A DNA stretch of 64,000 nt from Patescibacteria group bacterium (GTDB lineage Bacteria > Patescibacteriota > Patescibacteriia > UBA2591 > JAQUPP01). Positions within the stretch are counted from its first letter, which is position 1; every line of letters starts with the position of its first letter. The position numbers were made by a program, and so were the translations under genes. This document shows positions 1 through 64,000 of this stretch, one piece after another. Location of the stretch: the NCBI GenBank assembly GCA_041649955.1, contig JBAZMD010000001.1:68079-132078 (forward strand). Reading direction: 5' to 3'. The notes under the pieces were generated by a model. It was given only the letters and a program-made list of their open reading frames with translations, searched no databases and had not been told where the DNA came from.

Positions 1-91
1 AGGCCGCCACCAAACCGAATCCGGCCGTAATTAAAGAAGATAATTTTTCTAAAATTTCCAACTTGAGTGATTTTTGATTTTGTTTAGACAT
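1..91 (-). CDS. Small hypothetical protein, first 30 codons only (continues past left edge)
   Basis: ATG at 89-91 (minus) overlaps the alr stop by 8 nt. Reads MSKQNQKSLKLEILEKLSSLITAGFGLVAA, with a hydrophobic segment starting at the window edge. Confidence 0.4.
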   Translation of the reverse strand, partial: MSKQNQKSLKLEILEKLSSLITAGFGLVAA

Positions 92-1199
92 ATTTTCTCG
101 AAATTAATGAATTAATTCTGCAAACTGTTTCGTAATTAATAGTGCCTATTTTCTTGGCCAAATCATCAACTGTAATTTCATTTTTATTTTGTCTGCCGAT
201 TAAAACCACTTCTTCACCTTCTTTGATATCCGGTATTTTACTGACATCAACCATTGTTAAATTCATGCAGATTCTTCCGCGAATCGGGCAATATTTGCCG
301 CGAATTAAAACTTGGCCGCAGTTTGAAAGATGGCGATCATAACCGTCAAAATAACCGATTGGCAGAACAGCCAATTTTGTCGCCTTGTCTGTTTGATAAG
401 TTCTGTCATATCCGACAAAAGTTCCGGCCGGCACATTTTTAATTTGAATAATTTTTGTTTTCCACGATAAAGCCGGCTCAAGTTTGATTTTTTTCTTTTT
501 AGCCGATAATTCAGTATTGTTTGAAGGATAAAGGCCGTACATGCCAAGACCGACTCTGACTAAATTAAAAAATGTTTTTGAATTATTCATTGTTGAAGCC
601 GAACAACCGCTGTGAACCAAAGGTATTTTGATGCCGAAAAATCGCAACAGAGATAATATTTTTTGAAATTTTTCAGTTTGTTGATTGGTATAAGATTGGT
701 CTTTTGATTCCGATTCGGCATAATGAGTAAAAATTCCGACAATATTCAAGTTCGGCAAATTCTTAACATTTTTTATAAAATTAACCGCTTCTTCGGTGGA
801 GACACCTATTCTTGTCGCGCCAGTGTCAATTTTAATGTGGATGTTAACTTGCTTTTTAGAAAGATTGGATAAAAACTTTGCCTGCTCAAAAGTATAAACC
901 GGAAAATCTATATTTTGTTTAATCGCCTCTTTCACTTGATCTGTCATTTCCCAATAAGATAAAATAAAAATCGGGGCTTTGATTTTCGCCCGCCTAAGCA
1001 TCAGTGCTTCGTCTAAATTAACCACGCCCAGCCAATTAGCCCCTGATTTTAAGGCAATTTTGGCTATTTCAACCATTCCATGGCCGTAAGCATTGCTTTT
1101 AACCACAGCCATTAATTTCACTTTTGGGCCGATAATTTTTCTGAATTGGCCGAGATTATGTTTAATTGCCTGTTTTTTAATTTCAATCCAAGTGAACAT
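84..1199 (-). CDS. alr: Alanine racemase
   Basis: 371-aa ORF with the PLP-lysine motif VVKSNAYGHG near the N-terminus. Alr-like length and C-terminal beta domain. Confidence 0.9.
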   Translation of the reverse strand: MFTWIEIKKQAIKHNLGQFRKIIGPKVKLMAVVKSNAYGHGMVEIAKIALKSGANWLGVVNLDEALMLRRAKIKAPIFILSYWEMTDQVKEAIKQNIDFPVYTFEQAKFLSNLSKKQVNIHIKIDTGATRIGVSTEEAVNFIKNVKNLPNLNIVGIFTHYAESESKDQSYTNQQTEKFQKILSLLRFFGIKIPLVHSGCSASTMNNSKTFFNLVRVGLGMYGLYPSNNTELSAKKKKIKLEPALSWKTKIIQIKNVPAGTFVGYDRTYQTDKATKLAVLPIGYFDGYDRHLSNCGQVLIRGKYCPIRGRICMNLTMVDVSKIPDIKEGEEVVLIGRQNKNEITVDDLAKKIGTINYETVCRINSLISRKYV

Positions 1200-1230
1200 A
1201 CCAAATTTGTCGAAATTTATGAGTTAAGAA

Positions 1231-1383
1231 GTAGCGAAATAAATTTCGCTACAAATTTGAGTACCCCGTCTCCAAACCTGTCAACAAAATAAATATTGTT
1301 AATGTAAATAAGCCGCAGGCGTTACCGTGAGTTAAATTCACGATTATCTCAAAATTTTATTCGGGTTTGGGGCGTGGGTTAAC
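1231..1383. repeat. Intergenic repeat family B, copy 1
   Basis: Hairpin gtagcgaaat-aa-atttcgctac, C-rich block tgagtaccccgtctccaaacct, core aataagccgcaggcgttacc, and G-rich end ttcgggtttggggcgtgggtt. Confidence 0.7.
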
Positions 1384-1412
1384 GTGTCTATATTTTATCA
1401 GAAATAAACGAT

Positions 1413-1440
1413 TTGACAAGTATAAAATTTTTGCTATAAT
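1413..1440 (+). promoter_or_regulatory. Sigma70-type promoter for the 58-aa + strand gene
   Basis: TTGACAagtataaaatttttgcTATAAT (extended -10 TGc). Confidence 0.7.
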
Positions 1441-1465
1441 AAATTTGAAATAAAGGAGGTGAAAA

Positions 1466-1642
1466 ATGATAGGCGGTATAATTCTTGTGGTAATTGGTTT
1501 TATATTATTTGAAGTTAGTTTTAGTTGGGATTTAAAAAATCTTGGTTCATTAAATCTCAATTTAATACAAGATTACGGGCCTCCAATAACAATAATATGC
1601 GCAGGCGCCATGATCTTAATAGGAATAAATAAAATCTTCTAA
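1466..1642 (+). CDS. Small two-TM membrane protein (58 aa), below the ORF-track cutoff
   Basis: ATG 1466 is preceded by AAGGAGG and by a TTGACA-N16-TGcTATAAT promoter. Reads MIGGIILVVIGFILFEVSF...ITIICAGAMILIGINKIF and is followed by a hairpin plus T-run. Confidence 0.6.
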   Translation: MIGGIILVVIGFILFEVSFSWDLKNLGSLNLNLIQDYGPPITIICAGAMILIGINKIF

Positions 1643-1663
1643 AACTTTACCACTAAAATACAA

Positions 1664-1700
1664 AATAAGCATCCATTTAATATCGGGTGCTTATTTTTTT
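1664..1700. terminator. Bidirectional intrinsic terminator (58-aa + gene and serS)
   Basis: Hairpin aataagcatcc...gggtgcttatt flanked by an A-run and a T-run. A second hairpin atcccgca...tgcgggat lies at 1701-1734. Confidence 0.6.
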
Positions 1701-1744
1701 ATCCCGCACCTTCCTAATAAAAAAGATGCGGGATTTATTCTATT

Positions 1745-3073
1745 TTATTTCTTTTCAATTTTTGAAAAACCGCAATATTTTTGCAAGACTTCTGGAATCA
1801 AGATTGATCCGTCTTTTTGCTGATAATTTTCCAAAACAGCCAAAATCATTCTTCCCAAAGCCACGCCGGTATCATTAACAGTATAACAATATCCTTTTTC
1901 ATTATTATTTTTTTGATAGCGAATATTCAATCTTCTGGCTTGAAAATCAGTCGCGTTGGTGTCAGTCATTGTTTCCATAAATTCATTGGCCGCTATTCTC
2001 CAAGTTTCAACATCATATTGCTTGTGACTGGCGGCATAACCGGCATCACCGGTGCATTTTTGAATCACCCGATAAGGCATTTTAAGTTGTTGCAGCAACC
2101 ATTCATTAATAGACACCAATTCTTCAAAAATTTCATCTGCTTGCTCGGGAAGGCAAATAACGTCCATTTCCAATTTATCAAATTGATGGACTCTTTTTAT
2201 TCCGTGAACGTCTTTTCCCCAAGAACCGACCTCGCTTCTAAAACAAGAAGACAGAGAGCACATTTTAAAAGGCATATCTTTTTCTGAAAATCTTCTATCC
2301 ATTCCGTAGCCGAAAAGTGACGGCTCGGAAGAACCGACTAAAAATAATTTATTTTTATCTTCCACGTTTTCATCGCTGATTTTATAAACCTGATCATATC
2401 CTTCGGGAAAATGGCTGGTGCCAAAAAGCACTCTTTCTTTAACCATCAAAGGCACAACCATTGGCATGAACTTTCTTCTTAAAAGTTCTTTGAATAACAA
2501 ATCAATAATCGCAAATTGCAAAATAACCGCTTCTTTTTTTAAGTAACAAAATCTTGAACCCGAAGTCAGGGCGCTTTGTTCTACGTCAATAATATCCAAA
2601 TCTTTGCCCAATTCAATATGATCCTTGCCCGGAAAATCAGATTTCGGCATCTGAGCAACGACTTCAAATCCTTTTCCCAATAAAGATTTATCTAAATATC
2701 CTTTTTCCGGAGTCCAGACTCTGACATCAATATTATCGTCTTCGCTTTTGCCGATTGGCGTATCTTCGCTCATCAAATTGGGAACCCAAACAGCCAATTT
2801 GTCCATTTTAGTTTTAATTTCTTCAAGTGATTCTTCTGTGGTTTTTAATTTTTCTTTCAATTCTTTTCCTTTGGCTCTTATCGCTTCATCTTTACCGGCA
2901 GTTAAATTATTTCTCTCAGCGCGAATATTTTCCACTTCTGTTAATTTTTTTCTGTATTCTTCGTCCAATTCCAATAACGCATCCACATCAGCTTTTTGCA
3001 AATCCATTTTTCGATTGATAATATTTTGCTTGATTTTTTCTTTGTTTTCTCTGATGAATTTAATATCTAACAT
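1745..3073 (-). CDS. serS: Seryl-tRNA synthetase
   Basis: 442 aa. N-terminal coiled-coil arm followed by a class II core (RVHQFDKLE, TGVALGRMILAVLENYQ). Confidence 0.95.
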   Translation of the reverse strand: MLDIKFIRENKEKIKQNIINRKMDLQKADVDALLELDEEYRKKLTEVENIRAERNNLTAGKDEAIRAKGKELKEKLKTTEESLEEIKTKMDKLAVWVPNLMSEDTPIGKSEDDNIDVRVWTPEKGYLDKSLLGKGFEVVAQMPKSDFPGKDHIELGKDLDIIDVEQSALTSGSRFCYLKKEAVILQFAIIDLLFKELLRRKFMPMVVPLMVKERVLFGTSHFPEGYDQVYKISDENVEDKNKLFLVGSSEPSLFGYGMDRRFSEKDMPFKMCSLSSCFRSEVGSWGKDVHGIKRVHQFDKLEMDVICLPEQADEIFEELVSINEWLLQQLKMPYRVIQKCTGDAGYAASHKQYDVETWRIAANEFMETMTDTNATDFQARRLNIRYQKNNNEKGYCYTVNDTGVALGRMILAVLENYQQKDGSILIPEVLQKYCGFSKIEKK

Positions 3074-3100
3074 AATGATTAAAAAAAATTATACATTTAT

Positions 3101-3270
3101 AGCGAAATTAGCTCGAACGAAGTCGCGGAAAAGCCTTAGAAAATTAAGGAGTTTTATTGAAAAATTCATCTGTTTGACGACCTCTTCGGGAGGAGTTATG
3201 AATTTTTCAAAATAAAACGAGTATAATTTTCAAGGTTTTGGAGCGCTGGAGTGAAAGCGAAATTCGCGGC
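3101..3270. repeat. Intergenic repeat family A, copy 1 (abuts the lysS stop)
   Basis: About 170 nt, near-identical to 38613-38781. Contains gtcgcggaaaagccttagaaaattaaggagttttattgaaaaattcatctgtttgacgacc..ggaggagttatgaatttttca.aataaaacga.tataattttcaagg.ttt.gagcg. Confidence 0.8.
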
Positions 3271-3273
3271 TAT

Positions 3274-4734
3274 TTATAATTTGGGGCGCAAAATTGGGAA
3301 TAAAATAACTTCCCGAATATTGCAAGTATTGGTTAAAATAAGAGCCAATCGATCAATGCCAATTCCTTCGCCGGCTGTGGGCGGCATGCCGTATTTTAAA
3401 GCTTTAACGAAATCTTCATCAAGACCTTGCGCTTCTTGGTCCCCTTTTTCGCGCAGTTTATCTTGCTCGTCAAATCTTGATTCTTGATCCAAAGGATCGT
3501 TTAATTCTGAAAAAGCATTGCAAATTTCCATTCCGGCCACCAATAGTTGAAATCTTTCCACATAATTCGGATTATCAGGGCATTTTTTGGCCAATGGCGA
3601 AAGTTCAATCGGATGATGAATTAAAAAAGTCGGATTAATAAGTTTCGGCCTGACGCGCTCTTTAAAAAGTTCATCTAAAATTTTTCCTCTGTCCCATGAT
3701 TTTTCAACTGTTATGCCAAGTTTTTTCACTTGTTCAATCAATCCTTTTAAATCGCGGTATTCTTCAATATCAAGGCCTGTTTCATTTTTAATCGCTTGCC
3801 TGAATTCCAATCGCGGATAAGGCGGTTTGAAATTCAAAGTATTATTTTGATATTCAATGGTCAGTTTTCCTTCCAAATTAGACAACAAATATTCAAATAA
3901 TTCTTCGGTCAGTTTCATTAAAACATTATAATCGGCATAGGATTGATAAAATTCTATTTGGGTAAATTCAGGATTGTGAGAAGCATCAATGCCTTCATTG
4001 CGGAAACATTTTGCAATTTCATAAACTCTTTCAAATCCGCCGATAATCAATCTTTTTAAATAAAGTTCCGGCGCAACTCTTAAATATAAATCAATATCCA
4101 AAGCGTGATTATGAGTGACAAACGGCCTGGCAATTGCTCCGCCGGCTATTGCTTGAAGAACAGGCGTGCTGACTTCCATATAATCCCGCTGATTGAAAAA
4201 ATCTCTGATTAATTGTATCATTTTCGTCCTTTTGACAAAAATATCTCTTACTTCTTGATTGGCAATTAAATCCAAATATCTTTGACGATATCTTGTTTCC
4301 ACATCAGACAAGCCGTGCCATTTTTCAGGAAGCGGTAAAAGAGCCTTGGATAAAAGTTTCCAACTCGTCGCTTTAATTGTTTTCTCGCCTCTTTTGGTAA
4401 TAAAAAGATGACCCTTGATTTCCAAAAAATCGCCGACATCAATATTTTCATTAAAAAACTGATATTCTTTTTCTCCAACATTATCTTGAGCGAAAAAAAT
4501 CTGAAAACGGCCGGTTCCATCTTCCAGATTGGCAAAACACGCCTTGCCGTGAAGCCGCAATAAAACCAAGCGTCCGACTAAACTTACCAAAATTTCTTTT
4601 TCCGATAATTTATCAAAATCATCAATCGCTTGTTTTACGGTATGAGACCTCTCGGATAAAGCCGGATACGGATTAACTTGGCTTGATTTAATTTTTTCTA
4701 ATTTTTCTATTCTTGATTGTTCTTCGTTAGTCAT
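3274..4734 (-). CDS. lysS: Lysyl-tRNA synthetase, class II
   Basis: 486 aa. OB-fold N-domain and class II motifs (CFRNEGIDASHNPEFTQIEFY, GEGIGIDRL). Confidence 0.95.
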   Translation of the reverse strand: MTNEEQSRIEKLEKIKSSQVNPYPALSERSHTVKQAIDDFDKLSEKEILVSLVGRLVLLRLHGKACFANLEDGTGRFQIFFAQDNVGEKEYQFFNENIDVGDFLEIKGHLFITKRGEKTIKATSWKLLSKALLPLPEKWHGLSDVETRYRQRYLDLIANQEVRDIFVKRTKMIQLIRDFFNQRDYMEVSTPVLQAIAGGAIARPFVTHNHALDIDLYLRVAPELYLKRLIIGGFERVYEIAKCFRNEGIDASHNPEFTQIEFYQSYADYNVLMKLTEELFEYLLSNLEGKLTIEYQNNTLNFKPPYPRLEFRQAIKNETGLDIEEYRDLKGLIEQVKKLGITVEKSWDRGKILDELFKERVRPKLINPTFLIHHPIELSPLAKKCPDNPNYVERFQLLVAGMEICNAFSELNDPLDQESRFDEQDKLREKGDQEAQGLDEDFVKALKYGMPPTAGEGIGIDRLALILTNTCNIREVILFPILRPKL

Positions 4735-4761
4735 AAATTTATGGTTAAAATAGATGTAATT

Positions 4762-4790
4762 ATTATAACATTATTATAAAATATTATCAA
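4762..4790 (-). promoter_or_regulatory. Promoter for lysS
   Basis: TTGATAatattttataataatgtTATAAT, read on the minus strand, directly after the greA terminator. Confidence 0.6.
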
Positions 4791-4795
4791 CAACT

Positions 4796-4823
4796 AAAAA
4801 TGACCCTTTAAAGGGTCATTTTT
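4796..4823. terminator. Bidirectional intrinsic terminator after greA
   Basis: aaaaaTGACCCTTTAAAGGGTCAttttt. Confidence 0.75.
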
Positions 4824-4841
4824 ATTGATAAAATAATTATT

Positions 4842-5300
4842 TTATTTAATTTCAATAATTGTAAAAGTCGTAAGACCGGTTGGAACCTGAAATTCCACTT
4901 TTTCATTAAGTCTCTTATTTAAAAGGGCTTGCCCTAATGGAGACTCATAGGAAATTCTGCCTTGCGCCGGATCTGATTCTTCACTGTCCACGATCATGAA
5001 AGTCTTAAAATCATCTTTAATTTTAAGTTTGACCGTTGAACCTATTCTAACCACATCTTTATTTTTCTGATGGCTGTCAATAATTTCAACATTTCTCAAT
5101 AAATTTTCCAGTCTTATTATCTCATTTTCTACCCATCCCTGCTCTTCCTTAGCTGTCGTATATTCCGCATTTTCGCTTAAATCACCCAGTTCTTTGGCAG
5201 CACGAATCCGGTCCGCAACTTGCGGCCTTCTTACGCTTCTTAATTCTTCCAATTCTTGTTCAATTTTTTTTCGCCCTTCAGGCGTTAAGAAAAATGTCAT
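4842..5300 (-). CDS. greA: Transcription elongation factor GreA
   Basis: 152 aa. N-terminal coiled coil (GDLSENAEYTTAKEEQ) plus a GreA/B C-terminal domain. Confidence 0.9.
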   Translation of the reverse strand: MTFFLTPEGRKKIEQELEELRSVRRPQVADRIRAAKELGDLSENAEYTTAKEEQGWVENEIIRLENLLRNVEIIDSHQKNKDVVRIGSTVKLKIKDDFKTFMIVDSEESDPAQGRISYESPLGQALLNKRLNEKVEFQVPTGLTTFTIIEIK

Positions 5301-5316
5301 ATAGATTCATTATTAT

Positions 5317-5380
5317 TTATTGTTTGTTACTCCATTCATTCCCGCCGCTACACGGCGGTATTTCTGGAGACAAACAATAA
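5317..5380 (-). promoter_or_regulatory. Long imperfect hairpin in the greA 5' leader
   Basis: Arms ttattgtttgttactcca (5317-5334) and tggagacaaacaataa (5365-5380) enclose the GC hairpin ccgccg-ctaca-cggcgg (5342-5358). No U-run follows. Confidence 0.5.
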
Positions 5381-5420
5381 AATTAAAAAAACACCGAGTT
5401 AATTGGTATTAGTTTATATT

Positions 5421-5448
5421 ATTATAGCAGGTATCCTGCAAAAGTCAA
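5421..5448 (-). promoter_or_regulatory. Promoter for greA
   Basis: ggggatTTGACTtttgcaggatacctgcTATAAT. Confidence 0.65.
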
Positions 5449-5480
5449 ATCCCCTTGTGGAAAACTTTTTACTCCAAATA

Positions 5481-7406
5481 TTATTTTTTCTTTTGTTCCG
5501 CCCACCAAGATAAAATTTCTTTGGCAGCCGGTGCGGCAAAAGACGAACCTTCACCCCCATTTTCCACTAAAATAGTCAAAGCTATTTCCGGATTTTCATA
5601 AGGCGCAAAGCAAGTAAACCAAGCGTGATTGCCCTTACCTTCTACCTGAGCCGTGCCGGTTTTACCGGCGACTTGAATCGGCAGAGTATTTAAACTGCGA
5701 GCGCTGCCCGTCGTGATAGTCTGGCGCATTCCTTCTCTGACTAATTCCAAATATTTTGCATCAATAAAATTTTCTCTGATAATTTGGGGATGAATAATTA
5801 TTTTTTGGCCGGTTTCCGGATTATCAATTTCTTTGACCAAGCGAGGTTGAAAAAGAGTTTTGCCATTGGCGATTGCCGCCGTATAATTCGCCACTTGAAT
5901 CGGCGTTACCAAAATATTGCTCTGACCAATAGACAAATGATAAGTGTCGCCGATGTACCACGGTTCTTTTATAACATTTTCTTTATAAGCGGGAGTCAAT
6001 AAAAAACCGGTTGCCTCGCCTTTTAAATCAATGCCTGTCTTGCTGTTTAAACCGAAAAGTTCGGCATATTGAATAATTTTTTCCGGCCCAAGGCCTTCAA
6101 AATTTCCAAATCCTCCGCCAATATAATAAAAGAAAGTATTTACCGATTCGGCTAAAGCTTTTCTAAAATCAGTCACACCGTGCCCGCCTGTTTTCCAATC
6201 ACCGAAAAACCACTGTCCGATTCTTACTCCTCCGGTAGAAAGGATTGTTGTTTTCTCGTTGATAATGCCTTCGGCAAAAGCAGCGGCTATTTCAATCGGC
6301 TTAAAAATTGAACCGGACGGATATTGGCCGCTGATCGCCCTGAAAAATAATGGTTTGGATGGATCTTCTATTAAGGTTTTGAAATCACTGGCGCTTGCTT
6401 GAATAAAAATATTATTATCAAAAGTCGGCCAGCTGACAATAGCTAAAATCTCGCCGTTTCGCGGATCTATTGCTACGGCTGATCCGGCACGAGCGCCGGC
6501 AGCTTTAATATAATGGCTTAAAACATCAGTAACTTTTTTTTGCAAACTCGCGTCAATGGTTAAAATCAAATCTTGCCCGGTTTGAGGCGTTTTTTGGCTG
6601 GCGATTCTTTTTTCTCTTCCAAGCGAATCAACTTCAATATTTTTTTCTCCATTCTCTCCTTTCAAAATATTTTCGTAATTTAATTCCAATCCTGTTTTGC
6701 CGAGAGAATCAGTCATTGAGTATTCTTTATTATCAGCCAATTCTTCCGGAGTAATTTTACCCATATAGCCGATAACATGCGAAAAATACGTGGGATCCGA
6801 ATATTGCCTTTTCGGTTCTATGTTTACGGAAACGCCGGGCAGTTCTTCCAATTTTAATTTTATCGCTTCTTCATAACTCAAATTATCTTTTAAAATAATA
6901 GGATATATTGATTGATTGGGCTGTTCAGCCGTAAGCTTGGATAATTCCTCTTTAGTTGAATTTTCCAATGATTCTCCCAAAAAAGATAAAATTTTGTTAA
7001 CAATTTCTATTCTCGTTTCTTTATTTTTAGGCAAATCCAAAGGCGTTATTATCAAAGAAAAATTCGGCATATTTTTAACCAAAGGCGTCTGATAACGGTC
7101 ATAAATAAGCCCTCTGTCCGCTTTAATTGTTTCAACGCGGATTCTGTTGCCCTCGGCCATATTTCTGAATTCATGTCCGGAAAAAACTTGAAGCCAAAAA
7201 ATCCTGCCGAATACTATGGTTAAAATCGCAATCATTAAAAAAATAAAAATATTGAGAGATTTTTTCTCCATAGGCAAAACTATCGGCCCGGCCCAATTTT
7301 CTTCCGGCGGCCAATAATTGCCCGCGTATCGGCGCTGATTAAACCCTTCTAATTTTCCATCTCTGATATTTTTGTCTTCTTGTTTAATTTTAAACGGATC
7401 ATCCAT
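5481..7406 (-). CDS. mrdA: Penicillin-binding protein 2 (elongation transpeptidase)
   Basis: 641 aa with an N-terminal TM. Transpeptidase motifs SxxK (SIFK), SxN (SVN) and KTG (KTGTA). Lies directly downstream of mreC-mreD. Confidence 0.85.
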   Translation of the reverse strand: MDDPFKIKQEDKNIRDGKLEGFNQRRYAGNYWPPEENWAGPIVLPMEKKSLNIFIFLMIAILTIVFGRIFWLQVFSGHEFRNMAEGNRIRVETIKADRGLIYDRYQTPLVKNMPNFSLIITPLDLPKNKETRIEIVNKILSFLGESLENSTKEELSKLTAEQPNQSIYPIILKDNLSYEEAIKLKLEELPGVSVNIEPKRQYSDPTYFSHVIGYMGKITPEELADNKEYSMTDSLGKTGLELNYENILKGENGEKNIEVDSLGREKRIASQKTPQTGQDLILTIDASLQKKVTDVLSHYIKAAGARAGSAVAIDPRNGEILAIVSWPTFDNNIFIQASASDFKTLIEDPSKPLFFRAISGQYPSGSIFKPIEIAAAFAEGIINEKTTILSTGGVRIGQWFFGDWKTGGHGVTDFRKALAESVNTFFYYIGGGFGNFEGLGPEKIIQYAELFGLNSKTGIDLKGEATGFLLTPAYKENVIKEPWYIGDTYHLSIGQSNILVTPIQVANYTAAIANGKTLFQPRLVKEIDNPETGQKIIIHPQIIRENFIDAKYLELVREGMRQTITTGSARSLNTLPIQVAGKTGTAQVEGKGNHAWFTCFAPYENPEIALTILVENGGEGSSFAAPAAKEILSWWAEQKKK

Positions 7407-7429
7407 AAAAAATACTTTTTATTACTGTT

Positions 7430-7930
7430 TTATTTTTGACGCAAAGTTTTAATAATTGAATATCCAATGATTATCGCCAAGCTATTTGCCAAAACAGACC
7501 AACCAAAATTAAACCAATAAAATTTGTCCATCACCACCATAAAATCCTGAAAATTCAAAAAATAAGCCAGCCAAACAATAATTAAAATAATGGCTTGATA
7601 AGCAAGATTGCATAAAATCGCCACAATTAAAACGCTGTTTGTGGACATTTGGCTGAATTCCTTGATAATTTTATAAGAAATAACCAGAATCAATAGAAAA
7701 GTCAGAAAAAAAATGCCCGGCTTAAAAATGGAATATAAATCAAATAAAATGCCGCTTGCCAATGCGACCAAAAGGGCGAATTTAAATTTATTAAAAATAA
7801 GCAAAAGAATCATTAAAATCAAAGTCAGATTTAAATATTTTAAAACCGGAGATTTAAATAAAAAAGAAATCTGTAAAATATTTAAACAGATTATTAACAA
7901 AAACAGTAAAATAAGTTTCAGTTTAGCCAT
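7430..7930 (-). CDS. mreD: Rod shape-determining protein MreD (polytopic membrane protein)
   Basis: 166 aa, all hydrophobic helices. Sits 8 nt after mreC, the canonical mreD position. Confidence 0.6.
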   Translation of the reverse strand: MAKLKLILLFLLIICLNILQISFLFKSPVLKYLNLTLILMILLLIFNKFKFALLVALASGILFDLYSIFKPGIFFLTFLLILVISYKIIKEFSQMSTNSVLIVAILCNLAYQAIILIIVWLAYFLNFQDFMVVMDKFYWFNFGWSVLANSLAIIIGYSIIKTLRQK

Positions 7931-7938
7931 AAATTACA

Positions 7939-8742
7939 TTATGGAAGATTTTTTAATATTATTGCCGCAACTCTCAGATCCGAAAGAGATTTGGGCGATT
8001 TGATAACCGCTTCTTGAAAAACAGCATTTGGTTTTTTGTTAATTTCGGCTATTTCGCCGATTATTAGTCCTCTCCTGATATTTTCTTCCAAACCCGAAGT
8101 GATAATAATATCCCCTGTTTTTATCGGTTTATCAAGTGGAATGTAATTCATTTTCATAGTTAAACCGTATTCTCCCTGCACTATTCCGGAAACTGAATTC
8201 GGACTCTCGCCTTTTATGATAATATCAGCGGTAATTTGCGAATGGCTGTCAAAAACCGGCTGTAAAAACGAGAGATAATCTTCAACTTTTATTATCGTAC
8301 CGACCAAGGTTCCATTTTCATCAACAACCGCCAAACCGACATTTACGCCGTCTTTTTCGCCTTTATCAAGTAGAAACCATGTATAACCGGTTTCTATTCT
8401 TTTGCCGACAATATTGGTCAAAATAAATGAATTCTTGGAATTATCCAAAAAATTCAAATGATTTTTCAGAACTTGATTTTCCGTTTGATATATTTGGAGC
8501 TTGGCATTTTCGGTTTTAAGATTATTTATTTCTTTTTCCAATACCGATTTATCATTCTGCCAATTTTGACATTCAATAAAATTTTTTGGATGGCCTGAAA
8601 TTTTATAAGACAATTTTTCAAATGGCGTTAATAAGAAAAAAAGAGCGCTTTTTCCTCCATTGGAAAAAGCGAAAAAAAGCAAAACTATTACTATAAAAAA
8701 AATAACCACTCTTTTTTTAATGATTAAATCATTTATGGACAT
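7939..8742 (-). CDS. mreC: Rod shape-determining protein MreC
   Basis: 267 aa. N-terminal TM, coiled coil (LKTENAKLQIYQTENQVLKN) and C-terminal beta domains. Confidence 0.8.
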   Translation of the reverse strand: MSINDLIIKKRVVIFFIVIVLLFFAFSNGGKSALFFLLTPFEKLSYKISGHPKNFIECQNWQNDKSVLEKEINNLKTENAKLQIYQTENQVLKNHLNFLDNSKNSFILTNIVGKRIETGYTWFLLDKGEKDGVNVGLAVVDENGTLVGTIIKVEDYLSFLQPVFDSHSQITADIIIKGESPNSVSGIVQGEYGLTMKMNYIPLDKPIKTGDIIITSGLEENIRRGLIIGEIAEINKKPNAVFQEAVIKSPKSLSDLRVAAIILKNLP

Positions 8743-8759
8743 ATTGATTATTTAAAGAT

Positions 8760-10340
8760 TTATTCTGATTCATTTTCATCAATAATAGAACCATCCGGAA
8801 AAGTTTCGGTTGTTGGAATTTCTATCACATTTTCCCATTTATAACCCAATTTTTCAAAAATTTCTCCTGATTTAAAAACTCTTTTACTGCCATTTTCAAT
8901 CAAATAAACCATAGCACTATCCGGATATTTTATTAAAGTTCCATTTGGCCTTGACGAAACCGGAGCGATAAATTGAAAACTATTGATCAACATTTTGAAA
9001 GTAGTCTTAAAATTCGCTTCTTTTTCAGTGCCGACATTATATGAAATCACATAAACATTTTCGCCCTTGGAAATATAAATCGTCAAATGATCCGAACTCC
9101 AAAGAGCCGGCTGATTATTGACAATAACGGCAGTTAATGAACTTTTTTCAGTTGTCGGCGATTGTTTTGAATACCAATCAATCAAAGACAATTGATCGGG
9201 ATTCTTTTCTGCAGTCGCGCTGAAAAATTCTCCGGTATTAGTAATCACTAAAACCTCTTCATTATTGGTTTCCGGAATTGCTCTGGTTATCCATGAAGAC
9301 GGATAGAAAAAACTGTAAGAAAAAGTGGAATTAGTATAAATATTGATCAAACCGGCGGCTGAAAGCTTATTCTCGCCCGTTTGCAGCGGATCGGTTAAAT
9401 TGGCTATTTCTTGGCCGTCGCTAATGCCATCGCCGTCAGTATCAGGATTATTAACGCTGGTGCGATAGATAGTTTCTTCCGTGTCGGTCAAACTGTCTTG
9501 ATCCGAATCAACAGTGGAAGAAATTTGCGGCGCTATTTGAAATATTTCCGTTTGAGGAATTGCCTTGCTTTTTGAAACAATTAAAGCAAAAGTGTCGGAC
9601 GGCAAAAGATCCAATTGAGCAATAATTAAATTATTTTCCACGTCTTGCGTACTTGATAAAGGAGTCCAAATATTATCTTTCAAATAGCCCAAAACAATAT
9701 CATTTTCCCAATTGCTTTCAACAATTTTATTATGATAAAAAGCTCTTAAGGTTGCTGATTTTTGCAAAATAAGATTAGTGGATTGAATTTTATAAGTCCC
9801 TCCAATAACCTTGTAATCATTGAATGTATTTTCATTGGTTATCGGCTCCGAGATTAATTCAATTTTTAAATTCTGGTCAACGGCTCCGGCAGGCAGATAA
9901 AATTCCAGCCAAGAAACAGTTTCGCCCGTTTGATCTTTTATCTCGGCTTTCAAAGTTTGTTCAATTGAAACATTCGCAGCCGGAACAGAGGGAGAATTAT
10001 TTTCTTCGGGCTGAGTAATGGCAGGAATTTGAGTGACAACCGGAATATTAGGATGGTAATTGGTGATCCAAAAATAAAACGCAAAACCTCCGCCGACAAT
10101 AATAATTAGAAGGCATAAAATTAAAATAAGAGATTTATTTTTATCTTTTTTGGACAATTTACGCTGAGCTTTGCGAAATTTCTCCGGCATCACATAAATC
10201 ATTTCTCCAGTGGTTCCATATTGAGTCACTTCTTCAATAATTTCCTTTTTAGCCGCAGGAGGAGGATTAGCAAAAATATCCTGCACCGCAGAAGCGTCTG
10301 TTTTTTGAGATTCCGGTTGTATAGGTGTTTCTTCTGGCAT
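8760..10340 (-). CDS. Membrane-anchored surface protein with a TSP3-type Asp-rich repeat and a C-terminal ~55-aa module shared with the 2308-aa protein
   Basis: 526 aa with a single TM (LILILCLLIIIVGGGFAFYFWI) and the repeats DSDQDSLTDTEE and [12 protein letters not shown]. The C-terminus RPNGTLIKYPDSAMVYLIENGSKRVFKS...GYKW resembles the tail of ORF 30882-37808. Confidence 0.7.
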   Translation of the reverse strand: MPEETPIQPESQKTDASAVQDIFANPPPAAKKEIIEEVTQYGTTGEMIYVMPEKFRKAQRKLSKKDKNKSLILILCLLIIIVGGGFAFYFWITNYHPNIPVVTQIPAITQPEENNSPSVPAANVSIEQTLKAEIKDQTGETVSWLEFYLPAGAVDQNLKIELISEPITNENTFNDYKVIGGTYKIQSTNLILQKSATLRAFYHNKIVESNWENDIVLGYLKDNIWTPLSSTQDVENNLIIAQLDLLPSDTFALIVSKSKAIPQTEIFQIAPQISSTVDSDQDSLTDTEETIYRTSVNNPDTDGDGISDGQEIANLTDPLQTGENKLSAAGLINIYTNSTFSYSFFYPSSWITRAIPETNNEEVLVITNTGEFFSATAEKNPDQLSLIDWYSKQSPTTEKSSLTAVIVNNQPALWSSDHLTIYISKGENVYVISYNVGTEKEANFKTTFKMLINSFQFIAPVSSRPNGTLIKYPDSAMVYLIENGSKRVFKSGEIFEKLGYKWENVIEIPTTETFPDGSIIDENESE

Positions 10341-10351
10341 AGTAAAATTAT

Positions 10352-10951
10352 TTACTTTAATTTATCAATTTCTTTTTGTAAATTCAATAACTTAGCATTT
10401 GGATTGGAATTATTCGGATCGGTATTATTTTTAATTTCTTGTCCGTCACTGATGCCGTCACCGTCAGTATCAGGTTTTAAAGGATTTGTTAAATAAACCT
10501 TAACTTCTTCTCTATCAGAAAGACCATCGTTGTCAGTATCAGATTTATTTTTATCAGTGCCCAAGGTAGTTTCTTCTTCATCAGTTAAACCGTCTCCATC
10601 AGCGTCAGGAGCCATTTCAATCGGTTTGGTAATAATTATCGGTGATATCTTGTTATCTTCCGGATTTATTTGAGGCTGACCGGTTTGATTGAGTTTTTTT
10701 ATTTTCGCCTGTTCTGTTAAACTTTTGATTTTAGGCAAAGCGTAATAATAAACTCCCGCTCCGACAATCGCAATAATGATAATAATCAAAATAACGCGAA
10801 TAAAATTTTTATTGATTTTCTTGCGATTTGATGATGAATTGCCGGAATTTTTATTTTCATCAGAAATAAAATTTTTACGTTCAACGTCTTCAAAAATATC
10901 TTCCACTTGGTTAGCGGAGTTTGGATTTAAATTTTTTATTTCGTCTGGCAT
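10352..10951 (-). CDS. Membrane-anchored protein with three TSP3-type calcium-binding-like repeats
   Basis: 199 aa with a single TM ([20 protein letters not shown]). Repeats are [24 protein letters not shown] and [12 protein letters not shown]. Confidence 0.7.
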
Positions 10952-10986
10952 AATAAATTATATTTTATAAATTTATAAAAATTCTA

Positions 10987-13900
10987 TTATTGCAAAACAC
11001 TGCCGCCTATTTCACTAGTCCATGGATCATTTTTTGTTTTCTCAATAATCGGACCATAAACAGAATTAAAACATTTAAAAGCATCTGAATTATAGCCGAA
11101 TAATTTTTGCTGGCATTTAGTCGTCCAGCCACATAAATAGTGAGTTTCACAAGTATTTCTATCCATACCACCGCAATTTGCCTGCCATTTTGAAGAATCT
11201 GTTTCAAAATTCAGATATAAACGATAATCGTCTTCACTTATGGACACATACTGATAGACAGATGAGCCAACCGGACATTCATATTTACTTGTACTTTGAT
11301 TATAACAGGTTCCGCCGCATTGGCTAGTATCGCTGCAACCGGCGCAATAACCGCTTGTCGGGTTTGAAAATTGATTAGTCGGATCATTCGGCATACTGGA
11401 AATAAATTGCCCTTGAGGATTTTTCCAAGAAGGCCATTTGGAAACGGTCATTCCTTTTATAAAACTGCCTGATTCAAGTTTCGGATAATAACCATTAGTT
11501 GATTTATAATCTGTCAGTTTTTGGTTTATTGTTTTTAAATCATAAAGACGGAATAAATCTCGCTGAATTTTTTGCTGTTCATCAGTAGTTTTATTTGTGT
11601 TAAATTGCCAATTATTAACCAATTGATTAAAAATATCAATTGTCTCAGATTTAGCGCTATCAGAATACGAGATAAGATAAATTAAACCCTCAATTTTTCC
11701 GTCATCTTTAACATTTGTTGCCCCCACATAAACCGTTCTCCCCTCTTTTACCGCTTGATAACCATTAACAATAAACGATGTCGGTGAACCGGGGTTTGGC
11801 ACATTTTTCTTATACCATTCAAAAGGAGTAAGATAATCTGGATTTTTCAAAACCTTAAGACCGATCACGTCATTGTTAGCATTATTGGTAAAAAGAAATT
11901 CTTTAACTACATTTGATTTCGTAGTATCGGTTGCAATAAGAGATGGTAAGGATGGAAAATTTTGATATTCAGTCGGTTGCGCTCCTTTTTCCAATTGAAT
12001 ATTAGTCATATGGATTACATCTTCTTTTGTGGAAGCAGTCCATAATATCCCAACCTTAATTGCGGTATCATCAGGTCCGGTGGTAAAAGTATTGGAAATT
12101 TTAGCCAAAGCGCCAGTAGAAATCGCGTTTCCGGGCCAAACTAAATTATAATATGAAGAAGCAATCTTACTTTGAACATAAATGTATGCCAAAGACGTCC
12201 CTGTTCTATTTACTAACATGGATAGAGTATACTGCGTATTTGGAGAAACCTTAATCCAATTTGTTGATATTACTCCGGGAGTGCTTTTGGATTGCTTATT
12301 CGTGACTTTTAAAACATTATAATTAGATTGTTTAACAGTTGAAATGTCTACGCTTTGATTTTTACTCCAACCATTTGTGCCATCAAACATAGCACCGTTA
12401 AAAACTAAATTTTTCTCTAAATTTCCACGGCAATATTGCAATCTAAAATGAGTTTCTGAATCTGTAAATCCCCCTTGTATCCACGGAAATTCACAAAGAA
12501 AAACTTTGGCTTGTGCCATGGCTGAAAAGCTTTTACCAATATCTGATTTGGAAGTATCGGCTGTAATCTTAGCTGTAACTTTAATCTGCGAATCACCGTT
12601 TTGATTTTGGGCCGTGGCCGTTTGCGATGAATTAGCGCTGATTGGAACTAAAACCACGTTGGGTTTTGAAGAATCCCAAGACCAAGTCCAATTATAATCA
12701 GAAACGCCGTGAATCTCGGCTCCTTTATTATCAAGAGCTTTTGTTGAAAATTTTATTGTTGAATCTTTCTTATAAAACTCCACTGATGCTGGAGAAATAA
12801 TTTTTGGTTTTCCCGGATCTGTATTTACAGGATTAACTTTTTCATCCACTTCTTCGGCGGTTATTTCCACTTTGCTTAATTTGCAAATATCCGCACCAGT
12901 GGTAAATGTCCAAGAATTATTTTCCGCCATCTCAATGCCATATTTGCTTTTTACGATATTTTCTTTACCGGCAATTTCTTCTTTACCGGAAATTTCTACT
13001 TGATAAGTGCAAGCGCCGCTGGCATCTAATAAGCCTAAACCGGAATTTAAATAAACAATGGTTTGTTTTGTGGTATTATTATCAACCGCGGAAATATCCG
13101 CTTTTAAATCATAAATAACTGTTTTTCCCGCTTCAGCTTTTTTCAGAAAAATATTTTTTAAACTATTAAAAAATCTGACAAAAATATTATTTTTCTCCAA
13201 ACTGGCTGTAGCAGGACAATATTTATACAATTTAATTGTATCTGAATTAAGCGTGGATTTGTCCATTAATTGGTCAAAAGTGGCGTAAATTACGGTATTG
13301 CGGCAAACATTACCATTAGGATAACTATTCACTACTGTCGGCTGAGTAGCGACGACTAGATGGGAACTGTCGGAAATCGGTTGTTCACCTTTTGAAGTGG
13401 TAATTGTCGTGCTCACTGTAATATCTGTTTCACCTAAATTTTTACCTTTAACAGTCGCACTCTCGTTTGGCGTACCGACAAATTCAGCGATGTTCGGCGG
13501 ATCAGCGTCACCGTCGTCCCATGACCAAGAATATTTGCTTGATTCCAAATAATTACAATTTGAAGTATAAATTTGAGGAGTGTAAACTTTGGTTTCATTT
13601 TGTAAAATTTGGTTTGTACCCGCGGAATCAAGACAAATTTTATTCAAAGGACAATCATCATTATTCGCGATAAACATCCAAGTATAATCATCTCCTTGAA
13701 CGCCATTTTTGTCTCCATCCAGTTCCAATCCGAATTTATCTTTTATGCCGTTTGATCCGCTTTTTAAAATTATGCGGTAAATTTTATTTTTTTCCAAAGA
13801 AGCAGCAGGTTTGAAATAAAAGCCATTTTTTTCAATCGTAAAAGTGCCGAGAGCTATATTACTTGTCTCATTGTCCGGACATCCAGAATTATTAAAATCA

Positions 13901-16900
13901 CTAGTGCCGCATTTTTGAATTATTATATTTTTATTGGCAGCAGTATCAGTATTATTGGTGGTATCAATCACTACTTCCCGATTAAATCGAGCCCTGATTT
14001 GCGCTTGAGTGCAAGCGTCAGTAGATTGACTGGATGGCGAAGGTGATTGATCTCCCAATTTGCATTCACTGCAACCAGATTCTTCAGATACTTGCGGCGG
14101 TCCGCCCGGAGAAACTGTCAATAAAGCGCAAGTGCGCGGCTCTGTATAAGTACATACATTATCGCCCGTCGAAGCCATAATTAAAGATTGACCAAAATCT
14201 TTGGGTTTAGCAATTGTAGATAAACCGCTTGATGGTGAAATTGTGGCAATATTTGTTTTTGCGGAAGTCCAATTAAAACTATCCACGCAAATCTGGCGGC
14301 CATTTGAATCTAAAGCTGAAGCACCAAATGTCGGTGTTTGATTTAATCCATTAACTGTTAAATCAGTCGGAATAACTTTTATTGTTGTGATACGACATGT
14401 TCCATCTCCGGTAGTAAAATCCCAAGCAGTATCGTTCATAGAAACTCCCATTTTACTTATAGCTCCGCTTCCATATATTCCTCCCTTGACCCATATTTTA
14501 TAAGTAGAATTTGGATTTAGTTGACAGCCGGAAGGATAAAAATCAGTAGTTGTTTCTTTCTTAATATTATCATCAACGCTGGTGATTCTGCCCTTAACTT
14601 GATGAGGAGCTAAAATATCTTCTTCGGTTAAAGCTTTATTATAAATACGAACTTCGTCAATAACGCCTCTAAAATTAGAGTAATAGCATGATCCAAATTT
14701 TGGATCTGGACAGAGAGAATCTGCGTAAGATTGCCGGCCGATTACCAAATTGCCGGCATTGACTAAAGATTTTTCTCCAAATGTTTTTAGTTGAATACCG
14801 TCTAATTTTCCATTAACATAAATTTTAAGATTTTCTCCGTCATAAGTTGCTGTAATGCGATAAAAAACATCTTCTGATAACCATGTTGAACCGCGTACAT
14901 TAGTAAGATCAGGATGTATTCCAGTTCCCACTACGAAACCCGGCTGCCATTGACCGGTGTTTGGGCCTTTTCTATATAAATCCAATACATAGTTATTTCT
15001 TGCCGTCATACCCTCATCCCCTTTGGCTAAAATAACCAGTCTGCCCTTGTCAGGATCAGTAGAAGTGTCTTTTTTAATTTTTATAAAAACATCTAATGTT
15101 AATTTTTGCAAATCTAAAGAAGAACTATCAGGAATAGTTATATAATCACCATCGTCGCCTAGAGCACCATCAAATTCTAAAGCTTTTCCAAATTTTCCAT
15201 TAACCCAAGCTGCTCCGGAAATTGTTCCGTCATTTAACCCTTTCGCATCTTCAACGATTAATCCTGCTCCTTTGTTAAAATGCCAAAGCGCTACCATTCC
15301 TTCTTCAAAATTAGTTTCATAACCCGGATCAACATCAGAAGACAATAATTTGATATTATCATTTAAAGAATTATGATCCATTAAATCATCGAAGGTCATT
15401 GAAACTGACGCATTTTTACAAACATTAATTTCTCCATCAGCGGGTGATTTGCTTGCATTTATTATAATTGGTTGAGGATAACAGCATTTATTCGGATCTA
15501 AGATACCGCAACCGGCGCCGGTACCGCATTGAGCATCATTTTTGCAACCGCAACAGAGACCGCGAGGATTATCCTCTGGACCCTTACAATTACCTTGATT
15601 GGCTAAACAAGTTAAACCGACAGCGCAAGAATTCTGTTGTTTAGGATTGCAGCAACAACGACAAGTGTCAGCACCGCTTAAACATTTATAAGGCGCTGAA
15701 CAACTGCCTGAATTATTCGGACAAGATACATCTTGGCATTTATCTCCGGGTTTTGGCGCTCTATGTAAAACTTCAAAAGGCAAACTATTGCTTGTCCCGC
15801 TGGAATTTTTTACCACCACATTACCCTTTTGAGCGTCAGCCGGCACAAAGACTTCTATAATTTGCGTATCAGACCAATTTGCATCTAAAAAATCAGCAAC
15901 TACTTGATTATAAAAAATTATTTTGCTGCCGTCATTTTTTGTACCGAATCTTAAACCATTAAAACTGACTTTTGTTTCGCTTGGATCGCCTTTTGGATAA
16001 CCGCTGGAAGGATTAATTGACAAAAGACACGGACCGGATGATTCACTATTATCATTAACCAAAAATTTATCCCAACTCACAGTTTCTGATTTGCTGGCAT
16101 CTCCATCATAAGTAATCCCCACTTTAACGCCCAATGAATCCGAAATATCAGTTGCCGGATCGCCAAAAACCGCAGGAATAACCGTGGTAATAAAATCCGG
16201 ACCGGATGATTCTACGATTGCATTTATTGGCCCATCTTCTCCATTTGGTCGGGACTCAGCAGGCGGAATAACCGGATATTTATCATCAAATTGAAATTTA
16301 GTTATAGTCGCCGGACGATTAGTGGTGCCAGTAAAACAGCGGCCAAAAACAGTTACGCAACTTTTTCGTGAACCGGAATCGGGCGTTACTTTATAAATTA
16401 CCGGCGAACAAGCGCATTTGGTCAAATCAGTGGTTGTAAAATCCCAATCTTTGCCGAGTTTATTTTGATCAACATCCATTATTAAATCAGTAGTTGCGCT
16501 GATATAATAAGAAGTGCCGACAGTCAAATTATTATTTAATTTAATTTCAAAAACCTTAAATTGAGTGGAAATATTTTCAATATCAGCGTCAATAACTTTA
16601 ATTTTTCCAATCGTATTTTTGCCATCTTCGGTCGTGACGGATGCTTCAATTTCTTTCGGTTTAATAGAGCCTTGGAAAACAATATTTTTTCCGATTTTAC
16701 CCTGAATCGTTACCGTATTATCGTACATACTGGTGGCGAAGCTGACGCCAATCGGTTCGTCCGGACAAACATTTTTATCCTTTGGCCAATAATCGCTGAT
16801 CCCCGGAACAATATCATTTGTTTCAAATTTCCAAGATTGCGGCGCAGCCATTGGATTACCGCATAAATCTTTAACATTGGCCACGGTGATTTTATACCAA

Positions 16901-18165
16901 GTAAACGGATCAAGTAAATTAGGATTGCTTAAAGAAACAAAAAATCCTTGATATTTATCTTTAACAATTAATATTCCATTAATTGCCGTGCCGGATTCAG
17001 CATCTCGAGAAGCTAATTTTTCTATTGTAAAACTTGTGGAAATTGGATGTCCGTCAGCATCAGCCACTGTATCAAAATCTATACTTTCGTTAAAATTCAA
17101 ATCAATAATCGGCGCTCGAGAAACCCATTGATTTGGCTTTGCCGAATCAATAGTCGGATAAGTTTTATTCAAATAAGGCGCTTCTGTGTCTACGATATTA
17201 TTAGTTTCAAAATCCCAAATAACAGTATCAGCGTTTTTTGAGCAATGATATTTTGGATTAAATCCGTTACTGCAGCCATATAAAGGAAGACTGGGAATAT
17301 AAGTATCTTTAATTGATTTTGGGACAATAACATTATATTTAGTATCCGAGTCCCATATAGTTTTAGGAGTAAATAAAACCGAACTGCCTGAAATTTTCCA
17401 AGTTCCTTCAATAGCTTTTTTATCCGCATCAGTGGCTTTAACAACTTTCAAAGTTTCGTCGGTTATTACCGCGTTTACCTCATTAGAATTTAAATTATGA
17501 TTAAAAACTGGTTTTATCTTGCTGCAGCGATAAACTTTCGCATTTGGATTTTCAACTATATTCTCTGTACTGAAAGCAGCTTCGCCGCTCTTTAAAAGTA
17601 AAGACATTGAATCGGAAGAAAAATAACAAGTATCTTCTGCTGGAATAGTACATTCGCAATTCTCATCAAATTTCATGCCTATACCATTGCCGCAGCAAGA
17701 ATCCGGCTTGCAGCACTTGCTTCCTACGCAATAAGTTGAAGGTTCGGTCACCTCCGAAAGTTTACTCATAATAAAGCTGGCAATGGCGTAAGCTAAAACA
17801 ATAATTAAAATGCCGATAATGCCGGCAATCATCAATTTTTTGGCTCCGGCAATTTTAGTTTCATCTCCACCCGAAGTCATCCATCTAAAACCGCCCATAA
17901 TTATAATAACCGCCGCCGCCAATCCGAGCACGCCTAAAACAATTCTCATTATATTACCCATGGCAGAAGGGAGGTCAGTGTTTCCATAAGTCGCATGAGT
18001 GCGAAAATTTTCCAAACCGTTATTCATTTCTTGCGCATTGGTTAAAGCCGGATTTAAAACAAAAAATAAAAATCCGGATGCCATCAATAAACATAAAAAA
18101 CCTAAAAATATATTTTTTTTAAATTGTTTTTTTTCCGCCATCCGGCGAATTATTTCAATTTTCAT
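10987..18165 (-). CDS. Giant (2392 aa) surface protein with an N-terminal TrbC/VirB2-type pilin-like two-TM anchor, then Ig-like, IPT/TIG, Cys-rich, LamG and CBM-like domains
   Basis: One uninterrupted ORF. Residues 1-140 carry a TM, a loop and a second TM with GGFRWMTSGGDETKIAGAKKLMIAGIIGILIIVLAYAI. Later come SbsA/Big-type repeats (...WYKITVANVKDLCGNPM), IPT-like segments, Cys-rich blocks (CRCCCNPKQQNSCAVGLTC), LamG-like (LWHFNKGAG...ALEFDG...VRIYNKAL), Big_2-like repeats, a CBM4/9-like block and a Cys-rich C-terminus. Confidence 0.85.
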   Translation of the reverse strand: MKIEIIRRMAEKKQFKKNIFLGFLCLLMASGFLFFVLNPALTNAQEMNNGLENFRTHATYGNTDLPSAMGNIMRIVLGVLGLAAAVIIIMGGFRWMTSGGDETKIAGAKKLMIAGIIGILIIVLAYAIASFIMSKLSEVTEPSTYCVGSKCCKPDSCCGNGIGMKFDENCECTIPAEDTCYFSSDSMSLLLKSGEAAFSTENIVENPNAKVYRCSKIKPVFNHNLNSNEVNAVITDETLKVVKATDADKKAIEGTWKISGSSVLFTPKTIWDSDTKYNVIVPKSIKDTYIPSLPLYGCSNGFNPKYHCSKNADTVIWDFETNNIVDTEAPYLNKTYPTIDSAKPNQWVSRAPIIDLNFNESIDFDTVADADGHPISTSFTIEKLASRDAESGTAINGILIVKDKYQGFFVSLSNPNLLDPFTWYKITVANVKDLCGNPMAAPQSWKFETNDIVPGISDYWPKDKNVCPDEPIGVSFATSMYDNTVTIQGKIGKNIVFQGSIKPKEIEASVTTEDGKNTIGKIKVIDADIENISTQFKVFEIKLNNNLTVGTSYYISATTDLIMDVDQNKLGKDWDFTTTDLTKCACSPVIYKVTPDSGSRKSCVTVFGRCFTGTTNRPATITKFQFDDKYPVIPPAESRPNGEDGPINAIVESSGPDFITTVIPAVFGDPATDISDSLGVKVGITYDGDASKSETVSWDKFLVNDNSESSGPCLLSINPSSGYPKGDPSETKVSFNGLRFGTKNDGSKIIFYNQVVADFLDANWSDTQIIEVFVPADAQKGNVVVKNSSGTSNSLPFEVLHRAPKPGDKCQDVSCPNNSGSCSAPYKCLSGADTCRCCCNPKQQNSCAVGLTCLANQGNCKGPEDNPRGLCCGCKNDAQCGTGAGCGILDPNKCCYPQPIIINASKSPADGEINVCKNASVSMTFDDLMDHNSLNDNIKLLSSDVDPGYETNFEEGMVALWHFNKGAGLIVEDAKGLNDGTISGAAWVNGKFGKALEFDGALGDDGDYITIPDSSSLDLQKLTLDVFIKIKKDTSTDPDKGRLVILAKGDEGMTARNNYVLDLYRKGPNTGQWQPGFVVGTGIHPDLTNVRGSTWLSEDVFYRITATYDGENLKIYVNGKLDGIQLKTFGEKSLVNAGNLVIGRQSYADSLCPDPKFGSCYYSNFRGVIDEVRIYNKALTEEDILAPHQVKGRITSVDDNIKKETTTDFYPSGCQLNPNSTYKIWVKGGIYGSGAISKMGVSMNDTAWDFTTGDGTCRITTIKVIPTDLTVNGLNQTPTFGASALDSNGRQICVDSFNWTSAKTNIATISPSSGLSTIAKPKDFGQSLIMASTGDNVCTYTEPRTCALLTVSPGGPPQVSEESGCSECKLGDQSPSPSSQSTDACTQAQIRARFNREVVIDTTNNTDTAANKNIIIQKCGTSDFNNSGCPDNETSNIALGTFTIEKNGFYFKPAASLEKNKIYRIILKSGSNGIKDKFGLELDGDKNGVQGDDYTWMFIANNDDCPLNKICLDSAGTNQILQNETKVYTPQIYTSNCNYLESSKYSWSWDDGDADPPNIAEFVGTPNESATVKGKNLGETDITVSTTITTSKGEQPISDSSHLVVATQPTVVNSYPNGNVCRNTVIYATFDQLMDKSTLNSDTIKLYKYCPATASLEKNNIFVRFFNSLKNIFLKKAEAGKTVIYDLKADISAVDNNTTKQTIVYLNSGLGLLDASGACTYQVEISGKEEIAGKENIVKSKYGIEMAENNSWTFTTGADICKLSKVEITAEEVDEKVNPVNTDPGKPKIISPASVEFYKKDSTIKFSTKALDNKGAEIHGVSDYNWTWSWDSSKPNVVLVPISANSSQTATAQNQNGDSQIKVTAKITADTSKSDIGKSFSAMAQAKVFLCEFPWIQGGFTDSETHFRLQYCRGNLEKNLVFNGAMFDGTNGWSKNQSVDISTVKQSNYNVLKVTNKQSKSTPGVISTNWIKVSPNTQYTLSMLVNRTGTSLAYIYVQSKIASSYYNLVWPGNAISTGALAKISNTFTTGPDDTAIKVGILWTASTKEDVIHMTNIQLEKGAQPTEYQNFPSLPSLIATDTTKSNVVKEFLFTNNANNDVIGLKVLKNPDYLTPFEWYKKNVPNPGSPTSFIVNGYQAVKEGRTVYVGATNVKDDGKIEGLIYLISYSDSAKSETIDIFNQLVNNWQFNTNKTTDEQQKIQRDLFRLYDLKTINQKLTDYKSTNGYYPKLESGSFIKGMTVSKWPSWKNPQGQFISSMPNDPTNQFSNPTSGYCAGCSDTSQCGGTCYNQSTSKYECPVGSSVYQYVSISEDDYRLYLNFETDSSKWQANCGGMDRNTCETHYLCGWTTKCQQKLFGYNSDAFKCFNSVYGPIIEKTKNDPWTSEIGGSVLQ

Positions 18166-18187
18166 AAAAAAATTTTAGGTTTAAATT

Positions 18188-18643
18188 TTAGATATTATTT
18201 AATTGTTCTTTGACTATTTGGCTGACTTGATTGCCGTCCGCTTTGCCCTTGGTTTGTTTCGCCACCAAGCCCATTACTTTGCCGAAATCCGAAGGACCGT
18301 TGGCATTGATTTCTTTAATAACATTTAAAACTATTTCTTTCACTTGATCGCCCGATAATTGTTCGGGCATATATTTAAAAAGTATTTCCAATTCTTTTTT
18401 TTCTTTGGCGGCTAATTCCGGCCGATTCCCCTTTTCATATAATTCTATCGCCTCTTTGCGTTTTTTTATTTCTCCGCCGACAATATCAACAGCCAGTTCA
18501 TCGGTTAATTCTTGTTTCTTGGGTCTTAATTCAATAGCTTTATACGCCAAGGCGGATTTTAACATACGCAAAACAGCCTTCGTGTCTTCCTCTCCTTCAC
18601 GCAAGGCTTGTTTAAAATCTTTTTCAATACGTTCGAGCAACAT
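18188..18643 (-). CDS. yqeY: GatB/YqeY domain protein
   Basis: 151 aa with a YqeY-like pattern (LRMLKSAL, GEIKKRKEAIELYEKGNRPELAAKEKKELEILFKYMPEQLS, GKADGNQVSQIVKEQL). Confidence 0.85.
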   Translation of the reverse strand: MLLERIEKDFKQALREGEEDTKAVLRMLKSALAYKAIELRPKKQELTDELAVDIVGGEIKKRKEAIELYEKGNRPELAAKEKKELEILFKYMPEQLSGDQVKEIVLNVIKEINANGPSDFGKVMGLVAKQTKGKADGNQVSQIVKEQLNNI

Positions 18644-18815
18644 ATTTACCTCATTGGGGCGAGGATTATGTCGCTAAGAAAAGTGTCTTCCGCCAAAGGG
18701 CGGATAAACTCCGGGCGAGTAGTTCGCCAGCTGGGGCGGAGAGCCCGAGAGCCAAGCGACAATTTTCCCGCTGGGAAAATTGATCGTGTCTTTTCGTGCG
18801 ACTAATCCGAACCTT
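18644..18815. ncRNA. GC-rich multi-hairpin element filling the rpsU-yqeY spacer (candidate structured RNA, class unknown)
   Basis: Closing stem ggattatgtcgc (18663-18674) with gcgactaatcc (18798-18808). Inner hairpins are ccgcc-aaag-ggcgg, gcga-gtagt-tcgc, gggc-ggaga-gccc, and a perfect 10-bp caattttccc-gct-gggaaaattg. Confidence 0.45.
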
Positions 18816-19034
18816 TTACTTAATTTTACCAAGTTTTCTTAAATATTCCATTTTCTCGCGAGACGATTTTCTGCACAAAGCGCTTGCTCTGCGAAGAAGC
18901 TTGCTTTGCGGTTTAACATAAAATTGGCCTTTTTTGGCAAGGTCAAGCACGCCGCTTCTTTTAATGCGTTCGCTGAATCTTCTTAAAAAAATATTTAAGG
19001 ATTCGTTTGGTTTTCTTTTAAGTTCAATACTCAT
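18816..19034 (-). CDS. rpsU: 30S ribosomal protein S21
   Basis: 72 aa and basic, with an S21-like sequence (NESLNIFLRRFSERIKRSGVL...RRASALCRK). Confidence 0.9.
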   Translation of the reverse strand: MSIELKRKPNESLNIFLRRFSERIKRSGVLDLAKKGQFYVKPQSKLLRRASALCRKSSREKMEYLRKLGKIK

Positions 19035-19041
19035 ACTTTAT

Positions 19042-19069
19042 ATTATAATATATAATAATTAAAAAGCAA
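19042..19069 (-). promoter_or_regulatory. Promoter for rpsU (near-leaderless)
   Basis: ggggcTTGCTTtttaattattatatatTATAATataaagtATG. Only 7 nt separate the -10 box from the ATG. Confidence 0.55.
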
Positions 19070-19222
19070 GCCCCACCACATGGAAATTATTGTTTTTCTG
19101 TAAAATTACGATTTAATAAGTATAAATTAAAAAAAATATTTTAGTTAGATATTTGAAATTATTAAGCATATAAAAAAACAAGAGAACAGTAATTTTAATA
19201 ATTTCCTTGTGGTGGGGCAAGC
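19066..19222. repeat. MITE-like hairpin element with a C-rich and a G-rich arm, full-length copy
   Basis: Arms gcaagccccaccacatggaaattatt and aataatttccttgtggtggggcaagc. The AT-rich interior is homologous, in inverted orientation, to 54813-54962. Confidence 0.75.
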
Positions 19223-19256
19223 CTATTCTAACACATATTTTTATAGACGGGAAGAA

Positions 19257-20864
19257 CTACAAATTGCTATTTTTCTCTTGATAATATTTCGCTATATTGG
19301 CGCAATGAGTGGCTATTCCTCCCAGATTAACCAAAATATCATTAAAAATCGGGCCGTCGGCCGCATTGCATTCTCGGCGGTAAAATCTCTCCAAATGTTT
19401 TTCTTTTGCCGTAATTATCATTTCTTTTATTTTTTCATTATGTCTTAAAATTTTTTCCGCTAATTCTTGATTGGGCATTTCAATTAAAATAATCAAATCT
19501 TTAATGATTTTATCCAAAAATATTTTTATGTCTTCTATTTCTTGCTTGGCCGCTTTGGAAAATTTCACTTTGCATTGAATGCGATATTTGGCCAATTCAA
19601 CCAAATTTATAATATGATCGCCTATTCTTTCTATGTCGTCAACTATGCTTGAACATTGAATCAGTTGGGCGGCATTTTTTTGAGTTAATTTATTCTTGGG
19701 TATTTTATCTATAAAATTCATTACTTCTTTTTGAAGATTATCAATAACCAATTCCAAATAATTCAAATTTCTGTATCCCCTTTCGCTAAAAACGGAAATT
19801 ATTTTAAAAGCTCTTTTAAACATTTCTTCAGTTAACTGCACTCCTCTCTTCAATTCTTTTTGAACCGCTTCCAATGCCAGGGACGGTTCTTTTAAATATT
19901 GCTTGTCTAAAAATTCCGACCAAAGCGGCAATATTTTTTCCTGACCTGGAATTACTTTTTCCAATAATTTAGCAAATGGTTTTATTAAAAAAATAAACAA
20001 GCAGGCTACTAAAATACTGAAAAAGAAATGGCTGTTTACGATTTGTTGGGCAGTATTGCCGGTCAAATGTTTTATAAAATTGACATAATAATTAAGAAAC
20101 GGAAAAAGAAGAATAACAGTTATGGATTTAAAAAATATATTGGCAATGCCAGTTCTTCTAGCGTTTATTCCCCCTCCCAAACTGAATAAAAACGGTATTA
20201 TTGTCGCGCCGATATTGGCACCTAAAATTAAAGGCAAACCGACTTCAAGAGTTATCAAAGATTGCTGGCCTAAAAGAACAAGAATACTGGTGACAATTGA
20301 GCTGGATTGAATGAGAATTGTCGCCGCAATTCCGATTAATATGCCCAAAACAGGATTTTTTATGCTTTGAAAAAAATTTAAAAAATCTTGATTTCCTTTT
20401 AAAGGAATAATGACGTTGTTAATCAAATTCAGACCGAAAAAAATAAGACCGAAATAAAAAATTACCTTGCCGATGTTCTTGAGTTTTTCCGTAGGCGCGA
20501 CGAGCCAAAATATCATGCCGATAATCAAAAAAATCGGCGCGATATTCATAATATTGAAAGCAACCAATTGGGCAGTAAGAATCGTACCGATATTAGCGCC
20601 CAAAATTATACCCAATGAATTTTCAACACTGATAACTCCGGCGCTGACTAAACCAATGGTGATAAAAATAATCGTCGCACTGCATTGAAAAATTGCCGTG
20701 GAAACAGCGCCGAGCCCCATTCCGTAAATCGGTTTTTGTGACAAATATTTAATGTATTGGCGGATTCTGGAATTAAAAACCATTTGCATCCGATAACTTA
20801 ATCGGATCATGCCGAACAACACGAACATTAAGCCCGTTAAAAATAAAATAATTTCTTGAGCCAT
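19257..20864 (-). CDS. Na+/phosphate symporter (NptA type) with a C-terminal PhoU-like domain
   Basis: 535 aa. Duplicated Na/Pi-cotransporter repeats (two GANIGT motifs, QSSS) and a C-terminal helical PhoU-like part (IERIGDHIINL). Confidence 0.85.
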   Translation of the reverse strand: MAQEIILFLTGLMFVLFGMIRLSYRMQMVFNSRIRQYIKYLSQKPIYGMGLGAVSTAIFQCSATIIFITIGLVSAGVISVENSLGIILGANIGTILTAQLVAFNIMNIAPIFLIIGMIFWLVAPTEKLKNIGKVIFYFGLIFFGLNLINNVIIPLKGNQDFLNFFQSIKNPVLGILIGIAATILIQSSSIVTSILVLLGQQSLITLEVGLPLILGANIGATIIPFLFSLGGGINARRTGIANIFFKSITVILLFPFLNYYVNFIKHLTGNTAQQIVNSHFFFSILVACLFIFLIKPFAKLLEKVIPGQEKILPLWSEFLDKQYLKEPSLALEAVQKELKRGVQLTEEMFKRAFKIISVFSERGYRNLNYLELVIDNLQKEVMNFIDKIPKNKLTQKNAAQLIQCSSIVDDIERIGDHIINLVELAKYRIQCKVKFSKAAKQEIEDIKIFLDKIIKDLIILIEMPNQELAEKILRHNEKIKEMIITAKEKHLERFYRRECNAADGPIFNDILVNLGGIATHCANIAKYYQEKNSNL

Positions 20865-20872
20865 AAAAAAAT

Positions 20873-21265
20873 TTATATCTCCGGTTTTACAACAATATAT
20901 TTGCCGATCTTATCCAAAATATCGGTCAAATGAACATTAGATTTAATCAAATAATCCACTGCCCCGAGCGCCTTGCCCTTGGCCACTTCTTTATCCTGTC
21001 CGAGATTTGAAAGAATAACCACCGGAATCGTACTGCCTACCGGGTCATATCTTAATTTTTCCAAAACCTCGAAACCGTTCAATTTCGGCATTGAGAGATC
21101 AAGTAAAATAAGATCCGGTTTTTCTTTAATAGCCAAATTAAGCGCTCGTTCGCCGTCTTCGGCTTGAACCACATTGTAACCGGCACTTTCAATCATGCTG
21201 GCTAAAATACCGCGCATGTCCGGTTCGTCTTCGGCAATTAAAATTTTTTTAATTGTTTCTGCCAT
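20873..21265 (-). CDS. Stand-alone response-regulator receiver protein (no output domain)
   Basis: 130 aa. ILIAEDEPD acidic pocket, phospho-acceptor context LILLDLSMPKLNG, and conserved K in VDYLIKS. Confidence 0.9.
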   Translation of the reverse strand: MAETIKKILIAEDEPDMRGILASMIESAGYNVVQAEDGERALNLAIKEKPDLILLDLSMPKLNGFEVLEKLRYDPVGSTIPVVILSNLGQDKEVAKGKALGAVDYLIKSNVHLTDILDKIGKYIVVKPEI

Positions 21266-21296
21266 AATTTAAAATTAATTAATTAATTAATATATT

Positions 21297-23756
21297 TTAT
21301 TTACTAATCGGCAAGGTGAAACAAAAAGTCGTGCCTTTATTTTCTTCGCTTTCAAACCAAATTTTTCCGCCGCTTACTTCCACTAACCCCTTGGCTAAAT
21401 AAAGTCCAAGACCGGTTCCCGGTTTTTGGCTAACATTATCAGCTCTGAAAAATCTGGAGAAAATTTTTTCTTGCTGGGATTTTGGTATACCCATACCCTG
21501 ATCGGAAGTTTGATAAAGTATTTCTTCTCCTTTTTGTTCAATTTTTATTTTTATTTCCGAATTATCCGGAGAATATTTAATGGCATTATCCAATAAAATA
21601 ATAATCACTTGGCGAATTTTCTCCTCGTCAATTTTAACTTTCGGTAAAAGAACTGGCGGTTTTTCCACATTTAATTTAATATTTTTCTTTTCCAAATACG
21701 GTTTATATTCGTCCAAAATAGAATTCACTAATTCTTCAATTTGTTTTTCTTCTGTTTTAAAAACCAATCTGCCTGCATCAAGCCGCGAAACATTAAGCAG
21801 ATCATTGACCAATTCCACCATCCTTTCGCTTCCGCGATGAATTCTCTCAACTTCTCCTTTTTCTTTGTCGTCTAATTTTTTACCAAGTGTTTGAAGCAAG
21901 GCTTCCGCCCCCCATTTAATAATAGTCGCCGGCGTTCTGAGCTGATGAGAAGCCAAAGAAATAAATTGAGATTTAAGTTTGTCAATTTCTCTCTCTCGAG
22001 TAATATCGCGCAATACTACCACTCCGCCGATAATTTGGCCATTTTCATCTTTCAAGGGCGCGGCTGAACTGGCAATCGGCACCTCTTTTCCGTCGCTGGT
22101 AAACAAAATAGATGGATCAATCAAATTGGTTAATTTTCCGCTTACTAAAGCTTGACTGATAAAATCTTTATTTTCCGTTTTATCTTCTTCTTTAAAAATT
22201 TTAAGAATTTGATCATAGGGCTTACCTAAACAATCTTTCTCCAGAAAACCCGTGATTCGCGTGATAGCCGGATTAATAAGAGCCAATCTTTTTTCCGAAT
22301 CAATCACAAAAACGCCGTCACCGATGCTGATTAAAATTGTTTCCAATCTGTTTTTTTCTTGTTCAATTTCCGCTTTGGCTATTCTCAATTCTTCGGTTCT
22401 TTCTTTTACTTTTTGTTCCAAAGTTTCATAATAAGCCCTCAATTTCAAAGTCATCTGATTAAAACTGTCGGCCAATTGTTCAATTTCGTCGCGGGTATTT
22501 ATTTTTATTTGATAAAATAAATTTCCTTTGCTGATTTCTTCCGCGCCTCTGGTTAATTTTTTAATCGGCGCGCTGATTGCTCTAGAACTGAAAAAAGCCA
22601 AAATAATCAAAATGATTGCCAAAACCAATAAAACAATAAAAATAAAATTTTTGGTATTTTGAGCGCTAGCAATTACCTCATTTACCGGAACCACTAATCC
22701 CAAACTCCAACCCGTATCTTTAATTGGATAATAAGCGATATATTTTTCTGATTGGTTGAATTTAATTGTTTCAATGCCGTTCTTGCCTTTAATCATGGAC
22801 ATTACCGCGTATTTCAAATCAGGATTGGAAGTTTCCAGCAAACTTGATTTTCTGATTTCGGAAATTCCCAATTGTTCGTCATTTATTCCCAAATCAGCCT
22901 GAGCTCGCACCGGCAAGCTTATTAATCTGGCTTCTTTGTCAATCATAAAAGCATAACCGGTTTTCCATAATTTAATGTCCAAAATGCGATTAGTGATATC
23001 TTCCAAAGTCAAATCAATGCCGGTTAACATTTTCATTTTATCATTTTGATAAACCGGGGCCAAAGCTGAAATCATCAAGCCATGACCGGTTACGTCAACG
23101 TATGGCGGCGTCCATTTGGCAAGTTTATTCGGATTGTTAATCTCGGTTAAATCATCCCAAAACGGAGCGGCTACGCCATCTTTATTGGCATCAGCCGGTA
23201 AAACATCCATGGCAAAACCGCCTTGATTATCAGGATTAGGATCGGAATTCGGATAAAAACGATACCAGCAATATTTATTGCCGATAATATAAATATTATC
23301 AGTATTCGGATTTTCATTTTTTATCGTCGGAAAAATAAAATCCAAATCAGCTGATAAATTCAAATCATTTTTTACTTGGTCATCAAGCGGACACCAATTA
23401 AAAACAATGACTGATGAAACTTCGTCGGCCGAATTTCCGTATTGCCCTTCCGGTCCTCTAAATAAACTGTCTGTTGACCAATAGTCCGGATGATAAAAAA
23501 GATCCGGGTTATTGAAAACATTGGTGGCAAAATCAGCCAAATTTTTGCTGGCCGAACTCACTTTTGATAATGATAAATTAATTTTATCAGCCTCGCTCTG
23601 TGAAAGACTTTTCAAGCGATTGGTGGCTTCATTCTCCAATTCTGTCGTTGTTTTGGAAATGGAAATAAAACCGATCAAAGCAATCGGCAATAAAGCAAAA
23701 AGGGTAAATATTAAAATCAATTTAATATTAAGCCCGAATTTAAACTTCTTTTTCAT
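21297..23756 (-). CDS. Sensor histidine kinase (Cache-like periplasmic domain, HAMP, PAS, HisKA, HATPase)
   Basis: 819 aa. Two TMs flank a ~330-aa extracytoplasmic domain. H-box SLASHQLRTP, N box LLDNAIKYSP, and G boxes DQGMGI and GTGLGL. Confidence 0.9.
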   Translation of the reverse strand: MKKKFKFGLNIKLILIFTLFALLPIALIGFISISKTTTELENEATNRLKSLSQSEADKINLSLSKVSSASKNLADFATNVFNNPDLFYHPDYWSTDSLFRGPEGQYGNSADEVSSVIVFNWCPLDDQVKNDLNLSADLDFIFPTIKNENPNTDNIYIIGNKYCWYRFYPNSDPNPDNQGGFAMDVLPADANKDGVAAPFWDDLTEINNPNKLAKWTPPYVDVTGHGLMISALAPVYQNDKMKMLTGIDLTLEDITNRILDIKLWKTGYAFMIDKEARLISLPVRAQADLGINDEQLGISEIRKSSLLETSNPDLKYAVMSMIKGKNGIETIKFNQSEKYIAYYPIKDTGWSLGLVVPVNEVIASAQNTKNFIFIVLLVLAIILIILAFFSSRAISAPIKKLTRGAEEISKGNLFYQIKINTRDEIEQLADSFNQMTLKLRAYYETLEQKVKERTEELRIAKAEIEQEKNRLETILISIGDGVFVIDSEKRLALINPAITRITGFLEKDCLGKPYDQILKIFKEEDKTENKDFISQALVSGKLTNLIDPSILFTSDGKEVPIASSAAPLKDENGQIIGGVVVLRDITREREIDKLKSQFISLASHQLRTPATIIKWGAEALLQTLGKKLDDKEKGEVERIHRGSERMVELVNDLLNVSRLDAGRLVFKTEEKQIEELVNSILDEYKPYLEKKNIKLNVEKPPVLLPKVKIDEEKIRQVIIILLDNAIKYSPDNSEIKIKIEQKGEEILYQTSDQGMGIPKSQQEKIFSRFFRADNVSQKPGTGLGLYLAKGLVEVSGGKIWFESEENKGTTFCFTLPISK

Positions 23757-23780
23757 GCTTTAATTATACAATAATTCGGA

Positions 23781-23820
23781 TAAAATAAAAGGCCTGCTTT
23801 GATAACTTCTCAAAGCAGGC
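23781..23820 (-). terminator. Intrinsic terminator after the PLP-enzyme gene
   Basis: Stem gcctgctttga/tcaaagcaggc, followed on the minus strand by cttttatttta. Confidence 0.7.
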
Positions 23821-23838
23821 TCTAAAAATGTAAATTCC

Positions 23839-25290
23839 TTATTTCACCGTCTCAATCACATCCAAAATCTTTTCCAATTCTTCTGGAGATTCATTGCCTC
23901 CGGCAATACGAATCATATCGCCAAAAACACCAACTCGGGTTTTTTCAAAAGCGAAACTGCCGCCGTATTCAACTAATCCTTTTAAACCGCCTTTTTCCAG
24001 CTTGTCCGCTGTTTCCCAAGCATTTTCACATTGGATGTAAAAAACAGCTGTCGCTCCATCGGGTAAATTCTTTTCCGTGTATTCATAATTGGGATGAGTC
24101 GGTAAATTGGGATGAGAAACAGCTGTAATTCCCATTCTTCCGATTGCTTTGGAGAAGCCCTGAGCTAAAATTTTGGTATTACTAAGGATTTGCTTATTGC
24201 GGATATTAAATTCTTTTTTGGTCGTTTCCGGCAAACGCGCTTCTGAACTTTTTGGCGGATATGTACCTTCTCTCATTCTCTCAATTTCAAGCTCAAGTAA
24301 TTTGTTAGGATCATTGCTATATGCCACACCTATTGTCGTCTTGTCTTTGGCAAAAAATTTAGTTCCCGAATCAACGACTAAAACCGACGCTTTAGTTTTT
24401 TTAATTTCTTGAGGCAAATTAAGATTTGTTTCAGTTGGCAAAGTATTATCCAAAATTAGAGTCATCGGCATTTCCCTTTTAGCCAGCCAAACCGTATCAA
24501 ATAAAGACTTTAATTCCAAAAGTGCACCTCGACGATCCTCGCTAATCATAATTGCCTCTTCTTCTAAATCCCGCAGTAAATCCTTTAGCGGCATATAACT
24601 TTGTTCTTTATTAATTTTTCGAGCAGTTCCCTCAAATTCTTTGACTAAATTTTCTAATTTGGCTTTTTGCTCAGGGCTATATTTTTCGCCTCGTCCAGCT
24701 CCTTCCCAATCGCCGGCTGTCAGCCAGTCACGAATCCAATCTTTATGAAACAATTGTTTCTCAATCAAGGTTGGCAGATTTAAATCTTTTTGATATTTTT
24801 CATTCATCTCTTCTGTTTTTTCAAAAAGATTTTTCAAATCAACCACCGGCATATCCTGAGCATTACCGACTGTTTCGGTAAAAATCGCTTTCGGACGATA
24901 CTGGTCAATCAATTTGTTCAGTTCGTCTTTTTCTCCGCTTTTAATCGGAATACATTTGACGCCGCGAATCATCAAATCTTTTTCAATAAAATTTTTTGAT
25001 TCGCCATAAGTTGAAGGACTGTAAAGTAAAACATCACCTTTGGTCAAATGCAAACTTTCTATGGCGCCATTAACTGCCGCCATACCGTCATTATAAAGTA
25101 AAACCTTGTCTGCACCAATTTCTTGGGCAACCTTCATCTGGCGTTCTCTTAAAGCGGGATAATCATAACGGGCATAAATCTCTACCGGTTCACCTTTTCC
25201 ATATTTTTCAAAAGCATCCTTCCACTCACCAAGGGTTTCATAAGTACCGGTAACGTCTAAATTTTTTTCACCAAATTTTTCTCTTTCCAT
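23839..25290 (-). CDS. PLP-dependent enzyme of the Cys/Met-metabolism (gamma-family) type with a large internal insertion
   Basis: 483 aa. N-part YARYDYPALRE...DGMAAV...TETVGN, and a putative PLP-Lys in VVDSGTKFFAK. A >100-aa charged helical segment lies between these blocks. Confidence 0.65.
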   Translation of the reverse strand: MEREKFGEKNLDVTGTYETLGEWKDAFEKYGKGEPVEIYARYDYPALRERQMKVAQEIGADKVLLYNDGMAAVNGAIESLHLTKGDVLLYSPSTYGESKNFIEKDLMIRGVKCIPIKSGEKDELNKLIDQYRPKAIFTETVGNAQDMPVVDLKNLFEKTEEMNEKYQKDLNLPTLIEKQLFHKDWIRDWLTAGDWEGAGRGEKYSPEQKAKLENLVKEFEGTARKINKEQSYMPLKDLLRDLEEEAIMISEDRRGALLELKSLFDTVWLAKREMPMTLILDNTLPTETNLNLPQEIKKTKASVLVVDSGTKFFAKDKTTIGVAYSNDPNKLLELEIERMREGTYPPKSSEARLPETTKKEFNIRNKQILSNTKILAQGFSKAIGRMGITAVSHPNLPTHPNYEYTEKNLPDGATAVFYIQCENAWETADKLEKGGLKGLVEYGGSFAFEKTRVGVFGDMIRIAGGNESPEELEKILDVIETVK

Positions 25291-25343
25291 AATTTTTTCC
25301 TCCTTTTTTTCCCATTATATAATGGGCTAACCTTTATAATTAA

Positions 25344-25372
25344 ATAATAGCAAAAATTTTGATTTTTGTCAA
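25344..25372 (-). promoter_or_regulatory. Conserved promoter module (PLP-enzyme gene)
   Basis: ggggaTTGACAaaaatcaaaatttttgcTATTAT. Confidence 0.7.
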
Positions 25373-25376
25373 TCCC

Positions 25377-26237
25377 CTATTTTTGTTCTTCTTGCTTCCT
25401 AGATTGTACAATTATAGCTTTTTCTACTAGTTCAATATCATTAGGAAGTTTCTTCGCTTCAAAGTCGCCATTATTATCTTGTGAACTAATTTTTTCATAA
25501 AGTAACTTTAATCTATTTTGTTTTTCATCAGTAAGATTCCAACCTTTTTTGAAATCTTCCGTAGATAAAGGGATGTCATATCTGTATAAAATTTCGTTTT
25601 TAATAAAACCGGCATTTTTTAATAATTCTAATAAGGCTTGTTCATCTGTGATAAATTTTTCAACTGCTACTTTTTCTGCAATAATCTTTTCCCTTTCTGT
25701 ATAAAGATAATTAGTCATTTGATTATTTCGAACGGCCGGTGAAACTAAAGCGGATAAAATAAGCTTGCCATCATTTTTTAAAACCCTATTCACTTCTGAT
25801 AGAGCTTTTATCTGTAAGGGTTTTGGAAGATAATCTAAAACCTGTTTTATGGTAATTATGTCGACTGATTTATCATTCAGGGGAATGTCAATAATATCCC
25901 CTGGAAGTTTATCATAACCCTTTTTATCAGGAATCTCATTAAGCATGTCTAGATTCCTGTCAATAAAAATTGTTTTAATGTTAATTCCTTTGTCTTTTAA
26001 TTTCTTCTCAAATTCTTTATTAAAAAAATCCCCGCATATTCCGGGACCGCAACCAATATCAGCTAAAATAATTTCTTTTTTCTTAGCTATTTCTTCAAGA
26101 TCTAAACCGCGAAACATATTCTCTAATACGTCTTCTCTGGCCTGATAACCACGCAAGGATTCTCTATAATTTTTTATCCTCCAAGTATCTCTTGAAACAA
26201 TGTCGCCAGTTGAAACTCCTTTTTCAATATTTGTCAT
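25377..26237 (-). CDS. Class I SAM-dependent methyltransferase
   Basis: 286 aa. Motif I ILADIGCGPGICG, then FIDRN and DIITIKQVLDYL. Confidence 0.8.
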   Translation of the reverse strand: MTNIEKGVSTGDIVSRDTWRIKNYRESLRGYQAREDVLENMFRGLDLEEIAKKKEIILADIGCGPGICGDFFNKEFEKKLKDKGINIKTIFIDRNLDMLNEIPDKKGYDKLPGDIIDIPLNDKSVDIITIKQVLDYLPKPLQIKALSEVNRVLKNDGKLILSALVSPAVRNNQMTNYLYTEREKIIAEKVAVEKFITDEQALLELLKNAGFIKNEILYRYDIPLSTEDFKKGWNLTDEKQNRLKLLYEKISSQDNNGDFEAKKLPNDIELVEKAIIVQSRKQEEQK

Positions 26238-26266
26238 AATTTTGATTATATTTAAAAAAAATTAAG

Positions 26267-26614
26267 CTATTTTGAACCGGAATTTAATAAATTTTCAATT
26301 ATAGATAATTTATCTCCTGAAATATTCTTTAAAATTTTTGAGAAATAGTCAGTAGTAACATCATTTGTAACTTTTTTAGTTATGGCTTTAATTTCTTTTT
26401 CAGAATAATTTTCTTTAAGAAAATTATCTATTTCTTCATAGTTGAAATTTCCGTCCTTTGATTTATAACCTTTTTCTGTTAATGCTTCAACAATAATATT
26501 GGTTGATATTAAATCTCCCAATTTCTTTACGCTATTATTAATTTCGCTTTCCGAAAATTCAAGCACATTAAGAATTTTATAAATCTTTTCAATTTCTTCA
26601 GCGGCTATATTCAT
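26267..26614 (-). CDS. Hypothetical protein (115 aa)
   Basis: ORF tightly spaced with its neighbours (25-29 nt gaps). No motif recognised. Confidence 0.55.
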   Translation of the reverse strand: MNIAAEEIEKIYKILNVLEFSESEINNSVKKLGDLISTNIIVEALTEKGYKSKDGNFNYEEIDNFLKENYSEKEIKAITKKVTNDVTTDYFSKILKNISGDKLSIIENLLNSGSK

Positions 26615-26639
26615 ATATTTGTAATGACTAAAAAATTTA

Positions 26640-27065
26640 TTATATTTTTTTTGATTTTTCCATTTTAATTTCTCTGTCCAATTTGATACGTTGAATTGCG
26701 CTCTTTATCCCCTCTGAAAAAATGAGTATTCCCATTCCTGTAACGGATATAGCAAGGGTTTCTGCTGCATGAATTTCCCCTCTTGTTAATGCTTGTCCCA
26801 TAATATTTATCATTTGTTCCTGATTTAAAAATGCTATTCTGGACATTTCTAAACCAGCAAGCGTACTAAGGGTTCCGAAAAATTTAGCAGCCGTATCTTC
26901 CAATTCATGAGGTCTGAGAATATTTAAAACATTTTTTATTTTATCAAAGACAGATTTTTGTTTTTCTTCAAAAAAATCCTTACTTAATTTTTCTGGATTT
27001 TTTTCTTGATCTATTTGTTGTTCCGGAGTTAGTATCTCTTCTGGAATTGGTTTTTCTCCGTTCAT
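26640..27065 (-). CDS. Hypothetical protein (141 aa)
   Basis: ORF with SD GAGGT and a conserved promoter module upstream (27126-27154). No motif recognised. Confidence 0.6.
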   Translation of the reverse strand: MNGEKPIPEEILTPEQQIDQEKNPEKLSKDFFEEKQKSVFDKIKNVLNILRPHELEDTAAKFFGTLSTLAGLEMSRIAFLNQEQMINIMGQALTRGEIHAAETLAISVTGMGILIFSEGIKSAIQRIKLDREIKMEKSKKI

Positions 27066-27125
27066 ATATTTACCTCATTAAGATTGTTTTTAAACAATCT
27101 TTTAATTGATTATTTATCTATTTTC

Positions 27126-27154
27126 AGAATAGCATATTTTAAGGAATTTGTCAA
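27126..27154 (-). promoter_or_regulatory. Promoter module (operon 27065 to 25377)
   Basis: TTGACAaattccttaaaatatgcTATTCT. Confidence 0.65.
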
Positions 27155-27196
27155 TTAACCGTTCAGTTAACGCTAAGGAATGACAATTTCAACTGT

Positions 27197-28054
27197 CTAC
27201 TTTTTAATCTTTAAAATATAAATTGGCATAAATTCCGTATAAGTCCAACGAGGAGCTTCTACAATTGCTTTAATGGCAAAATATTTTTTAAGCATATTCT
27301 CAAATTCTTTTTTAAAAAAAGTAATATGAATGATTTTACCACCGTGTTTCTCTATATTGTGTATTTTCCAAACATCTTCTTTTCTAAGTTTTATTTCCCC
27401 TTTTTCCAAGGCAGGATTAAAAAGATCAAACATTTTTTTCACAGACCATTCTTTCGTTTTTTCGTTGTATATTTTTTTCTTCCATTTTGTATAGTATCCT
27501 AGGGCAAACCAAAACATAAGCCAAGTGGTTTTTTTCTGATTATATTGTTTTTGAAAATAAGAAAAATTTTCTTGCGGTTTCTCCGGCAAATAAATAAAAT
27601 TGCGCGTAATAAAATATCCATCGGGTTTTAAAAGTTTGTTGATGTTTTTTAATAATTCAGGATGAAGTTTAACCGGTATATTATTAAGAGAAGCATCAGC
27701 AAGTACTGCGTCAAAACAATGCTCCGGCAAAAATTGTACCATTTTTAACCAATCGCATCTCATCATTAAATTCTTATCATCGTCTCTAAATTTCATTGTT
27801 TGATACATTGATTCAATGACATTAAAACTTATATCAATTGCTAAAGTTTCGCAGCCCAAACCAATGGCCATGTCTCTTAATTCCGGCGTAGCGCCCAAAA
27901 CTAAAACACGCGGATCCTTTTTTCCCTTAATGGCTAATTTCAAATATTTTTTATAAATATCTAATTCTTCTTTTATCGGCGCTGAAGACCCTTCCCGCTT
28001 AGCGCGGGAAGAAGCTACTTTTTTTATATCCCAACGTGACAATATTGTTTTCAT
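27197..28054 (-). CDS. SAM-dependent methyltransferase, paralog family LG.TPE.RD (copy 1 of 3)
   Basis: 285 aa. Motifs VLVLGATPELRD, AIDIS, VLADASLNNIP, LLKPDGYFITR and tail KKYFAIKAI. Clearly homologous to ORFs 38786 and 39646. Confidence 0.75.
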   Translation of the reverse strand: MKTILSRWDIKKVASSRAKREGSSAPIKEELDIYKKYLKLAIKGKKDPRVLVLGATPELRDMAIGLGCETLAIDISFNVIESMYQTMKFRDDDKNLMMRCDWLKMVQFLPEHCFDAVLADASLNNIPVKLHPELLKNINKLLKPDGYFITRNFIYLPEKPQENFSYFQKQYNQKKTTWLMFWFALGYYTKWKKKIYNEKTKEWSVKKMFDLFNPALEKGEIKLRKEDVWKIHNIEKHGGKIIHITFFKKEFENMLKKYFAIKAIVEAPRWTYTEFMPIYILKIKK

Positions 28055-28095
28055 ATTATTATTTATTATTTTAAACTTTTTTAGTCTTTAATTTA

Positions 28096-28123
28096 AAAAT
28101 AGCAAAATTTAGTCTTTTGTCAA
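28096..28123 (-). promoter_or_regulatory. Promoter module (methyltransferase 27197-28054)
   Basis: TTGACAaaagactaaattttgcTATTTT. Confidence 0.6.
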
Positions 28124-28133
28124 TGATAAAAAT

Positions 28134-28181
28134 GTAAAAAAAAGAGGCCAGATGTTTCCAATGTTGAAAAACACCTGGCCT
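28134..28181 (-). terminator. Intrinsic terminator after the 78-aa gene
   Basis: Stem aggccaggtgttt/aaacatctggcct, followed by a T-run. Confidence 0.7.
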
Positions 28182-28196
28182 GGCAAGGGTTAATTT

Positions 28197-28433
28197 TTAA
28201 GCCCATCTTATTGTGGATCCAATTCTGAATCCACATTCTTCCGCTACTGCAGTCGCCTTTTGAAACTCTTCGTTAAATTTTTGTGCTTGAACAAGATCCT
28301 GATTATCACATGCATTCCGAACTTTAAGAGCCATTTCTTTTAATTTCTGTATAACTCTTCCACTGGCACTATTCTGAGGCCAAATTCCAAAGACGGAATG
28401 AAAATTCTTTATATTTAAATAAATTTTTTTCAT
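28197..28433 (-). CDS. Hypothetical small protein (78 aa)
   Basis: Has its own promoter module, SD AGGAGGAAAG and a downstream hairpin terminator. Confidence 0.6.
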   Translation of the reverse strand: MKKIYLNIKNFHSVFGIWPQNSASGRVIQKLKEMALKVRNACDNQDLVQAQKFNEEFQKATAVAEECGFRIGSTIRWA

Positions 28434-28540
28434 CTTTCCTCCTTTTTCCCTTGTTTTTCAAGGGAATTTCTGAAAAATTTGATTTCTTGTTTTTAAACCC
28501 TTGTTATTAAATTACAAAGAACTTTATCTTTTATGTTAAA

Positions 28541-28569
28541 ATAATAGCATATTTTTTGATTTTTGTCAA
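28541..28569 (-). promoter_or_regulatory. Conserved promoter module (78-aa gene)
   Basis: ggggTTGACAaaaatcaaaaaatatgcTATTAT. Confidence 0.7.
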
Positions 28570-28580
28570 CCCCTTTATTA

Positions 28581-28611
28581 AAAATTCAAAAAGGCGAGAA
28601 TTAATCTCGCC
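28581..28611 (-). terminator. Intrinsic terminator after the Q-rich protein gene
   Basis: ggcgaga-attaa-tctcgcc, followed by tttttgaatttt. Confidence 0.7.
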
Positions 28612-28639
28612 TTTTTGCTTATCTAAAACCCTATATAAT

Positions 28640-30037
28640 CTATTGAGTTTTTTCTTCGTCTGTAGTCGAATCGGTGTTTTGAGTACCGAATTTCTTATCC
28701 ATTAATTGATTGAGTTTGTCTATCTTTGATTGAATAGTAGGATCTATGTTTGTTCTGTTTTTAGTGGCATAATTCATCACTTTGTTTAATTCATTACGGA
28801 CATCATTGATACTCTGGCAAGCGTCTCTGTAACCTTGATTTTCAACAGATTCAATAATCGGATCAATAATCTCTTGAATGGATTGTTTTATTTCCGGATC
28901 TTTCACTCTTAAAAGTTGTTTACTGATATCTTTAAAAGAAGTTACCACGCAATAAATATCACCCGGGTGCATACCTTCGCGCATTGGCGTTAAAGCTTCC
29001 ATTGCATCTTCTATTTCACCGGCTTGATATTTAGTATTGGCTTCAGTTAAAGCGGTTCTTACCTCAACAACATCGGCTTTAATTTTTTCCATATCCAAAC
29101 CTATTTTCTGATAATTTTTATTGACAACCAACTTCTCCGTTTTTTTAAGCTGAGTTTCTATTTGTTTGGTTTCTTTCGGAAATTCAACTTTCATTCTTAT
29201 TTCATTAAGAGTTTCCCAAAGTTGAGCGTCATAAAATTCTTGCATTGCTTCACGTTGAGTCATATCTGTCGGCGGAGTTTTAATATTTTGAGCAAAGATG
29301 TCTAATTGACTATTAATTTCTTGTAATTTAGCTCCTTCTTCGGATAAATTCGGTAATTTTTTCAAAGCAGTGGTTAAAGTTTTAATCTGCTTTTTCATGT
29401 CTTTTATCTGTTTGGTTACTCCTTTAATTTCTTGAGGGTCTACAAAATCGTTTTGATCTTGTCCTTCTTCATTCTGATCCTGATTCTGATTTACCTGAAC
29501 CTGTTTTGGTTGAGTTTGATTTGGTTTAATTTGATTTGATTGAGTGTTGTTCATCGGTTGAGGCATTTGTTGATTTTGCATCGGTTGTCCGGGTTGAGAT
29601 GTCTGTTGGCCTTCGCCTCCTGAAGTTGTTTGTCCGGGTTGTCCTGGCTGATTGATAATTATTTTCTGGCCTTGATTTTGTCCTTGATTCATTGGCTGAT
29701 TCGGCTGATTTCCATTTTGATTAAAATTCATTCCCGGCTGTTGGGTACCATTCATTGGTTGACTTTGCATTGGTTGTCCAGGCTGAAAATTTTGCTGATT
29801 GTTTGGTTGATTATTGGGTATTTGTTGGCCTTCATTTCCTTGCAAAATTTGTCCTTGCTGATTTTGCATTGGTTGATTAATAATTGTTTTCTGCTCCTGA
29901 TTTATCGGGGGCAAGGGTGATAAAATCTCAGCATTTTGAGCAATAGTCCGGCTAATTAAAACCGCGCCCGCGGCTATAGAAGCCAAACCGATCGCTAAAG
30001 GAATTTGAATAAAAGCTTTTTTGTTGTTGATTTGCAT
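28640..30037 (-). CDS. Membrane-anchored Q/N/P/G-rich low-complexity protein with a coiled-coil C-terminal half
   Basis: 465 aa counted from ATG 30037 (MQINNKKAFIQIPLAIGLASIAAGAVLI). A ~170-aa QPGQPMQNQ-type tract is followed by a heptad-rich region. The 56 extra upstream codons in the ORF track overlap mpg and were trimmed. Confidence 0.7.
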   Translation of the reverse strand: MQINNKKAFIQIPLAIGLASIAAGAVLISRTIAQNAEILSPLPPINQEQKTIINQPMQNQQGQILQGNEGQQIPNNQPNNQQNFQPGQPMQSQPMNGTQQPGMNFNQNGNQPNQPMNQGQNQGQKIIINQPGQPGQTTSGGEGQQTSQPGQPMQNQQMPQPMNNTQSNQIKPNQTQPKQVQVNQNQDQNEEGQDQNDFVDPQEIKGVTKQIKDMKKQIKTLTTALKKLPNLSEEGAKLQEINSQLDIFAQNIKTPPTDMTQREAMQEFYDAQLWETLNEIRMKVEFPKETKQIETQLKKTEKLVVNKNYQKIGLDMEKIKADVVEVRTALTEANTKYQAGEIEDAMEALTPMREGMHPGDIYCVVTSFKDISKQLLRVKDPEIKQSIQEIIDPIIESVENQGYRDACQSINDVRNELNKVMNYATKNRTNIDPTIQSKIDKLNQLMDKKFGTQNTDSTTDEEKTQ

Positions 30038-30125
30038 AAATTTATTATTATTTAATATATTTAGAAACCTTTCTATATTTAATAGTAACCCAAAACAAAA
30101 CATTTGACAAGTGGATAAGGGTGGG

Positions 30126-30668
30126 CTAATTTTTAAGCGAAAATCTCCATTTTTTGTTTGCCCAATAAGGTCCGGCATAATCAATCCCAACTCTCTTAGT
30201 CGCAAAAATGCGGGATTTATTTATTTTTTCTCCTCTGTCTTCCAACCAAAATCTTTTGCTTTCAATAACATCTTCGCCGTAAAATGATTTGTCCAATTTT
30301 AAATATCTACAAAGTTTTCCCGGCCCGGAAGTTAAATTTTTTTCTTTAGAAGCTAGAGCGCGAATTAAAACGCATTCCGGCTTGCCTGATTTAGAAGTAG
30401 TGATATTCAATTGCCAATACATGCCATAAACCAAATAAATATAAATATGCCCGCCCTTGAAATATTCAGCAATATTTCGAGAAGTCATTCGATTGTTATA
30501 AGCATGGCAAGCTCTGTCTTTTGGGCCGACATAAGCTTCTGTTTCAATAATTTTTCCTTCTAATTTTTTATTGCCGATTTTTCTGACAATATATTTCCCC
30601 AATAATTCCTTGGCTACTTTTAAAGTCGGCCGAGTATAAAAATTTCTGGTTAATTTTTTTATTTTCAT
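30126..30668 (-). CDS. mpg: 3-methyladenine DNA glycosylase (AAG/Mpg family)
   Basis: 180 aa. Motifs ETEAYVGPKDRACHAY and YIYLVYGMYWQLNI, typical of Mpg. Confidence 0.85.
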   Translation of the reverse strand: MKIKKLTRNFYTRPTLKVAKELLGKYIVRKIGNKKLEGKIIETEAYVGPKDRACHAYNNRMTSRNIAEYFKGGHIYIYLVYGMYWQLNITTSKSGKPECVLIRALASKEKNLTSGPGKLCRYLKLDKSFYGEDVIESKRFWLEDRGEKINKSRIFATKRVGIDYAGPYWANKKWRFSLKN

Positions 30669-30817
30669 CCCTCACCCTTCGACGATAATATTCGCCCTCG
30701 TATTTTCCAATTGCCTTTTATAAAATAAAAATAAATTTTCTTGAATCCAGATTAAACTGAATAAATTAGTAAAGACAGGCTCGTATTTGGAAAATAACAT
30801 CGTCGAAGGGTGAGGGA
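30668..30817. repeat. Perfect 19-nt inverted repeat spanning the mpg ribosome-binding region
   Basis: tccctcacccttcgacgat (30668-30686) pairs with atcgtcgaagggtgaggga (30799-30817). A second tier pairs tattttccaa with ttggaaaata. Confidence 0.7.
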
Positions 30818-30823
30818 TAAACT

Positions 30824-30856
30824 AAAGCCCTAGCTTTTTAATTAAGCTAGGGCTTT
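30824..30856 (-). terminator. Hairpin terminator after the 2308-aa gene
   Basis: aaagccctagct-ttttaatta-agctagggcttt. Confidence 0.6.
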
Positions 30857-30881
30857 AAAATTAATATCCTATTCTAACAAT

Positions 30882-33800
30882 TTATTTCGCGGCTAAGAAT
30901 TTCGGCGTGACTAAATTCTCGGCAAAATCTGAAATTGTTCCGCCGTCAGAATAAGTTTCAGCCTTAGAAATAGTCATTACCGGCACTTTGCTGTAACCAT
31001 TGTTGGTTAAAGCTTTGGCGGATAATTTATATTTCTTGCCGTTCTGAATCAGATAAATCTGAGAAGTTCCCGTGTATTTAACCAATGTTCCATTAGGATG
31101 TTTAGTCGTGGAATCAATCGTATCGCCTAAAGGATAATTGAATTTGGATAATAAATCATCAGGCACCCAAGTCACCAATTTCCATTTCGGATCATTGAAA
31201 AGTTTCTGATAAATCGCTGAAGATTTAACCGGTCTCAATTTGCCGTCAGAAACCATGAATACTGCCGAAGCGCTTAAACCGTGAAGCGATGTAGTCTTGC
31301 CTCTGAATAATGAACCGTCGCGGAATGTCATTGCTACGCCTTCAGAATATTTCGCAAATTCTTCAGAAGTAACCTTCTTGACTGTTGAGAAATTGGATGG
31401 ATAACCCCAAGAGAGATAAACATTAAGATGCGGGAAAACGTGCGCCTTGCCGTCCAAAATCATATAAACCGCGCCTGGTTGAGCAGTACAAGTCGGACAA
31501 ATAACCAAATCTCTATTTTTGAGATTATAAGTTATAACTTCTGCTGTTTCTTCTGATTCAGAAATAATTATTGCTGAAATTATTGAAGAGAGATTAAAAG
31601 TCTTATCTCTGAAACGGATATAAACCACTTTTTCTCCCTTACCAACTGGTAGTAACCAAGAACGAGTAGCTTGATACGGTTCCCAATTAATACCGACAAA
31701 ATCAATCGTATTACTAATCATCATTTCCGCGGCATCAGTAGCAGTAATGTTTAAAGTAACATTTCTGGAAGTAGTTTTCGCGGCACCACTATTTATCTTT
31801 AAGGATAAATCTTTTGGACCAAGATTACCTGCATTGCCACCACCTCCTGAACTGCCACTCATTGGGGTCGAATCTCCGCCAGCAGTAACAAACTTTCCTC
31901 CGGTAATACCGCCAGGTGTAAAATGGTTTGTGGTAACAATTATAACATTATTAGTTGCATCGCGAACCACTGATTTATAATTTTCCCAAGTGTTTGTGGT
32001 GTCATCAAAATATTTTGGCGTAATATCAGCTTCAGTATATCCATAATCTGTAATTAAATCCGGATCATAAGGGAATGTAATCTTTACGTCATTATCAAAT
32101 TGAGTGATTTCTTGACCAGTAGAGTCCTTAGCCGTGAAATCATAGTTAACGCCAAGCGGTTTATCTTTAGCATCCGGTTTCACTGATACCGTAGTTTGAT
32201 TTTCATCACCAACAGTCGGCGTAATAGTTACGGTAACTGTGCCACTGCTGGCTAAAGCTCCGGCTGGAATTTCAAGCGTCAGACCATTTGTAAGTTCAAT
32301 AGTTTTACTGTCTGAAGCGTTGAAAGTCGTAGTTTTAGCTTCAGGAACGGCAAGACCTGTGGTAACAAGAGTTAAATTCTTAGTTTGAGCGCCTGCTACG
32401 GTTATAACTTCAGTCGCAGCGCTTTCATAAAGGACTCCATCAATTTTGGCCGTGGCCTTAACATACCATGTTTCACCGGACTTAACTTTTAAAGTATAAG
32501 TTCCGTCAGAAGCCATTGTACCGGTTCCCTTATCCTCAGACCAAGCTTGTATCATTGCTTGTTTTCTAACGCTGTCTAAAGTAACCTCACCGGTGATAGT
32601 GGCATCTGATAAACTGAATTGAAGATCCTTACCTGTTACATTGGAATCGCCAACCGTCACACTGAGTAATGGCGGGTTAATCAAATCTCTCGCATCCCAA
32701 GGAGGAATACCGGCACCAATTTTGAAAGTACCACTGGTAACATTTAAAGTATAAGTGCCGTCATTTCCGGTAAAAGTACCAACACCCAAACCGCCCGGAC
32801 CCTTAAAATCATTTTTGGTCGTTTCATCACCAAAGTCAGCATAGACCCAAACTCCACTCATACCAACATCATCCGGATCCGTGATTGTACCGCTGATTGT
32901 TTTATCAAGTTTTTTAAGTTGGAAATTACGAGTAGTTGTACTATCGGCAATAACGGTTGATTTTACGTCTTCGGCTACTATTTTGTATTTATCATTATCA
33001 TCTCCAAAATTCATCATCGGATCAATAAAAGCGTCAACGTACCAACTGCCTGCTGAAACTTTTAATGAATATTTATCATTAACACTGCTTGGAGCAAATT
33101 CTGTTTGCGACCAGCCGCCATTTTCTTTATCACCATTGATAAAAGCGCGAACTCCTGTCACAACCGTATCTGTTCCTGCAGTATAAGAACTATCGCTATT
33201 AGTATCAAGATAAAATTTACCTTCAATCGTAGCATTATTCGGTGCCACCACTAAATCAATTTCTTTACATCCGGTTGTTTCGTCAGTACAAGTATCGCTT
33301 TCACCAACAGTAACAGTTTTAGTTACGGTTAAAGTATATTTAGAACCCGGAGGCGTATTTAAACCTAATTCATAACTGCCGAGCGGAACTTTAATTTCAG
33401 TATAACCATTAGCTAATCCTCCGCCGGCAAAACCACCTTTATCCATACCTGCTCCCATTGCTCCGCCGCCACCGCTGCCGCCACCTACAGCTGTTCCACC
33501 ACTACCTGCATCGCCGCTTCCACCTGCCATCATTTTCGGATCACCGAAATCAATAAAATCATTTACTGTCGGATCCGTATCTTTAACCCAAACTCCACCC
33601 CAAATATCGGAAACACGATTACCGTCAGCATCCACTACATTTACTTTAAGCAGACCATCGGCTACCTTTAATAAAAAGTCATTATTATCAGAAGTTTGAT
33701 TGGCGGTTATTGTTACTTGTTGCGGACCACCTTGATAAATATATTGAGTTGACATTGGCATAATCATTACGCCCCAATTTCCTTCACTGACAGTTAAATC

Positions 33801-36800
33801 AAATCTGCCGGTATTAGAATCTGTTTGTGTATTAGCCCAGCCCGGTCCATTCATTTGCCAAGCATTAACCATCACACTGCCAATTGCATTACCGGCCGAA
33901 TCTGTAACCGTTCCTTTAATATGAGCATTCTTTGCTGTTAAAATAAGTGTGCCTGCGTCAGTTGTTTGTTCAGAAATAGCTTTGATTTTAACCGGAGTGG
34001 AACCGCCATAACTCTGACCTTGTTCGCCCCAGTTTGGATTAGCCACCAAATCATAAGTACCAGCTGGAACTTTAAAAGTAAAACGTCCATCAGAATCAGT
34101 ATTGGCACCATTGCCACCACCCATCATACCGCCGCTATTGGCCATTACCCAAGAATTGGCAATTGCCGTAGCACCGGTTGGATCTTTAACTAAACCTGTA
34201 ATAATAGCATTGGCCACTTGAACTTCAAAATCCAAACCAGCATCAAGTATAGTAGCGCCTCCCGGACAATTTCCCACTGTACCGCGGCATTCCGTGCTGC
34301 CATCTTCGGTAAAAGTAGTTCTCTTTGGAGATTCATTATAAACCCAATCAGGTTGACCCATGCTCCAATCAGGATTTACACTTAACCACCAGCCGCCGCC
34401 GGCAAGTTTTAAAGTATATTCACCACTTGAATTTGTTAATGTTTCAAAATGTCCACCTCCCATATCGCGATTAGCTTGAACGCGGGCATTAGCGACTAAT
34501 GCACCGCTGCCCTTTTTAGTCACTGTACCGGTTAAAGTTTTTGTTGGGACAGTTAAGGTAATTAAATTATTTGCCTGAGCCACATTGGCCACTTTAACTG
34601 TGCCTACGTCATCAGCAACATCAACGGTTAATCCGCTTGGTTGAATCCAAGCTTTTTCACCGCCCCAAGGCAAATTGATTTCCATGGATAATCCGGTGGC
34701 ATTGGTTAAACCGCCGATTCGGAAATAACCTTGATCATCAGTTGAAGCACCACCCTGATTTTGCCACATTTGATCATGAATCATAATCCAAGACCATTGG
34801 ACAGGTTGATCATCCGCAGTTCCGGCAACTTCATCCGCACCCGGATTCATTACTCTTCCGGTAACTTGCGGCGTACCAAGTATGAGTTTACCGCCGGTTC
34901 CATAAGTCACACCTAAATCTAAATTAGAAGTTCCGGCAGCTACGGCAGAGGAAATTGTAATATTAGAATATTTTTTTGTTGAATAATTACGATAAACAGC
35001 TTGTTCTTCAGGCGTCCCCCAACGTGGAGCTTCAATTTCTAAAGCATAAGTTCCTGCTGTCACACCACCAAAAGAGAATTGACCGTTCTGATTAGTGTTT
35101 GTGCCATACCAACCACCCGTAGTACCGCCTTGCATTGGTCCTTCAATATGGAAATTAATCCAAGCATTAGCCACAGTTGTAGTAGTATTTGGAATAACAA
35201 CCGTACCGCTAATATTCGGAGTGCTTAAAATTATATTTTTGGTTCTGCTTGATTGAGAACTGGTAACTGTAACATTCTGAACAAGTTTTCTCCCGCAAGT
35301 AATATTTCCGCAACCATTCCAAGGATTTGCTTCCACTTCATAAGTACCAATAGTCACACCGCCAATGGCATAATTTCCATTAGCATCTGTTTGTGACCAT
35401 TGAGAACCGGACATTGAACCTTGTGATCGCATATTAATACCAACATTAGTTGCACCGATATCAGGATAACCCACCGGATCATCGCATTCAGCTTGAGTCA
35501 CAGTTGAATTGTCGTCATGTTTCGGTTTGCAAACACGACCGGTTAAACCATTAACTGTCGGGTCGCTTAACAAAACAAGTAAACTATTATTAGCAATTGT
35601 CAAAGCAGTACCCGGATCTGATACCTCGGTAATAGTAGTTCCGGCAACACTTACTACCATGCCTTGCGGCGCAGCATAAAGACTGCCGTATTGAGTATTG
35701 ACATTAAAATTCCAGCTGCCCGTAGGAACATTTAAACTAAATGTTCCATCACTTTGAGCACTGGCGCCATAACAACTACCGGCTGATTGATAAGGACAAA
35801 AATCAATCCAAATTCCGCTTTGTCCGGTTGTACCGGTTGGATCTTTAACTACACCAGTAACATTGGGTGCTGATAAAGTAAATGCGTCATCATCAACGCT
35901 ATCAAGAGTGTCAGCTTGATCTTTTAAATCATTAGAAGTAGTTGAAGTAATGGAAACTGAAAAATTACCGCTGGCACAAGCACTGCCGCTCGCCGGTTGA
36001 ATTCGAAGATTATAAGTACCAAGTGCCACGCCACCAAGAGAAAAATTACCACTATCATCAGTATTTACACCATACCAAGAACCATCTTTATCCATATTTA
36101 TCCAAGCGACGGTTGTTACACCACCGCATTTTACTTTTCCAAAAACATTTGGCAAAGCAAAAGTTTTATTTCCCAAATCAGTAATTTGTCCATCCGTAAC
36201 ATCAATGGCAAATTCAGCAGTTCTTGTTCTTGGATAACTTCTAAAGTCGCCGCTGTATGGCGGCTCAATTTCTAAAATATAATGAGTACTGTCTGTCACT
36301 CCGCCAAAATAAACTATGCCATCAGCATCGGTCTGTGCCCATTGATTGTAAGACCAATCCATAGTATGAAGACCAATATTGGCATAAGGCACTGGCAAAC
36401 CAGGCTGAGGATTACTTGCCGTAGCAGTATCACCTAAAGTACCAGGAGCCTTAATCGTTACTTTAACATTTTGAGCGGATAAATTGATATTAATGCCGGT
36501 TGCAGTTTGACCTGAAGTTAAACATTGAGAAGTTCTAACGCTTTTATATTGTAAAACTCTGTCTTGATAATCTTTGGGTCTGGCTTCAATTTCATAACAT
36601 TGGCTGCTGGTATCATTTGGAACATAAAGTTTCCATGTTCCGTTTGGACCGGTTGTTGTTCTTTGCTCATAGTCCCAAGTATAAGGACGAGCAACCACTT
36701 CTACGCCTTCCAATAATGTTGCGCCACTGGGAGATTTAACCGTACCGGAAAGAGTGGCTGTTCTAAAAGCTTGGGTGGCTAGTGTTGCCACTGAACCCAC

Positions 36801-37808
36801 CGTAGCTGTTTGACTGCTTAACTTGGAGGGCGCCACATAAGTCGCGCCGGCCGGGGTGCTGAATTGTATATTATAACTTCCGGTCGCACTTAATAATAAA
36901 GCATATTTGCCATTGGAATGAGTTTCCCCAAGCACGACATTTCCCATTTGTCCGGGCGTAAAAGATTCAACCTGGACTCTATCTATGTCACCGGCCGTAT
37001 CTGAGGTAAGACTACCTATAAATATGCCTTGCGTGCTATTCCAAATTATAAATGGTCGTGAATCTGAAACACGACGCGTATTCAAATCACTAATTATTAT
37101 ATCTACGCGGCCGTTTAATCCGGTTGGAATTGTAGCCGTAAGTTCAGTAGCTCCGGCAGTTGCAGGCGTGGATGTTACACTTCCTCCGTTAAAATTCCAA
37201 TATATTTCTGTTGCGTCAGTTGAGGTGGAATAATTAGAACCGGTAATCGTTACTGTATCGCCGACATTGCCGCACGGATAACCATTGCAAAGATCAGACT
37301 CAGTAGTATTGGTTATATAATTGATAATCGGATCAATAGAAGCGCTAACAGTATTGTTGGCAGTAAAATCTTCTATAGTTTGAGTTCCTGCTAAATTTTT
37401 AATATCTCCGGCTGTCATCTGCCAAGTTTGTCCTTCGCTTAATTTTAAATTTTTTAAACCGTAAATTCTTAAACGATAATCATTCTCGCCCGCCTGAATA
37501 CTTTGAGTTGACATATCATAAGGACTGAATCGACTTAATGTTCTGTCTGTTAATCCCGCTCCTGTTTCAAAAATAAAATTACGCAAATCTGTCGCGTAAT
37601 TGGTTGCACTTCCTGCTTCGGTTGTTGAAGATGGGGTTGTTTCTGCGGAAAATTGTCCGTTGAATGTAATTTCCGCTGAAGTTGTCGAGACCGTAATATC
37701 GGTCACGGCTATTGGTGCTAATGCACTCACTGATGTGGACAGCCCCATTGACCACAACATGGTCGTGGCTGTCACAAAAATTGAAAAAAACTTTTTTGTG
37801 TTGTTCAT
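30882..37808 (-). CDS. Giant (2308 aa) secreted surface protein made of a dozen or more prealbumin/CarboxypepD_reg-like beta-sandwich repeats, Gly-rich linkers and three C-terminal ~55-65-aa modules
   Basis: Signal peptide MNNTKKFFSIFVTATTMLWSMGLSTSVSALA. Recurrent units such as ITGLVKDPTGATAIANSWVMA...TDSDGRFTFKVPAGTYDLVANP. Gly tracts (GGSGGGGAMGAG, SGSSGGGGNAG). C-terminus HPNGTLVKYTGTSQIYLIQNGKKYKLS... Confidence 0.85.
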   Translation of the reverse strand: MNNTKKFFSIFVTATTMLWSMGLSTSVSALAPIAVTDITVSTTSAEITFNGQFSAETTPSSTTEAGSATNYATDLRNFIFETGAGLTDRTLSRFSPYDMSTQSIQAGENDYRLRIYGLKNLKLSEGQTWQMTAGDIKNLAGTQTIEDFTANNTVSASIDPIINYITNTTESDLCNGYPCGNVGDTVTITGSNYSTSTDATEIYWNFNGGSVTSTPATAGATELTATIPTGLNGRVDIIISDLNTRRVSDSRPFIIWNSTQGIFIGSLTSDTAGDIDRVQVESFTPGQMGNVVLGETHSNGKYALLLSATGSYNIQFSTPAGATYVAPSKLSSQTATVGSVATLATQAFRTATLSGTVKSPSGATLLEGVEVVARPYTWDYEQRTTTGPNGTWKLYVPNDTSSQCYEIEARPKDYQDRVLQYKSVRTSQCLTSGQTATGININLSAQNVKVTIKAPGTLGDTATASNPQPGLPVPYANIGLHTMDWSYNQWAQTDADGIVYFGGVTDSTHYILEIEPPYSGDFRSYPRTRTAEFAIDVTDGQITDLGNKTFALPNVFGKVKCGGVTTVAWINMDKDGSWYGVNTDDSGNFSLGGVALGTYNLRIQPASGSACASGNFSVSITSTTSNDLKDQADTLDSVDDDAFTLSAPNVTGVVKDPTGTTGQSGIWIDFCPYQSAGSCYGASAQSDGTFSLNVPTGSWNFNVNTQYGSLYAAPQGMVVSVAGTTITEVSDPGTALTIANNSLLVLLSDPTVNGLTGRVCKPKHDDNSTVTQAECDDPVGYPDIGATNVGINMRSQGSMSGSQWSQTDANGNYAIGGVTIGTYEVEANPWNGCGNITCGRKLVQNVTVTSSQSSRTKNIILSTPNISGTVVIPNTTTTVANAWINFHIEGPMQGGTTGGWYGTNTNQNGQFSFGGVTAGTYALEIEAPRWGTPEEQAVYRNYSTKKYSNITISSAVAAGTSNLDLGVTYGTGGKLILGTPQVTGRVMNPGADEVAGTADDQPVQWSWIMIHDQMWQNQGGASTDDQGYFRIGGLTNATGLSMEINLPWGGEKAWIQPSGLTVDVADDVGTVKVANVAQANNLITLTVPTKTLTGTVTKKGSGALVANARVQANRDMGGGHFETLTNSSGEYTLKLAGGGWWLSVNPDWSMGQPDWVYNESPKRTTFTEDGSTECRGTVGNCPGGATILDAGLDFEVQVANAIITGLVKDPTGATAIANSWVMANSGGMMGGGNGANTDSDGRFTFKVPAGTYDLVANPNWGEQGQSYGGSTPVKIKAISEQTTDAGTLILTAKNAHIKGTVTDSAGNAIGSVMVNAWQMNGPGWANTQTDSNTGRFDLTVSEGNWGVMIMPMSTQYIYQGGPQQVTITANQTSDNNDFLLKVADGLLKVNVVDADGNRVSDIWGGVWVKDTDPTVNDFIDFGDPKMMAGGSGDAGSGGTAVGGGSGGGGAMGAGMDKGGFAGGGLANGYTEIKVPLGSYELGLNTPPGSKYTLTVTKTVTVGESDTCTDETTGCKEIDLVVAPNNATIEGKFYLDTNSDSSYTAGTDTVVTGVRAFINGDKENGGWSQTEFAPSSVNDKYSLKVSAGSWYVDAFIDPMMNFGDDNDKYKIVAEDVKSTVIADSTTTRNFQLKKLDKTISGTITDPDDVGMSGVWVYADFGDETTKNDFKGPGGLGVGTFTGNDGTYTLNVTSGTFKIGAGIPPWDARDLINPPLLSVTVGDSNVTGKDLQFSLSDATITGEVTLDSVRKQAMIQAWSEDKGTGTMASDGTYTLKVKSGETWYVKATAKIDGVLYESAATEVITVAGAQTKNLTLVTTGLAVPEAKTTTFNASDSKTIELTNGLTLEIPAGALASSGTVTVTITPTVGDENQTTVSVKPDAKDKPLGVNYDFTAKDSTGQEITQFDNDVKITFPYDPDLITDYGYTEADITPKYFDDTTNTWENYKSVVRDATNNVIIVTTNHFTPGGITGGKFVTAGGDSTPMSGSSGGGGNAGNLGPKDLSLKINSGAAKTTSRNVTLNITATDAAEMMISNTIDFVGINWEPYQATRSWLLPVGKGEKVVYIRFRDKTFNLSSIISAIIISESEETAEVITYNLKNRDLVICPTCTAQPGAVYMILDGKAHVFPHLNVYLSWGYPSNFSTVKKVTSEEFAKYSEGVAMTFRDGSLFRGKTTSLHGLSASAVFMVSDGKLRPVKSSAIYQKLFNDPKWKLVTWVPDDLLSKFNYPLGDTIDSTTKHPNGTLVKYTGTSQIYLIQNGKKYKLSAKALTNNGYSKVPVMTISKAETYSDGGTISDFAENLVTPKFLAAK

Positions 37809-38054
37809 AGTTTTTCTAAAAAATAAATTTAATAAAAATATATTTAAAATTTCTAATTAGTAAAAACTCCCCCTATCTAAATAATCTTATTTTAATTTAC
37901 GAGTGAGTGAAAGAAAAGCAAAATTAATTTACTTTTTCAAATGAAGAAAATATAAAATTTAATGTCTTTTTATTATAACACTTTAAAAAATGAAAGGGTG
38001 GGGATGGTTGTGGATAACTTCCAAGGTTATCAAAAATTGCGAGTTTAAAAAACA

Positions 38055-38202
38055 AAGCAATTTTTGCTATAACCTTGAGAATCCCGCTTCAAATCTCTGA
38101 ATAAAATTGGTTTAAAAACCAAAGTAAGCCGAAGGCGTTTCCGCGGGATAAATTAAATTATTTTTAAAAAACTTTTTTTGGATTTGAGGCGTGGGTTACC
38201 GT
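38055..38202. repeat. Intergenic repeat family B, copy 2
   Basis: ttgagaatcccgcttcaaatct ... gtaagccgaaggcgtttccgcggg ... ggatttgaggcgtgggttacc. Confidence 0.7.
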
Positions 38203-38225
38203 AAATTTTAGTCCCCTTTTATTAG

Positions 38226-38253
38226 TTGACACATTTTTTAAATATGCTATTAT
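38226..38253 (+). promoter_or_regulatory. Promoter module in + orientation (AsnC-type mini-gene)
   Basis: TTGACAcattttttaaatatgcTATTAT. Confidence 0.7.
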
Positions 38254-38299
38254 ATATAAATAATTATTTTAAAAATCAAAATAATTAAAAGGAGGAGAA

Positions 38300-38542
38300 A
38301 TGGAAAAAGTAGAGGCTCATGTCTTTTTAAAAGTAAAAACTTCGGAAGAGGCAGCGGAAAAAATATTGAAAACATTACGCTCTATTGAAGGAGTGGTTAG
38401 GGCGAATATGGTAACGGGGATTTACGATATGATTGTCAATGTTAAGAGTGAAAATCTCAAAACGCTGGGAGAACTTATTGCATGTAAAATCAGTAATATA
38501 GAAAATGTAATATCCAGTATTACCTGTATTGTTGTAAAATAG
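38300..38542 (+). CDS. Stand-alone Lrp/AsnC-type ligand-binding (RAM-like) domain protein
   Basis: 80 aa. AHVFLKV...IEGVVRANMVTGIYDMIVNVKSENLKTLGELI pattern. Has its own promoter, SD GGAGGAG and a hairpin terminator. One of only three + strand genes. Confidence 0.65.
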   Translation: MEKVEAHVFLKVKTSEEAAEKILKTLRSIEGVVRANMVTGIYDMIVNVKSENLKTLGELIACKISNIENVISSITCIVVK

Positions 38543-38554
38543 CCCAGACAAAAA

Positions 38555-38588
38555 AGGTCCTGCAAGAAATTGCAGGCCTTTGATTTTT
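38555..38588 (+). terminator. Intrinsic terminator after the AsnC-type mini-gene
   Basis: aggtcctgcaa-gaaa-ttgcaggcct, followed by ttgattttt. Confidence 0.7.
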
Positions 38589-38612
38589 AATCCTTCATCC
38601 CTCCACGCTTGT

Positions 38613-38781
38613 GGCGAAATTCGCCTGAACGATGTCGCGGAAAAACCTTAGAAAATTAAGGAGTTTTATTGAAAAACTCATCTGTTTGACGACCTATTTG
38701 GGAGGAGTTATGAATTTTTCAGAATAAAACGAATATAATTTTCAAGGATTTAGAGCGTTGAGTGAAGGTGAATTTTGCAAC
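38613..38781. repeat. Intergenic repeat family A, copy 2 (abuts the methyltransferase stop)
   Basis: See copy 1. Starts with the palindrome ggcgaaattcgcc. Confidence 0.8.
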
Positions 38782-38785
38782 ACTT

Positions 38786-39640
38786 TTATTTTTTTCTTAA
38801 TTGATAAATGGTGTAGAATTTGGAAAAAGCGGGATGTTTAACCGGCTCTTTTATTTTTTTAACAATCGTAAAATATTTTTTAACCAGCCGGTCAAACATT
38901 TTTTCCGGCAGCATAGTAACGCGATGCGGCTGATTGTAAAAATCAAAAGTCATTAAATCATATTCTTTTTGAGTGATTTCTTTGTTTTTTAATTTCTCGC
39001 CTAAAAACAGATTAAATTTGTTCATCTCGGTAGTGTATTCTTTCTTGTTGTAAAATCGCGGATCTGAATAAGCGCAGCTTTCCCAAATATAAATTTTATT
39101 ATTCAATGATTTGAAATAATTCGGCTGGCGCTTGCATTTTTCAATCACGCTTTCCGCGGTCTGCAATATCGGACTCGCGTTGGTAACGGTAATAATCAAT
39201 TCTCCTCCCGGTTTCAGAATAGTTTTCATTGCCTTAAAAAATTGTTCGTACAACTCAAGATTGACCAAATTATTGGTTACGGCATGGCCGATAATGCAAT
39301 CAAATGTTTTGGGAAGAAAATATTTTGTCGCTTCTGTCCAAAGACCGTTGGTTATTTTTTCTTTGCTTTCTATTTTTTTTAAACCGTTCATTGTTTCAAC
39401 CATATTTTGGCTGAATTCCAAAAGCGTGACCTTAAATTTCATTTTTGCCAGACAATCCCGAATGGCCGGCGTACAGCCTAAAACCAAGGCCTTATTGCCT
39501 GATTTCTTTTTAATGATTTTTAAAATTTTAGCGCAAGCGGCAATATGCTTTTTTGAAGGCACAAAAGGCGGCGGAATTTTGGCATAGGTTTGAGTATACC
39601 CTTCTTGCCACACTTTTTTATTTATTGCTTCTTTTTCCAT
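38786..39640 (-). CDS. SAM-dependent methyltransferase, paralog family LG.TPE.RD (copy 2 of 3)
   Basis: Motifs ALVLGCTPAIRD, LLEFS, ILKPGGELIITV and tail KKYFTIVKKI. The start is set at ATG 39640, 5 nt after the upstream stop. The ORF-track start at 39673 would overlap the upstream gene by 28 nt. Confidence 0.7.
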   Translation of the reverse strand: MEKEAINKKVWQEGYTQTYAKIPPPFVPSKKHIAACAKILKIIKKKSGNKALVLGCTPAIRDCLAKMKFKVTLLEFSQNMVETMNGLKKIESKEKITNGLWTEATKYFLPKTFDCIIGHAVTNNLVNLELYEQFFKAMKTILKPGGELIITVTNASPILQTAESVIEKCKRQPNYFKSLNNKIYIWESCAYSDPRFYNKKEYTTEMNKFNLFLGEKLKNKEITQKEYDLMTFDFYNQPHRVTMLPEKMFDRLVKKYFTIVKKIKEPVKHPAFSKFYTIYQLRKK

Positions 39641-39645
39641 GTTAG

Positions 39646-40479
39646 TTATTTTTTTAAAAAATAAATTGGGCATTGGTGAACAAAAGGATGATCTGTACCG
39701 TATTTAACGGCAGAAATCTTGAAATATTTTTTCATCATTTTCTCCCCTTCTTTTTCCGGCAGAGTCCACCAAGTTTTGCCCAACGGCCATTGTTGATGAA
39801 AAATCTTAATCAATTTGGCTATTTGCTTTTTTCTGGCCGCGTTCTTTTCATCTTGCCAAGATTTTTTAAGCGCTGAACTGATGCCGTCCGTACTCGTACT
39901 ACTGTCTTTTGCTTTCCAAACAACAAATAATCCGCCATAAGCAAATTCACTGATACTTTCTTGATTAAATTTTTTCTTAATCACGAGATTAATAAATTCT
40001 TGAATTGATTTTTTGGGAAAAATAGGAAAAAGATGGCGGGTAATAAAACAACCGCCCGGCTTTAAAACCTCTCTGATTTTAGCCAAAAATTTCGGCTGTA
40101 ATTTAATCGGAATATTACAAATAACAAAATCTCCCAGAACAAAATCATAATAATTTTGAGCCACGGGCATAGTCAGCCAGCCGGCCTTAATCCAAGTTTC
40201 CTTGTCTGCATTTTTTTGATATTTCACCCATTTGGTCATAGCCATTAGCATATCCAAACTAATATCAACGCAAGTCACTTCTGCTTTTTGGCGATGCACC
40301 AAGTCGCGAAATTCGGGCGTTCCGCCTAAAATCAAAATTTTAGCCGGTTTTTTATGTTGAGCAATGAATTTTTCTATAATCTGGCATTCGCTTTTTGACG
40401 GCCGGTTGGGCGGAGTATAAACTTGCCATTGATGTGCCATTTTTTGCGCGTGATAATAAGCTACTTTTGGTTCTGCCAT
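39646..40479 (-). CDS. SAM-dependent methyltransferase, paralog family LG.TPE.RD (copy 3 of 3)
   Basis: 277 aa. Motifs ILILGGTPEFRD, CVDIS, VLKPGGCFITR and tail KKYFKISAV. Confidence 0.75.
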   Translation of the reverse strand: MAEPKVAYYHAQKMAHQWQVYTPPNRPSKSECQIIEKFIAQHKKPAKILILGGTPEFRDLVHRQKAEVTCVDISLDMLMAMTKWVKYQKNADKETWIKAGWLTMPVAQNYYDFVLGDFVICNIPIKLQPKFLAKIREVLKPGGCFITRHLFPIFPKKSIQEFINLVIKKKFNQESISEFAYGGLFVVWKAKDSSTSTDGISSALKKSWQDEKNAARKKQIAKLIKIFHQQWPLGKTWWTLPEKEGEKMMKKYFKISAVKYGTDHPFVHQCPIYFLKK

Positions 40480-40494
40480 AATTGTCGATTTAGA

Positions 40495-40658
40495 TCCGCC
40501 AACTGGCGGAGAAATAAATTTTCGCTACAATTTATGAGCACCCTGCTTCAAACCTCTAAACAAAATCAGTTCAAAGATAGCGTAAGCCGAAGGCGTTTCC
40601 ATGAATTAAATTAATTATTTTTTCACGAACCTTCTTCGGGTTTGGGGCGTGGGTCGCC
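40495..40658. repeat. Intergenic repeat family B, copy 3
   Basis: ttcgctacaatttatgagcaccctgcttcaaacct ... gtaagccgaaggcgtttcc ... ttcgggtttggggcgtgggtcgcc. Confidence 0.7.
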
Positions 40659-40669
40659 ATAAAATAATT

Positions 40670-41506
40670 TTAATTATATTTTTGAAGAATAAAATAAAAA
40701 TATTTTCTTTTTCCATTTTTAAATGAATTGCATAACTCTGAATCTTTAACTCCCGCGAATTGCTTGCCGAGATTTTGCAAAAATTTCGGCAAAAATTGCC
40801 TAACAAGTTTCATCCTTCTTTCATTATCCAAATTCAATGCCCTAAAAACATTTTCCGTTATATCTTCTTTTTTTATTATTTTCAATTTTGATTTATTAAT
40901 GGAGTCAAAAAAAGATTGAATTAATTCCCGGCTTCTGAAATCGGCGAATAAAAAATATCCTTTAGGTTTTAATATTCTTTTCGCTTCCTGTAAAAATTTA
41001 TTAAAATTAGGGTAAGAATGAGAAGATTCTATGTTTATCGCCGCGTCAAAACTTTCATCTTCAAAAGGAATTTTTATGGCGTTTCCGTATTCAAATTTTA
41101 AATTTTTTTCATAATGATGCTCTCTGTCAAATTTTATTTCTGCTTTGGAATTATCTATGCCGACGATCAGTTTGGGCTTGAAATATCTGGCAATGAAAGA
41201 AGTTCCGCCGCCCTTCCCGCATCCTACTTCTAAAACTTTTTTATCTTTTATATTAATAGAACTCACTACCTTATGATACAACTGGGCGCAATATCTGTTT
41301 TCTTCATCAATTTTTTCCAATCTTAATTTTTCCCGGTATTGATATCCGTAATTCAAAAAAATCACCTCTCCTTTTGAATCAATTTTTGAAAGATGATTAT
41401 ACCACTTATTCACCACTAAAGACTGGCCCTTAAGATAAATCTTGTTGACTAAATTAAAAAAATTTAATATCTTTATTAATTTTTTAATCCAATCTTTCTT
41501 CGTCAT
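40670..41506 (-). CDS. Class I SAM-dependent methyltransferase (Methyltransf_11-like)
   Basis: 278 aa. Motif I VLEVGCGKGGGTSFIA, then VGIDNS, FDAAINIESSHSY and ILKPKGYFLFADF. Confidence 0.8.
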   Translation of the reverse strand: MTKKDWIKKLIKILNFFNLVNKIYLKGQSLVVNKWYNHLSKIDSKGEVIFLNYGYQYREKLRLEKIDEENRYCAQLYHKVVSSINIKDKKVLEVGCGKGGGTSFIARYFKPKLIVGIDNSKAEIKFDREHHYEKNLKFEYGNAIKIPFEDESFDAAINIESSHSYPNFNKFLQEAKRILKPKGYFLFADFRSRELIQSFFDSINKSKLKIIKKEDITENVFRALNLDNERRMKLVRQFLPKFLQNLGKQFAGVKDSELCNSFKNGKRKYFYFILQKYN

Positions 41507-41513
41507 ATATTTT

Positions 41514-42962
41514 TTATTTTCGCCCTCTTTTAATTATTATAACCTTCCCGTGTGTTGCGTCAACTTCTATCAAATCACCGTCTTTCAAAACCTTAGTGGC
41601 GATTTTGGTGCCGATAATACACGGCTTTCCCATTTCACGGGCAATGATAGCCGCATGACAAGTTAATCCGCCATCATTTGTAATTATTGCTTTAGTTTTT
41701 GAAATTGCCCCCATAAAATCTGGAGTTGTCATAAAAGTAACAAGAATTTCTCCTTTTTTCATTTTAGATATTTCGGCCGCATTTCTGATAATTCTAACTC
41801 TACCCTTAACATAACCGGCCGAGGCTGACACACCTTTAATAATCCGTATTAAAGAATCTTTAACAATTTTATTCTTGGGTATAAAAATTTTTATTTTTCC
41901 TTTATGTAATCTTATAAAATAATTATTGTTTCTTTTTTTAAGCTCGGGGGTGGAAATTAAAAGTTTTCCAATTTTTAAACTGGCAATTAATTCATCTGAA
42001 GTCAAATTAGTTAAATCAGTATAATCAACAGAAAGTCGCTTGCCAACTTCTGAAAAAAAGAATCTCATTAAGTATTCCGAGTTTTCTATGAAAGAAAGCA
42101 TTTCTGTTCTATAAAAAGACAGATTAGCTAAATCTTTAAATAATTTTTTTGTAATTTTATCAATTGCATATTTTTTATATAATGCCTTCTTGTCAGAAGC
42201 TAAATCAATTTTCATTTTGGGATAATTTTTTTTCTTTAGAGCAATTTTTATTTCCTCAATGGTGTCTATAATTGTAGGGTATTTATCAGTAGTAAAAAAG
42301 ACACAACCCATTCTCACATATTTTTGATGAAATTTATTTATTATTTTTTTTAGTCTTTTGGGGGAATTATCAATTATTTCATTCAATTTTCTATTAAACA
42401 ATTTTTGGTATTTCGCTCTTCTGATAAAATTAACGATTTTTTGCAAATCATCCTGCTTTTTTTCGATATAATTTTTTCTAGAGGACTGCATTAATATCCC
42501 AAATTCTTCATCTTCTTGTTTTTTATTAACAACTGATAGCAAATTTTTAGTAAGTGCATCAATGCTAAAATTTCCTGTATACACATAACCTATAAAACGC
42601 GCATAATAATCTGTCCAAGCTGTAAATAATTTTATCAATTTTCTATTTGAATACTTCTCTATTTTATAGGAGCTGACCTTTTTACTGAATTTATATAATT
42701 TCCTTCCATATTTTTTGTATTCAGCAAAAAGTTTTTTTAATTTACCATTTTTAATATTCTTCAATATTTCATGATGCGCAACCTCTATATCTTCTAACCC
42801 AAAATAAGCTTGAGCTTTAATCTGACTATTTATATATTTATAATCTTGGATTATCCTGCTATGCAAGGGTGTTTTAGAAACATAACCCGCTAAGGCGTAT
42901 TTAGTGGCTATATATCTGGGAAGCAGAGGTAGGGCCTTTTGTGTTGTAGCTATCCATTTCAT
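41514..42962 (-). CDS. Unknown ~370-aa N-domain fused to a C-terminal PEP-utilizer mobile (swivel phospho-His) domain, paralog C
   Basis: 482 aa. C-terminus GEILVTFMTTPDF...GGLTCHAAIIAREMGKPCIIGT...DGDLIEVDATHG. Confidence 0.8.
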   Translation of the reverse strand: MKWIATTQKALPLLPRYIATKYALAGYVSKTPLHSRIIQDYKYINSQIKAQAYFGLEDIEVAHHEILKNIKNGKLKKLFAEYKKYGRKLYKFSKKVSSYKIEKYSNRKLIKLFTAWTDYYARFIGYVYTGNFSIDALTKNLLSVVNKKQEDEEFGILMQSSRKNYIEKKQDDLQKIVNFIRRAKYQKLFNRKLNEIIDNSPKRLKKIINKFHQKYVRMGCVFFTTDKYPTIIDTIEEIKIALKKKNYPKMKIDLASDKKALYKKYAIDKITKKLFKDLANLSFYRTEMLSFIENSEYLMRFFFSEVGKRLSVDYTDLTNLTSDELIASLKIGKLLISTPELKKRNNNYFIRLHKGKIKIFIPKNKIVKDSLIRIIKGVSASAGYVKGRVRIIRNAAEISKMKKGEILVTFMTTPDFMGAISKTKAIITNDGGLTCHAAIIAREMGKPCIIGTKIATKVLKDGDLIEVDATHGKVIIIKRGRK

Positions 42963-42980
42963 AATTTAATTTTAAATTAT

Positions 42981-43925
42981 TTACAAAGTCGTAATCGGCC
43001 TACTTTGTACGATATAGAACTTTTTATTTTCCAAAGCCCACTCAATATCGCAGGGAAATTTATAATGTTTTTCAATTTGAGCGCACAATTTAGCCAATTC
43101 AATAATTTGTTTGTTGTTGAATTTTTGTTTAGCACGCAATTTATTCGGCACTTTTACCCATTCGCTGCCAATGCCTGATTTTTTCTGAACAATCATTTTT
43201 TCTTGCTCTGAAATATTAATATCAATAATTTTCCATGTTTTTTTATTAATCACATAACTGTCAGGCGTAATATGTCCGCCGACAATCGCCTCTCCCAAAC
43301 CCCAACCGGCTTCAATAATCAGCTGGTTTTTATCTTTTGTAACAGGATGAGTGGTAAAACAAATGCCTGAAATTTCCGATTGAATCATTTTCTGAATTAC
43401 CACGGCCACGGAAACTTTTGATTTTCTCATTCCTTGTTCCCGGCGATAAACAATTGCTCTTTGAGTAAAAAGCGAAGACCAGCAATCTTTAACTCGACCT
43501 AATAAATTCTGCCGAGTTGTATTGAGATAACTTTCCAGTTCTCCGGCCCATGAAGCGACTGACGAATCTTCGGCTGTCGCGCTGCTCCGAACCGCCACAT
43601 GTTTTGCTTTTAATTTATCAAAATCAATTAAAATTTCTTGCTGTAAATCTTTAGGCATTTTTGCGTCATGAATTAAATCGCGAATTAATTTTGATGCCTG
43701 ATCAACCGAATTAACATCTTTATAATTCACTTTATTTAAAGCCGATTCAATTTCAACATCTATATCAGTTTCTGTTAAAAATCTTTCAAAGGCATCAGCC
43801 AAAACCACAAATCCCGGCGGCACTTGAATTCCCGCTTGTGTCATTTCTCCCAACGACGCCCCCTTGCCTCCGGCAATTCCAACATCTTTTTTTGATAATT
43901 GTTTAAAATTTTTAGTAAATTTCAT
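42981..43925 (-). CDS. Stand-alone PPDK_N / PpsA-type ATP-grasp nucleotide-binding domain protein
   Basis: 314 aa. Motifs GGKGASLGEM, VAVRSSATAEDSSVASWAGE and DIEWALENKKFYIVQSRPITTL. It has no swivel domain and no PEP/pyruvate domain. Confidence 0.85.
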   Translation of the reverse strand: MKFTKNFKQLSKKDVGIAGGKGASLGEMTQAGIQVPPGFVVLADAFERFLTETDIDVEIESALNKVNYKDVNSVDQASKLIRDLIHDAKMPKDLQQEILIDFDKLKAKHVAVRSSATAEDSSVASWAGELESYLNTTRQNLLGRVKDCWSSLFTQRAIVYRREQGMRKSKVSVAVVIQKMIQSEISGICFTTHPVTKDKNQLIIEAGWGLGEAIVGGHITPDSYVINKKTWKIIDINISEQEKMIVQKKSGIGSEWVKVPNKLRAKQKFNNKQIIELAKLCAQIEKHYKFPCDIEWALENKKFYIVQSRPITTL

Positions 43926-43945
43926 ATATTTTTATTTTAATTTAT

Positions 43946-45397
43946 TTATTTATTTTTTAAAATTTTGACTAATCCATGATTTGCATTAACTTCCACCAAA
44001 TCACCGTCTTTCAAAACCTTAGTGGCAATTTTGGTGCCAACCAAGCACGGAATCCCTAATTCCCTTGAAACAATAGCCGCGTGGCAAGTTAATCCTCCTT
44101 CGTCGGTAATAACCGCCCCTGCTTTTTTTATTGCCACAATAAATTCAGGCGAAGTCATTGGGGCAACCAAAATTTCACCTTGCTTCATTTTATTTAGATT
44201 ACGGGGTGTTAATAATATTCTGACTCTTCCCTGAATTTTACCGCAACCGGCGCTGACAACCATACCATTTATTATCCCAGATTCTCTATTGACTTCCTTT
44301 TTCAAGAAAGGCCTGATTAAATTTATCTGTTTTTTCCCGCTCTTGAGAGTCAAAACATTTTTATAATAATGAATTAAGGCAAATTTTTTTCTATTTGCTA
44401 TTTCTTTAGAAGATACTTTTGCGCCATTTTTTAATAATTTGATAATTTCATTCGGCCAATAAAACATTAAATCGGAAAAATTAATTTTTTTTCTTCTGGA
44501 AATCTCTTTCAAGAATAAATCAACATAATGATTGGCGATAAAAATTTCTTTTTTCCTCGTATCCTGCCACCAGATTGAAGCCGAAAGCCTTTTAACTGTC
44601 TTAATGGTTTTTGCGTTAAGTTTATATTTTCTGAATAATTGATTTTTTTGAAAAATTATTTTTCTCGGCAAATTTTTGATTTCCTTTATTTTTTGATTAA
44701 CTTGCCTGATGCCTGATAATATTTTTTTAAAATACTCCGCTTTCAATTGTTTTTGTTCAAAATAACTGTTTCTAATCCAAAAATATCGTCGGATATGTTT
44801 TTCAATCAATTGATCAAATTTTTTTGTTCCCTGATATTTTTTTATTTCCAATAAATCCAATTCTTCTTTTTGATAAAAAGAAAGATTTTCCGGAGCGGCT
44901 AATTTTTCAAGGGCTGAAATAAATTCTTTTTGGTTGTCAATTTGCTTGGATAATTCTTCTTTTAAAATTTCTTCACCGCCCAAATTGGCAAGTTCCGGAA
45001 CTAATCCCACTCCCCAAAAATTTATATACAAATTGTGCCATTTATTGTAAGTATCGGCGAAGGCCTTATCAGTCAATAAACCGAGAGATTTTTCTGAAAT
45101 TTTCGTCTGGAAATTTTTTAATTTATTCAAGGCTTTTTTATAATCAGCTTGAACTTTTTTAAAATTTAAATCATTCAAAATCCATGTATTAAAATGTTTT
45201 CTTCCGGCTGTCCTGACATTTTTTTCATCGGAAATAAAAGTCATTTTATCTTTTGTAAAATAAAACAAAATCTCGGGCCAGTGATATTTGTAATAACGGG
45301 GCAAGTTCGTGGCAATCCCTATCATAAAATAGGATATATAAATCATTCTCCCGTCAATCGGTCCCCAAATCCAAAGTTTTTTTTGTGAATTAATCAT
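43946..45397 (-). CDS. Unknown ~370-aa N-domain fused to a C-terminal PEP-utilizer mobile (swivel phospho-His) domain, paralog B
   Basis: 483 aa. C-terminus GEILVAPMTSPEF...GGLTCHAAIVSRELGIPCLVGT...DGDLVEVNANHG. Confidence 0.8.
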   Translation of the reverse strand: MINSQKKLWIWGPIDGRMIYISYFMIGIATNLPRYYKYHWPEILFYFTKDKMTFISDEKNVRTAGRKHFNTWILNDLNFKKVQADYKKALNKLKNFQTKISEKSLGLLTDKAFADTYNKWHNLYINFWGVGLVPELANLGGEEILKEELSKQIDNQKEFISALEKLAAPENLSFYQKEELDLLEIKKYQGTKKFDQLIEKHIRRYFWIRNSYFEQKQLKAEYFKKILSGIRQVNQKIKEIKNLPRKIIFQKNQLFRKYKLNAKTIKTVKRLSASIWWQDTRKKEIFIANHYVDLFLKEISRRKKINFSDLMFYWPNEIIKLLKNGAKVSSKEIANRKKFALIHYYKNVLTLKSGKKQINLIRPFLKKEVNRESGIINGMVVSAGCGKIQGRVRILLTPRNLNKMKQGEILVAPMTSPEFIVAIKKAGAVITDEGGLTCHAAIVSRELGIPCLVGTKIATKVLKDGDLVEVNANHGLVKILKNK

Positions 45398-46868
45398 TGT
45401 TTAAATGTTTTAAAATTTTAACAATTCCCCTGTTCGCATCCACCTCCACCAAATCCCCGTTACGTAATGTCCCTGTTAAACCGTGAATTCCTACTATACA
45501 AGGTGTTTTCAACTCTCGCGAAACAATGGCCGCATGAGAAGTGATACCACCCCTTTCGGTTAAAATCGCTTTTGCTTGCTTCATAAGAAAGATATAATCC
45601 GGCGTAGTGTGGGAGGCAACCAATATAGCTCCCTTTTTAAATTTAGAAAAATCTCTTTCTGATTTTATAATTAAAACTTGGCCGATAACGTTTCCAGGAT
45701 AAACGGCTGCCCCGCAAAGAACCTTTTTCTTTTCTTGGCGCAATAAAATTGATCTTATTTTCAGAGCTGACTCACCTTCTAATAATGAGTAATCTTTATC
45801 AATCCCCAAAAAGATAATGGTGGATTTTTGTCTTTTTTTAATAAGATTTAAAAAATTATTTTTATTTTTTAAATTTATCTGCAACTGCTCTTCCCAAGTT
45901 AACCATCTGAATTTTTCGTAATCCAGCGCATAATTTTTTGCCACTCTTTTAAGCCAAGTCTTAATGGGTATTGTTGTTTGTAAATTAAAAGCTTTTCTTT
46001 GGTCTCTTAATTTATACAGAATATCAAGAAAATTAATCAATTTTTTAATATTTTCAGGTTTTGTTTTTAAAATTTTTCTCTTCTTTTTTCTTTGTTTTTC
46101 CGAACATTTTATTTTTTCCCACTCATTTTTAAAATTCTGTGCCAAATCTATACCATGTTCTATAAATAAAATTTCTTTTGGCAAAGCGTGCGACTTAAAA
46201 TTTAAAAATACCCAACCCCATTTTTGAGCGTGAAAAATAATTTTTTTACTTAAAATCTCATATTTTGCCAAATCTCGTACTCCGCTTTTTAGCTTTTTAA
46301 ATTCTTCAGACGGCAAACTTTTAATCAATTCTAATAAATTTTTATGTTCTTCCATTACAAAAGAGTCCTGTAAGGGCGTCATCAGCAACATTAATTCTTT
46401 CTCGTCTTTAATGGTTTCTTTGATTTTTATTTCCAAATATTTTTCAACAGCTTCACAGGTATTCATTAATAAAGCCATCCACTTCTGAATAACTTCTACA
46501 AAATTCGTATATATTTTTTTGTCTATCTTTGCTGATTTTTCTAATCTATCAAGAGCTTGCCAATTTTTTTTCGTCAGATTAATAAATTCTTTTTCTAATT
46601 GAATTGGATTATTCTTATATTTCAAATAAAATACCTGGCCCAATTTTAATAATGATTTTTTATCCAAACAATAATAAAAAGAATCTTTGTCATAAATTTG
46701 AATTAATTTAGCGCAGATTCCAAACATTTTTTTCTGAAGAGTACAGCTTCTCTTAAAACCCAAGTCCGTCCACCAAAAAAAATCAGCGTCATATTTGCCG
46801 ATTTCAAGATCGTCTTTTATCTTTTTTATTTTATTGATAAAGCTAGACACAAGTTTCTTTTCGGACAT
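45390..46868 (-). CDS. Unknown ~380-aa N-domain fused to a C-terminal PEP-utilizer mobile (swivel phospho-His) domain, paralog A
   Basis: 492 aa. C-terminus GAILVASHTTPDY...GGITSHAAIVSRELKTPCIVG...NGDLVEVDANRG. Overlaps the next gene by 8 nt. Confidence 0.8.
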   Translation of the reverse strand: MSEKKLVSSFINKIKKIKDDLEIGKYDADFFWWTDLGFKRSCTLQKKMFGICAKLIQIYDKDSFYYCLDKKSLLKLGQVFYLKYKNNPIQLEKEFINLTKKNWQALDRLEKSAKIDKKIYTNFVEVIQKWMALLMNTCEAVEKYLEIKIKETIKDEKELMLLMTPLQDSFVMEEHKNLLELIKSLPSEEFKKLKSGVRDLAKYEILSKKIIFHAQKWGWVFLNFKSHALPKEILFIEHGIDLAQNFKNEWEKIKCSEKQRKKKRKILKTKPENIKKLINFLDILYKLRDQRKAFNLQTTIPIKTWLKRVAKNYALDYEKFRWLTWEEQLQINLKNKNNFLNLIKKRQKSTIIFLGIDKDYSLLEGESALKIRSILLRQEKKKVLCGAAVYPGNVIGQVLIIKSERDFSKFKKGAILVASHTTPDYIFLMKQAKAILTERGGITSHAAIVSRELKTPCIVGIHGLTGTLRNGDLVEVDANRGIVKILKHLNND

Positions 46869-46872
46869 ATTT

Positions 46873-47787
46873 TTATGGTTGTAAAATATCTTCTGTTCGG
46901 CCGTTAATGGAAATAGTCACATTTTGAACGGTCGGAAATTGTTTTAATGTTTCAATAATTTGGGCTCTGATGGCTGATACTTTACAAGAACCGCCGACTT
47001 GAAATTCCAATTGCTTGTCAAAATCAACTTTTGCCGTTCCATTGTTAATGGTCAATTTTTGAATTTTTACGCCCGAATTGATACTGGAAAAAAATCCTTG
47101 CGCTTTTTCCGCTTCAGTCGCTCCTTTTAATAATTCTTCCAAAGCAGCCCGGCCGATTGCTTCTGTTTTAATTATTTTTCTTTCAACCGGAAAAACTTTA
47201 TTGCAGGAAATTTCCGGATCTAATTTATTATTATTGAAATAAACTTTTATTGTCGTCATTTCAGTTGGATTGATAACAACCGGCACTCGCAATTCATCGG
47301 CATTTTGCGGCAAACCCGAAGGATTATCTTTTTCTAAAATTAAAATACCTTTAGTTTCGATTGGTGCGTTAAATTGCAAGGTGGCCGTGAAAGGCACAAA
47401 ATTTTCCGTCATCCAATCGCTTTTGGCCTGAGCAATTCCTTTGGCAATTTCTGCACCCGAAGAATCCAAAAGTTTAATTGGAAAACTTGCTTCAAAAAAC
47501 CAATTTCCTCTCGCCTCGCCTTCAATTTCCAAAGGACTGGAAATAATTTCATCCGGCTGAGGTTTTGTCACTTTTATATCAGCGGTTTTATTTTCTGTCT
47601 GTTGATTATTTTTTACAGCACTATTGCACGATTGAGTCGGCATTGACGCGCTGGGATTTCCATGTTTTATCCATTGGCCGTTTGAACAAATCCAATTATC
47701 TTCCGGTCCGCCGATTAAAAATCTTAGAACTAAAACAATAATTACTAAAATCAACGGGCTTAATATTATTAATCTTTTTTTTATCAT
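46873..47787 (-). CDS. Membrane-anchored protein with an Ig-like (Gmad2-type) domain and a GerMN-like domain
   Basis: 304 aa. N-terminal TM, then SPLEIEGEARGNWFFEASFPIKLLD (Ig-like) and VYFNNNKLDPEISCNKVFPVER...LTINNGTAKVDF (GerMN-like). Confidence 0.65.
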   Translation of the reverse strand: MIKKRLIILSPLILVIIVLVLRFLIGGPEDNWICSNGQWIKHGNPSASMPTQSCNSAVKNNQQTENKTADIKVTKPQPDEIISSPLEIEGEARGNWFFEASFPIKLLDSSGAEIAKGIAQAKSDWMTENFVPFTATLQFNAPIETKGILILEKDNPSGLPQNADELRVPVVINPTEMTTIKVYFNNNKLDPEISCNKVFPVERKIIKTEAIGRAALEELLKGATEAEKAQGFFSSINSGVKIQKLTINNGTAKVDFDKQLEFQVGGSCKVSAIRAQIIETLKQFPTVQNVTISINGRTEDILQP

Positions 47788-47813
47788 ACTTATCAGCTTA
47801 TCTACTTATTAAC

Positions 47814-48086
47814 TTATCTACTTACCCAAAAAATGTCAGCTTCTTTTTCCATTTTATCCAATCTGGTGTAATAATCCGGAAATTCGTTTAAGTGCGCCAA
47901 AGCAATTTTACCGGTGGTTGTCAAATCATCATTGGTCACATTGGTGTGATCGTCACGTAAGCCGTGTTCTAGTTCCACATCCATTCCCATTCTAAATTGC
48001 TCAACATCAAATTTAGTCCAATCAATACCCAATGACTCGCCTATTTGCTTGGCTTCTTCAATTGTAAAACTTTTTCTTAATTCCAT
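47814..48086 (-). CDS. Small conserved hypothetical protein (90 aa)
   Basis: ORF with motifs MGMDVELEHG and IALAHLNEFPDYYTRL. The -10 box lies 6 nt from the ATG and there is no SD, so it is a leaderless candidate. Confidence 0.6.
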   Translation of the reverse strand: MELRKSFTIEEAKQIGESLGIDWTKFDVEQFRMGMDVELEHGLRDDHTNVTNDDLTTTGKIALAHLNEFPDYYTRLDKMEKEADIFWVSR

Positions 48087-48092
48087 GTTTTT

Positions 48093-48121
48093 ATCTTACA
48101 CTAAAAATCAACGACAGTCAA
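48093..48121 (-). promoter_or_regulatory. Promoter for the 90-aa gene, leaderless geometry
   Basis: TTGACTgtcgttgatttttagtgTAAGATaaaaacATG. Confidence 0.55.
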
Positions 48122-48123
48122 TT

Positions 48124-48186
48124 TTTTAAAAATACAAAGAGCGAGTCATCCCCAAAGGGGGCCCCTTGGGCTTGACTCGCTCTTTG
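48124..48186 (-). terminator. Very strong two-tier hairpin terminator after the RRM gene
   Basis: A 14-bp outer stem caaagagcgagtca/tgactcgctctttg encloses a GC inner stem, followed by tattttt. Confidence 0.75.
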
Positions 48187-48210
48187 CTAAACGAATTTAC
48201 GTTCTGTGGA

Positions 48211-48561
48211 CTAATTGTCCCGTCCGTATCCGCCTCTGCTTCCACCGCCGTATCCACCGCGGCTTCCGCCACCACCACCAAATCCTCTTCCACCACCGGT
48301 TCTTGGTCTTTCTTCTCTTGGTCTAGCTTCGCTGACCTTAAGATTGCGGCCGTCGATTGGTTGGTTGTTGAACATTTCAATGGCTTTTGCGGCTTCGTCT
48401 TCTGTGGACATTTCCACAAAACCGAATCCTTTGCTTCTACCGGAATATTTATCGGTAATAATACTCGCTGAGACAACTGTTCCGGCCTGGCCGAAAGTTT
48501 CTTTCAATTGATCGTCAGTGAGATTATATGATAAATTTCCGATGTAAAGTTTCTTTTCCAT
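48211..48561 (-). CDS. RRM-type RNA-binding protein with an RGG/GYGG tail
   Basis: 116 aa. RNP2 LYIGNL and RNP1 KGFGFVEM. C-terminus GGGRGFGGGGGSRGGYGGGSRGGYG. Confidence 0.9.
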   Translation of the reverse strand: MEKKLYIGNLSYNLTDDQLKETFGQAGTVVSASIITDKYSGRSKGFGFVEMSTEDEAAKAIEMFNNQPIDGRNLKVSEARPREERPRTGGGRGFGGGGGSRGGYGGGSRGGYGRDN

Positions 48562-48700
48562 ATAACTCTAACATTTTATGCGCGGGTAAGTTTTAACACT
48601 TATAAGCGCAACTCTTTTAAATTAATTTTCCCTGAACTCGACCGCGCATCATATTTAGATGCGTAATATTAAATTATATTAACTACAGGGCTACTTTTCC

Positions 48701-48728
48701 AATATATACCTTTTTAGATAATTGTCAA
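48701..48728 (-). promoter_or_regulatory. Promoter for the RRM protein gene (about 135-nt structured leader)
   Basis: TTGACAattatctaaaaaggtaTATATT. Confidence 0.6.
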
Positions 48729-48763
48729 AAAAAGTTATTAACAGCTTTTACATCATTTATTTG

Positions 48764-48799
48764 TACACTTATTTTTCACGGCCGTGTAAAATAAGTGTA
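48764..48799. repeat. 36-nt near-perfect palindrome between a terminator and the RRM-gene promoter
   Basis: tacacttatttttcacggccgtgtaaaataagtgta, with one central mismatch. Confidence 0.7.
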
Positions 48800-48802
48800 T
48801 AT

Positions 48803-48840
48803 TCCAAAAAATTCGAGAGAGTAGGTTTCGTCTACTCTCT
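48803..48840 (-). terminator. Intrinsic terminator after the ABC operon and HExxH mini-gene
   Basis: agagagtag-acgaaac-ctactctct, followed by cgaatttttt. Confidence 0.7.
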
Positions 48841-48874
48841 AAATACAGAGATTTGATTTTAAAATTTAGTTTTT

Positions 48875-49225
48875 TTATTTATCTCTTTGTAAAAATATTT
48901 TTTCTAAATCAGCCACTGTTTTCTCTAAAAGGTCAAAATAATGATTCTTTTTTTTATTGTTAATTTCTTTTTCGCAAAAGGTGTCATATTTCCATAAAAG
49001 AAGATGAATTAGCTCGTGTAAAATAATAGTATTATCTTTACCTGTTTTTTCTTTGGTGATTAAAATAATTGCTGATTTATTTTTTAAATTAATCTTAATA
49101 TCACCTGATTGTACAAAATCAGTTCTTTTAAAGTCAACTAATTTAACTTTTAATTTCCACTGGCTTAATTCAAAAACTCTTTGCCAGTATTTTAAATATT
49201 GATTTATTTTTTCTAATCTATCCAT
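48875..49225 (-). CDS. Small HExxH-motif protein (putative minimal metallopeptidase-like)
   Basis: 116 aa with IILHELIHLLLW. Last gene after the ABC permease (24-nt gap). Confidence 0.5.
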   Translation of the reverse strand: MDRLEKINQYLKYWQRVFELSQWKLKVKLVDFKRTDFVQSGDIKINLKNKSAIILITKEKTGKDNTIILHELIHLLLWKYDTFCEKEINNKKKNHYFDLLEKTVADLEKIFLQRDK

Positions 49226-49249
49226 ATTTTCAAAAACTAAATAAAGGAT

Positions 49250-50491
49250 TTACTCATAACGCAAAGCTTCAATCGGATTTTTCAAAGATGCTCGGCGAGC
49301 CGGATAAATTCCAAAAACTAAACCGACAAAAGCCGACACTCCCAAACCAAGTAAGGCGCCGGAAACAGGAAAAGCAAAAGTCCAATTCAAAGCCATTATT
49401 TTTGACAAAATCAATGAAATCAAAAACGAAAAACCCGCTCCCAAAAGAATGCCGATGATTCCGCCGATAATGGTCAGCATCATAGATTCTATTAAAAACT
49501 GGCTTAAAATATCCTGATTGGTCGCGCCCAAAGCTTTGCGCAAACCGATTTCGTGAGTTCTTTCCGTTACCGAAACCAACATTATATTCATAATTCCGAC
49601 CCCGCCGACAATCAGAGAAATAGCGGCCATGGCTGTCAAAAAAAGAGTCAAGGTATTCATTACTGTTCCAACCATTTCCATTACTTGAGCTTGGGTTTCA
49701 AGAAAAAAATCGTCTTTGTCCGGATCGGTAATATTGTGATTATTGCGCAAAGTTATTTTAATATCTTCTATCGTCCGATCAACATTTTTTTCTTCATCAA
49801 CTTCCACGACAAGACGATTATAATATTTAATGCCGAAAATATATTGCTGAGCGGTTGAATAAGGAACGATTAAAGCGTCGTCAAAACTGATAAAAGAAAA
49901 TTGTCCTTTTTTCGGAAGAACGCCGATAATGCGCAAATTCTGATTTTTAACTTTTATTTTTTGGCCCAAAACTTGTTCGTCAGTTTCAAATAATTTTTCT
50001 TTTATTTTTGAACCGATAATCACTACGGCTGATTTGGAAGCGATTTCTTCGTCAGTAAAAAGGCGCCCTTCTTCCGGATAAATATCATAAATTTGAGCGA
50101 AAAAATTATTAACGCCGAAAATCGTAGTTTGATGAATTTTATTTTCCCGAGTGGCCGATTCCGAACCGAAAACTATGGGCATAATTTTGGCCAGATGCGG
50201 CACGTTTGATTTTTTTTGCAAATCTTCCACATCTTTATTTTTTAACGAGTCGGTAAAAGTGTTAAGCGAATCAGTCATACCGCTGGGCTGGCGGCCCGGA
50301 GCAATGGCAATCGTTTTGGAACCCATGCTTTGAATCTGCCCTAAAATTAAATTTTGCGCCCCTCTCCCCAAAGACATGACCAAAATAATAGCCGTAATGC
50401 CGATGACAATACCTAAAATAGTCAAGAATGATCTTGATTTATTTGTTTTCAATCCGGTTAAAGATGTTTTGATGCTGTATTTTATGTTCAT
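49250..50491 (-). CDS. ABC transporter permease, MacB/FtsX type
   Basis: 413 aa. TM1, a ~230-aa periplasmic domain and three C-terminal TMs. FtsX-like motif LRKALGAT. Confidence 0.85.
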   Translation of the reverse strand: MNIKYSIKTSLTGLKTNKSRSFLTILGIVIGITAIILVMSLGRGAQNLILGQIQSMGSKTIAIAPGRQPSGMTDSLNTFTDSLKNKDVEDLQKKSNVPHLAKIMPIVFGSESATRENKIHQTTIFGVNNFFAQIYDIYPEEGRLFTDEEIASKSAVVIIGSKIKEKLFETDEQVLGQKIKVKNQNLRIIGVLPKKGQFSFISFDDALIVPYSTAQQYIFGIKYYNRLVVEVDEEKNVDRTIEDIKITLRNNHNITDPDKDDFFLETQAQVMEMVGTVMNTLTLFLTAMAAISLIVGGVGIMNIMLVSVTERTHEIGLRKALGATNQDILSQFLIESMMLTIIGGIIGILLGAGFSFLISLILSKIMALNWTFAFPVSGALLGLGVSAFVGLVFGIYPARRASLKNPIEALRYE

Positions 50492-50494
50492 GAT

Positions 50495-51214
50495 TTATTT
50501 GCTAAACGAATCCGTAGCTCGACGAGGAGCGCTAACCATTTTATCACTGTCAATTTGCCCATCCAACATATGAATAATTCTCTGAGCGTGTTCGGCCGTT
50601 TGAGTTTCATGGGTGATTAAAATAATTGTCTTGCCTTCTTTCTCATTTAATCGCTGAATGATTTCCATAATAATTTGTCCTGATTTTGAATCAAGATTGC
50701 CGGTCGGTTCATCGGCAAAAATAACTTGCGGATTATTAATCAAAGCTCTGGCAATGGCCACTCTTTGTTTTTCTCCGCCGGAAAGCTGCGAAGGCAAATG
50801 ATTGATTCTATGTGAAAGCCCGACTGACTCAATCGCCTTTTTCGCCATTTCATTCCAAAGCGATTCTTTAACATCGGAATAAAGAAGGGGTAATTTTACA
50901 TTTTCCAAAACAGTAGTTCGGCTGAGCAAATTGAAAGTCTGAAAAATAAATCCCATTTTTTTATTTCTGACCATGGCTATTTCTTTTTGCGAATAATCGC
51001 TGAATGGTTTTCCGTCAAAATAATATTCGCCGCCGGTCGGTTCATCTAAAAATCCCAAAATATGAAGCAAGGTTGATTTCCCCGAACCCGATGGTCCCAT
51101 TATCGCCACAAATTGACCCTCTTCTATTTTAAAAGAAGTATCAATCAAGGCCGGCGTTTCCACGCTGTCCGTATGATAAATTTTTTCCAAATTTTTAACT
51201 TCAATTAAAGACAT
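50495..51214 (-). CDS. ABC transporter ATP-binding protein (MacB/LolD-like)
   Basis: Walker [11 protein letters not shown]-loop, signature [15 protein letters not shown], and Walker [13 protein letters not shown]. Confidence 0.9.
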
Positions 51215-51220
51215 ATTAAA

Positions 51221-51341
51221 ATTTCTAATTTTTAATTTCTAATTGACCTAAATAAATCCCAATGACCAATCAATTCTCAATTTCTAATTTGGGATTTGGA
51301 GCTTGGGTCATTATTTAGAAATTAGGTTAATTAGGTCAATT
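51221..51341. repeat. Intercistronic repeat cluster between hlyD and the ABC ATPase gene
   Basis: ATTTCTAATT at 51221, 51235 and 51280, plus an inverted copy near 51316. Inverted arms aattgaccta/taggtcaatt and aatgacc/gggtcatt. Confidence 0.6.
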
Positions 51342-51348
51342 TATGTTA

Positions 51349-52983
51349 TTACTTCTGCGAAGTAATAACCTTGTCTCCTTCATTAAGTCCTTTAATAATT
51401 TCTATTTCTCCTTCCGAACCGCGCATTCCGGTTTCCACTTCAATTTCTTTAAATCCATCACCATCAACAATCTTTACTATTTTTTTGCCGTCTTTATCAA
51501 TAATCGCTCTTTGCGGAACGGCAATAACATTTTCATGTTGAGCGGCAATAATATCAATATTGGCTGTCATTCCGGACTTAACTCTTTCATCTTCATTTTT
51601 AAATTGAAAATTTGTTTTGTAAGTTGAAACTCCCTCAACCATTGTTTCAGCCGGATCAATTTTTACCAATTCGGCCTGCCAAACAACGCTTGCGCCATAA
51701 GCGTCAAGAGTCACATTAGCCAGATTGCCGATTTTAACTTTGGCAATATCCGCCTCGGGAATATTTGTTTCAATTTCAAAATTTTTATCGCTCATTATTC
51801 CAACCATCACGGTATTGGCCATAACAAATTCTCCTACTTTGGCTTCTTGTTTAGTGATCACGCCTGCAATCGGCGAACGCAAAATTAGTTTTTCCATTTG
51901 AACTCTGGTATTTTCCACGCTTGCTTCAGCTTGATTAATTTTTGCTTGCTGCGAAACAACATTGGCCTCGGCTTGTTTTACTTGAAATTTTTGAGAATCA
52001 ATTTGTTCTTTAATTGTTCCCGCCTTGCTTAAAATAAGCTCTTGCTCCGCCAAATTAAGACTTGACTGAGCGGTTTTAAGTCCTTCTTCCGCGGCGCTTA
52101 AATTAACGACTGCCGTATTCATATTTGTTCTGGCGATTGAAGTATTTGATTTATAAGTATCAATTGTCGTTTGTGAAATTCCTGAAATCGCCGGCGTTAA
52201 ACCGTTAACCACATTGGCGATTTGTTCTAGAAAAGAATTGATTTGATCTAAGTTTTTTTCAGCCTGAGATGAATAAATATCAAAATCGCTTGAAGCGGAA
52301 ATTTTATTTAAAGAATCATTCCAATCAATCAGCATATTTTCAATTAACATCCTGTCTTGTTCAAGTTTTATTTCTAAACTGAAATTATTCAATGAAAAAT
52401 TAAATTGCGGATCTGAGGTAGTCGGATCATCAAACATTTGGTCAATTTTATTTTTAATTGAATCATCTGATTTTGTGTAAGCATCTTTTAATTTATCAAT
52501 CAAATCGTTTTTGGCGTTTGCCAAAGATATTTTGGCATTTGCCACTTTGATTTCTTGAACCTGAATTTCTTCTATTCTTGTGCCGCTTTCCATTTCAGTC
52601 AATTTTGATTTTTGCGAGTCAAGCGCGGCTTGATATTGACTAAGCTGGGCTTGGGCACTTTCCAAATTGGCTTGGTTTTGATGAAGTTCGGTTAAAACTT
52701 CCGTACTATCAAGTTTAACCAATACTTTTCCTTTTTCTATTTTATCGCCGATTTTTACGTTAATTTCAATTACTTTGCCGTTTTTTTCAAAAGCCAGATC
52801 AACTGTTTCCACGGGCTTAATATGACCGGTAACACTGACTTCTTGAATAATATTTTGCTTGCTCAGTGTTATGGATTCAAATTGCTGTTTCTGCGGCCGG
52901 CGCGAAATAATAAAACCGCCGATCGCCAAAATAATAATGACTATTAAAATGATTAATTTTTTGTTTAATTTGGGTAAATGCAT
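51349..52983 (-). CDS. HlyD/MacA-type periplasmic adaptor with an unusually long coiled-coil hairpin
   Basis: 544 aa. N-terminal TM, lipoyl-like segment (GKVLVKLD), ~300 aa of heptad-rich sequence and a beta-barrel C-terminus. Confidence 0.8.
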   Translation of the reverse strand: MHLPKLNKKLIILIVIIILAIGGFIISRRPQKQQFESITLSKQNIIQEVSVTGHIKPVETVDLAFEKNGKVIEINVKIGDKIEKGKVLVKLDSTEVLTELHQNQANLESAQAQLSQYQAALDSQKSKLTEMESGTRIEEIQVQEIKVANAKISLANAKNDLIDKLKDAYTKSDDSIKNKIDQMFDDPTTSDPQFNFSLNNFSLEIKLEQDRMLIENMLIDWNDSLNKISASSDFDIYSSQAEKNLDQINSFLEQIANVVNGLTPAISGISQTTIDTYKSNTSIARTNMNTAVVNLSAAEEGLKTAQSSLNLAEQELILSKAGTIKEQIDSQKFQVKQAEANVVSQQAKINQAEASVENTRVQMEKLILRSPIAGVITKQEAKVGEFVMANTVMVGIMSDKNFEIETNIPEADIAKVKIGNLANVTLDAYGASVVWQAELVKIDPAETMVEGVSTYKTNFQFKNEDERVKSGMTANIDIIAAQHENVIAVPQRAIIDKDGKKIVKIVDGDGFKEIEVETGMRGSEGEIEIIKGLNEGDKVITSQK

Positions 52984-53001
52984 ATTTTATTTATTTGTTA
53001 A

Positions 53002-53238
53002 TTATTTAATTAATTCTGTTAATTTATCAAGTTTTTTATGAAACACGGAAACAATCTTGCCGAATTGATTGCTCGGAATAAGAATTATTGTTTCTGCCGG
53101 AGTCAAAAAAGCCACCAGCTTATCGCCGCTTTTTATTTTCAATTTTTTGCGGATTTCGGCCGGAACTACAATCTGTCCCCGTTCGCCGACTGTGGCGGTA
53201 TCAAAACAAATTATGCTTTCAAAAAAATCTTTTTTCAT
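53002..53238 (-). CDS. AbrB/SpoVT-family DNA-binding protein
   Basis: 78 aa with the swapped-hairpin motif GERGQIVVPAEIRKKLKIKSGDKL. Lies 18 nt upstream of hlyD. Confidence 0.8.
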   Translation of the reverse strand: MKKDFFESIICFDTATVGERGQIVVPAEIRKKLKIKSGDKLVAFLTPAETIILIPSNQFGKIVSVFHKKLDKLTELIK

Positions 53239-53288
53239 AAATTTTTATATTAAATAATATGATTTATATGATACTTCATACAAATCAT

Positions 53289-53316
53289 ATTATAGCTAAT
53301 CTAAAATCTTCGTCAA
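53289..53316 (-). promoter_or_regulatory. Promoter for the abrB-hlyD-ABC operon
   Basis: gtgggggTTGACGaagattttagattagcTATAAT. The -35 box is embedded in the arm of an inverted repeat. Confidence 0.65.
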
Positions 53317-53436
53317 CCCCCACACCAAACTTAGCGCTTGATTTACATATTATAAAAGTCGTAAGACGGAAGCCGCTTCGCTCTTATCTCTTCATATTAA
53401 AAAAGCCTTACGTTGAGTTGTGGTGTGGGGGTCAAC
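53311..53436. repeat. Inverted repeat with C-rich and G-rich arms around the abrB promoter region
   Basis: cgtcaacccccacaccaaac (53311-53330) pairs with gttgtggtgtgggggtcaac (53417-53436). An internal cgtaag/cttacg pairing is also present. Confidence 0.6.
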
Positions 53437-53464
53437 CCCTCTGTGGACAAATTACAAATAACTC

Positions 53465-53507
53465 TAACAAAATAAATAGGGGTGAGAGAACTTGTCTCAC
53501 ACCCCCC
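53465..53507 (-). terminator. Intrinsic terminator closing the orphan transcript
   Basis: ggggtgtgaga-caagt-tctctcacccc, followed by tatttatttt. Confidence 0.6.
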
Positions 53508-53693
53508 TGGAGGATAACAGTGTATAAAGCTGTTATATCGATATTAGTGTTTTAAGGCGGTATTCCCCTATAATGGGACATGAGGACCTCCTATTTTTAG
53601 CAATTTAGGTAGCGCTCAAATTTGATCCCTTTCAGGATCTGGCTAGCGCTAAGCCATTGCTTTCATAAAAACCACCTCCTTTATATTATGATA
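53465..53693 (-). ncRNA. Candidate ~225-nt small transcript (promoter to terminator, no real ORF)
   Basis: Bounded by the TTGACA-N16-TATACT promoter and a hairpin plus U-run. Contains several hairpins (gatcc-tgaaa-gggatc, ataacag...ctgttat, AGCGCT palindromes) and two SD-led micro-ORFs (MKAMA at 53649-53666, MSHYRGIPP at 53552-53581). Confidence 0.4.
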
Positions 53694-53699
53694 TAAACG

Positions 53700-53727
53700 A
53701 GTATATCACATTTTAAAATTTTGTCAA
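53700..53727 (-). promoter_or_regulatory. Orphan promoter with no protein gene downstream
   Basis: TTGACAaaattttaaaatgtgaTATACT. Confidence 0.6.
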
Positions 53728-53733
53728 CTCTTT

Positions 53734-54135
53734 TTATTTAATTTTATCCACATTTCCATTGAGAATAATCGGTTTCATCGCTTCTATTTCATCCGTATAA
53801 TTCATTTTGGGAATCTGGTTTAATAAAAATATCTTTTTATTCAAGATATGCGCAAAAGCCATTTCTATCAAACTATTGCCGCCGATATAATTTTTAATAC
53901 CTTGCTTGTCTTTATTAATAACCAGTATCGCGTCGCACTTTTTTATTTCTTCAAAATATTCTTTAAAAACATCACCTTCAATTTTTGACCATTTATCTTC
54001 ATGATTAACTTCACCCTCGGCGTATTTTAAAATATCCTTTGGTGCAATCGCAATTAATCCTTTTGCTTCAAGGATTTTTTGAGTTTCCAATATTTCTTTT
54101 GAAAAGGCAATACTGCCGCAAATCGCAATTTTCAT
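53734..54135 (-). CDS. Small Rossmann-like protein, possibly nucleoside 2-deoxyribosyltransferase-like
   Basis: 133 aa counted from ATG 54135 (MKIAICGSIAFSKEILETQKILEAKG...). The -10 box is 6 nt from the ATG. The 32 extra upstream codons in the ORF track run through a long inverted repeat and were trimmed. Confidence 0.55.
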   Translation of the reverse strand: MKIAICGSIAFSKEILETQKILEAKGLIAIAPKDILKYAEGEVNHEDKWSKIEGDVFKEYFEEIKKCDAILVINKDKQGIKNYIGGNSLIEMAFAHILNKKIFLLNQIPKMNYTDEIEAMKPIILNGNVDKIK

Positions 54136-54141
54136 ATTTTT

Positions 54142-54169
54142 AGTATAATATTTTTTAAAATTATGTCCA
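54142..54169 (-). promoter_or_regulatory. Promoter for the 133-aa gene, leaderless geometry
   Basis: ggggTGGACAtaattttaaaaaatatTATACTaaaaatATG. Confidence 0.55.
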
Positions 54170-54230
54170 CCCCACCACCAAGAAATTATACTTCGCGTTA
54201 AAAAAATATAATTTCTAGGTGGCGGGGTCA
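54166..54230. repeat. Miniature (65-nt) member of the same hairpin family
   Basis: tccaccccaccaccaagaaattata ... tataatttctaggtggcggggtca. About 19 of 21 arm positions are complementary. Confidence 0.65.
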
Positions 54231-54274
54231 ATAAAAAAAATTGGGTGCAGACTAGTCAAACTAGTTCTGCACCC
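54231..54274 (-). terminator. Intrinsic terminator after the 137-aa gene
   Basis: gggtgcagaactag-tttg-actagtctgcaccc, followed by a T-run. Confidence 0.75.
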
Positions 54275-54281
54275 TGATATG

Positions 54282-54695
54282 TTATATACTCGCTATTTGG
54301 ATATTTAGCTCTTCCTGTTGTCTTCTTAGTGTGTCTCTAGCTTGAAAAACTAGAGAATTCTTATCTTCAATTCTAACCTTATTCAAAGATAAAGTTGAAG
54401 AGTTCTCAACAGAATTGACCGGTTTTACTATATTCACCTTTAGAATATTGAATTCGATTTTTCCAATCTCTTTTTTTACCGGTTTTACTAAAACCTGCGA
54501 AACTAATTCAACGGGCTGAGCAACGGTAGATAAATCATTATTACTTATCTCTATACTCATCGGCAATACTTCTGGCATTGTTGTTACCTTGCTTACAACC
54601 GGTGTAAATTTGTTTTCCAAATTTGTAGTAGAAGCATAAGCTCCTATGGCAGTAAACACAACAACAACTAACAGAATTTTTTGAAATTTATTCAT
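54282..54695 (-). CDS. Hypothetical secreted or membrane-anchored protein (137 aa)
   Basis: N-terminal hydrophobic helix KILLVVVVFTAIGAYA. SD GGGAGG, promoter module and terminator present. Confidence 0.6.
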   Translation of the reverse strand: MNKFQKILLVVVVFTAIGAYASTTNLENKFTPVVSKVTTMPEVLPMSIEISNNDLSTVAQPVELVSQVLVKPVKKEIGKIEFNILKVNIVKPVNSVENSSTLSLNKVRIEDKNSLVFQARDTLRRQQEELNIQIASI

Positions 54696-54784
54696 TTAAG
54701 ACCTCCCGTCTTATTAGTTTTGCGAATCCTTTCTTTTTAGCCCGGATTCGCTTCGGCTATTTACAAAGAACTATTGTGTTATAT

Positions 54785-54812
54785 ATAATAGCATATTTTT
54801 GAATTTTGTCAA
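54785..54812 (-). promoter_or_regulatory. Conserved promoter module (137-aa gene)
   Basis: gagggggTTGACAaaattcaaaaatatgcTATTAT. Confidence 0.7.
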
Positions 54813-54962
54813 CCCCCTCACATGTGGAAAACCATAAAGGGCATACTGTCTTTCGTTTTTTTATATATACACTGATTTTATCTTATCTATATGCTTATTT
54901 TTAACTTTATGCCTATTAAACTGTAATTTCCAAGAAAGACAATGGTTTTCCTTGTGAGGGGG
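54813..54962. repeat. MITE-like hairpin element with a C-rich and a G-rich arm, full-length copy (opposite orientation)
   Basis: Arms ccccctcacatgtggaaaaccat and atggttttccttgtgaggggg. Interior blocks match the reverse complement of the 19066-19222 interior. Confidence 0.75.
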
Positions 54963-54977
54963 CCAAGAGCAAATTTG

Positions 54978-55008
54978 GGGATAAATAAAAGGGGCGATTT
55001 CTCGCCCC
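54978..55008 (-). terminator. Intrinsic terminator after the 147-aa gene
   Basis: ggggcga-gaaa-tcgcccc, followed by ttttattt. Confidence 0.7.
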
Positions 55009-55029
55009 CCGTTTAAATACTTACTATTC

Positions 55030-55473
55030 CTATTCTTTTAGCTTCTTCATCCATGCCTTTAAACATTCTTCTACTTTTGGAAAGTCCTGAAACGTTGTGT
55101 TATCAGGACAGGAGATAATAATGACCATACTCTTACGTTCTATGACCGGATGCACCAGAACGCACATATCTTCCATGTCAAAGATGTTAAATTGATCATT
55201 ATCAATATCCCCAACATTTACATATGAAGCTGTCTTCCTGTGCTGCTTATACTGAAAAGTAAGAATAATGCCGGTATCTCGCGCAACTTTAGGATTTAAA
55301 ACTTCATAATCCATTATCTCTTCAATTTTCTCGGCTCCATAGAACATCAACTTGCCCACTTTTATTTTCCGCTGCTCTAATAAAATATATTTAAGCGCGG
55401 GAATATTATTCAGCTCCTCATCTATCTTTTCCGAATCTACTAATACATTATTCACTGCTGTTGTTGCGCCCAT
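55030..55473 (-). CDS. Hypothetical protein (147 aa)
   Basis: SD AGGGGGGG, promoter module and terminator present. No motif recognised. Confidence 0.6.
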   Translation of the reverse strand: MGATTAVNNVLVDSEKIDEELNNIPALKYILLEQRKIKVGKLMFYGAEKIEEIMDYEVLNPKVARDTGIILTFQYKQHRKTASYVNVGDIDNDQFNIFDMEDMCVLVHPVIERKSMVIIISCPDNTTFQDFPKVEECLKAWMKKLKE

Positions 55474-55527
55474 TATTGCCCCCCCCTTTTTTTTCTATTC
55501 AACGAACTTTAATTTTTATATGTTTTA

Positions 55528-55555
55528 ATTATAGCATATTTTTGATTTTTGTCAA
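55528..55555 (-). promoter_or_regulatory. Conserved promoter module (147-aa gene)
   Basis: TTGACAaaaatcaaaaatatgcTATAAT. Confidence 0.7.
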
Positions 55556-55585
55556 TAGATTGAAAAAAGGCGCTTAATTATTTAA

Positions 55586-55795
55586 TTAATACGCCTTCTT
55601 ATTCATACAGGCCTCCAAGATTTCTCTGAATGTCCTTTTATCCGATTTATCCGCATTGGGACAATGAGAAATTGGTTCTATTGGTAAAATTCCTAATCCC
55701 CTTAAAGTTTTCCTAACCTCATCCGCTTTAATCGCAGAATTGGGATTAGTAGGAATCTGCCAATAACCTGGATGGTTATTATCAAAAATGTCCAT
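55586..55795 (-). CDS. Hypothetical small protein (69 aa)
   Basis: SD AAGGAGG lies 4 nt before the ATG, with a promoter-like element upstream. Confidence 0.55.
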   Translation of the reverse strand: MDIFDNNHPGYWQIPTNPNSAIKADEVRKTLRGLGILPIEPISHCPNADKSDKRTFREILEACMNKKAY

Positions 55796-55815
55796 TTTTC
55801 CTCCTTTATATTAAT

Positions 55816-55843
55816 AGCATAGCATAAAATTGAGAAATGTCAA
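55816..55843 (-). promoter_or_regulatory. Promoter-like element (69-aa gene)
   Basis: TTGACAtttctcaattttatgcTATGCT. The choice of -10 box is ambiguous. Confidence 0.45.
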
Positions 55844-55897
55844 GATAGTTAAATTTAACTGTAATTTTCAGAAAAATAATAATCCCCATATGGGGAC

Positions 55898-55926
55898 TTG
55901 ACAAAAATCGGAAAATATGATATTTT
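55898..55926 (+). promoter_or_regulatory. Conserved promoter module in + orientation (158-aa gene)
   Basis: tccccatatggggacTTGACAaaaatcggaaaatatgaTATTTT, preceded by a 14-nt palindrome with a C arm and a G arm. Confidence 0.7.
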
Positions 55927-55996
55927 AAATGTATATAAATCAGTTATTTGAAAACCAAAAAAAAGTAAGAAGTAAAGAAAGAAGGAGGAGGTGAAC

Positions 55997-56473
55997 ATGT
56001 TTAATTTATTGGTGGCAGCAATGCTTATAGCCGCTCCCAAGACATATACAGTTCAAGGGGGTCCGGGACTTAGTTGCGACGGTTTCATATTTAGGGGTTC
56101 GGTAGACTACGGAAAGGTTGGTCTACAAATTTCGGAGTCCATATATTACAACATCGAGAAGAGTTACAACTTTCTTCACAGAGCAGAGTTCAGAACACTG
56201 CTTACCGGGACTGATTGTGACTATTTCTTTGTAGGGGGAGCTATCAATGAAACCAAAGGAAAGATTCCTACTACTGGTGTGGGAATAAGTGCCGGAGTGG
56301 GAGGTAGATTCACTTCTTGGTTCATTATAGAAGTGGGTCTTATCTGGGAAGTGTTCGGGGAATTCGGCGGAACATACAAATATGTATGTGACCGCAATTC
56401 ATTTGATAACTCATCCAGTAATAAATCAAAGTACGGTTGCATTTTCAATGTAACTGTTCCTCTGATAAGGTGA
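55997..56473 (+). CDS. Hypothetical secreted Gly-rich beta-type protein (158 aa)
   Basis: ATG 55997 follows GGAGGAGG. Signal-like MFNLLVAAMLIAAP. The same promoter module is present in + orientation, with a strong hairpin terminator downstream. Confidence 0.6.
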   Translation: MFNLLVAAMLIAAPKTYTVQGGPGLSCDGFIFRGSVDYGKVGLQISESIYYNIEKSYNFLHRAEFRTLLTGTDCDYFFVGGAINETKGKIPTTGVGISAGVGGRFTSWFIIEVGLIWEVFGEFGGTYKYVCDRNSFDNSSSNKSKYGCIFNVTVPLIR

Positions 56474-56481
56474 GAATTTTA

Positions 56482-56529
56482 GGGCCTTAGTCTATACACA
56501 TAATAGTATAGATTGAGGCCCGTTTTTTT
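56482..56529 (+). terminator. Intrinsic terminator after the + strand 158-aa gene
   Basis: gggccttagtctatac...gtatagattgaggccc, followed by gttttttt. Confidence 0.7.
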
Positions 56530-56570
56530 ATCTAAAAAGCGTAATGGGCGACAGATTTTCTGTCGCCCAT
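56530..56570 (-). terminator. Hairpin terminator after the Cys-rich 131-aa gene
   Basis: atgggcgaca-gaaaatc-tgtcgcccat, followed by tacgcttttt. Confidence 0.6.
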
Positions 56571-56573
56571 TGA

Positions 56574-56969
56574 TTATATTTGACATCCGGGATATCGCTC
56601 TGTGGGGATTCTTTCCCCGCCATTGTGATTTTGCGTCATTGCAATCTTTCGTTCAATGTTATCGCACCTTATACATTGAACACTGCCAAGTTTTTGAACC
56701 AATCGCAGAAATATACAGCAATCTTTCCCTCTGCCTCCTCCGCATTTTTTGATGTCGGTGATCTTTATTTCTTTTTCAAGTTCTATAACTTTCAGTTCAT
56801 CAGTTTTTACCGCTATTGCCGCAATAATGCCATCTCCAAAAAACAACACCGCTGTTTCGTCCAAATTGCAATGAGAAAATACACCTTGTATCGGACCTAC
56901 TAAATTACCACAACTGATACCTTCCATTCCTTTATAGGATACTACTGTTTGTTTCGGAATTTGTTCCAT
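56574..56969 (-). CDS. Hypothetical Cys-rich protein (131 aa)
   Basis: SD GGAGGTGGG. C-terminal Cys pattern KKCGGGRGKDCC...CIRCDN...PGCQI. No family recognised. Confidence 0.6.
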   Translation of the reverse strand: MEQIPKQTVVSYKGMEGISCGNLVGPIQGVFSHCNLDETAVLFFGDGIIAAIAVKTDELKVIELEKEIKITDIKKCGGGRGKDCCIFLRLVQKLGSVQCIRCDNIERKIAMTQNHNGGERIPTERYPGCQI

Positions 56970-57034
56970 TCATCCCACCTCCTTTTAAAAGATGCTTTTA
57001 AATCCTTAATTATTAGATTTAATTTGTTACTATT

Positions 57035-57063
57035 ATTTAAGCAAATTTTTTGATTTTTGTCAA
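57035..57063 (-). promoter_or_regulatory. Conserved promoter module (Cys-rich 131-aa gene)
   Basis: ggggTTGACAaaaatcaaaaaatttgcTTAAAT. Confidence 0.65.
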
Positions 57064-57078
57064 CCCCTATTACAAAAA

Positions 57079-57825
57079 TTATTCTTTGACCAATTCAACA
57101 GACAAGCTTTCAAGAGGGATTCCTTGATATTGCTTTTTGCTTATCTCTTTATTTTCCAATAAAATATTGGCAATAAATCCCACTTTTTTTATTTTATTCA
57201 AATAATCTTCTTTTAATAACGCTCCTGCCACGCAACCGGATAATAACTCTTCATTATTTCTTTGCTCGTCCGATAATTCTTTTAATAAAACAATATCAGA
57301 AACATACATTCTGCCTCCTCTTTTCAAAACCCTATAAGCTTCTTTAAACGTTTTTTCTTTATCCGGAGTAAGATTTATGACGCAGTTTGTTATTATAACA
57401 TCCACGGTATTGTCTTTAATCGGCAGATTTTCTATTTCTCCTAAAATAAATTCTAAATTTTTTAAATTATTATTTTTGGCGATTGATTTTGCTCTTTCAA
57501 CCATTGCCTCGGTCATATCTATTCCGATAACTTTGCCGTTTTCACCAACTTTTTTTGCGGCCAAGAAACAATCAATACCAGCCCCTGATCCCAAATCCAA
57601 AACCGTATCCCCTTCTTTTATCTTGCTTAGAGCTACCGGATTCCCGCAGCCAAGACCAAGATTCGCGCTCCCTGCTACTTTGAGATCATTTTCCGAATAT
57701 CCTATATCTTTTGAAATATTAACGCCTTTTCCGCAACTACAGCTGCAACCGCATTGAGAACCGCTCTTCGCCAATTCTTCATATTTACTTTTTACGATTT
57801 GTTTTATATCTTTAGAATTTTTCAT
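57079..57825 (-). CDS. arsM: ArsM-like SAM-dependent methyltransferase (arsenite/thiol methyltransferase layout)
   Basis: 248 aa. N-terminal Cys cluster SQCGCSCSCG, then GLGCGNP and motif I VLDLGSGAGIDCF. Confidence 0.7.
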   Translation of the reverse strand: MKNSKDIKQIVKSKYEELAKSGSQCGCSCSCGKGVNISKDIGYSENDLKVAGSANLGLGCGNPVALSKIKEGDTVLDLGSGAGIDCFLAAKKVGENGKVIGIDMTEAMVERAKSIAKNNNLKNLEFILGEIENLPIKDNTVDVIITNCVINLTPDKEKTFKEAYRVLKRGGRMYVSDIVLLKELSDEQRNNEELLSGCVAGALLKEDYLNKIKKVGFIANILLENKEISKKQYQGIPLESLSVELVKE

Positions 57826-57899
57826 AATTTAATTTTGCTTATAATATTTTATATTTTTAGTATAGCAAATTTAAATAAAAAAATATAGCAGCTTGTTTT

Positions 57900-57938
57900 G
57901 AATAAATTTTAAATGGGGAAAAGCTTTTGCCTTTCCCC
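57900..57938 (-). terminator. Hairpin terminator after the 140-aa gene
   Basis: A 10-bp stem ggggaaaggc/gcttttcccc with an AAAA loop. Confidence 0.6.
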
Positions 57939-57952
57939 ATTTCCTTCAATTA

Positions 57953-58375
57953 TTATTTTCTAAATGTCAGAGAAGAGAAGAAAGCAGGCAAGGCCTCAAT
58001 AATACGGCGCCGAAAATCAGCCTCTACTTCTAAAAATGGTTTCTCTTCTTGGATAGCCACTTTTAACATCCCGAATGTATTACCAATTAGAGCTCGGTGA
58101 CCCATTTCGTCTTCTACTTCCTTAAGTTCATCCTGATATTTCTGAAGTCCTAATTTGATGCTCATTACCAAACCATCTATCCTGGCAGGCTGATTTGAGA
58201 ATTTAACAATTTGCAAGACCTGGTATATATGTTTTAAGGTATCTTCCTGAATCCGCTTAACTTCTACTGTATAAAAATTACTATTTTTTTGGGCTAACCT
58301 TAATACATCTTGTTCTCTTTCCAGAATTTCTTTTATCTCTTCCCACTGTTTTTGATAAAGAACTTCTTTGCTCAT
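57953..58375 (-). CDS. Hypothetical helical protein (140 aa)
   Basis: Start moved to ATG 58375, 6 nt after GGGGGTG. The ORF-track GTG at 58384 abuts the SD. Promoter and terminator present. Confidence 0.6.
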   Translation of the reverse strand: MSKEVLYQKQWEEIKEILEREQDVLRLAQKNSNFYTVEVKRIQEDTLKHIYQVLQIVKFSNQPARIDGLVMSIKLGLQKYQDELKEVEDEMGHRALIGNTFGMLKVAIQEEKPFLEVEADFRRRIIEALPAFFSSLTFRK

Positions 58376-58405
58376 TTCAATCACCCCCTTTTTTTAATTA
58401 TTTAA

Positions 58406-58434
58406 AATATATCATAATTTTTACTTTTTGTCAA
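58406..58434 (-). promoter_or_regulatory. Promoter module (140-aa gene)
   Basis: TTGACAaaaagtaaaaattatgaTATATT. Confidence 0.65.
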
Positions 58435-58475
58435 GACATTTTTGAATAATAAAAAAAGATTTAAAGAATCTAGTT

Positions 58476-59066
58476 TTATACAGTGGCATCTCTCCTTTCT
58501 TTCACAAATCCTATCCGCTTGTTTTGTGCTGTCATTTTTATAAAGTAAGCGAGCGTTTTTTTATACATATCCATATGGTGCTGTTTGCGATCCTCAATAT
58601 ATGCAATTCTAATGCGCCGATATGAGAGCGGAAATGCTTGAAAATATTTCCAAGCATTCTTATTCCTCCGCAACGCCTTATAAATATCTTTGGGAACTGC
58701 AAATTTATTAGTTTCATCTATTTTCGGATTGAATGCATGCGCGATAGCTTTAAGTCCATATTTTGTCATCTTTTTTTCTTTTATGAGCTCATATATGCGC
58801 TCTCTATTCATCTGCGAAAGCCCGCTTCTTGATTTGCGCGGTGAAAAACGTTGCGCAAAACGCTCTTTGTCAATCTTTTTAACAGTGCTGTCAATCCACC
58901 CATAGCAAAGAGCTTCCAGGACCGCATCGTCATATGAAATACGAGGTTTCCCGGTTTCTTTGCGATAATATATAAGCCATATTTCTTTTTGGTTTTTATG
59001 ATTTTTTATCAGCCATTTCCGCCAATTTTTCCTATTGGTTACGTAAAGTGTATTTTTAATTTCCAT
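58476..59066 (-). CDS. YdeI/OmdA-family protein
   Basis: 196 aa with WRKWLIKNHKNQKEIWLIYYRKETGKPRISYDDAVLEALCYGWIDS. Extended -10 (TGaTATTAT) lies 6 nt from the ATG with no SD. Confidence 0.7.
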   Translation of the reverse strand: MEIKNTLYVTNRKNWRKWLIKNHKNQKEIWLIYYRKETGKPRISYDDAVLEALCYGWIDSTVKKIDKERFAQRFSPRKSRSGLSQMNRERIYELIKEKKMTKYGLKAIAHAFNPKIDETNKFAVPKDIYKALRRNKNAWKYFQAFPLSYRRIRIAYIEDRKQHHMDMYKKTLAYFIKMTAQNKRIGFVKERRDATV

Positions 59067-59072
59067 ATTTTT

Positions 59073-59081
59073 ATAATATCA
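59073..59081 (-). promoter_or_regulatory. Extended -10 element for the ydeI-like gene, leaderless geometry
   Basis: TGaTATTATaaaaatATG, with no convincing -35 box. Confidence 0.4.
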
Positions 59082-59103
59082 TTTTTTGTTCAAAAGTACC
59101 AGA

Positions 59104-59140
59104 TTTAAAAAAAATCAGGGGCGAACATAAGTTCGCCCCT
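59104..59140 (-). terminator. Intrinsic terminator after the 585-aa gene
   Basis: aggggcgaac-ttat-gttcgcccct, followed by gatttttttt. Confidence 0.75.
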
Positions 59141-59156
59141 TTATAATTCTCTCCTT

Positions 59157-60914
59157 TCATTTAAGATTATCGTTTATCGCTTTATAAGCCTTTTGAATAT
59201 TCCAGCCATCTCTATTACAGAGATGGTAAACAAAATTGTGGAGTTCTTTAAGATCGTATTCATCGTAGATAGAAATAAGCTTTCGAGTAAGAACAAAAAG
59301 ATGTTCTGCTATCAAATCATTGTCTGTCCTTTTTGTATCCACGTGAAGTTTCCCGCTTTCTGTGACCGTGATAATACTTGCGGCCATCAGCTTATTCAAA
59401 ATTCCCATGCATTCGTTGACGTATGGAGCCACGGTTGGATTATTAAAATTACTCTGTTCCAACATTCTGATTAAGTGAGAAATAATCATGGCAGCAAGAC
59501 TTGAGAAAGCTTCTTTTCTAATTTCATCACTGAGCGAACCATTTTCAATTGCCTGACGAACCCCTTCAATATCAAGCAGTGTTGCTTTCATTTCCTCAAC
59601 CTTTGACTTATTATCGCCAAAGACCTCAATTAAACGTTCATTAATACAGAAACAATGTCCAAATTCGTGGCCAAAGACGTCCAAGTAAGCGAATTCTTCT
59701 TTCAAAAATTTCATGGCCCAAGTTGAACTTTCCGGGTCAAGCACTTTTTGAATAAGACTCTGAAATCCGTGAAAACGCTGTTTCATGGATTCTTGATCTA
59801 AAAAAACTTTCATTCCCAGTGCTTGCGCTTCCGGATAATTTGGCACTGACTGACCGGCTAAACGAAAATCAATATTGGAACCGCTAGCCAAAATAGTCAG
59901 AAAAACTCCCACATCAGTTCTCTTAATCTTTTCAACGGCCCTTGGGTCAAATTTCTTTGCGAGATCGCTCATTTCTTTGCGCATAAGACCCAATTCTTTC
60001 GCATGACAACCTGTTCGCCATAATAAACGGTATTCCGGCGCTACGCGAATTGGAACCTCATAATCACTTTCCATCATATGAACAGGAATAAGACGACGGT
60101 CAGAACTGATTTCTATCCATTTTTTATCAACTTCTATCCAAAGAGTTTCCATTTGTTCCAAATCCTTATTAATCAAAGCAGTGCGAAGTGCTAAAAAATA
60201 TTCCCGATAATCAGTATCATCCGGCAAATTCTTTGCCAGTTGTTTTAGAATCTTGGCAATTCCATTAATTTCAATCGGAAACATCTCGACAAGCGGAATT
60301 TGTTTTGCCTTTTCAATTTGCTTTGCAGTAAGCGGTTTGGTATAAGGATTATTTGGACCCCTGGCAAGTACTGAATACTTATCGGTTTTCCCAAATTTTT
60401 GAATCAATTCCTTAAGTTCATCCGCACTCAACTTGCTTGTCCGAAACGGAATGACAACCCATTTCCACCACTTGCTGAAAAGATCATCAAAAAGCGTGCC
60501 TATTTTGTATCCGGCCTCGGCAATAAAATTTTCTTCATCAAACGCCAAAATATTAGGGCATGCCATACAGACATCTTTTAGGGCTGCGTGAATCGCATCC
60601 TGACATGGACGGACGACCAGCGAATAAAAAAATGACAACTTAACGGCGTCATCTTTTGGCAGTTGAGCACCTGCCGTATTGGTTCTTCTGGCCGCGTATT
60701 CCACTGCCAAATCAACCGGCACATTGAAATCAATTGCAATTATAATTTTTGCAATTTGATTTCTGATTTTCTTATCATTTATAAGAAAATAGTCAACACT
60801 GTCCATCATTTCCTTGAGTACCTCTGTGGGTTCTGACAAAATAAATTCTTTCGGCCTTTCTTTCAAAATCTCAATTAACTCCGCAGAGTATTCCTTTGCT
60901 TTTTTCAAATCCAT
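59157..60914 (-). CDS. Large hypothetical protein with an HEFGH (HExxH) zinc-peptidase-like motif
   Basis: 585 aa. DVFGHEFGHCF, with VEEMKA about 20 aa downstream. SD AAGGAGGTGGGAG. Uses a TGA stop. Confidence 0.6.
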   Translation of the reverse strand: MDLKKAKEYSAELIEILKERPKEFILSEPTEVLKEMMDSVDYFLINDKKIRNQIAKIIIAIDFNVPVDLAVEYAARRTNTAGAQLPKDDAVKLSFFYSLVVRPCQDAIHAALKDVCMACPNILAFDEENFIAEAGYKIGTLFDDLFSKWWKWVVIPFRTSKLSADELKELIQKFGKTDKYSVLARGPNNPYTKPLTAKQIEKAKQIPLVEMFPIEINGIAKILKQLAKNLPDDTDYREYFLALRTALINKDLEQMETLWIEVDKKWIEISSDRRLIPVHMMESDYEVPIRVAPEYRLLWRTGCHAKELGLMRKEMSDLAKKFDPRAVEKIKRTDVGVFLTILASGSNIDFRLAGQSVPNYPEAQALGMKVFLDQESMKQRFHGFQSLIQKVLDPESSTWAMKFLKEEFAYLDVFGHEFGHCFCINERLIEVFGDNKSKVEEMKATLLDIEGVRQAIENGSLSDEIRKEAFSSLAAMIISHLIRMLEQSNFNNPTVAPYVNECMGILNKLMAASIITVTESGKLHVDTKRTDNDLIAEHLFVLTRKLISIYDEYDLKELHNFVYHLCNRDGWNIQKAYKAINDNLK

Positions 60915-60986
60915 CTCCCACCTCCTTGTGGTTAAATTTAATTTTTTTCAATGAACAACTATTCCTCCTTTAATTTAATTATTTAT

Positions 60987-61015
60987 ATATTAATTTATTT
61001 TTTGGAAAATGTCAA
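60987..61015 (-). promoter_or_regulatory. Promoter (585-aa HExxH gene)
   Basis: TTGACAttttccaaaaaataaatTAATAT. Confidence 0.6.
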
Positions 61016-61077
61016 TATCAAAAAAAGACATTATTACTGCAGGTATTATTGATTGCACGAAAACCATTTGAATAAAT

Positions 61078-61114
61078 TTTGAATAATAATACCGGGTTAA
61101 TCGCTTAACCCGGT
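61078..61114 (-). terminator. Hairpin after the 130-aa gene (weak U-tract)
   Basis: accgggttaagcgattaacccggt. Confidence 0.45.
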
Positions 61115-61130
61115 AAATACTTATTTTTTA

Positions 61131-61523
61131 TTACGCCCACCTGAAAGCGGAATTTTCCAACTTCGCAATATCCTCTTTTGAGAGAACGGTCATAACCGGT
61201 CTTTCACCCCAATCAGGATTAGAAATACTGAGATATTCCAGAGAAATAGCCTGCTTACTATCGGGACTAACGAGAAGCGGCAATTCTTTTATCTCATTCC
61301 TTGTTTTCGGAAGTTTTTTAAGCACTTCCGGAAATAAACTGCAATCAGCGCAGAAAAACGGCTCATGCGACTTATGACCATTAAGCTTTACAAGAGCAGG
61401 AAGGAAACTTCCCATACCGTGTTTTTTCTCTATCAATCCACCTTTGACAATCCTCCAGCCATTAAGCTTTACGCCCTGCAATTCGCCTAATTTTTTAGGG
61501 TACTCATTTTTTAAATTTTTCAT
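61131..61523 (-). CDS. Hypothetical protein (130 aa)
   Basis: SD GAAGGAGG, promoter 61545-61573 and a hairpin downstream. Confidence 0.6.
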   Translation of the reverse strand: MKNLKNEYPKKLGELQGVKLNGWRIVKGGLIEKKHGMGSFLPALVKLNGHKSHEPFFCADCSLFPEVLKKLPKTRNEIKELPLLVSPDSKQAISLEYLSISNPDWGERPVMTVLSKEDIAKLENSAFRWA

Positions 61524-61544
61524 CTTTACCTCCTTCTAGATAAA

Positions 61545-61573
61545 AAGATAACATAAAAATATTTTTTTGTCAA
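61545..61573 (-). promoter_or_regulatory. Promoter (130-aa gene)
   Basis: TTGACAaaaaaatatttttatgtTATCTT. Confidence 0.6.
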
Positions 61574-61589
61574 TATCAAAAAAAGCCCT

Positions 61590-61943
61590 CTATGAAGGCT
61601 CTTTTTTAAAAATTTGCTTTTGTGCCAACAATAAACTTATTAATACTAAAATATTTAAAATCAGAGAAATGACATCAAAAATACCGACTTCATCTGTTAT
61701 TGATAATATTGCGTTAAATAGGGAGAAAATAATTGAGAATACGAAAATTATTTTAATTCTTTTTATTAATCCAAAAAGCGCAATGGCAAAAAATAAGGGT
61801 TCAAGAAATAATAATATTTTAAGTATTAAATAATTTTCGTAGGAAGCAAATTTAAAAAATGAAAAATAAACGGCGATTATGCTCCAAAAAATAATGCTTA
61901 TTATCAGAAGTATCTTGCATAAAATTAAAGGAAAAAATTTCAT
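61590..61943 (-). CDS. Hypothetical polytopic membrane protein (117 aa)
   Basis: Four hydrophobic helices. Lies 17 nt downstream of the previous membrane-protein gene. Confidence 0.55.
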   Translation of the reverse strand: MKFFPLILCKILLIISIIFWSIIAVYFSFFKFASYENYLILKILLFLEPLFFAIALFGLIKRIKIIFVFSIIFSLFNAILSITDEVGIFDVISLILNILVLISLLLAQKQIFKKEPS

Positions 61944-61960
61944 AATTTTAACTTTCGGCT

Positions 61961-62299
61961 TTATTTTTTTCTAAAAACTTTAATTTCTGAAAGATATTTT
62001 CTGCTCAAAAAAAGAGCGCCCAGTATAATAGCCGGAATAGATATGATCATTGATTCAAAACGGGAAAGAATAAGCATCAATAATCCAATGATAAGAAAAA
62101 TAAATCCTCCCAGTCGCTCATGTTTCCATGCAACGATAATCAGTATAAGCAAAGCAAATGACGGCAATAAATGCATAAAAAGAGGTAGAATAACTCTCCA
62201 GCCGCTGTATTCAGAAAACACATCAAGCGAAAACAAAGATAAAAATACGACAAATCCAATGCTTAAAATTCTCGGCAGCCAATAAATAATTTTATTCAT
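61961..62299 (-). CDS. Hypothetical polytopic membrane protein (start uncertain; the ORF extends to 62434)
   Basis: From ATG 62299 it reads MNKIIYWLPRILSIGFVVFLSLF... with four TMs. Upstream in-frame codons overlap a promoter-like TTGTTA-N16-TATGAT (62334-62361) and lie only 33 nt from the terminator of the preceding gene. Confidence 0.5.
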   Translation of the reverse strand: MNKIIYWLPRILSIGFVVFLSLFSLDVFSEYSGWRVILPLFMHLLPSFALLILIIVAWKHERLGGFIFLIIGLLMLILSRFESMIISIPAIILGALFLSRKYLSEIKVFRKK

Positions 62300-62467
62300 A
62301 TGATTAATATATTTATTTATAAAGATTGATTTAATCATAGCAAAAATGGAAAAAATAACAAGGTGAAATAAAATAGCGAATCTACGTTTGGTATTATAAA
62401 TTTTAATTATTCCATTCCTACAATTTGGCCTCATTTGGAAACCGCGGCTTTAATTTAATAAAGATTA

Positions 62468-62501
62468 AAAAAACCGCCCTAATTTTCATTAGTGGCGGTT
62501 T
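62468..62501 (-). terminator. Intrinsic terminator after the 80-aa membrane gene
   Basis: aaaccgccactaa-tgaaaa-ttagggcggttt, followed by ttttt. Confidence 0.7.
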
Positions 62502-62515
62502 AAATTCGAATTTAA

Positions 62516-62758
62516 TTACATTTTAAGAAATGTCCATCCATACTTTACAAACATGCCTATCATAGCCAGGATACTTCCAAAAACCATTCCGATTCCGGCG
62601 ATACAGGTAACATTGAATGATTGATGAAATTTGGCCCAATCTTTTATAATTGGCCAGTAGCTCCCTTTTACTCCGTCTGTGAACATTGAGATAGCGAATA
62701 CTATGAATGAAAGTATCAGTATACCCAAACCCATCTTAACGAGAAAAAAATTAGTCAT
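62516..62758 (-). CDS. Hypothetical small membrane protein (80 aa)
   Basis: Start set at ATG 62758 after AAGGGGGAG (MTNFFLVKMGLGILILSFIVFAI...). The upstream ORF-track codons cover the promoter module at 62815-62843. Confidence 0.6.
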   Translation of the reverse strand: MTNFFLVKMGLGILILSFIVFAISMFTDGVKGSYWPIIKDWAKFHQSFNVTCIAGIGMVFGSILAMIGMFVKYGWTFLKM

Positions 62759-62814
62759 CTCTCCCCCTTTATTGCTTTTTAAAAAACTATTGTTAGTTTT
62801 TATATTATATTTAA

Positions 62815-62843
62815 ATAATAGCACATTTTTCACTTTTTGTCAA
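62815..62843 (-). promoter_or_regulatory. Promoter module (80-aa membrane gene)
   Basis: TTGACAaaaagtgaaaaatgtgcTATTAT. Confidence 0.65.
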
Positions 62844-62862
62844 GTGTAATTATCTCTAATTT

Positions 62863-62892
62863 TAAAAAATAACCGCTTAAATAAACGGTTAT
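62863..62892 (-). terminator. Intrinsic terminator after tRNA-Gln
   Basis: ataaccg-tttatttaag-cggttat, followed by ttttt. Confidence 0.65.
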
Positions 62893-62896
62893 TTTT

Positions 62897-62970
62897 TGGC
62901 TGCGGGAGATGGATTCGAACCATCATAGCCAGCTCCAAAGGCTGGAGTCCTACCATTAGACGATCCCGCA
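62897..62970 (-). tRNA. tRNA-Gln (anticodon UUG), CCA encoded
   Basis: A 74-nt cloverleaf read by hand. Acceptor TGCGGGA/TCCCGCA (U1-A72), D arm GTCT-AATGGTA-GGAC, anticodon stem CCAGC/GCTGG with loop CTTTGGA, variable CTAT, T arm GATGG-TTCGAAT-CCATC, then G-CCA. Confidence 0.9.
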
Positions 62971-62979
62971 ATATATATT

Positions 62980-63234
62980 TTATATTATTTTATTTTTAAG
63001 TATTCTTTTACCTTTCGCGGTCTTATAAAATCTTTCCATTCTATAAGCTTCATATTTATCAGGGTAATTTTCAAAATAAATTAACTTTATCGGCAACCTA
63101 CTACGAGTAGAAAAAACTTTTTTACTTTTATGTTCTATTAATCTCTTCTGTAAATTAGAAGTACAGCCTATATATAAATTATCATCTTTTAGACTTCTTA
63201 AAACATAGATTGTATGCATTGTTTTATTTACCAT
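62980..63234 (-). CDS. Small GIY-YIG nuclease-family protein
   Basis: 84 aa with IYVLRSLKDDNLYIGCTSNLQKRLIEHKS...YENYPDKYEAYRMERFYK. The start could also be the Met at 63219. The start codon lies inside a duplicated tRNA D-loop sequence. Confidence 0.8.
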   Translation of the reverse strand: MVNKTMHTIYVLRSLKDDNLYIGCTSNLQKRLIEHKSKKVFSTRSRLPIKLIYFENYPDKYEAYRMERFYKTAKGKRILKNKII

Positions 63235-63318
63235 TAGCCTCGCCCGTAGGCAGTAGCCTACTGGCTACGGCCGTCTCACCCGTAGGTTACGACCGAGGGA
63301 GGGACGATCCCGCAATAT
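63229..63318 (-). repeat. Duplicated 5' fragment of tRNA-Gln split by a 66-nt GC-rich insert
   Basis: ATATTGCGGGATCGTC (63303-63318) equals 62959-62974, and TAATGGTA (63229-63236) equals 62951-62958. Between them lies 63237-63302, GC-rich with hairpin gtagcc-agta-ggctac and two copies of cccgtagg. Confidence 0.8.
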
Positions 63319-63325
63319 TCAAATT

Positions 63326-63353
63326 ATTATAACAAATTTTAAAAATTTGGCAA
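63326..63353 (-). promoter_or_regulatory. Promoter feeding the pseudo-tRNA 5' fragment, the GIY-YIG ORF and tRNA-Gln
   Basis: TTGCCAaatttttaaaatttgtTATAATaatttgaatATTGCGGGATCGTC. Confidence 0.6.
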
Positions 63354-63354
63354 A

Positions 63355-64000
63355 TTATTTACCTCGCCATTTCCAAAAATATTTAATCCCGCTGGCAATA
63401 TGAATCCATGTAATTTTAGATAATAAAGTCGGACTAGTGCTGCGTTCCGCAGAAAGCCGCTGATGGAAATGATACATATGAGCTTCGGGAAAATAATAAA
63501 CTTTTTTGCCGAATTTCCAAATCCGCCGCGCCAAATCAGTGTCTTCAAAATAAAGAAAAAATCTTTCATCAAAATAATTAATTTTTTCCAAAACTTCTTT
63601 TTTAATCATTAAGGCCGCGCCCAAAAGCCAATCCACTTCTTTTGTTTCATTGTGTTGCCAATCTGACATTAAATATCTGCCTAATTTCTTTTTCAAAAAA
63701 GGAAGTTTTCCTAAAAAAGTTCGGCGGAGAATCGGCATATACCAACAAGGAAATTGACAGCTGGAATACTGGATTGTTCCATTGGGATTTAATAGTTTGG
63801 GTCCGACCATCGCCGCTTCATTATTTTCTTCTAAAAATTTATAAAGTTTTTCCACTGAATCTTTTAAAACAATCACGTCCGGATTTAAAATTAAAACATA
63901 TTTTCCCTGAGCCAATTTAATCCCCTGATTATTCGCCCGGGCAAAACCATAATTCTTATTATTTAAAATAACCCTAAGTTTTAAAGACGGCATATTAAGT
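63355..64000 (-). CDS. Family 2 glycosyltransferase (5' end outside the window)
   Basis: NKNYGFARANNQGIKLAQGKYVLILNPDV...FFLYFEDTDLARR. The frame stays open upstream of the first Met to the window edge. Confidence 0.8.
   Translation of the reverse strand, partial: LNMPSLKLRVILNNKNYGFARANNQGIKLAQGKYVLILNPDVIVLKDSVEKLYKFLEENNEAAMVGPKLLNPNGTIQYSSCQFPCWYMPILRRTFLGKLPFLKKKLGRYLMSDWQHNETKEVDWLLGAALMIKKEVLEKINYFDERFFLYFEDTDLARRIWKFGKKVYYFPEAHMYHFHQRLSAERSTSPTLLSKITWIHIASGIKYFWKWRGK

What the first reader, a model, noticed from the sequence alone, without database searches (positions are those of the whole stretch)
53465..53727. Orphan promoter-to-terminator unit of about 225 nt with no real ORF: candidate sRNA or dual-function RNA
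- A good promoter (TTGACA-N16-TATACT, 53700-53727) fires into 53.69-53.47 kb.
- That region holds only two SD-led micro-ORFs: AGGAGG-N8-ATG MKAMA stop at 53649-53666, and AGGAGG-N5-ATG MSHYRGIPP stop at 53552-53581.
- It also holds several stable hairpins: AGCGCT-centred palindromes, gatcc-tgaaa-gggatc, and ataacag/ctgttat.
- It ends in a hairpin plus U-run terminator (53465-53507).
- It lies just upstream of the abrB-hlyD-ABC exporter operon.
- It could therefore encode a leader or micro-peptide, a type I toxin-antitoxin-like RNA, or a regulatory RNA for the exporter.
Basis: seen in the sequence. Interest (0 to 1): 0.5.

Follow-up and report, generated by a model that had tools for sequence, protein, structure and literature searches.

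The report
Tiny Pro-Pro-stop ORF with terminator
The "orphan RNA" is a real promoter-to-terminator unit in an uncultured Patescibacteria genome, but its conserved core is a translated 8-9-codon ORF ending in Gly-Ile-Pro-Pro-stop next to a terminator, which looks like a ribosome-pausing regulatory leader rather than a classic small RNA.

Summary
On the minus strand there is a TTGACA-16-TGn-TATACT promoter, two SD-led micro-ORFs and a strong intrinsic terminator, with no Rfam family.

Relatives change the interpretation.
- The unit exists only in one narrow Patescibacteria clade, whose next HlyD relatives are about 54% identical.
- It occurs there in three positions and forms.
  - A long form lies before abrB (window, L003) or before a prohibitin gene (L014).
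  - A short form lacks the 81-nt hairpin segment and MKAMA (L001, L019, L017).
  - A promoter-less copy lies after the prohibitin gene (L014).

Two things are shared by every copy.
- AAGGAGGT-N4-7-ATG, then an 8-9-codon ORF: MSHYRGIPP, MFHYKGIPP, MSHTGLPP, MSRNKGTPP, MLLKGIPP, MLQKGIPP.
- A homologous terminator 15-46 nt downstream that keeps its stem through covarying pairs.

Changes in the conserved codons are silent, and all ORF length differences are in frame.

MKAMA and most of the hairpins are form-specific. The link to the exporter operon is not strict, and abrB has its own promoter.

Best reading: a translated Pro-Pro-stop micro-ORF plus terminator module, probably a ribosome-pausing cis-regulator. 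I found no antiterminator, so the mechanism is inferred. Interest is moderate.

The parts
53700..53727 (-). Sigma-70-type promoter with extended -10: TTGACA, 16-nt spacer, TGn, TATACT. The predicted transcription start is near 53693.
   Evidence: The -35 box and spacing are conserved in every own-promoter variant.
53674..53682 (-). First SD box, AAAGGAGGT. In short-form relatives this box directly serves the Pro-Pro-stop ORF.
53593..53673 (-). 81-nt hairpin-forming segment found only in long forms, bracketed by two AGGAGGT boxes. It contains micro-ORF1 (MKAMA, 53649-53666), the AGCGCT palindromes and the GAUCC/GGAUC hairpin.
   Evidence: Present in window/L004, L003 and L014 unit A (83% identity). 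Absent in L001, L019, L017 and L014 unit B. Fold. ORF1 is not conserved in length.
53586..53592 (-). Second SD box, AGGAGGT, 5 nt before the ATG of micro-ORF2.
53552..53581 (-). Micro-ORF2, the conserved core: ATG TCC CAT TAT AGG GGA ATA CCG CCT TAA, encoding MSHYRGIPP-stop. The family consensus is x3-4-[K/R]-G-[I/L/T]-P-P-stop.
   Evidence: There are six distinct peptide variants and only silent changes in the Gly, Pro and stop codons. Length differences are in frame. The Pro-Pro codons also pair with the SD (-6.9 to -9.0 kcal/mol).
53514..53536 (-). Spacer hairpin AUAACAG-N9-CUGUUAU between the stop codon and the terminator. It is specific to the window/L003 form.
   Evidence: Other variants carry different spacers of 15-44 nt.
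53469..53506 (-). Intrinsic terminator: a 7+4 bp G+C-rich stem, CAAGU loop, then AUUUAUUUU.
   Evidence: Homologous terminators in all variants (-18 to -21 kcal/mol for the five variants folded) show covarying pairs, read from the sequences.
53289..53316 (-). Context: abrB's own promoter (TTGACG-16-TATAAT), lying between the unit's terminator and abrB.
   Evidence: It is retained in L014-L016, where no unit precedes it.

Best explanation
The locus is one member of a small, lineage-restricted family of micro-ORF plus terminator modules.

**Shown**
- A strong constitutive-type promoter and a consensus SD drive an 8-9-codon ORF.
- The ORF's C-terminus is invariantly Gly-[Ile/Leu/Thr]-Pro-Pro followed by a stop codon.
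- A homologous intrinsic terminator follows 15-46 nt later.
- Terminated transcription would give an RNA of about 225 nt in the window and about 125 nt in short-form relatives.

**Inferred**
- The ORF is translated.
- The ribosome pauses at termination on Pro-Pro-stop. The Pro-Pro codons (CCN CCU U) double as an anti-SD that pairs with the ORF's own SD, so ribosome occupancy and SD accessibility are coupled.
- The state of that paused ribosome sets how much transcription passes the nearby terminator into the next gene. Here that gene is the auto-regulated abrB-yknXYZ-like exporter operon. In relatives it is a prohibitin gene or a 216-aa gene.
- This would make the unit a ribosome-sensing cis-regulatory leader, with the terminated RNA as a by-product.

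The 81-nt hairpin segment and MKAMA are accessory.
For: **Real signals**
- Promoter, SD and terminator are all genuine for this organism.

**Seven variants at three genomic positions share only SD, ATG, the micro-ORF and the terminator**.

**Coding signature**
- Gly GGA/GGC, Pro CCG/CCA and stop TAA/TGA are silent.
- Silent changes also occur in shared Ser, His, Ile and Lys codons.
- ORFs are 8 or 9 codons, so length differences are in frame.
- The single 1-nt indel between window and L003 falls in the SD-ATG spacer.

**Constraint**
- The unit differs at 7 of 260 nt between window and L003, against 18-22% at fourfold sites of abrB and hlyD.

**Terminator**
- Stems keep pairing through covarying positions: G-C/U-A/U.G/C-G at pair 5, U-A/C-G at pair 6 and U.U/G-C/A-U at pair 8. 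These were read by hand from the sequences.

**One copy has no promoter**
- L014 unit B sits between the prohibitin gene and the terminator, the layout of an intercistronic attenuator.

**Precedents**
- MsrDL is a 6-aa leader that stalls at its stop codon and controls an intrinsic terminator (PMC10314930).
- hCMV uORF2 stalls at termination and needs its two C-terminal prolines (PMC4605324).
- BmrB leader attenuation controls an ABC exporter that is also under AbrB control (PMC4191407).
Against: - No antiterminator was found. With the ribosome footprint at the stop codon forced single-stranded, the terminator hairpin remains in all five variants tested.
- The stop-to-terminator distance varies from 15 to 46 nt. 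In the window it is 45 nt, too far for a stalled ribosome to mask the stem.
- abrB has its own 11/12 promoter downstream of the terminator. In the window a 114-nt inserted element also lies in between.
- The unit is dispensable in front of abrB (L014-L016) and absent from more distant homologous operons.
- The Pro-Pro codons are also an anti-SD. Their conservation could therefore be an RNA-level constraint.
- The comparative sample is small and closely related, with signs of recombination among haplotypes.
- There are no expression data.
Confidence: 0.38

Rival explanations
1. The unit is a stand-alone micro-peptide gene family. The 8-9-aa peptides (x3-4-[K/R]-G-[I/L/T]-P-P) are the product and act in trans, for example as a signal or as a substrate or ligand of neighbouring membrane systems. 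The terminator is simply the gene's terminator.
For: - The unit has its own promoter and terminator.
- It shows coding-type variation with a conserved C-terminus and a variable N-terminus.
- There are several paralogous copies, two in one genome.
- It lies next to a MacB/HlyD-type exporter.
Against: - From my own knowledge, free functional peptides of 8-9 aa translated directly are very rare. MccA-type peptides need an adjacent MccB and a terminal Asn, and neither is present.
- There is no export signal and no processing or modification gene nearby.
- One copy has no promoter and sits in the 3' region of another mRNA.
- The association with the exporter is not constant.
Confidence: 0.2
2. The unit is a repeated intergenic terminator cassette with no regulatory role. 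It would be a duplicated or recombining piece of intergenic DNA that supplies a terminator (and sometimes a promoter), and the little ORF is carried along by recent common ancestry.
For: - Presence or absence and position vary among strains inside a strain-variable island.
- Haplotypes are mosaic, and other small insertions lie nearby.
- In the window and in L014 unit A it provides the only terminator for the upstream gene.
- Neutral divergence in the clade is only about 0.15-0.33, so part of the similarity is expected anyway.
Against: - SD, ATG, reading frame, G-x-P-P and the stop codon are intact in all seven variants, while the N-terminal codons, spacers and loops have diverged or been replaced.
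- Substitutions in the conserved codons are silent.
- Window and L003 differ by 2.7%, against about 20% at neutral sites.
Confidence: 0.2
3. The unit is a trans-acting (possibly dual-function) base-pairing small RNA of about 125-225 nt.
For: - It is a discrete promoter-to-terminator unit of typical sRNA size.
- The predicted structure is stable (z = -3.0).
- Identity between window and L003 is high across the whole RNA, including the hairpin segment.
Against: - No Rfam match even at E <= 10.
- No conserved single-stranded seed exists outside the SD, the ORF end and the terminator.
- An 81-nt block and the spacers are gained, lost or replaced between variants.
- The predicted folds of the variants differ, and the L014 fold is not significant (z = -0.97).
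- One copy lacks a promoter.
Confidence: 0.12
4. The region is merely the long 5' leader of abrB, with the predicted terminator read through.
For: - It has the same orientation as abrB and lies immediately upstream of it in five of six haplotypes.
Against: - Strong terminators are kept by covarying pairs.
- abrB has its own promoter, which suffices in L014-L016.
- The same module occurs next to unrelated genes.
Confidence: 0.05

Closest known systems
MsrDL leader of msrD (streptococcal macrolide resistance; PMC10314930)
   Same: - It is a very short leader ORF (6 aa) with a stringent RBS.
[quoted passage not shown]
- An intrinsic terminator lies downstream.
- It is associated with a resistance or efflux locus.
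   Different: - MsrDL is MYLIFM with no prolines, and its stalling depends on the drug.
- In that system the stalled ribosome directly obstructs the terminator, and the regulated gene has no promoter of its own after it.
- Here the stop codon is 15-46 nt from the stem and abrB has its own promoter.
- The two share no sequence relationship.
Termination-stalling peptides with C-terminal proline: hCMV gp48/UL4 uORF2 (PMC4605324) and E. coli TnaC (PMC8450073)
   Same: - The ORF ends in Pro-stop or Pro-Pro-stop.
- In hCMV uORF2 both terminal prolines are required for silencing of release. From my own memory its C-terminus is ...Y-I-P-P, close to G-I-P-P here.
   Different: - Those peptides are 22-24 aa and use tunnel contacts.
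- One is eukaryotic and blocks scanning. TnaC acts through Rho and tryptophan.
- The peptides here are only 8-9 aa, and stalling has not been tested.
RAPP/RGPP arrest peptides (ApdA, ApdP, SecM-like; PMC10951233, PMC12992588)
   Same: - They have a basic residue, a small residue and Pro-Pro near the C-terminus of a small upstream ORF.
- They tolerate varied N-terminal sequence.
   Different: - Their motif is R-[A/G]-P-P, with arrest during elongation (Pro-tRNA in the A site).
- The motif here is [K/R]-G-[I/L/T]-P-P with an extra residue, K is allowed, and a stop codon follows directly.
- Their host proteins are much longer secretory proteins encoded upstream of Sec/YidC genes.
bmrB-bmrCD ribosome-mediated attenuation in Bacillus subtilis (PMC4191407)
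   Same: - A leader ORF and an intrinsic terminator lie upstream of an ABC exporter.
- The exporter is additionally under AbrB-type transcriptional control.
   Different: - bmrB is a longer ORF that contains the terminator, an anti-terminator and an anti-anti-terminator.
- A single promoter lies upstream of the leader.
- Here no alternative structures were found and there is a second promoter.
rnTrpL / peTrpL of Sinorhizobium (PMC7968998)
   Same: - The terminated attenuator RNA and its tiny leader peptide both exist as products of one unit.
- The unit is linked to an efflux system.
   Different: - That case is a classical Trp-codon attenuator with a demonstrated trans function.
- Nothing of that kind has been shown here.

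Membership tests
Ribosome-dependent transcription attenuator (leader peptide type: trpL, bmrB, msrDL) | A short ORF with a functional RBS on the same transcript as, and upstream of, an intrinsic terminator. | tested here: met
   The layout is SD AGGAGG, 5 nt, ATG, a 9-codon ORF, then the terminator 45 nt later. The same layout occurs in all seven variants.
Ribosome-dependent transcription attenuator (leader peptide type: trpL, bmrB, msrDL) | A mutually exclusive antiterminator, or a terminator stem that lies within reach of the stalled ribosome. | tested here: not met
   Constrained folding with the ribosome footprint at the stop codon leaves the terminator intact in the five variants tested. 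The distance is 45 nt in the window, 40-46 nt in L003 and the short-form relatives, and 15-19 nt only in the L014 copies.
Ribosome-dependent transcription attenuator (leader peptide type: trpL, bmrB, msrDL) | The downstream gene depends on read-through, with no independent promoter after the terminator. | tested here: not met
   The TTGACG-16-TATAAT promoter at 53316-53289 lies between the terminator and abrB. It stands alone in L014-L016.
Ribosome-dependent transcription attenuator (leader peptide type: trpL, bmrB, msrDL) | Conditional read-through that depends on translation of the leader. | not testable with these tools
   This needs Term-seq or RNA-seq data, or reporter assays.
Termination-stalling arrest peptides (TnaC, MsrDL, hCMV uORF2) | A conserved C-terminal residue or residues at the peptidyl-transferase centre, directly followed by a conserved stop codon. 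| tested here: met
   G-[I/L/T]-P-P followed by TAA or TGA in all variants. Variation in the Gly, Pro and stop codons is silent.
Termination-stalling arrest peptides (TnaC, MsrDL, hCMV uORF2) | [quoted passage not shown] | not testable with these tools
   This needs in vitro translation or ribosome profiling.
RAPP-like arrest peptides (ApdA/ApdP/ApcA/SecM class) | A C-terminal core R-A-P-P, R-G-P-P, R-A-P-G or R-A-G-P, with arrest during elongation. | tested here: not met
   The peptides end in R-G-I-P-P, K-G-I-P-P, T-G-L-P-P or K-G-T-P-P, followed by stop. The motif definition comes from PMC12992588.
Trans-acting base-pairing sRNA | A discrete unit with its own promoter and intrinsic terminator. 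| tested here: met
   One family member (L014 unit B) has no promoter.
Trans-acting base-pairing sRNA | A conserved, accessible seed or structure across homologues, or membership of a described family. | tested here: not met
   No Rfam match at the gathering threshold or at E <= 10. The only blocks shared by all variants are the SD, the ORF 3' end and the terminator. Folds differ between variants.
Type I toxin-antitoxin | A small hydrophobic toxin ORF (about 20-60 aa) plus an overlapping or adjacent antisense RNA. | tested here: not met
   The ORFs are 5 and 9 aa and not hydrophobic. Plus-strand promoter matches reach only 9/12. The plus-strand 98-aa ORF has no Pfam hit, and the 119-nt presence/absence difference between the window and L003, which is not a multiple of three, falls inside it.
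Riboswitch / known cis-regulatory RNA | A match to a described aptamer family, or a conserved ligand-binding fold. | tested here: not met
   No Rfam match. The structured 81-nt segment is missing in the short-form variants.

The most novel reading that the evidence does not exclude
A Patescibacteria-specific family of minimal (8-9 codon) arrest ORFs ends in G-[I/L/T]-P-P-stop. The ribosome pauses at termination, in a way sensitive to EF-P, release-factor or antibiotic state. The Pro-Pro codons double as an anti-SD. This pause tunes read-through of the adjacent intrinsic terminator without any antiterminator, through ribosome-RNA polymerase proximity. If so, this would be the first leader-peptide attenuator described in the candidate phyla radiation, and a bacterial counterpart of the hCMV uORF2 '...IPP-stop' mechanism.
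Probability: 0.18. Interest if true: 0.6.

Novelty: new member of a known kind. Interest (0 to 1): 0.4.

Why it matters
- Gene regulation in Patescibacteria (CPR) is almost unexplored, and these bacteria are uncultured.
- A compact, sequence-defined module (SD, 8-9-codon Pro-Pro-stop ORF, terminator) can be tested directly in heterologous or cell-free systems.
- If it does stall ribosomes at termination, three things follow.
  - It would add a minimal proline-based termination-pausing leader to the bacterial repertoire.
  - It would show that such sensors exist in reduced genomes.
  - It would give a handle on how an efflux operon and a prohibitin gene are controlled in these organisms.
- If it does not, it still shows how an apparent sRNA can resolve into a micro-ORF once relatives are compared.

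Tried and rejected
**RNA family and gene-finder searches**
- Rfam found only a tRNA-Gln at 62900-62970 in the whole window at gathering thresholds. In 53150-53800 at E <= 10 it returned only chance miRNA and IRES fragments.
- ARAGORN found no tmRNA.

**Other copies in the window**
- No other copy of the region was found by blastn or by nhmmer with a family profile.

**The plus-strand ORF**
- The 98-aa ORF at 53259-53555 has no Pfam hit.
- The 119-nt presence/absence difference between the window and L003, which is not a multiple of three, falls inside it.

**Antiterminator**
- I inspected the sequences by eye and ran constrained folds of five variants. None disrupts the terminator.

**Collection scans**
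- The genome-contig scan with HlyD returned one true relative.
- The metagenome scan with GGAGG-N4-9-ATG-N6-18-GGAATNCCGCCTTRA gave 23 hits. Three were real, all from the same clade, and 20 were chance matches, most of them inside ordinary coding sequence.
  - In hindsight the pattern was too nucleotide-specific. It would miss the GGCTTACCGCC and GGAACGCCACC variants found later, so wider distribution is not excluded.
- Two viral scans gave only random hits.
- blastn against the phage and plasmid collections found nothing.

**More distant operons**
- No such unit lies upstream of abrB-hlyD-macB or hlyD-macB operons with AbrB 67% or HlyD about 54% identical. Two of them have tRNA genes there instead.
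- A prohibitin gene with a 54%-identical product also shows no unit.

**The 81-nt segment**
- I first read it as a MITE-like insertion with an AGGAGGT target duplication. After a third copy turned up in L014 unit A, this remains unresolved.
- Its resemblance to the prohibitin 5' UTR is not significant.

**Covariation**
- MAFFT and RNAalifold on four sequences gave too little covariation to support a structure for that segment.

Full report
**1. The observation**

- **Promoter.** TTGACA (53727-53722), a 16-nt spacer ending in TGA, and TATACT (53705-53700). This is an 11/12 match with an extended -10.
- **Micro-ORF1.** AGGAGG, 8 nt, then ATG AAA GCA ATG GCT TAG (53666-53649).
- **Micro-ORF2.** AGGAGG, 5 nt, then ATG TCC CAT TAT AGG GGA ATA CCG CCT TAA (53581-53552).
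- **Terminator.** A G+C-rich hairpin of -18.4 kcal/mol at 53506-53478, followed by AUUUAUUUU.

These signals are more than chance.
- Promoter matches of 11/12 or better number 17 in the window, against 3.8 +/- 2.4 in shuffles. Twelve of them carry the TG extension.
- Nearly all other AGGAGG-N4-8-start sites in the window head ORFs of 58-585 aa.
- The 236-nt RNA folds better than shuffles, with z = -3.0.

The downstream genes are an AbrB/MazE-like protein, a HlyD/YknX-like adaptor, an ABC ATPase and a MacB/FtsX permease.

**2. Known families**

- Rfam gives nothing for this region at gathering thresholds or at E <= 10.
- ARAGORN finds only a tRNA-Gln elsewhere in the window.
- The 98-aa plus-strand ORF has no Pfam hit. 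The 119-nt presence/absence difference between the window and L003, which is not a multiple of three, falls inside it.

**3. Relatives**

The window comes from a Patescibacteria (CPR) genome. L001 is a Patescibacteria MAG whose HlyD is 91% identical.

The clade is isolated.
- HlyD homologues drop from 92% to about 54% identity.
- AbrB homologues drop from at least 96% to 67%.

I fetched contigs through the AbrB variants and compared the regions upstream of abrB. This gave six haplotypes.
- **Window = L004, and L003: the long form.**
- **L001/L020, L019/L021/L035 and L017/L018/L022/L046: a short form.** The same promoter and AAAGGAGGT box are followed directly by ATG CTT CTA/CAA AAA GGA ATT CCG CCT TGA and a terminator. 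The 81-nt hairpin segment and MKAMA are missing.
- **L014-L016: no unit at all between the upstream gene's terminator and the abrB promoter.**

More distant operons (L005-L011, L049, L057, L058) have no such unit. Two of them have tRNA genes in that position.

A metagenome-wide pattern scan recovered only the same clade. Phage and plasmid collections have nothing similar.

**4. The turning point**

I ran blastn of the long-form 5' segment against all fetched loci. It hit L014, the genome without a unit in front of abrB, about 2.3 kb further upstream.

L014/L059 carries two further members.
- **Unit A.** It has its own TTGACA-17-TATTAT promoter, the long 5' segment (83% identical to the window's), then AAAGGAGGTTAA ATG TCC CAC ACG GGC TTA CCG CCT TAA. 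A terminator follows 19 nt later. The unit lies upstream of a second promoter and a prohibitin (Band_7) gene.
- **Unit B.** It has no promoter and starts 33 nt after the prohibitin stop codon. It reads AAAAAGGAGGTGATTAGA ATG TCT CGA AAT AAG GGA ACG CCA CCT TAA, with a terminator about 15 nt later. It lies upstream of a 216-aa gene.

An nhmmer profile of the module finds no further copy in the window or in any other locus.

**5. What is conserved**

Across seven variants the shared parts are the SD, the ATG 4-7 nt later, the micro-ORF and the terminator.

The peptides are MSHYRGIPP, MFHYKGIPP, MSHTGLPP, MSRNKGTPP, MLLKGIPP and MLQKGIPP. The variation is of the coding type.
- Gly is GGA or GGC, the first Pro is CCG or CCA, and the stop is TAA or TGA.
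- Shared Ser, His, Ile and Lys codons also differ silently.
- ORFs are 8 or 9 codons long, so length differences are in frame.
- The one 1-nt indel between window and L003 lies in the SD-ATG spacer.
- Amino-acid changes cluster in positions 2-5 and at the I/L/T position.

The terminators are homologous. Their stems keep pairing through covarying positions, which I read by hand from the sequences.
- Pair 5: G-C, U-A, U.G or C-G.
- Pair 6: U-A or C-G.
- Pair 8: U.U, G-C or A-U.

The unit differs between window and L003 at 7 of 260 nt (2.7%). Fourfold-degenerate sites differ at 18% in abrB and 22% in hlyD. In a 100-nt sliding comparison the unit is among the most conserved blocks of the 8-kb alignment.

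By contrast, several parts are form-specific or replaced between variants:
- MKAMA;
- the AGCGCT and GATCC hairpins;
- the spacer hairpin;
- the spacer length, which ranges from 15 to 46 nt.

In unit A the ORF corresponding to MKAMA has a different length and a degenerate SD.

One caveat applies. The Pro-Pro codons plus U (CCN CCU U) are an anti-SD, and they pair with the ORF's own SD in every variant at -6.9 to -9.0 kcal/mol. Peptide-level and RNA-level constraints on those six bases therefore cannot be separated. The in-frame length changes, the silent Gly change and the stop-to-stop change argue for translation.

**6. Mechanism**

*Shown:* a promoter, a consensus RBS, a conserved micro-ORF ending in Pro-Pro-stop and a conserved terminator.

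*Inferred:*
- The ORF is translated.
- Termination after Pro-Pro is slow. This rests on my own knowledge of C-terminal Pro-Pro effects. hCMV uORF2 needs Pro21 and Pro22 to silence release (PMC4605324). MsrDL, a 6-aa leader, stalls at its stop codon and controls an intrinsic terminator (PMC10314930).
- The paused ribosome then modulates read-through of the nearby terminator into the next gene.

The promoter-less unit B, wedged between a gene and its terminator, fits an intercistronic attenuator.

Four observations argue against this model.
- I found no antiterminator. Folds with the ribosome footprint forced open keep the terminator in all five variants tested.
- The stop codon is 45 nt from the stem in the window.
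- abrB has its own promoter.
- The unit is dispensable in front of abrB.

I therefore give 0.38 to the combined statement (a translated Pro-Pro-stop leader acting in cis), while considering the existence of a selected, translated micro-ORF plus terminator module considerably more likely than that.

The rivals are:
- a free micro-peptide gene family (0.20);
- a functionless duplicated terminator cassette (0.20);
- a trans-acting sRNA (0.12);
- a plain abrB leader (0.05).

**7. Comparison with known systems**

It works most like short termination-stalling leaders (MsrDL, TnaC, hCMV uORF2) and like leader-peptide attenuation of exporters (bmrB-bmrCD, which is also under AbrB control; PMC4191407).

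It is not a member of the RAPP/RGPP arrest family. Its motif has an extra residue and is followed by a stop codon (PMC12992588). It also fails two defining features of classical attenuators: an alternative structure, and a downstream gene with no promoter of its own. It is not a type I toxin-antitoxin, a riboswitch or any Rfam family.

**8. Verdict**

The feature is a new, lineage-restricted member of the known kind 'tiny translated regulatory ORF with terminator', with an unproven mechanism.

Interest is moderate (0.4). The Pro-Pro-stop signature and the CPR setting are attractive and directly testable. The comparative base is narrow and there are no expression data.

Noticed in passing
window 53312-53435 (- strand): A 114-nt MITE-like element has terminal inverted repeats CCCCCACACCA/TGGTGTGGGGG and is flanked by a duplicated TTGAC. 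It sits exactly in the -35 box of the abrB promoter, which the duplication regenerates. It is present in the window, L004, L001/L020 and L019/L021/L035 (97.6% identical). The site is empty in L003 and L017. This distribution does not follow the long/short form of the unit, which suggests recombination or repeated insertion.
   Followed up: partly
window 53254-53293: An 18-bp near-perfect palindrome (ATAATATGATTTATATGA / TCATACAAATCATATTAT) lies directly after the -10 box of the abrB promoter. It is conserved in all relatives, and similar ATGATATATCATA-type repeats lie upstream of distant abrB-like genes (L010, L011). It is probably the operator of the AbrB/MazE-like autorepressor.
   Followed up: partly
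window 53586-53682 versus L001 3398-3415: The 81-nt hairpin segment of the long form is bracketed by two AGGAGGT boxes, while short forms have a single box. It is unresolved whether this is an insertion with a 7-bp target duplication at an SD, or a deletion in the short forms. The prohibitin 5' UTR in L014 (about 310-423) has the same layout of two SD boxes around a hairpin, with a 3-codon ORF (MVL), but its sequence similarity is not significant.
   Followed up: partly
window 53728-53736: No terminator separates the upstream 133/165-aa gene (stop codon at 53734-53736) from the unit's promoter. The unit's terminator is therefore the first terminator for that gene too. The same holds for L014 unit A after a radical-SAM gene.
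   Followed up: no
window 53239-53260 and 52984-53001: The abrB and hlyD start codons are preceded by A/U-rich sequence with no Shine-Dalgarno motif, whereas the micro-ORFs carry perfect AAGGAGGT. The organism uses strong SDs for only a subset of its genes.
   Followed up: no
window about 53240-58400 versus L059 1-12100: The stretch between the OmdA-like gene and abrB is a strain-variable island. Prohibitin, a 216-aa gene, a radical-SAM gene, ArsP and thioredoxin-like genes are present in L059 but absent from the window. The flanks are syntenic: the exporter operon, an RRM protein, a DUF5661 protein and a Gmad2 protein.
   Followed up: no
L001 2466-2480 and 2594-2610; L014 1506-1520 and 1640-1655; window 53431-53439 and 53312-53320: A recurrent GGGGTTGAC motif (an extended -35-like box) appears at several intergenic sites of this clade, including both ends of the MITE-like element.
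   Followed up: no

Follow-up and report, generated by a model that had tools for sequence, protein, structure and literature searches.

The 9-kb interval ending at a tRNA-Gln gene in a Patescibacteria genome probably represents a flexible genomic island within one genus-level clade. It likely consists of a chain of slots of the minimal mobile element type, whose contents would be turned over by homologous recombination and by deletion between short repeats. The hotspot is thus of a known kind, and the evidence argues against a new cassette machine. Recombination was deduced from mosaic identity among four versions of the interval, all from independent metagenome assemblies: that of the window (W; the whole 64,000-nt stretch of DNA analysed) and those of JGI L009, NCBI L007 and JGI L004, which share about 90% nucleotide identity with the window. 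The ENA L001 and L087 assemblies are identical to W.

Scaffold and slots beside tRNA-Gln

All fourteen genes that an earlier note had listed for the interval were recovered in place, one of them inverted. The elements of the interval and its borders, in window positions, are the following:

53312-53439, minus: E1, an inverted-repeat element of 110 nt flanked on both sides by the 9-nt direct repeat GGGGTTGAC
53470-53727, minus: small conserved unit with a promoter, tiny ORFs and an intrinsic terminator
53734-54135, minus: 133-aa protein with a predicted nucleoside 2'-deoxyribosyltransferase-like (dRT) fold; 89-91% amino acid identity in relatives
54169-54231, minus: E3, a short hairpin with 25-nt arms; the dRT -35 box lies in the right arm
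54243-54812, minus: 137-aa signal-anchored family (54282-54695) with promoter, conserved leader and terminator
54813-54962, minus: E2, a long inverted repeat with ~20-30-nt arms and an AT-rich loop of ~80-120 nt
54989-55555, minus: 147-aa family gene (55030-55473) with perfect consensus promoter and terminator
55586-55990, minus: conserved divergent-promoter block (55796-55990) and 69-aa orphan (55586-55795)
55898-56521, plus: inverted hypervariable gene (55991-56473, 160 aa) with its own promoter at 55898 and a hydrophobic N-terminus
56539-57076, minus: slot Y; promoter, Cys-rich 131-aa orphan (56574-56969), terminator
57079-57825, minus: arsenite-methyltransferase-family SAM methyltransferase (ArsM); 96-99% amino acid identity
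57875-58474, minus: slot X; promoter, 143-aa coiled-coil orphan (57953-58384), terminator
58476-59066, minus: YdeI/OmdA protein (PF13376); 93-97% amino acid identity in the four versions
59117-61015, minus: unit E; promoter, 585-aa HEFGH protein (59157-60914), terminator
61010-61585, minus: unit D; promoter, 130-aa orphan (61131-61523), terminator
61580-62361, minus: unit B-C; genes for a DUF7670 membrane protein (61961-62299) and a 117-aa protein with four TM segments (61590-61943), between a weak promoter and a terminator
62465-62843, minus: unit A; gene for an 80-aa membrane protein with two TM segments (62516-62758), between promoter and terminator
62897-62970, minus: tRNA-Gln (UUG; ARAGORN, Rfam 63.4 bits), the conserved upstream anchor of the hotspot
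62974-63318, minus: GIY-YIG endonuclease gene (62980-63234) and a 66-nt GC-rich segment, just outside the interval

A glycosyltransferase/Wzy surface-glycan cluster adjoins the island. The OmdA, ArsM and dRT-fold genes form a conserved backbone (89-99% amino acid identity in all four versions), and backbone genes share 87-97% nucleotide identity with W; the earlier description of the stretch as accessory therefore holds for the slots and not for these three genes. The previous annotations of ArsM (NCBIfam arsenite methyltransferase NF008823; 306 bits against a cut-off of 263), of OmdA, whose promoter is of the leaderless type, and of the HEFGH protein (matching DUF7897 and, distantly, CiaB; 1e-13) were borne out. 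The deoxyribosyltransferase-like assignment fails by sequence, with no Pfam match at E<=0.01 and only PF05014 at E=0.065, and is supported by the predicted fold: every top PDB match of the AF2 model (pLDDT 89.8) is a nucleoside 2'-deoxyribosyltransferase (E about 2e-5, TM about 0.6). Residue E91, in GGNSLIEMAFA, is invariant.

The slots between the backbone genes hold genes that are different, missing or just 29-45% identical among the versions. Slot X is empty in L009, and its L004 occupant is an unrelated opposite-strand gene of 79 aa, which in L007 is accompanied by a 116-aa TM gene with an AATTTG repeat on both sides of the insert. Slot Y carries a 76% allele of the Cys-rich orphan in L009 and, in L004 and L007, a promoterless Vut_1 gene (226 aa) that is operonic with ArsM. 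The inverted gene, which shares a bidirectional terminator (56482-56521), has alleles 45% and 29% identical to that of W and one without significant identity, and its family has just three relatives among 1.84e9 cluster representatives. The divergent-promoter block next to it retains 71-85% nucleotide identity, and the 69-aa slot is occupied by an unrelated small ORF in L009. In the 147-aa family, W shares 39-41% identity with the remaining three versions, with ~48 C-terminal codons conserved, and one breakpoint must therefore be intragenic. The 137-aa protein of W shares 96% amino acid identity with that of L007, 60% with that of L009 and 32% with that of L004. Beyond the dRT-fold gene, the small conserved unit encodes MKAMA (53649-53666) and MSHYRGIPP (53552-53581) in W, each followed by a stop codon, and MLLKGIPP in L004 and L007, preceded there by an extra 187/210-aa gene.

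The five tRNA-proximal genes are the part most variable in presence and absence. The tRNA-Gln occupies an identical position in L004 and L007. Unit A is shared by W and L004 (79% amino acid identity) and is missing in L007, and unit B-C, with its DUF7670 protein (PF24709; 1.4e-26), occurs only in W among the four versions. Exact copies of an 18-nt direct repeat, CTTTTTTTGATATTGACA, delimit unit D on both sides (61568-61585 and 61010-61027); the repeat comprises a T-run and a -35 box, and L007 has one copy only. Unit E is carried by W, L009 and L007 and is deleted in L004. Since leftover terminators persist in both L004 (a DUF7897-type hairpin 3' of the 80-aa membrane gene) and L007 (the 117-aa gene type, directly 3' of the tRNA, with an A-run at the junction), these differences look like deletions rather than stepwise assembly.

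An alternative origin would be entry at tRNA-Gln by one or several integrative elements that then decayed, losing integrase and att repeats, as has reportedly been proposed for tRNA-flanked islands of other streamlined genomes. The adjoining tRNA, the tRNA-proximal peak of variability and the atypical codon usage of the 80-aa, 130-aa and DUF7897 genes are consistent with this, as is the mobile GIY-YIG gene that targeted the same tRNA. Its insertion, which includes the GC-rich segment, separates tRNA-Gln from the tRNA promoter, lies inside a 21-nt duplication of the tRNA 5' part and is lacking in L004 and L007. However, domain searches identified integrase or transposase domains in none of the fourteen proteins, nor did the analysis reveal an excisionase or a direct repeat of the tRNA 3' end. 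Furthermore, GC and tetranucleotide content are normal, variation is still seen 9 kb from the tRNA between conserved backbone genes, and deletions with leftover terminators explain the tRNA-proximal differences, rendering this origin improbable. The earlier conclusion that the stretch is not a classical integrative island thus stands.

Mosaic relationships and breakpoints

The earlier note had named synteny and invariance among related genomes as evidence against its reading. The interval is not invariant, and the four versions differ gene by gene. Only 36% of it can be aligned at the nucleotide level between W and L004, compared with ~89% of the 19-kb flank, one 6.4-kb block being set aside. 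At least five units differ between L004 and L007 despite near-identical flanking genes (GT2, OmdA, ArsM, dRT and MazE; 97-100% amino acid identity), among them the 80-aa membrane, DUF7897 and 116-aa TM genes, the inverted gene, whose two alleles have no significant similarity, and the 137-aa gene (32%). At the nucleotide level the latter is 97% identical between W and L007 and 62% between L007 and L004, while for the 147-aa gene L007 and L004 share 91% against 58-68% in every other pair; between W and L009, ArsM shares 97% and HlyD 90%. Judged from these identities, the mosaicism contradicts the backbone relationships. The usual pattern of conservation is also reversed in the variable block, where intergenic promoter regions are 71-90% and coding sequences 54-68% identical (shuffle baseline 57%), as opposed to 86-92% for coding and 74-82% for non-coding sequence in the flanks.

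The breakpoints coincide with terminator hairpins or promoter -35 boxes, or lie just past stop codons. Replacements start directly past the stop codons of OmdA and ArsM and run up to the shared terminator, and the swap of 137-aa alleles is bounded by the promoter/leader block and the terminator hairpin. This, with the repeat around unit D, agrees with the proposal that promoters and hairpins coincide with breakpoints. Many of the breakpoints carry no repeat.

It is unlikely, in our estimation, that there was no exchange and that fast-evolving or decaying lineage-specific orphans have simply diverged and been lost in place. The inverted, 147-aa and 137-aa families do occupy fixed positions in 4/4 versions, the 5' leaders of the 137-aa alleles remain recognisably homologous and deletions are documented, and the very divergent alleles could partly stem from fast divergence in place. 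Nevertheless, W matches L007 at the 137-aa gene while the adjacent genes of L007 and L004 share 97-99% identity, single slots have unrelated occupants (143-aa gene, opposite-strand 79-aa gene or none; 131-aa gene or Vut_1; 69-aa gene or unrelated ORF), and coding sequence at random-level identity lies beside intergenic DNA that is 85-90% identical.

We favour a scaffold of tRNA-Gln, OmdA, ArsM, the dRT-fold gene, the exporter operon and the conserved intergenic promoter/terminator blocks, carrying single-gene slots whose coding content would turn over quickly through two processes. As the mosaicism suggests, incoming DNA would replace the intervening coding sequence by homologous recombination, with backbone genes and promoter or terminator blocks of 100-300 nt as homology arms. 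The newcomer would either belong to the same family, as a very divergent allele (inverted, 147-aa and 137-aa genes), or be unrelated (slots X and Y and the 69-aa slot). The repeats and leftover terminators show a second process, in which reiterated T-run/-35 sequences and A-runs serve as the short direct repeats between which deletions occur. An element-encoded recombinase would play no part.

Promoters, terminators and inverted repeats

Sigma70-like sites number 67 in the scan, compared with 43.1 +/- 5.0 in shuffles, and terminator-like hairpins 19, compared with 7.0 +/- 2.6 expected. About 13 of the 14 genes have a promoter-like site, making the previous count of eleven a fair one, and a hairpin occurs at about 10 gene boundaries (nine previously). 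Nine genes follow a canonical TTGACA-N16-17-TAnnnT site, in most cases with an extended TG; the -35 boxes start at:

62843, 61573, 61015, 58434, 57063, 55843, 55555 and 54812, minus
55898, plus: the inverted gene, which had rightly been said to carry the same promoter type

DUF7670, OmdA, ArsM and dRT have weaker or extended -10 sites, and the 117-aa membrane gene, which starts 17 nt past the DUF7670 stop codon, is the sole gene for which the scan found no promoter. The TTGACA-type promoter also occurs outside the interval (25372, 27154, 28123, 28569 and 38226); the supposed promoter module is the general strong promoter of the organism, of a genome-wide type. The hairpins, GC stems with T-runs, all differ from one another and are therefore ordinary terminators. 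Promoters and terminators are not mobile joints; each unit would possess its own because many small genes are transcribed monocistronically throughout this organism from one strong consensus promoter.

Three inverted-repeat elements stand out. E1 is placed on the -35 box of the promoter of the MazE-HlyD-ABC-MacB operon. E2 abuts the -35 box of the 137-aa family promoter and is 93-94% conserved, exceeding the genome background. At E3, L009, L004 and L007 have two long inverted copies (~137 nt) around an extra 134/135-aa secreted-protein gene, which W lacks. The E1 and E2 blocks are 93-98% conserved against a background of roughly 90%, which use as homology arms alone does not explain; they may have a function of their own (sRNA or regulator site) or a more active part in exchange.

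Such features recall a dedicated, integron-like platform, in which the promoter module or the hairpins would serve as sites for site-specific recombination that moves promoter-gene-hairpin units. Several indels do end at a -35 box, as with the 18-nt repeat of unit D and the 9-nt repeat GGGGTTGAC around E1, whose site is empty in L009; the 134/135-aa gene lies between inverted repeats, conservation of the intergenic blocks exceeds the background, and GGGGTKGAC occurs six times against 0.33 expected, five of them within 53312-57067. Yet this platform has little probability. No recombinase was found inside or beside the interval by domain searches, attC-like box pairs number 0 against about 2 expected, none of the E elements has a second copy in the sequence compared, and the promoter type and its GGGG-TTGACA context are also found at ordinary genes elsewhere. 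Integron cassettes are promoterless, whereas the units here each have a promoter; the ordinary nature of the terminators and the many repeat-free breakpoints likewise count against it. Of the earlier proposal of a cassette array assembled gene by gene, the placement of breakpoints at promoters and hairpins stands, while the general promoter, the deletion leftovers and the lack of attC and recombinase speak against the remainder. Divergent alleles of one family replacing each other account for much of the variation, rather than presence or absence of cassettes.

Known island types and cargo

Additive flexible genomic islands at tRNA genes have been described in Alteromonas and other aquatic bacteria (PMC4898812), and minimal mobile elements were defined in 2007 by the content between conserved flanking genes (as cited in PMC3787668). 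The pattern of the hotspot agrees with the published definitions of both. The additive islands resemble it in their fixed chromosomal position next to a tRNA in related genomes, strain-specific combinations of small units encoding mostly hypothetical proteins, and some units more alike than the core (here the 137-aa gene of W and L007 and the 135-aa gene of L009 and L004). In contrast, the present units are single genes, a downstream tRNA-fragment repeat and integrases were not found, deletion accounts for the tRNA-proximal variation better than addition does, and half of the variation is allelic replacement within a conserved scaffold. Like the minimal mobile elements of that citation, the slots lie between specific conserved genes without mobility genes and show the mosaic distribution expected from homologous recombination of the flanks; unlike them, several are chained within 9 kb and the arms include short promoter/terminator blocks besides genes.

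The linear series of small, mostly orphan genes in a single orientation, with hairpin-forming DNA between them and differences among close relatives, is shared with integron cassette arrays, but IntI and attC were not found, each unit possesses a promoter and a Rho-independent terminator, and conserved housekeeping-like genes are interleaved. Replacement-type surface loci such as O-antigen/glycotype clusters (PMC4898812) also have very divergent alleles at a fixed position between conserved flanks, and the location beside glycosyltransferase genes is a further likeness, with cell-surface selection probably maintaining diversity; replacement here, however, affects single small protein genes rather than multi-gene glycan operons.

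The cargo consists mostly of lineage-restricted small secreted, membrane or orphan proteins. The suggested compositional comparison returned normal GC and tetranucleotide values and atypical codon usage in ten of the fourteen genes (z -1.9 to -7.5 against length-matched controls), ArsM and dRT being typical. Where four small membrane proteins had been reported previously, the analysis gave three polytopic membrane proteins and one with a signal anchor. For the orphans, for which a comparison with known anti-phage systems had been suggested, sequence searches of PADLOC, PHROGs, Pfam and PDB returned nothing, and DUF7897 comprises 5 proteins in 5.8e9. The signal peptides and TM segments suggest that the island probably encodes strain-specific surface or secreted proteins, and a surface or host-interface function is our guess. 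The probable payoff would be strain-specific variation of the cell envelope or of the host or phage interface, kept diverse by frequency-dependent selection. RBS positions and orthologues place three start codons better downstream, at 54135 (dRT), 62299 (DUF7670) and 62758 (80-aa membrane protein).

Gene content and transcription signals beside tRNA-Gln

The interval beside tRNA-Gln (53734-62892) lies in a window (W) of approximately 35% GC, with nearly all of its genes on the minus strand. Fourteen ORFs, the number previously claimed, are found between the MazE-HlyD-ABC-MacB exporter operon and the tRNA gene. The principal features are as follows.

53470-53727, minus strand: conserved tiny-ORF unit, upstream of the exporter operon
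53734-54135: dRT, a 133-aa protein with a nucleoside 2'-deoxyribosyltransferase fold
55991-56473, plus strand: inverted gene
59157-60914: HEFGH protein (DUF7897, 585 aa)
62897-62970, minus strand: tRNA-Gln
62974-63318, minus strand: GIY-YIG endonuclease gene (84 aa) with a 66-nt GC-rich segment

A promoter-like site precedes 13 of the 14 genes, the 117-aa membrane gene being the sole exception, where the earlier note had credited eleven with their own promoter. Sigma70-like or promoter-like sites number 67, against 43 ± 5 in shuffled sequences, and terminator-like hairpins 19, against 7 ± 2.6. The canonical form, TTGACA-N16-17-TAnnnT, mostly with an extended TG, stands ahead of nine genes, and the inverted gene carries the same promoter type on the plus strand (at 55898), as had been proposed. 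Weaker or extended -10 sites lie upstream of the DUF7670, OmdA, ArsM and dRT-like genes. GC-stem hairpins followed by T-runs occur at approximately ten gene boundaries, nine having been counted before, and the initial observation is confirmed as accurate. In OmdA (TATTAT; window 59066-59095) and dRT (TATACT; window 54135-54170), the -10 box lies only 6 nt ahead of the start codon (ATG) and a Shine-Dalgarno sequence is lacking, suggesting that both genes may produce leaderless mRNAs. The orphan genes, unlike these two, have strong GGAGG sites.

The view that a special promoter module joins these genes does not stand, as the same type, with the consensus TTGACAAAAATCAAAAA(A)TATGCTATTAT and often preceded by GGGG, fronts ordinary genes at 25372, 27154, 28123, 28569 and 38226. 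It is the general strong promoter of the organism, and its density in the interval follows from the small size and monocistronic arrangement of the genes. Another series of units with one gene each occupies 25300-28650 (78, 285, 141 and 115 aa), with the promoters at 28569, 28123, 27154 and 25372, respectively. The 28569 promoter has approximately 62 nt (82%) in common with that of the 137-aa gene family, including the leader motif AGTTCTTTGTAAT, and a similar motif occurs downstream of the promoter of the 147-aa gene.

Three of the products named earlier have matches in family searches: ArsM (NCBIfam NF008823; 306 bits, cut-off 263), OmdA (PF13376) and the HEFGH protein, which matches Pfam DUF7897. 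The latter can also be aligned, almost from end to end, with the NCBIfam model for CiaB, an invasion protein of Campylobacter (e-value: 1e-13), far under the family cut-off, and this distant match and that of ArsM are the only NCBIfam matches in the interval. The DUF7897 family comprises five proteins in 5.8e9, four besides the HEFGH protein, and its AlphaFold2 (AF2) model, built on this five-sequence alignment, is too poor (pLDDT 56.5) for a fold search or a check for a metalloprotease fold. Signal peptides or transmembrane (TM) segments are found in many of the products, and three polytopic membrane proteins and one signal-anchored protein were counted, four small membrane proteins having been described previously; DUF7670 was identified by domain search. 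Among 1.84e9 cluster representatives, the inverted-gene family has three relatives. Comparison with anti-phage systems yielded no defence or phage family: PADLOC returned nothing for OmdA or for the nine proteins not assigned to any family, nor did PHROGs for those nine, the flanking GIY-YIG protein being the sole scorer. No meaningful match was obtained in PDB sequence searches with dRT, DUF7897 and the inverted gene, and Rfam retrieved only the tRNA, whether gathering thresholds or E<=1 were applied.

The proposed deoxyribosyltransferase was not recovered by sequence, its match to PF05014 in a relaxed Pfam search (E<=5) falling below threshold (E=0.065) and being the only useful result of that search, but it was recovered by fold. 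In Foldseek comparisons of the AF2 model (pLDDT 89.8) with PDB structures, the best 13 matches are all nucleoside 2'-deoxyribosyltransferases (NDT), followed by BcmB/MilB, DNPH1 and YtoQ, and E91, the conserved Glu that follows the fourth strand, is unchanged in all 55 sequences compared. The resemblance of the 133-aa protein to this superfamily is clear from the predicted fold; as the Pfam match is below threshold, no specific activity is assigned. Its family, which lacks a Pfam assignment, includes at least 912 proteins, with members 57-70% identical to dRT in other Patescibacteria and in DPANN archaea (records named Woesearchaeota, Nanoarchaeota and Pacearchaeota). For ultra-small symbionts of two different domains, this degree of conservation is unusually high.

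Versions of the locus in related genomes

Relatives sought with HlyD formed one cluster at 92%, with nothing further above 55%, and a genome-collection scan with this protein gave one relative. An ArsM-based metagenome scan produced 78 loci, among which L009 (JGI Ga0265297) was the single further close relative. The single interval neighbour in loci with 64-73% ArsM is a DUF7670 gene on the more distant Patescibacteria contig L016 (3964-5566), where it lies approximately 700 nt downstream of an ArsM gene (71% identical); this is the only interval neighbour recurring outside the clade. Exact-protein look-ups with DUF7897 and DUF7670 gave no match, and that with the 130-aa protein gave an 11.6-kb contig, from the same sample as the identical contig L001, and a 995-bp Logan contig too short for gene context. 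With L001 and L087 identical to the window, three independent versions were retrieved besides W: L009, L007 (= L002; NCBI JAQUOF010000003.1) and L004 (a 256-kb JGI contig), a small sample.

Gene order in the four versions of the locus (numbers are protein lengths in aa)
W: GT2, GIY-YIG, tRNA, 80mem, DUF7670-117mem, 130, DUF7897, OmdA, 143, ArsM, 131, inverted 160, 69, 147, 137, dRT, tiny-ORF unit, MazE...
L009 (begins within DUF7897): OmdA, (empty slot), ArsM, 131 (76%), inverted 153, unrelated small ORF, 154, 144, 135, dRT, tiny-ORF unit, MazE
L007: GT2, tRNA, DUF7897, OmdA, 54 (opposite strand), 116 TM, ArsM-Vut_1, inverted 153, 65, 143, 137, 134, dRT, 187, tiny-ORF unit, MazE
L004: GT2, tRNA, 80mem, OmdA, 79 (opposite strand), ArsM-Vut_1, inverted 159, 66, 143, 148, 135, dRT, 210, tiny-ORF unit, MazE

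The cassette array proposed in the earlier note would be contradicted by an interval that is syntenic and invariant across related genomes; since unit content and alleles differ among the four versions compared, this is not the case. The backbone genes (OmdA, ArsM and dRT) share 89-99% amino acid identity and tRNA-Gln occupies the identical place in L004 and L007, where the flanking genes are 97-100% identical, yet at least five units differ between these two. Only 36% of the interval can be aligned at the nucleotide level between W and L004, against approximately 89% of the downstream 19 kb with one 6.4-kb block set aside. This block (40481-46867), missing from the otherwise collinear L004 contig, holds five genes, for a SAM methyltransferase, a PPDK_N ATP-binding protein and three paralogues with a C-terminal PEP-utilizers mobile domain; its operon size sets this indel apart from the changes of the interval, which affect single genes.

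Allele similarity is at odds with the backbone relationships. The inverted gene of W shares 45% identity with that of L004, 29% with that of L007 and no significant similarity with that of L009, nor do the L004 and L007 copies resemble each other significantly. In the 147 family, identity between the W allele and those of the other three versions is 39-41% in each case; it reaches 92% between L004 and L007, with which L009 shares only 34-35%. The 137 gene of W is 96% identical to that of L007, 60% to that of L009 and 32% to that of L004 (nucleotide identity: 97% W-L007, 62% L007-L004), while the 135-aa gene shares 97.8% amino acid identity between L009 and L004. The usual order of conservation is also reversed in the variable block.

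Nucleotide identity in the variable block and its flanks
Variable block, non-coding: 71-85% (inverted/69 promoters); 85-90% (147/137 spacer)
Variable block, coding: 54-68% (shuffle baseline 57%)
Flanks: non-coding 74-82%; coding 86-92%

The breakpoints were placed as follows. Slot X extends from 2 nt past the OmdA stop to approximately 50 nt before the ArsM start, and slot Y from the ArsM stop to the terminator common to the inverted gene. Exact 18-nt repeats, CTTTTTTTGATATTGACA, bound the 130-aa unit (61568-61585 and 61010-61027) and occur as a single copy in L007, while AATTTG repeats bound the 116-aa gene found only in L007. The 137 swap is limited by the gene's own promoter/leader block and terminator hairpin, and one breakpoint is intragenic, within the 147 gene at approximately 55173. 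The 130 unit, the 137 swap and the end of slot Y agree with the expectation that breakpoints fall at promoter and hairpin joints. In L007, the terminator that trails the 117-aa gene in W stands directly after the tRNA, and in L004 the DUF7897 terminator trails the 80-aa gene; terminators orphaned in this way point to a fuller, W-like array from which units were deleted. The composition of the interval gives a divided picture, its GC and tetranucleotide content falling within the range of the window and its codon usage being atypical in 10/14 genes against length-matched controls (extremes: inverted gene, z = -7.5; DUF7897, -5.1; 147 gene, -4.9); that of ArsM and dRT is typical.

Probable recombinational replacement and alternative explanations

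The reversed conservation and incongruent alleles are, judging from these alignments, the signature of recombinational replacement that would be anchored in conserved flanks. The variation of the locus is best explained by deletions and by the replacement of alleles within a conserved scaffold, and we suggest that the interval is probably a flexible genomic island or minimal-mobile-element hotspot, of a known kind, in a CPR bacterium. Minimal mobile elements are defined by recombinational replacement between conserved flanks (PMC3787668), and slot X between OmdA and ArsM and slot Y between ArsM and the shared terminator fit in their placement, with a mosaic identity pattern such as exchange by transformation and homologous recombination may leave. 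Additive flexible genomic islands show such replacement at tRNA hotspots (PMC4898812); here, too, one site carries differing unit combinations in four versions, W, L004 and L007 have tRNA-Gln at the hotspot, and units are decoupled from the core phylogeny (137 and 135-aa genes, in a small sample). What survives of the cassette-array reading is gene-by-gene turnover with joints at promoters and hairpins, without the special module or cassette machinery, and the locus reveals no new mechanism.

Among the alternatives, a small probability is given, on four grounds, to the promoter-proximal blocks, namely the GGGG-TTGACA -35 context, the adjoining long inverted repeats E1-E3 and the reiterated 28-60-nt promoter/leader module, taking an active part as recombination joints instead of serving passively as homology arms. 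Immediately beside the -35 box of the following promoter stand long inverted repeats (E1, 53312-53439; E2, 54813-54962; E3, 54169-54231; and, in L004, E4, 8463-8600), their arms ending in CCCC/GGGG and their AT-rich loops reaching approximately 120 nt; GGGGTKGAC occurs six times against 0.33 expected; E1 has 9-nt repeats on its flanks and an empty site in L009; and E1 and E2 are 93-98% identical between genomes with genes approximately 90% identical. Active joints would explain why intergenic DNA is more conserved than the coding cargo and the genome background, and would make the locus a promoter-anchored, integrase-less platform for single-gene swapping in a CPR clade. E1 resembles a MITE in its terminal inverted repeats (CCCCCACACCA...TGGTGTGGGGG), flanking 9-nt direct repeats (GGGGTTGAC) and precise empty site in L009. 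No dispersed E1 copies were found in the window and 88 loci, each genome having one, and because E1-E4 are single-copy there, MITE status is not supported by copy number and is unproven.

It is equally improbable that the interval is a decayed integrative island at tRNA-Gln. No integrase adjoins the tRNA, no direct repeat of its 3' end occurs at the distal border, in accordance with the earlier conclusion that this is not a classical integrative island, and the variation reaches 9 kb from the tRNA, amid conserved genes. The only repeat around tRNA-Gln is of its 5' end (D5) and bounds the GIY-YIG gene. An integron-like cassette platform is likewise unlikely: integrase, recombinase or transposase domains, IntI included, are absent from the 14 interval and six flanking proteins (Pfam), the hairpins are GC stems with T-runs, and integron cassettes are promoterless under a common Pc whereas 13 of the genes here have their own promoter-like site. 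The integron reading was rejected on its recombination sites, as attC-like RYYYAAC...GTTRRRY pairs number 0 against 1.97 ± 2.07 in shuffles (53001-63400). Pure divergence in place is contradicted both by the occupation of the same slots by unrelated genes and by the incongruent allele similarity.

The CPR/Patescibacteria have tiny genomes with few recognisable mobile elements, and to our knowledge strain-level change in their gene content is poorly described. Under recombinational replacement, the locus offers a base-resolved example of small genes exchanged or deleted singly within a fixed promoter/terminator frame, with turnover seen even between approximately 97% identical genomes, and would be useful as a marker for following strains in metagenomes. 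Its cargo consists mainly of lineage-restricted secreted or membrane proteins and adjoins a surface-glycan cluster (GT1/GT2/Wzy, upstream of the tRNA in L007), making it a candidate site for the determinants by which an episymbiont attaches to its host or evades phages.

Additional elements around the interval

A 44-nt perfect palindrome, ACACTTATTTTACACGGCCGTG..., is located at 48757-48800, beside a W-specific 116-aa orphan ORF (48875-49225) between MacB and an RRM gene. The same palindrome is found elsewhere in L004 (5786-5823), L007 (15713-15750) and L009, between the 69- and 147-family genes, and behaves like a REP-type dispersed hairpin.

The GIY-YIG gene and GC-rich segment separate tRNA-Gln from its promoter and are enclosed by a duplication of 21 nt from the 5' part of the tRNA (TTGCGGGATCGTC / TAATGGTA), and the gene would be co-transcribed with tRNA-Gln; in L004 and L007, which lack the insert, promoter and tRNA are uninterrupted. 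The GC-rich segment contains two copies of the internal repeat CCTACGGGYGAG and folds at -38 kcal/mol (z = -2.2). The insert has no Rfam match, and the GIY-YIG homologues in two other retrieved loci (L015 and L035) do not adjoin tRNAs.

The conserved tiny-ORF unit was located in all versions, at 9320-9480 in L004, 19200-19360 in L007 and 6570-6800 in L009. A consensus promoter comes first, followed by tiny ORFs with GIPP as the last residues before the stop (MSHYRGIPP* in W, MFHYKGIPP* in L009, MLLKGIPP* in L004 and L007) and then by an intrinsic terminator that varies in its stem by lineage; the unit could encode a leader peptide, an arrest peptide or a small RNA.

Follow-up and report, generated by a model that had tools for sequence, protein, structure and literature searches.

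The window analysed here, a stretch of 64,000 nucleotides, is 35% G+C and about 90% coding, with nearly all of its genes on the minus strand, and its close relatives carry the annotation 'Patescibacteria group bacterium'. It contains four short elements (A, B, C and G), and the ends of every one are C-run and G-run terminal inverted repeats (TIRs) that can form a hairpin. Element A lies in front of rpsU; B, C and G occupy consecutive promoters within 1.7 kb, in a strain-variable block of small genes for which no Pfam match is on record. The elements, their flanking repeats and the adjoining promoters (repeats in promoter orientation) are listed below, with the ortholog of B in a sister strain.

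Element A, 19071-19217, minus strand: family 1, 147 nt; inverted repeat, fold, interior homologous to those of E and F (below) and to the reverse complement of B; arms CCCCACCACA(A/T)GGAAATTATT
Repeat of A, minus strand: distal CTTG 19218-19221, promoter-side CTTG 19067-19070
Promoter of A (rpsU), minus strand: -35 TTGCTT 19064-19069, N16-17, -10 TATAAT 19042-19047; overlaps the promoter-side CTTG
Element B, 54813-54962, minus strand: family 1, 150 nt; arms CCCCCTCACAAGGAAAACCAT and ATGGTTTTCCACATGTGAGGGGG
Repeat of B, minus strand: distal TTGG 54963-54966, promoter-side TTGA 54809-54812; one mismatch
Promoter of B (137-aa gene), minus strand: -35 TTGACA 54807-54812, N16, -10 TATTAT 54785-54790
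Element C, 54170-54227, minus strand: family 2, 58 nt; arms CCCC(G/A)CCACC(T/A)AGAAATTATA
Repeat of C, minus strand: distal TTGA 54228-54231, promoter-side TGGA; one mismatch
Promoter of C (133-aa gene), minus strand: -35 TGGACA 54164-54169, N16, -10 TATACT
Element G, 53317-53431, minus strand: family 3, 115 nt; arms CCCCCACACCA(C)AACT
Repeat of G, minus strand: distal TTGA 53432-53435, promoter-side TTGA 53313-53316; both perfect
Promoter of G (MazE-like antitoxin gene, 53002-53238), minus strand: -35 TTGACG 53311-53316, N16, -10 TATAAT
Element B', L071 3694-3844: ortholog of B, from which about ten positions differ

Structure of the elements

All copies are 58-151 nt long and free of ORFs, and in every copy the terminal arms are 13-24 nt with 0-2 mismatches. 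The C-rich and G-rich arms that an earlier note on this DNA had described are present as it described them: the arm pattern CCCCNYCACAWGGAAA has 10 matches at no more than 3 mismatches in the window against 3.98 +/- 1.71 in shuffles, and its matches with 0-2 mismatches all fall on one or other of the six arms of A, B and C. The note placed B exactly (54813-54962). Its A and C are real elements with corrected extents, A running from 19071 to 19217 (the 19066-19222 given before takes in the flanking repeat) and C being 58 nt (54170-54227), not 65 nt. Nor is C a version of the others reduced to its arms, as had been supposed; it belongs to a sister family and is internally deleted, its ortholog C' in L071 being 134 nt long. 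Element G, absent from the note's list, surfaced during promoter listing, and on the minus strand it reads gaggggTTGA-CCCCCACACCACAACT...AAGTTTGGTGTGGGGG-TTGAcgaag.

The predicted folds of A, B and C are the long hairpins that the note had envisaged, with z scores of -5.4 to -9.8 against mononucleotide shuffles. An alignment fold has a terminal stem of 21 bp, a further helix, TGTCTTTC/GAAAGACA, and four compensatory pairs. Complementarity of the arms is kept by paired changes (AC/GT vs CT/AG, TT/AA vs CC/GG), and at stem position 11 a mismatch or bulge is retained in every copy of all three families. About 0.45 Mb of unrelated loci hold three C4...G4 hairpins, and none of these three has 4-nt flanking repeats. 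Rfam at gathering thresholds found tRNA-Gln alone in the whole window and no match to an element, and its sensitive scans of the element regions gave hairpin noise far under threshold.

Flanking repeats and the -35 box

A 4-bp direct repeat borders each element, usually TTGA but CTTG in A. The promoter-side repeat is at the same time the start of a -35 box, with the -10 box 16-17 nt beyond it; the earlier observation that the G-rich arm abuts a -35 box holds for A, B and C, and it extends to G and to three loci in related contigs. Two features of the repeats count against reading the elements as miniature inverted-repeat transposons (MITEs): the repeat of A is offset by one base (CTTG rather than TTGA), and those of B and C have one mismatch each, that of B (distal TTGG) being present in L071 as well. 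Because the first base of the element and the next base of the flank are both C, the boundary is ambiguous by about 1 nt.

Upstream of B, C, G and I (the last outside the window, see below) there is a canonical terminator, a GC stem with a T-run, which is separate from the element in each case. Just upstream of the repeat, B, E and F have GCTC in common, a similarity that we also counted against the MITE reading; its TC fits what we take to be the extended -35 consensus, and its GC is not accounted for. A boundary reaching into the conserved left flank of these three, GCTCTTGA, was considered and rejected: the empty alleles at A and G set the edge at the C-run, and the left flank of B is strain-variable.

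Empty sites and age of the insertions

Comparison of occupied and empty sites between relatives, which the earlier note had proposed, gives a 4-bp duplication and a clean empty site for both A and G. At the A site, L001 (MAG GCA_028717225.1) has the same Na/Pi-cotransporter and rpsU genes, separated by 81 bp rather than the 222 bp of the window. Across this spacer L001 reads ...agaatggtaTTGCttttttaattattatatatTATAAT, and the window reads ...agaataggCTTG, then 147 nt, then CTTGctttttaattattatatatTATAAT. The empty site in L001 and in L078 is ggtaTTGCttttttaattattatatatTATAAT; set against the window's aggCTTG[CCCC...GGGG]CTTGcttttt these two have ggtaTTGCtttttt, with an identical -10 box and rpsU start, so that (A/C)TTG occurs once in them and twice in the window. 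Three other lineages, namely L001, L078-L081 and L075/L076, have no element A at the orthologous position, the last two being further members of the same protein cluster at 90% identity; A must accordingly have been gained recently, in the lineage of the window.

The G site is empty in L071 (JGI 3300029288) and in L072 (same ENA assembly as the window's strain), which represent a co-occurring sister strain. There the sequence is cacagaggggTTGAcgaaaatttcagatcaacTATAAT, and the window's ggggTTGA[CCCCC...GGGGG]TTGAcgaag corresponds to ggggTTGAcgaaa: one TTGA in L071/L072, and TTGA, 115 nt and TTGA again in the window.

Both empty alleles already hold the promoter, TTGCTT-N16-17-TATAAT in front of rpsU and TTGACG-N16-TATAAT in front of the MazE-like gene. 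Thus the elements entered existing promoters and neither made nor brought them. The suggestion that the hairpin targets or creates promoters consequently survives in its first half, as an association (seven of seven loci abut a -35 box), and not in its second. The repeats are perfect in A and G, which are polymorphic and young, and have one mismatch each in the old copies B and C, which the window strain and L071 have in common; this state of the repeats is consistent with the age of the insertions.

Further copies, families and orientation

Scans with the arms added two copies, one from the sister lineage's representative genome and one from JGI metagenomes, and a third lies in the sister strain L071.

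Element E, L019 4549-4692: family 1, in the same MAG as L001; TTGA on both sides, then a -35/-10 pair
Element F, L066 11903-12040: family 1, in the same sample as the relative L079; TTGA on both sides, then a -35/-10 pair
Element I, L071 4453-4524: family 2, a short extra copy; TTGA on both sides, then a -35/-10 pair

The single-arm scan of 185,579 representative genomes gave 59 matches, about the number estimated for chance, of which L019 is the one real copy; the matches in L056 and L054, for example, are due to chance. In the two-arm scan of JGI metagenomes one match is a real copy (L066) and two others are chance. Candidates L064 and L065 are other hairpins; they lack TTGA repeats, and their 13-nt end is CCCCCTCACAAGG or differs from it slightly. 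Two scans of viral contigs gave no copies. Exact-protein look-ups with the 147-, 137-, 133- and 78-aa (28197-28433) genes returned the window's own strain only.

The genes beside E, F and I are unrelated and these are therefore independent insertions, which brings the independent loci to seven (A, B, C, G, E, F and I). They fall into at least three families: family 1 comprises A, B, E and F, family 2 C and I, and family 3 G. Family 1 interiors are homologous (z = 5-12), and between families interiors are unrelated. In family 2 the left part of the interior is common to C, C' and I, and the interiors of C' and G show no match to family 1 or to one another. What the families have in common is only the outer 9-10 nt, with ends of the form 5'-CCCC(C)NCAC...GTGN(G)GGGG-3', and the target.

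The interiors of A and B are in opposite orientation, as first noticed from the window itself: global alignment of A with the reverse complement of B scores 91 and with B 30, and when the 24-nt ends are left out the reverse-complement comparison has z = 9.1 and the forward comparison z = -0.5. Seen from the neighbouring promoter, A and E have a reversed interior and B and F a forward one, and the element thus has no fixed polarity towards the gene. Copy number is low, the 64 kb having four copies and a span of 1.7 kb accounting for three of these, which counts against the MITE reading.

How the elements may move

The earlier note called the hairpin mobile and MITE-like, and here its case is strengthened: the elements are non-coding and under 500 bp, have TIRs and a 4-bp direct repeat that is a duplication relative to the empty sites of A and G, and occur in both orientations at dispersed, non-orthologous loci. 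On these observations (element structure, flanking duplication, two empty sites that hold a promoter, both orientations, and a -35 box at seven of seven loci), which we regard as established, the elements are in all likelihood non-autonomous TIR transposons, MITEs of at least three families, whose target duplication regenerates a -35 box.

We infer a DDE-type cut-or-copy-and-paste mechanism with a putative transposase. Staggered cleavage of the target would duplicate TTGA (CTTG in A). Since the target comprises the opening four bases of the -35 hexamer TTGACA, the downstream TTGA and the untouched CA would together rebuild that box with the usual spacing to the -10 box, and the gene would keep its promoter. 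Sequence upstream of the -35 box would be displaced by 60-150 bp, with the G-rich arm taking its place. One transposase acting in trans, or closely related ones, would move all three families; the common outer ends and the common TTGA target are as expected if this is so. Pfam identified no transposase or recombinase among 23 ORFs of the window, and there is no transposase among the called genes of the relatives' loci. A full-length element with these ends is absent from the window, from the relatives' loci and from the surroundings of the single-arm matches in the 185,579 representative genomes. The sole full-length candidate, L026, in which a partner arm lies near the match, was rejected: its genes are housekeeping genes, with no transposase.

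An alternative, which we consider unlikely, is that the same elements are moved by single-strand HUH/Y1 chemistry (IS200/IS605-like or REPIN/RAYT-like) or by site-specific recombination of a circular form; TTGA would in both variants be a common core or target and not the duplication left by a staggered cut. Plain transposase-binding ends need no maintained hairpin, and the paired changes that keep the arms complementary, together with the bulge at position 11, hint that the hairpin itself is maintained here, which is a point against the MITE reading. Such mismatches and bulges are features that are read in folded single-strand substrates (attC sites, IS200/IS605 ends), and the compensatory arm changes and the position-11 mismatch or bulge in three families are accordingly points in favour of either variant. 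So is the fact that absence of the element leaves exactly one TTGA. A circle would moreover bring the ends together as GGGGG-TTGA-CCCCC, an inverted repeat around a 4-nt spacer that would serve as the recombination site. Against both variants, the flanking tetranucleotides are direct (TTGA...TTGA) and not inverted as in REPINs, and the loci examined contain no gene for a Y1/RAYT, serine or tyrosine recombinase. Insertion of the IS200/IS605 type is strand- and orientation-specific, whereas the interiors here lie both ways relative to the TTGA strand, and the ends pair with each other and do not form separate subterminal hairpins. For the same two reasons, both orientations relative to the TTGA strand and mutually pairing ends, we rejected an origin from IS200/IS605 (PATE), elements that insert in one orientation on the 3' side of a fixed tetra- or pentanucleotide and lack inverted ends.

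The elements might instead be host regulatory modules, either insulators or terminators that block read-through or replacements of an UP element, whose spread is secondary. Their placement, in every case beyond the upstream transcription unit and ahead of the next -35 box, would suit such a role, as would the conservation of the hairpin through compensatory changes; A, which has no other obvious terminator upstream, is followed by CTTGCTTTTT, and GGGG before the -35 box is enriched at element-free promoters too. Yet A and G are absent from otherwise near-identical sites in sister strains, and strains without them show that the elements are dispensable. A canonical terminator precedes each of B, C, G and I, a T-run after the hairpin is found in A only (on either strand), and the interior varies in orientation and is unrelated between the three families. 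We therefore think this account very improbable. Taken as intrinsic terminators in particular, the elements fail on hairpins of 58-150 nt, on the T-rich run that follows A alone and on the separate terminators that precede B, C, G and I. The combined unit proposed in the earlier note, a hairpin insulator or terminator followed by a new promoter, is likewise not supported, since the promoter belongs to the flank, the interior lies either way, B, C, G and I have terminators of their own and the element can be dispensed with.

To invertible DNA switches (invertons) or small structured RNA genes we give next to no credence: the folds are stable, the arm mismatch (T.T vs A.A) is related to the interior in A in the opposite way to B, E and F, and the loop of C appears inverted relative to its 134-nt ortholog, but there is no invertase nearby and no recombinase gene, the elements contain no strong promoter, B and B' are oriented alike in the two strains, the position between terminator and promoter means that nothing obviously transcribes the elements, Rfam gives no match above noise, and either account leaves the presence/absence polymorphism and the flanking duplications unexplained.

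Is the association with -35 boxes more than chance?

We rebuilt the ancestral window by removing the elements and counted intergenic TTGA on both strands. There are 88 such sites, and 19 of them (22%) are the start of a promoter-like -35 box that has a gene downstream. Occupation of -35 boxes at seven of seven loci then has p of about 2e-5, a figure that fits active targeting and survivorship alike. Active recognition of TTGAC-type sites could explain the association; TTGA specificity combined with the loss of insertions that damage a gene, UTR or terminator in a 90%-coding genome could equally do so, and insertions of that damaging sort would probably not persist in so compact a genome.

Under active targeting, TTGAC-type sites would be recognised, perhaps together with upstream promoter DNA or a bound factor; the 4-bp duplication would repair the -35 box automatically, and the transposon could persist in a streamlined, 90%-coding CPR genome. 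A broader reading, which we judge less likely than not, combines several of these points: the transposase would recognise the sigma-70 -35 hexamer as a safe haven, pairs of elements at adjacent promoters would shuffle promoter-gene-terminator cassettes, and GGGG runs (below) would be the scars of visits. An example of such a cassette is found in L071, where element I, a 135-aa gene and C' stand in place of the single element C of the window.

GGGG runs upstream of element-free promoters

The earlier note had also seen shorter relics of the same design before other promoters. GGGG is indeed strongly enriched there. Of about 21 -35 boxes without an element, at least 6 have the run in the 8 nt upstream of them, the background being 1.4% of intergenic positions.

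GGGG, 28570-28573, minus strand: directly upstream of an element-free -35 box TTGACA
Similar GGGG cases: 57064-57067, 25374-25377, the left flank of G, and a 14-nt palindrome at 55883-55896

At 57063 the window has taatAGGGGTTGACA (AGGGG) and L071 has taataAGAACTTGACA (AAGAAC), the surrounding displayed sequence being otherwise identical. At 25372 L078 reads TTTAAGG, and the similarity between the genomes begins at or just upstream of the -35 box. The runs may be scars of earlier insertions, as the idea of relics has it, yet GGGG stands anywhere from 0 to 2 nt from the -35 box, a variation not predicted by a simple scar. They may also be a native motif or a preferred target.

Relation to known elements

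Correia elements (CREE) of Neisseria and RUP of Streptococcus pneumoniae are further bacterial MITEs of such anatomy. Correia elements duplicate TA and their own ends carry promoter parts, whereas here the duplication is TTGA and the promoter pre-exists in the target, so that membership in the Correia type fails. Bacterial MITEs in general (e.g. MITEAba12 of Acinetobacter, PMC6382973) are like the present elements in their size of 60-150 nt, lack of ORFs, hairpin TIRs, short target duplication, intergenic sites near promoters, insertion in both orientations and polymorphism among strains, and unlike them in that the copy number here is very low, no parent IS is known and the host belongs to the Patescibacteria (CPR). 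A limited literature search for MITEs in Patescibacteria or with -35/TTGACA targets returned nothing relevant.

As to the mover, an IS1380/piggyBac-like enzyme is offered as a lead only, by analogy. IS1380, the prokaryotic relative of the piggyBac superfamily, is listed in ISfinder with 4-5 bp repeats and 'CC' ends. The 5' ends of piggyBac TIRs have the motifs CCCTC, CCCTT and CCCAT (PMC10813416), which may be set beside the C-rich ends CCCCCTCAC, CCCCACCAC and CCCCCACAC of the elements described here. The fixed, duplicated 4-bp target, the C-rich ends and the exact empty sites are alike, as a resemblance of design only; piggyBac differs in its target TTAA and in being eukaryotic, the target here being TTGA and the host bacterial.

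REP/REPIN sequences (PMC2817692) are likewise intergenic, non-coding hairpins of about 100 nt with conserved stems and variable loops that are presumably moved in trans, and they differ in their inverted flanking tetranucleotides, the lack of a target duplication, tens to hundreds of copies and a RAYT gene. We rejected identity with REPIN/RAYT on the direct repeats, the low copy number and the fact that no RAYT-like gene was seen. Putative mobile promoters (PMC3488235) are also promoter-associated repeats upstream of unrelated genes, but the repeat here carries no promoter and its empty sites already have one.

Significance

The elements are thus of a known kind; their insertion site is unusual, possibly specific, and lies in an under-studied lineage. 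Landing on a -35 box that is rebuilt by the duplication would let a transposon sit harmlessly in a very compact genome. Some eukaryotic elements target promoters, and this would be a bacterial counterpart. Patescibacteria have small genomes that are thought to be poor in mobile elements, and the present copies point to active or recent mobile DNA in one lineage of the group. They point as well to a source of promoter-proximal variation and of the gain and loss of gene cassettes between co-existing strains, and C-run/G-run hairpins flanked by TTGA would serve as markers for promoters and for strain differences in these uncultivated organisms.

Element C and its counterpart in the sister strain

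In the sister strain L071 (JGI 3300029288) positions 4453-5183 hold, in order, the extra short copy I, a gene of 135 aa that has its own promoter and terminator, and the 134-nt element C', the ortholog of C; the window, by comparison, has the 58-nt element C alone (54170-54227). Because C combines the left flank of I with the right flank of C', the comparison suggests either that the gene was lost by recombination between two copies or that two copies bound a cassette.

Other repeats and promoters in the window

Window 25339-25396, 28536-28593, 57030-57087, 55516-55555, 58401-58458 and 62810-62867: uniform promoter, repeated
Window 53480-53730, - strand: possible small RNA or leader-peptide locus with strong promoter and terminator
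Window 41514-46868: three paralogous genes in tandem, ~480-490 aa each

The promoter at the six sites is unusually uniform, its spacer (TTGACAAAAATCAAAAAATATGCTATTAT) included, and the genes behind it are unrelated; in a repeat search of the window it constitutes repeat families D2 and D7. The locus at 53480-53730 has a strong promoter of its own (TTGACA-N16-TATACT, -35 box at 53722-53727), followed by ~210 nt with only tiny ORFs (MKAMA*, MSHYRGIPP*) and then by a canonical terminator, GGGGTGTGAGA...TCTCTCACCCC with a T-run. It has no Rfam match, and may encode a small RNA or a leader peptide. The duplications at 41514-46868 show up as repeat families D1 and D6; each paralog there carries a PEP-utilising mobile domain at its C-terminal end, and a PPDK N-terminal-domain gene (42981-43925) lies beside them.

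Other hairpins and arm-like sequences

Window 30669-30816, - strand: hairpin D, 148 nt, of a kind other than the TTGA-flanked elements
L001 3804-3884 and L075 9495-9574 (window point 21303/21304): hairpin H, 80 nt
L075 11603-11795: long AT-rich inverted repeat between the Na/Pi-cotransporter and rpsU genes
Window 5449-5472, - strand: arm-like sequence AAAAGTTTTCCACAAGGGGAT, immediately upstream of a -35 box (TTGACT)
L064 4488-4634 and 5322-5452, L065 601-742: other hairpin repeats on AT-rich metagenome contigs

Hairpin D, with arms (AT)CCCTCACCCTTCGACGAT and no TTGA repeats, begins immediately after the terminator of the 2308-aa gene, at the point where synteny with the relatives L078 and L075 breaks off. 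Its 3' arm adjoins the ATG of a methylpurine-DNA glycosylase gene and includes the Shine-Dalgarno sequence. Inside hairpin D there is also a weak promoter-like site (TTCAAG-N17-TATAAA).

The spacer before rpsU, where the window has element A, has in L075 a different kind of inverted repeat, with a TTGACC-N17-TATAAT promoter downstream, and was therefore independently remodelled. The sequence at 5449-5472 resembles the 3' arm of hairpin B (GGTTTTCCACATGTGAGGGGG), a likeness that could be due to chance or could mark the remnant of a solo arm.

Hairpin H (arms CCCCGTTAGAAGTT) is carried by two related lineages, L001 and L075, whereas L078-L081 and the window lack it. Its sequence runs over the final codons and stop codon of the histidine-kinase gene and has no clear target duplication. 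Hairpin H is a second polymorphic hairpin family of this genus. The L064 and L065 hairpins share the same or nearly the same inner ends (CCCCCTCACAAGG / CCCCCCCACAAGGAA) with family 1 (hairpins A, B, E and F), but have longer inverted repeats and other interiors, and lack TTGA repeats; together with family 1 they may form a wider superfamily of ends.
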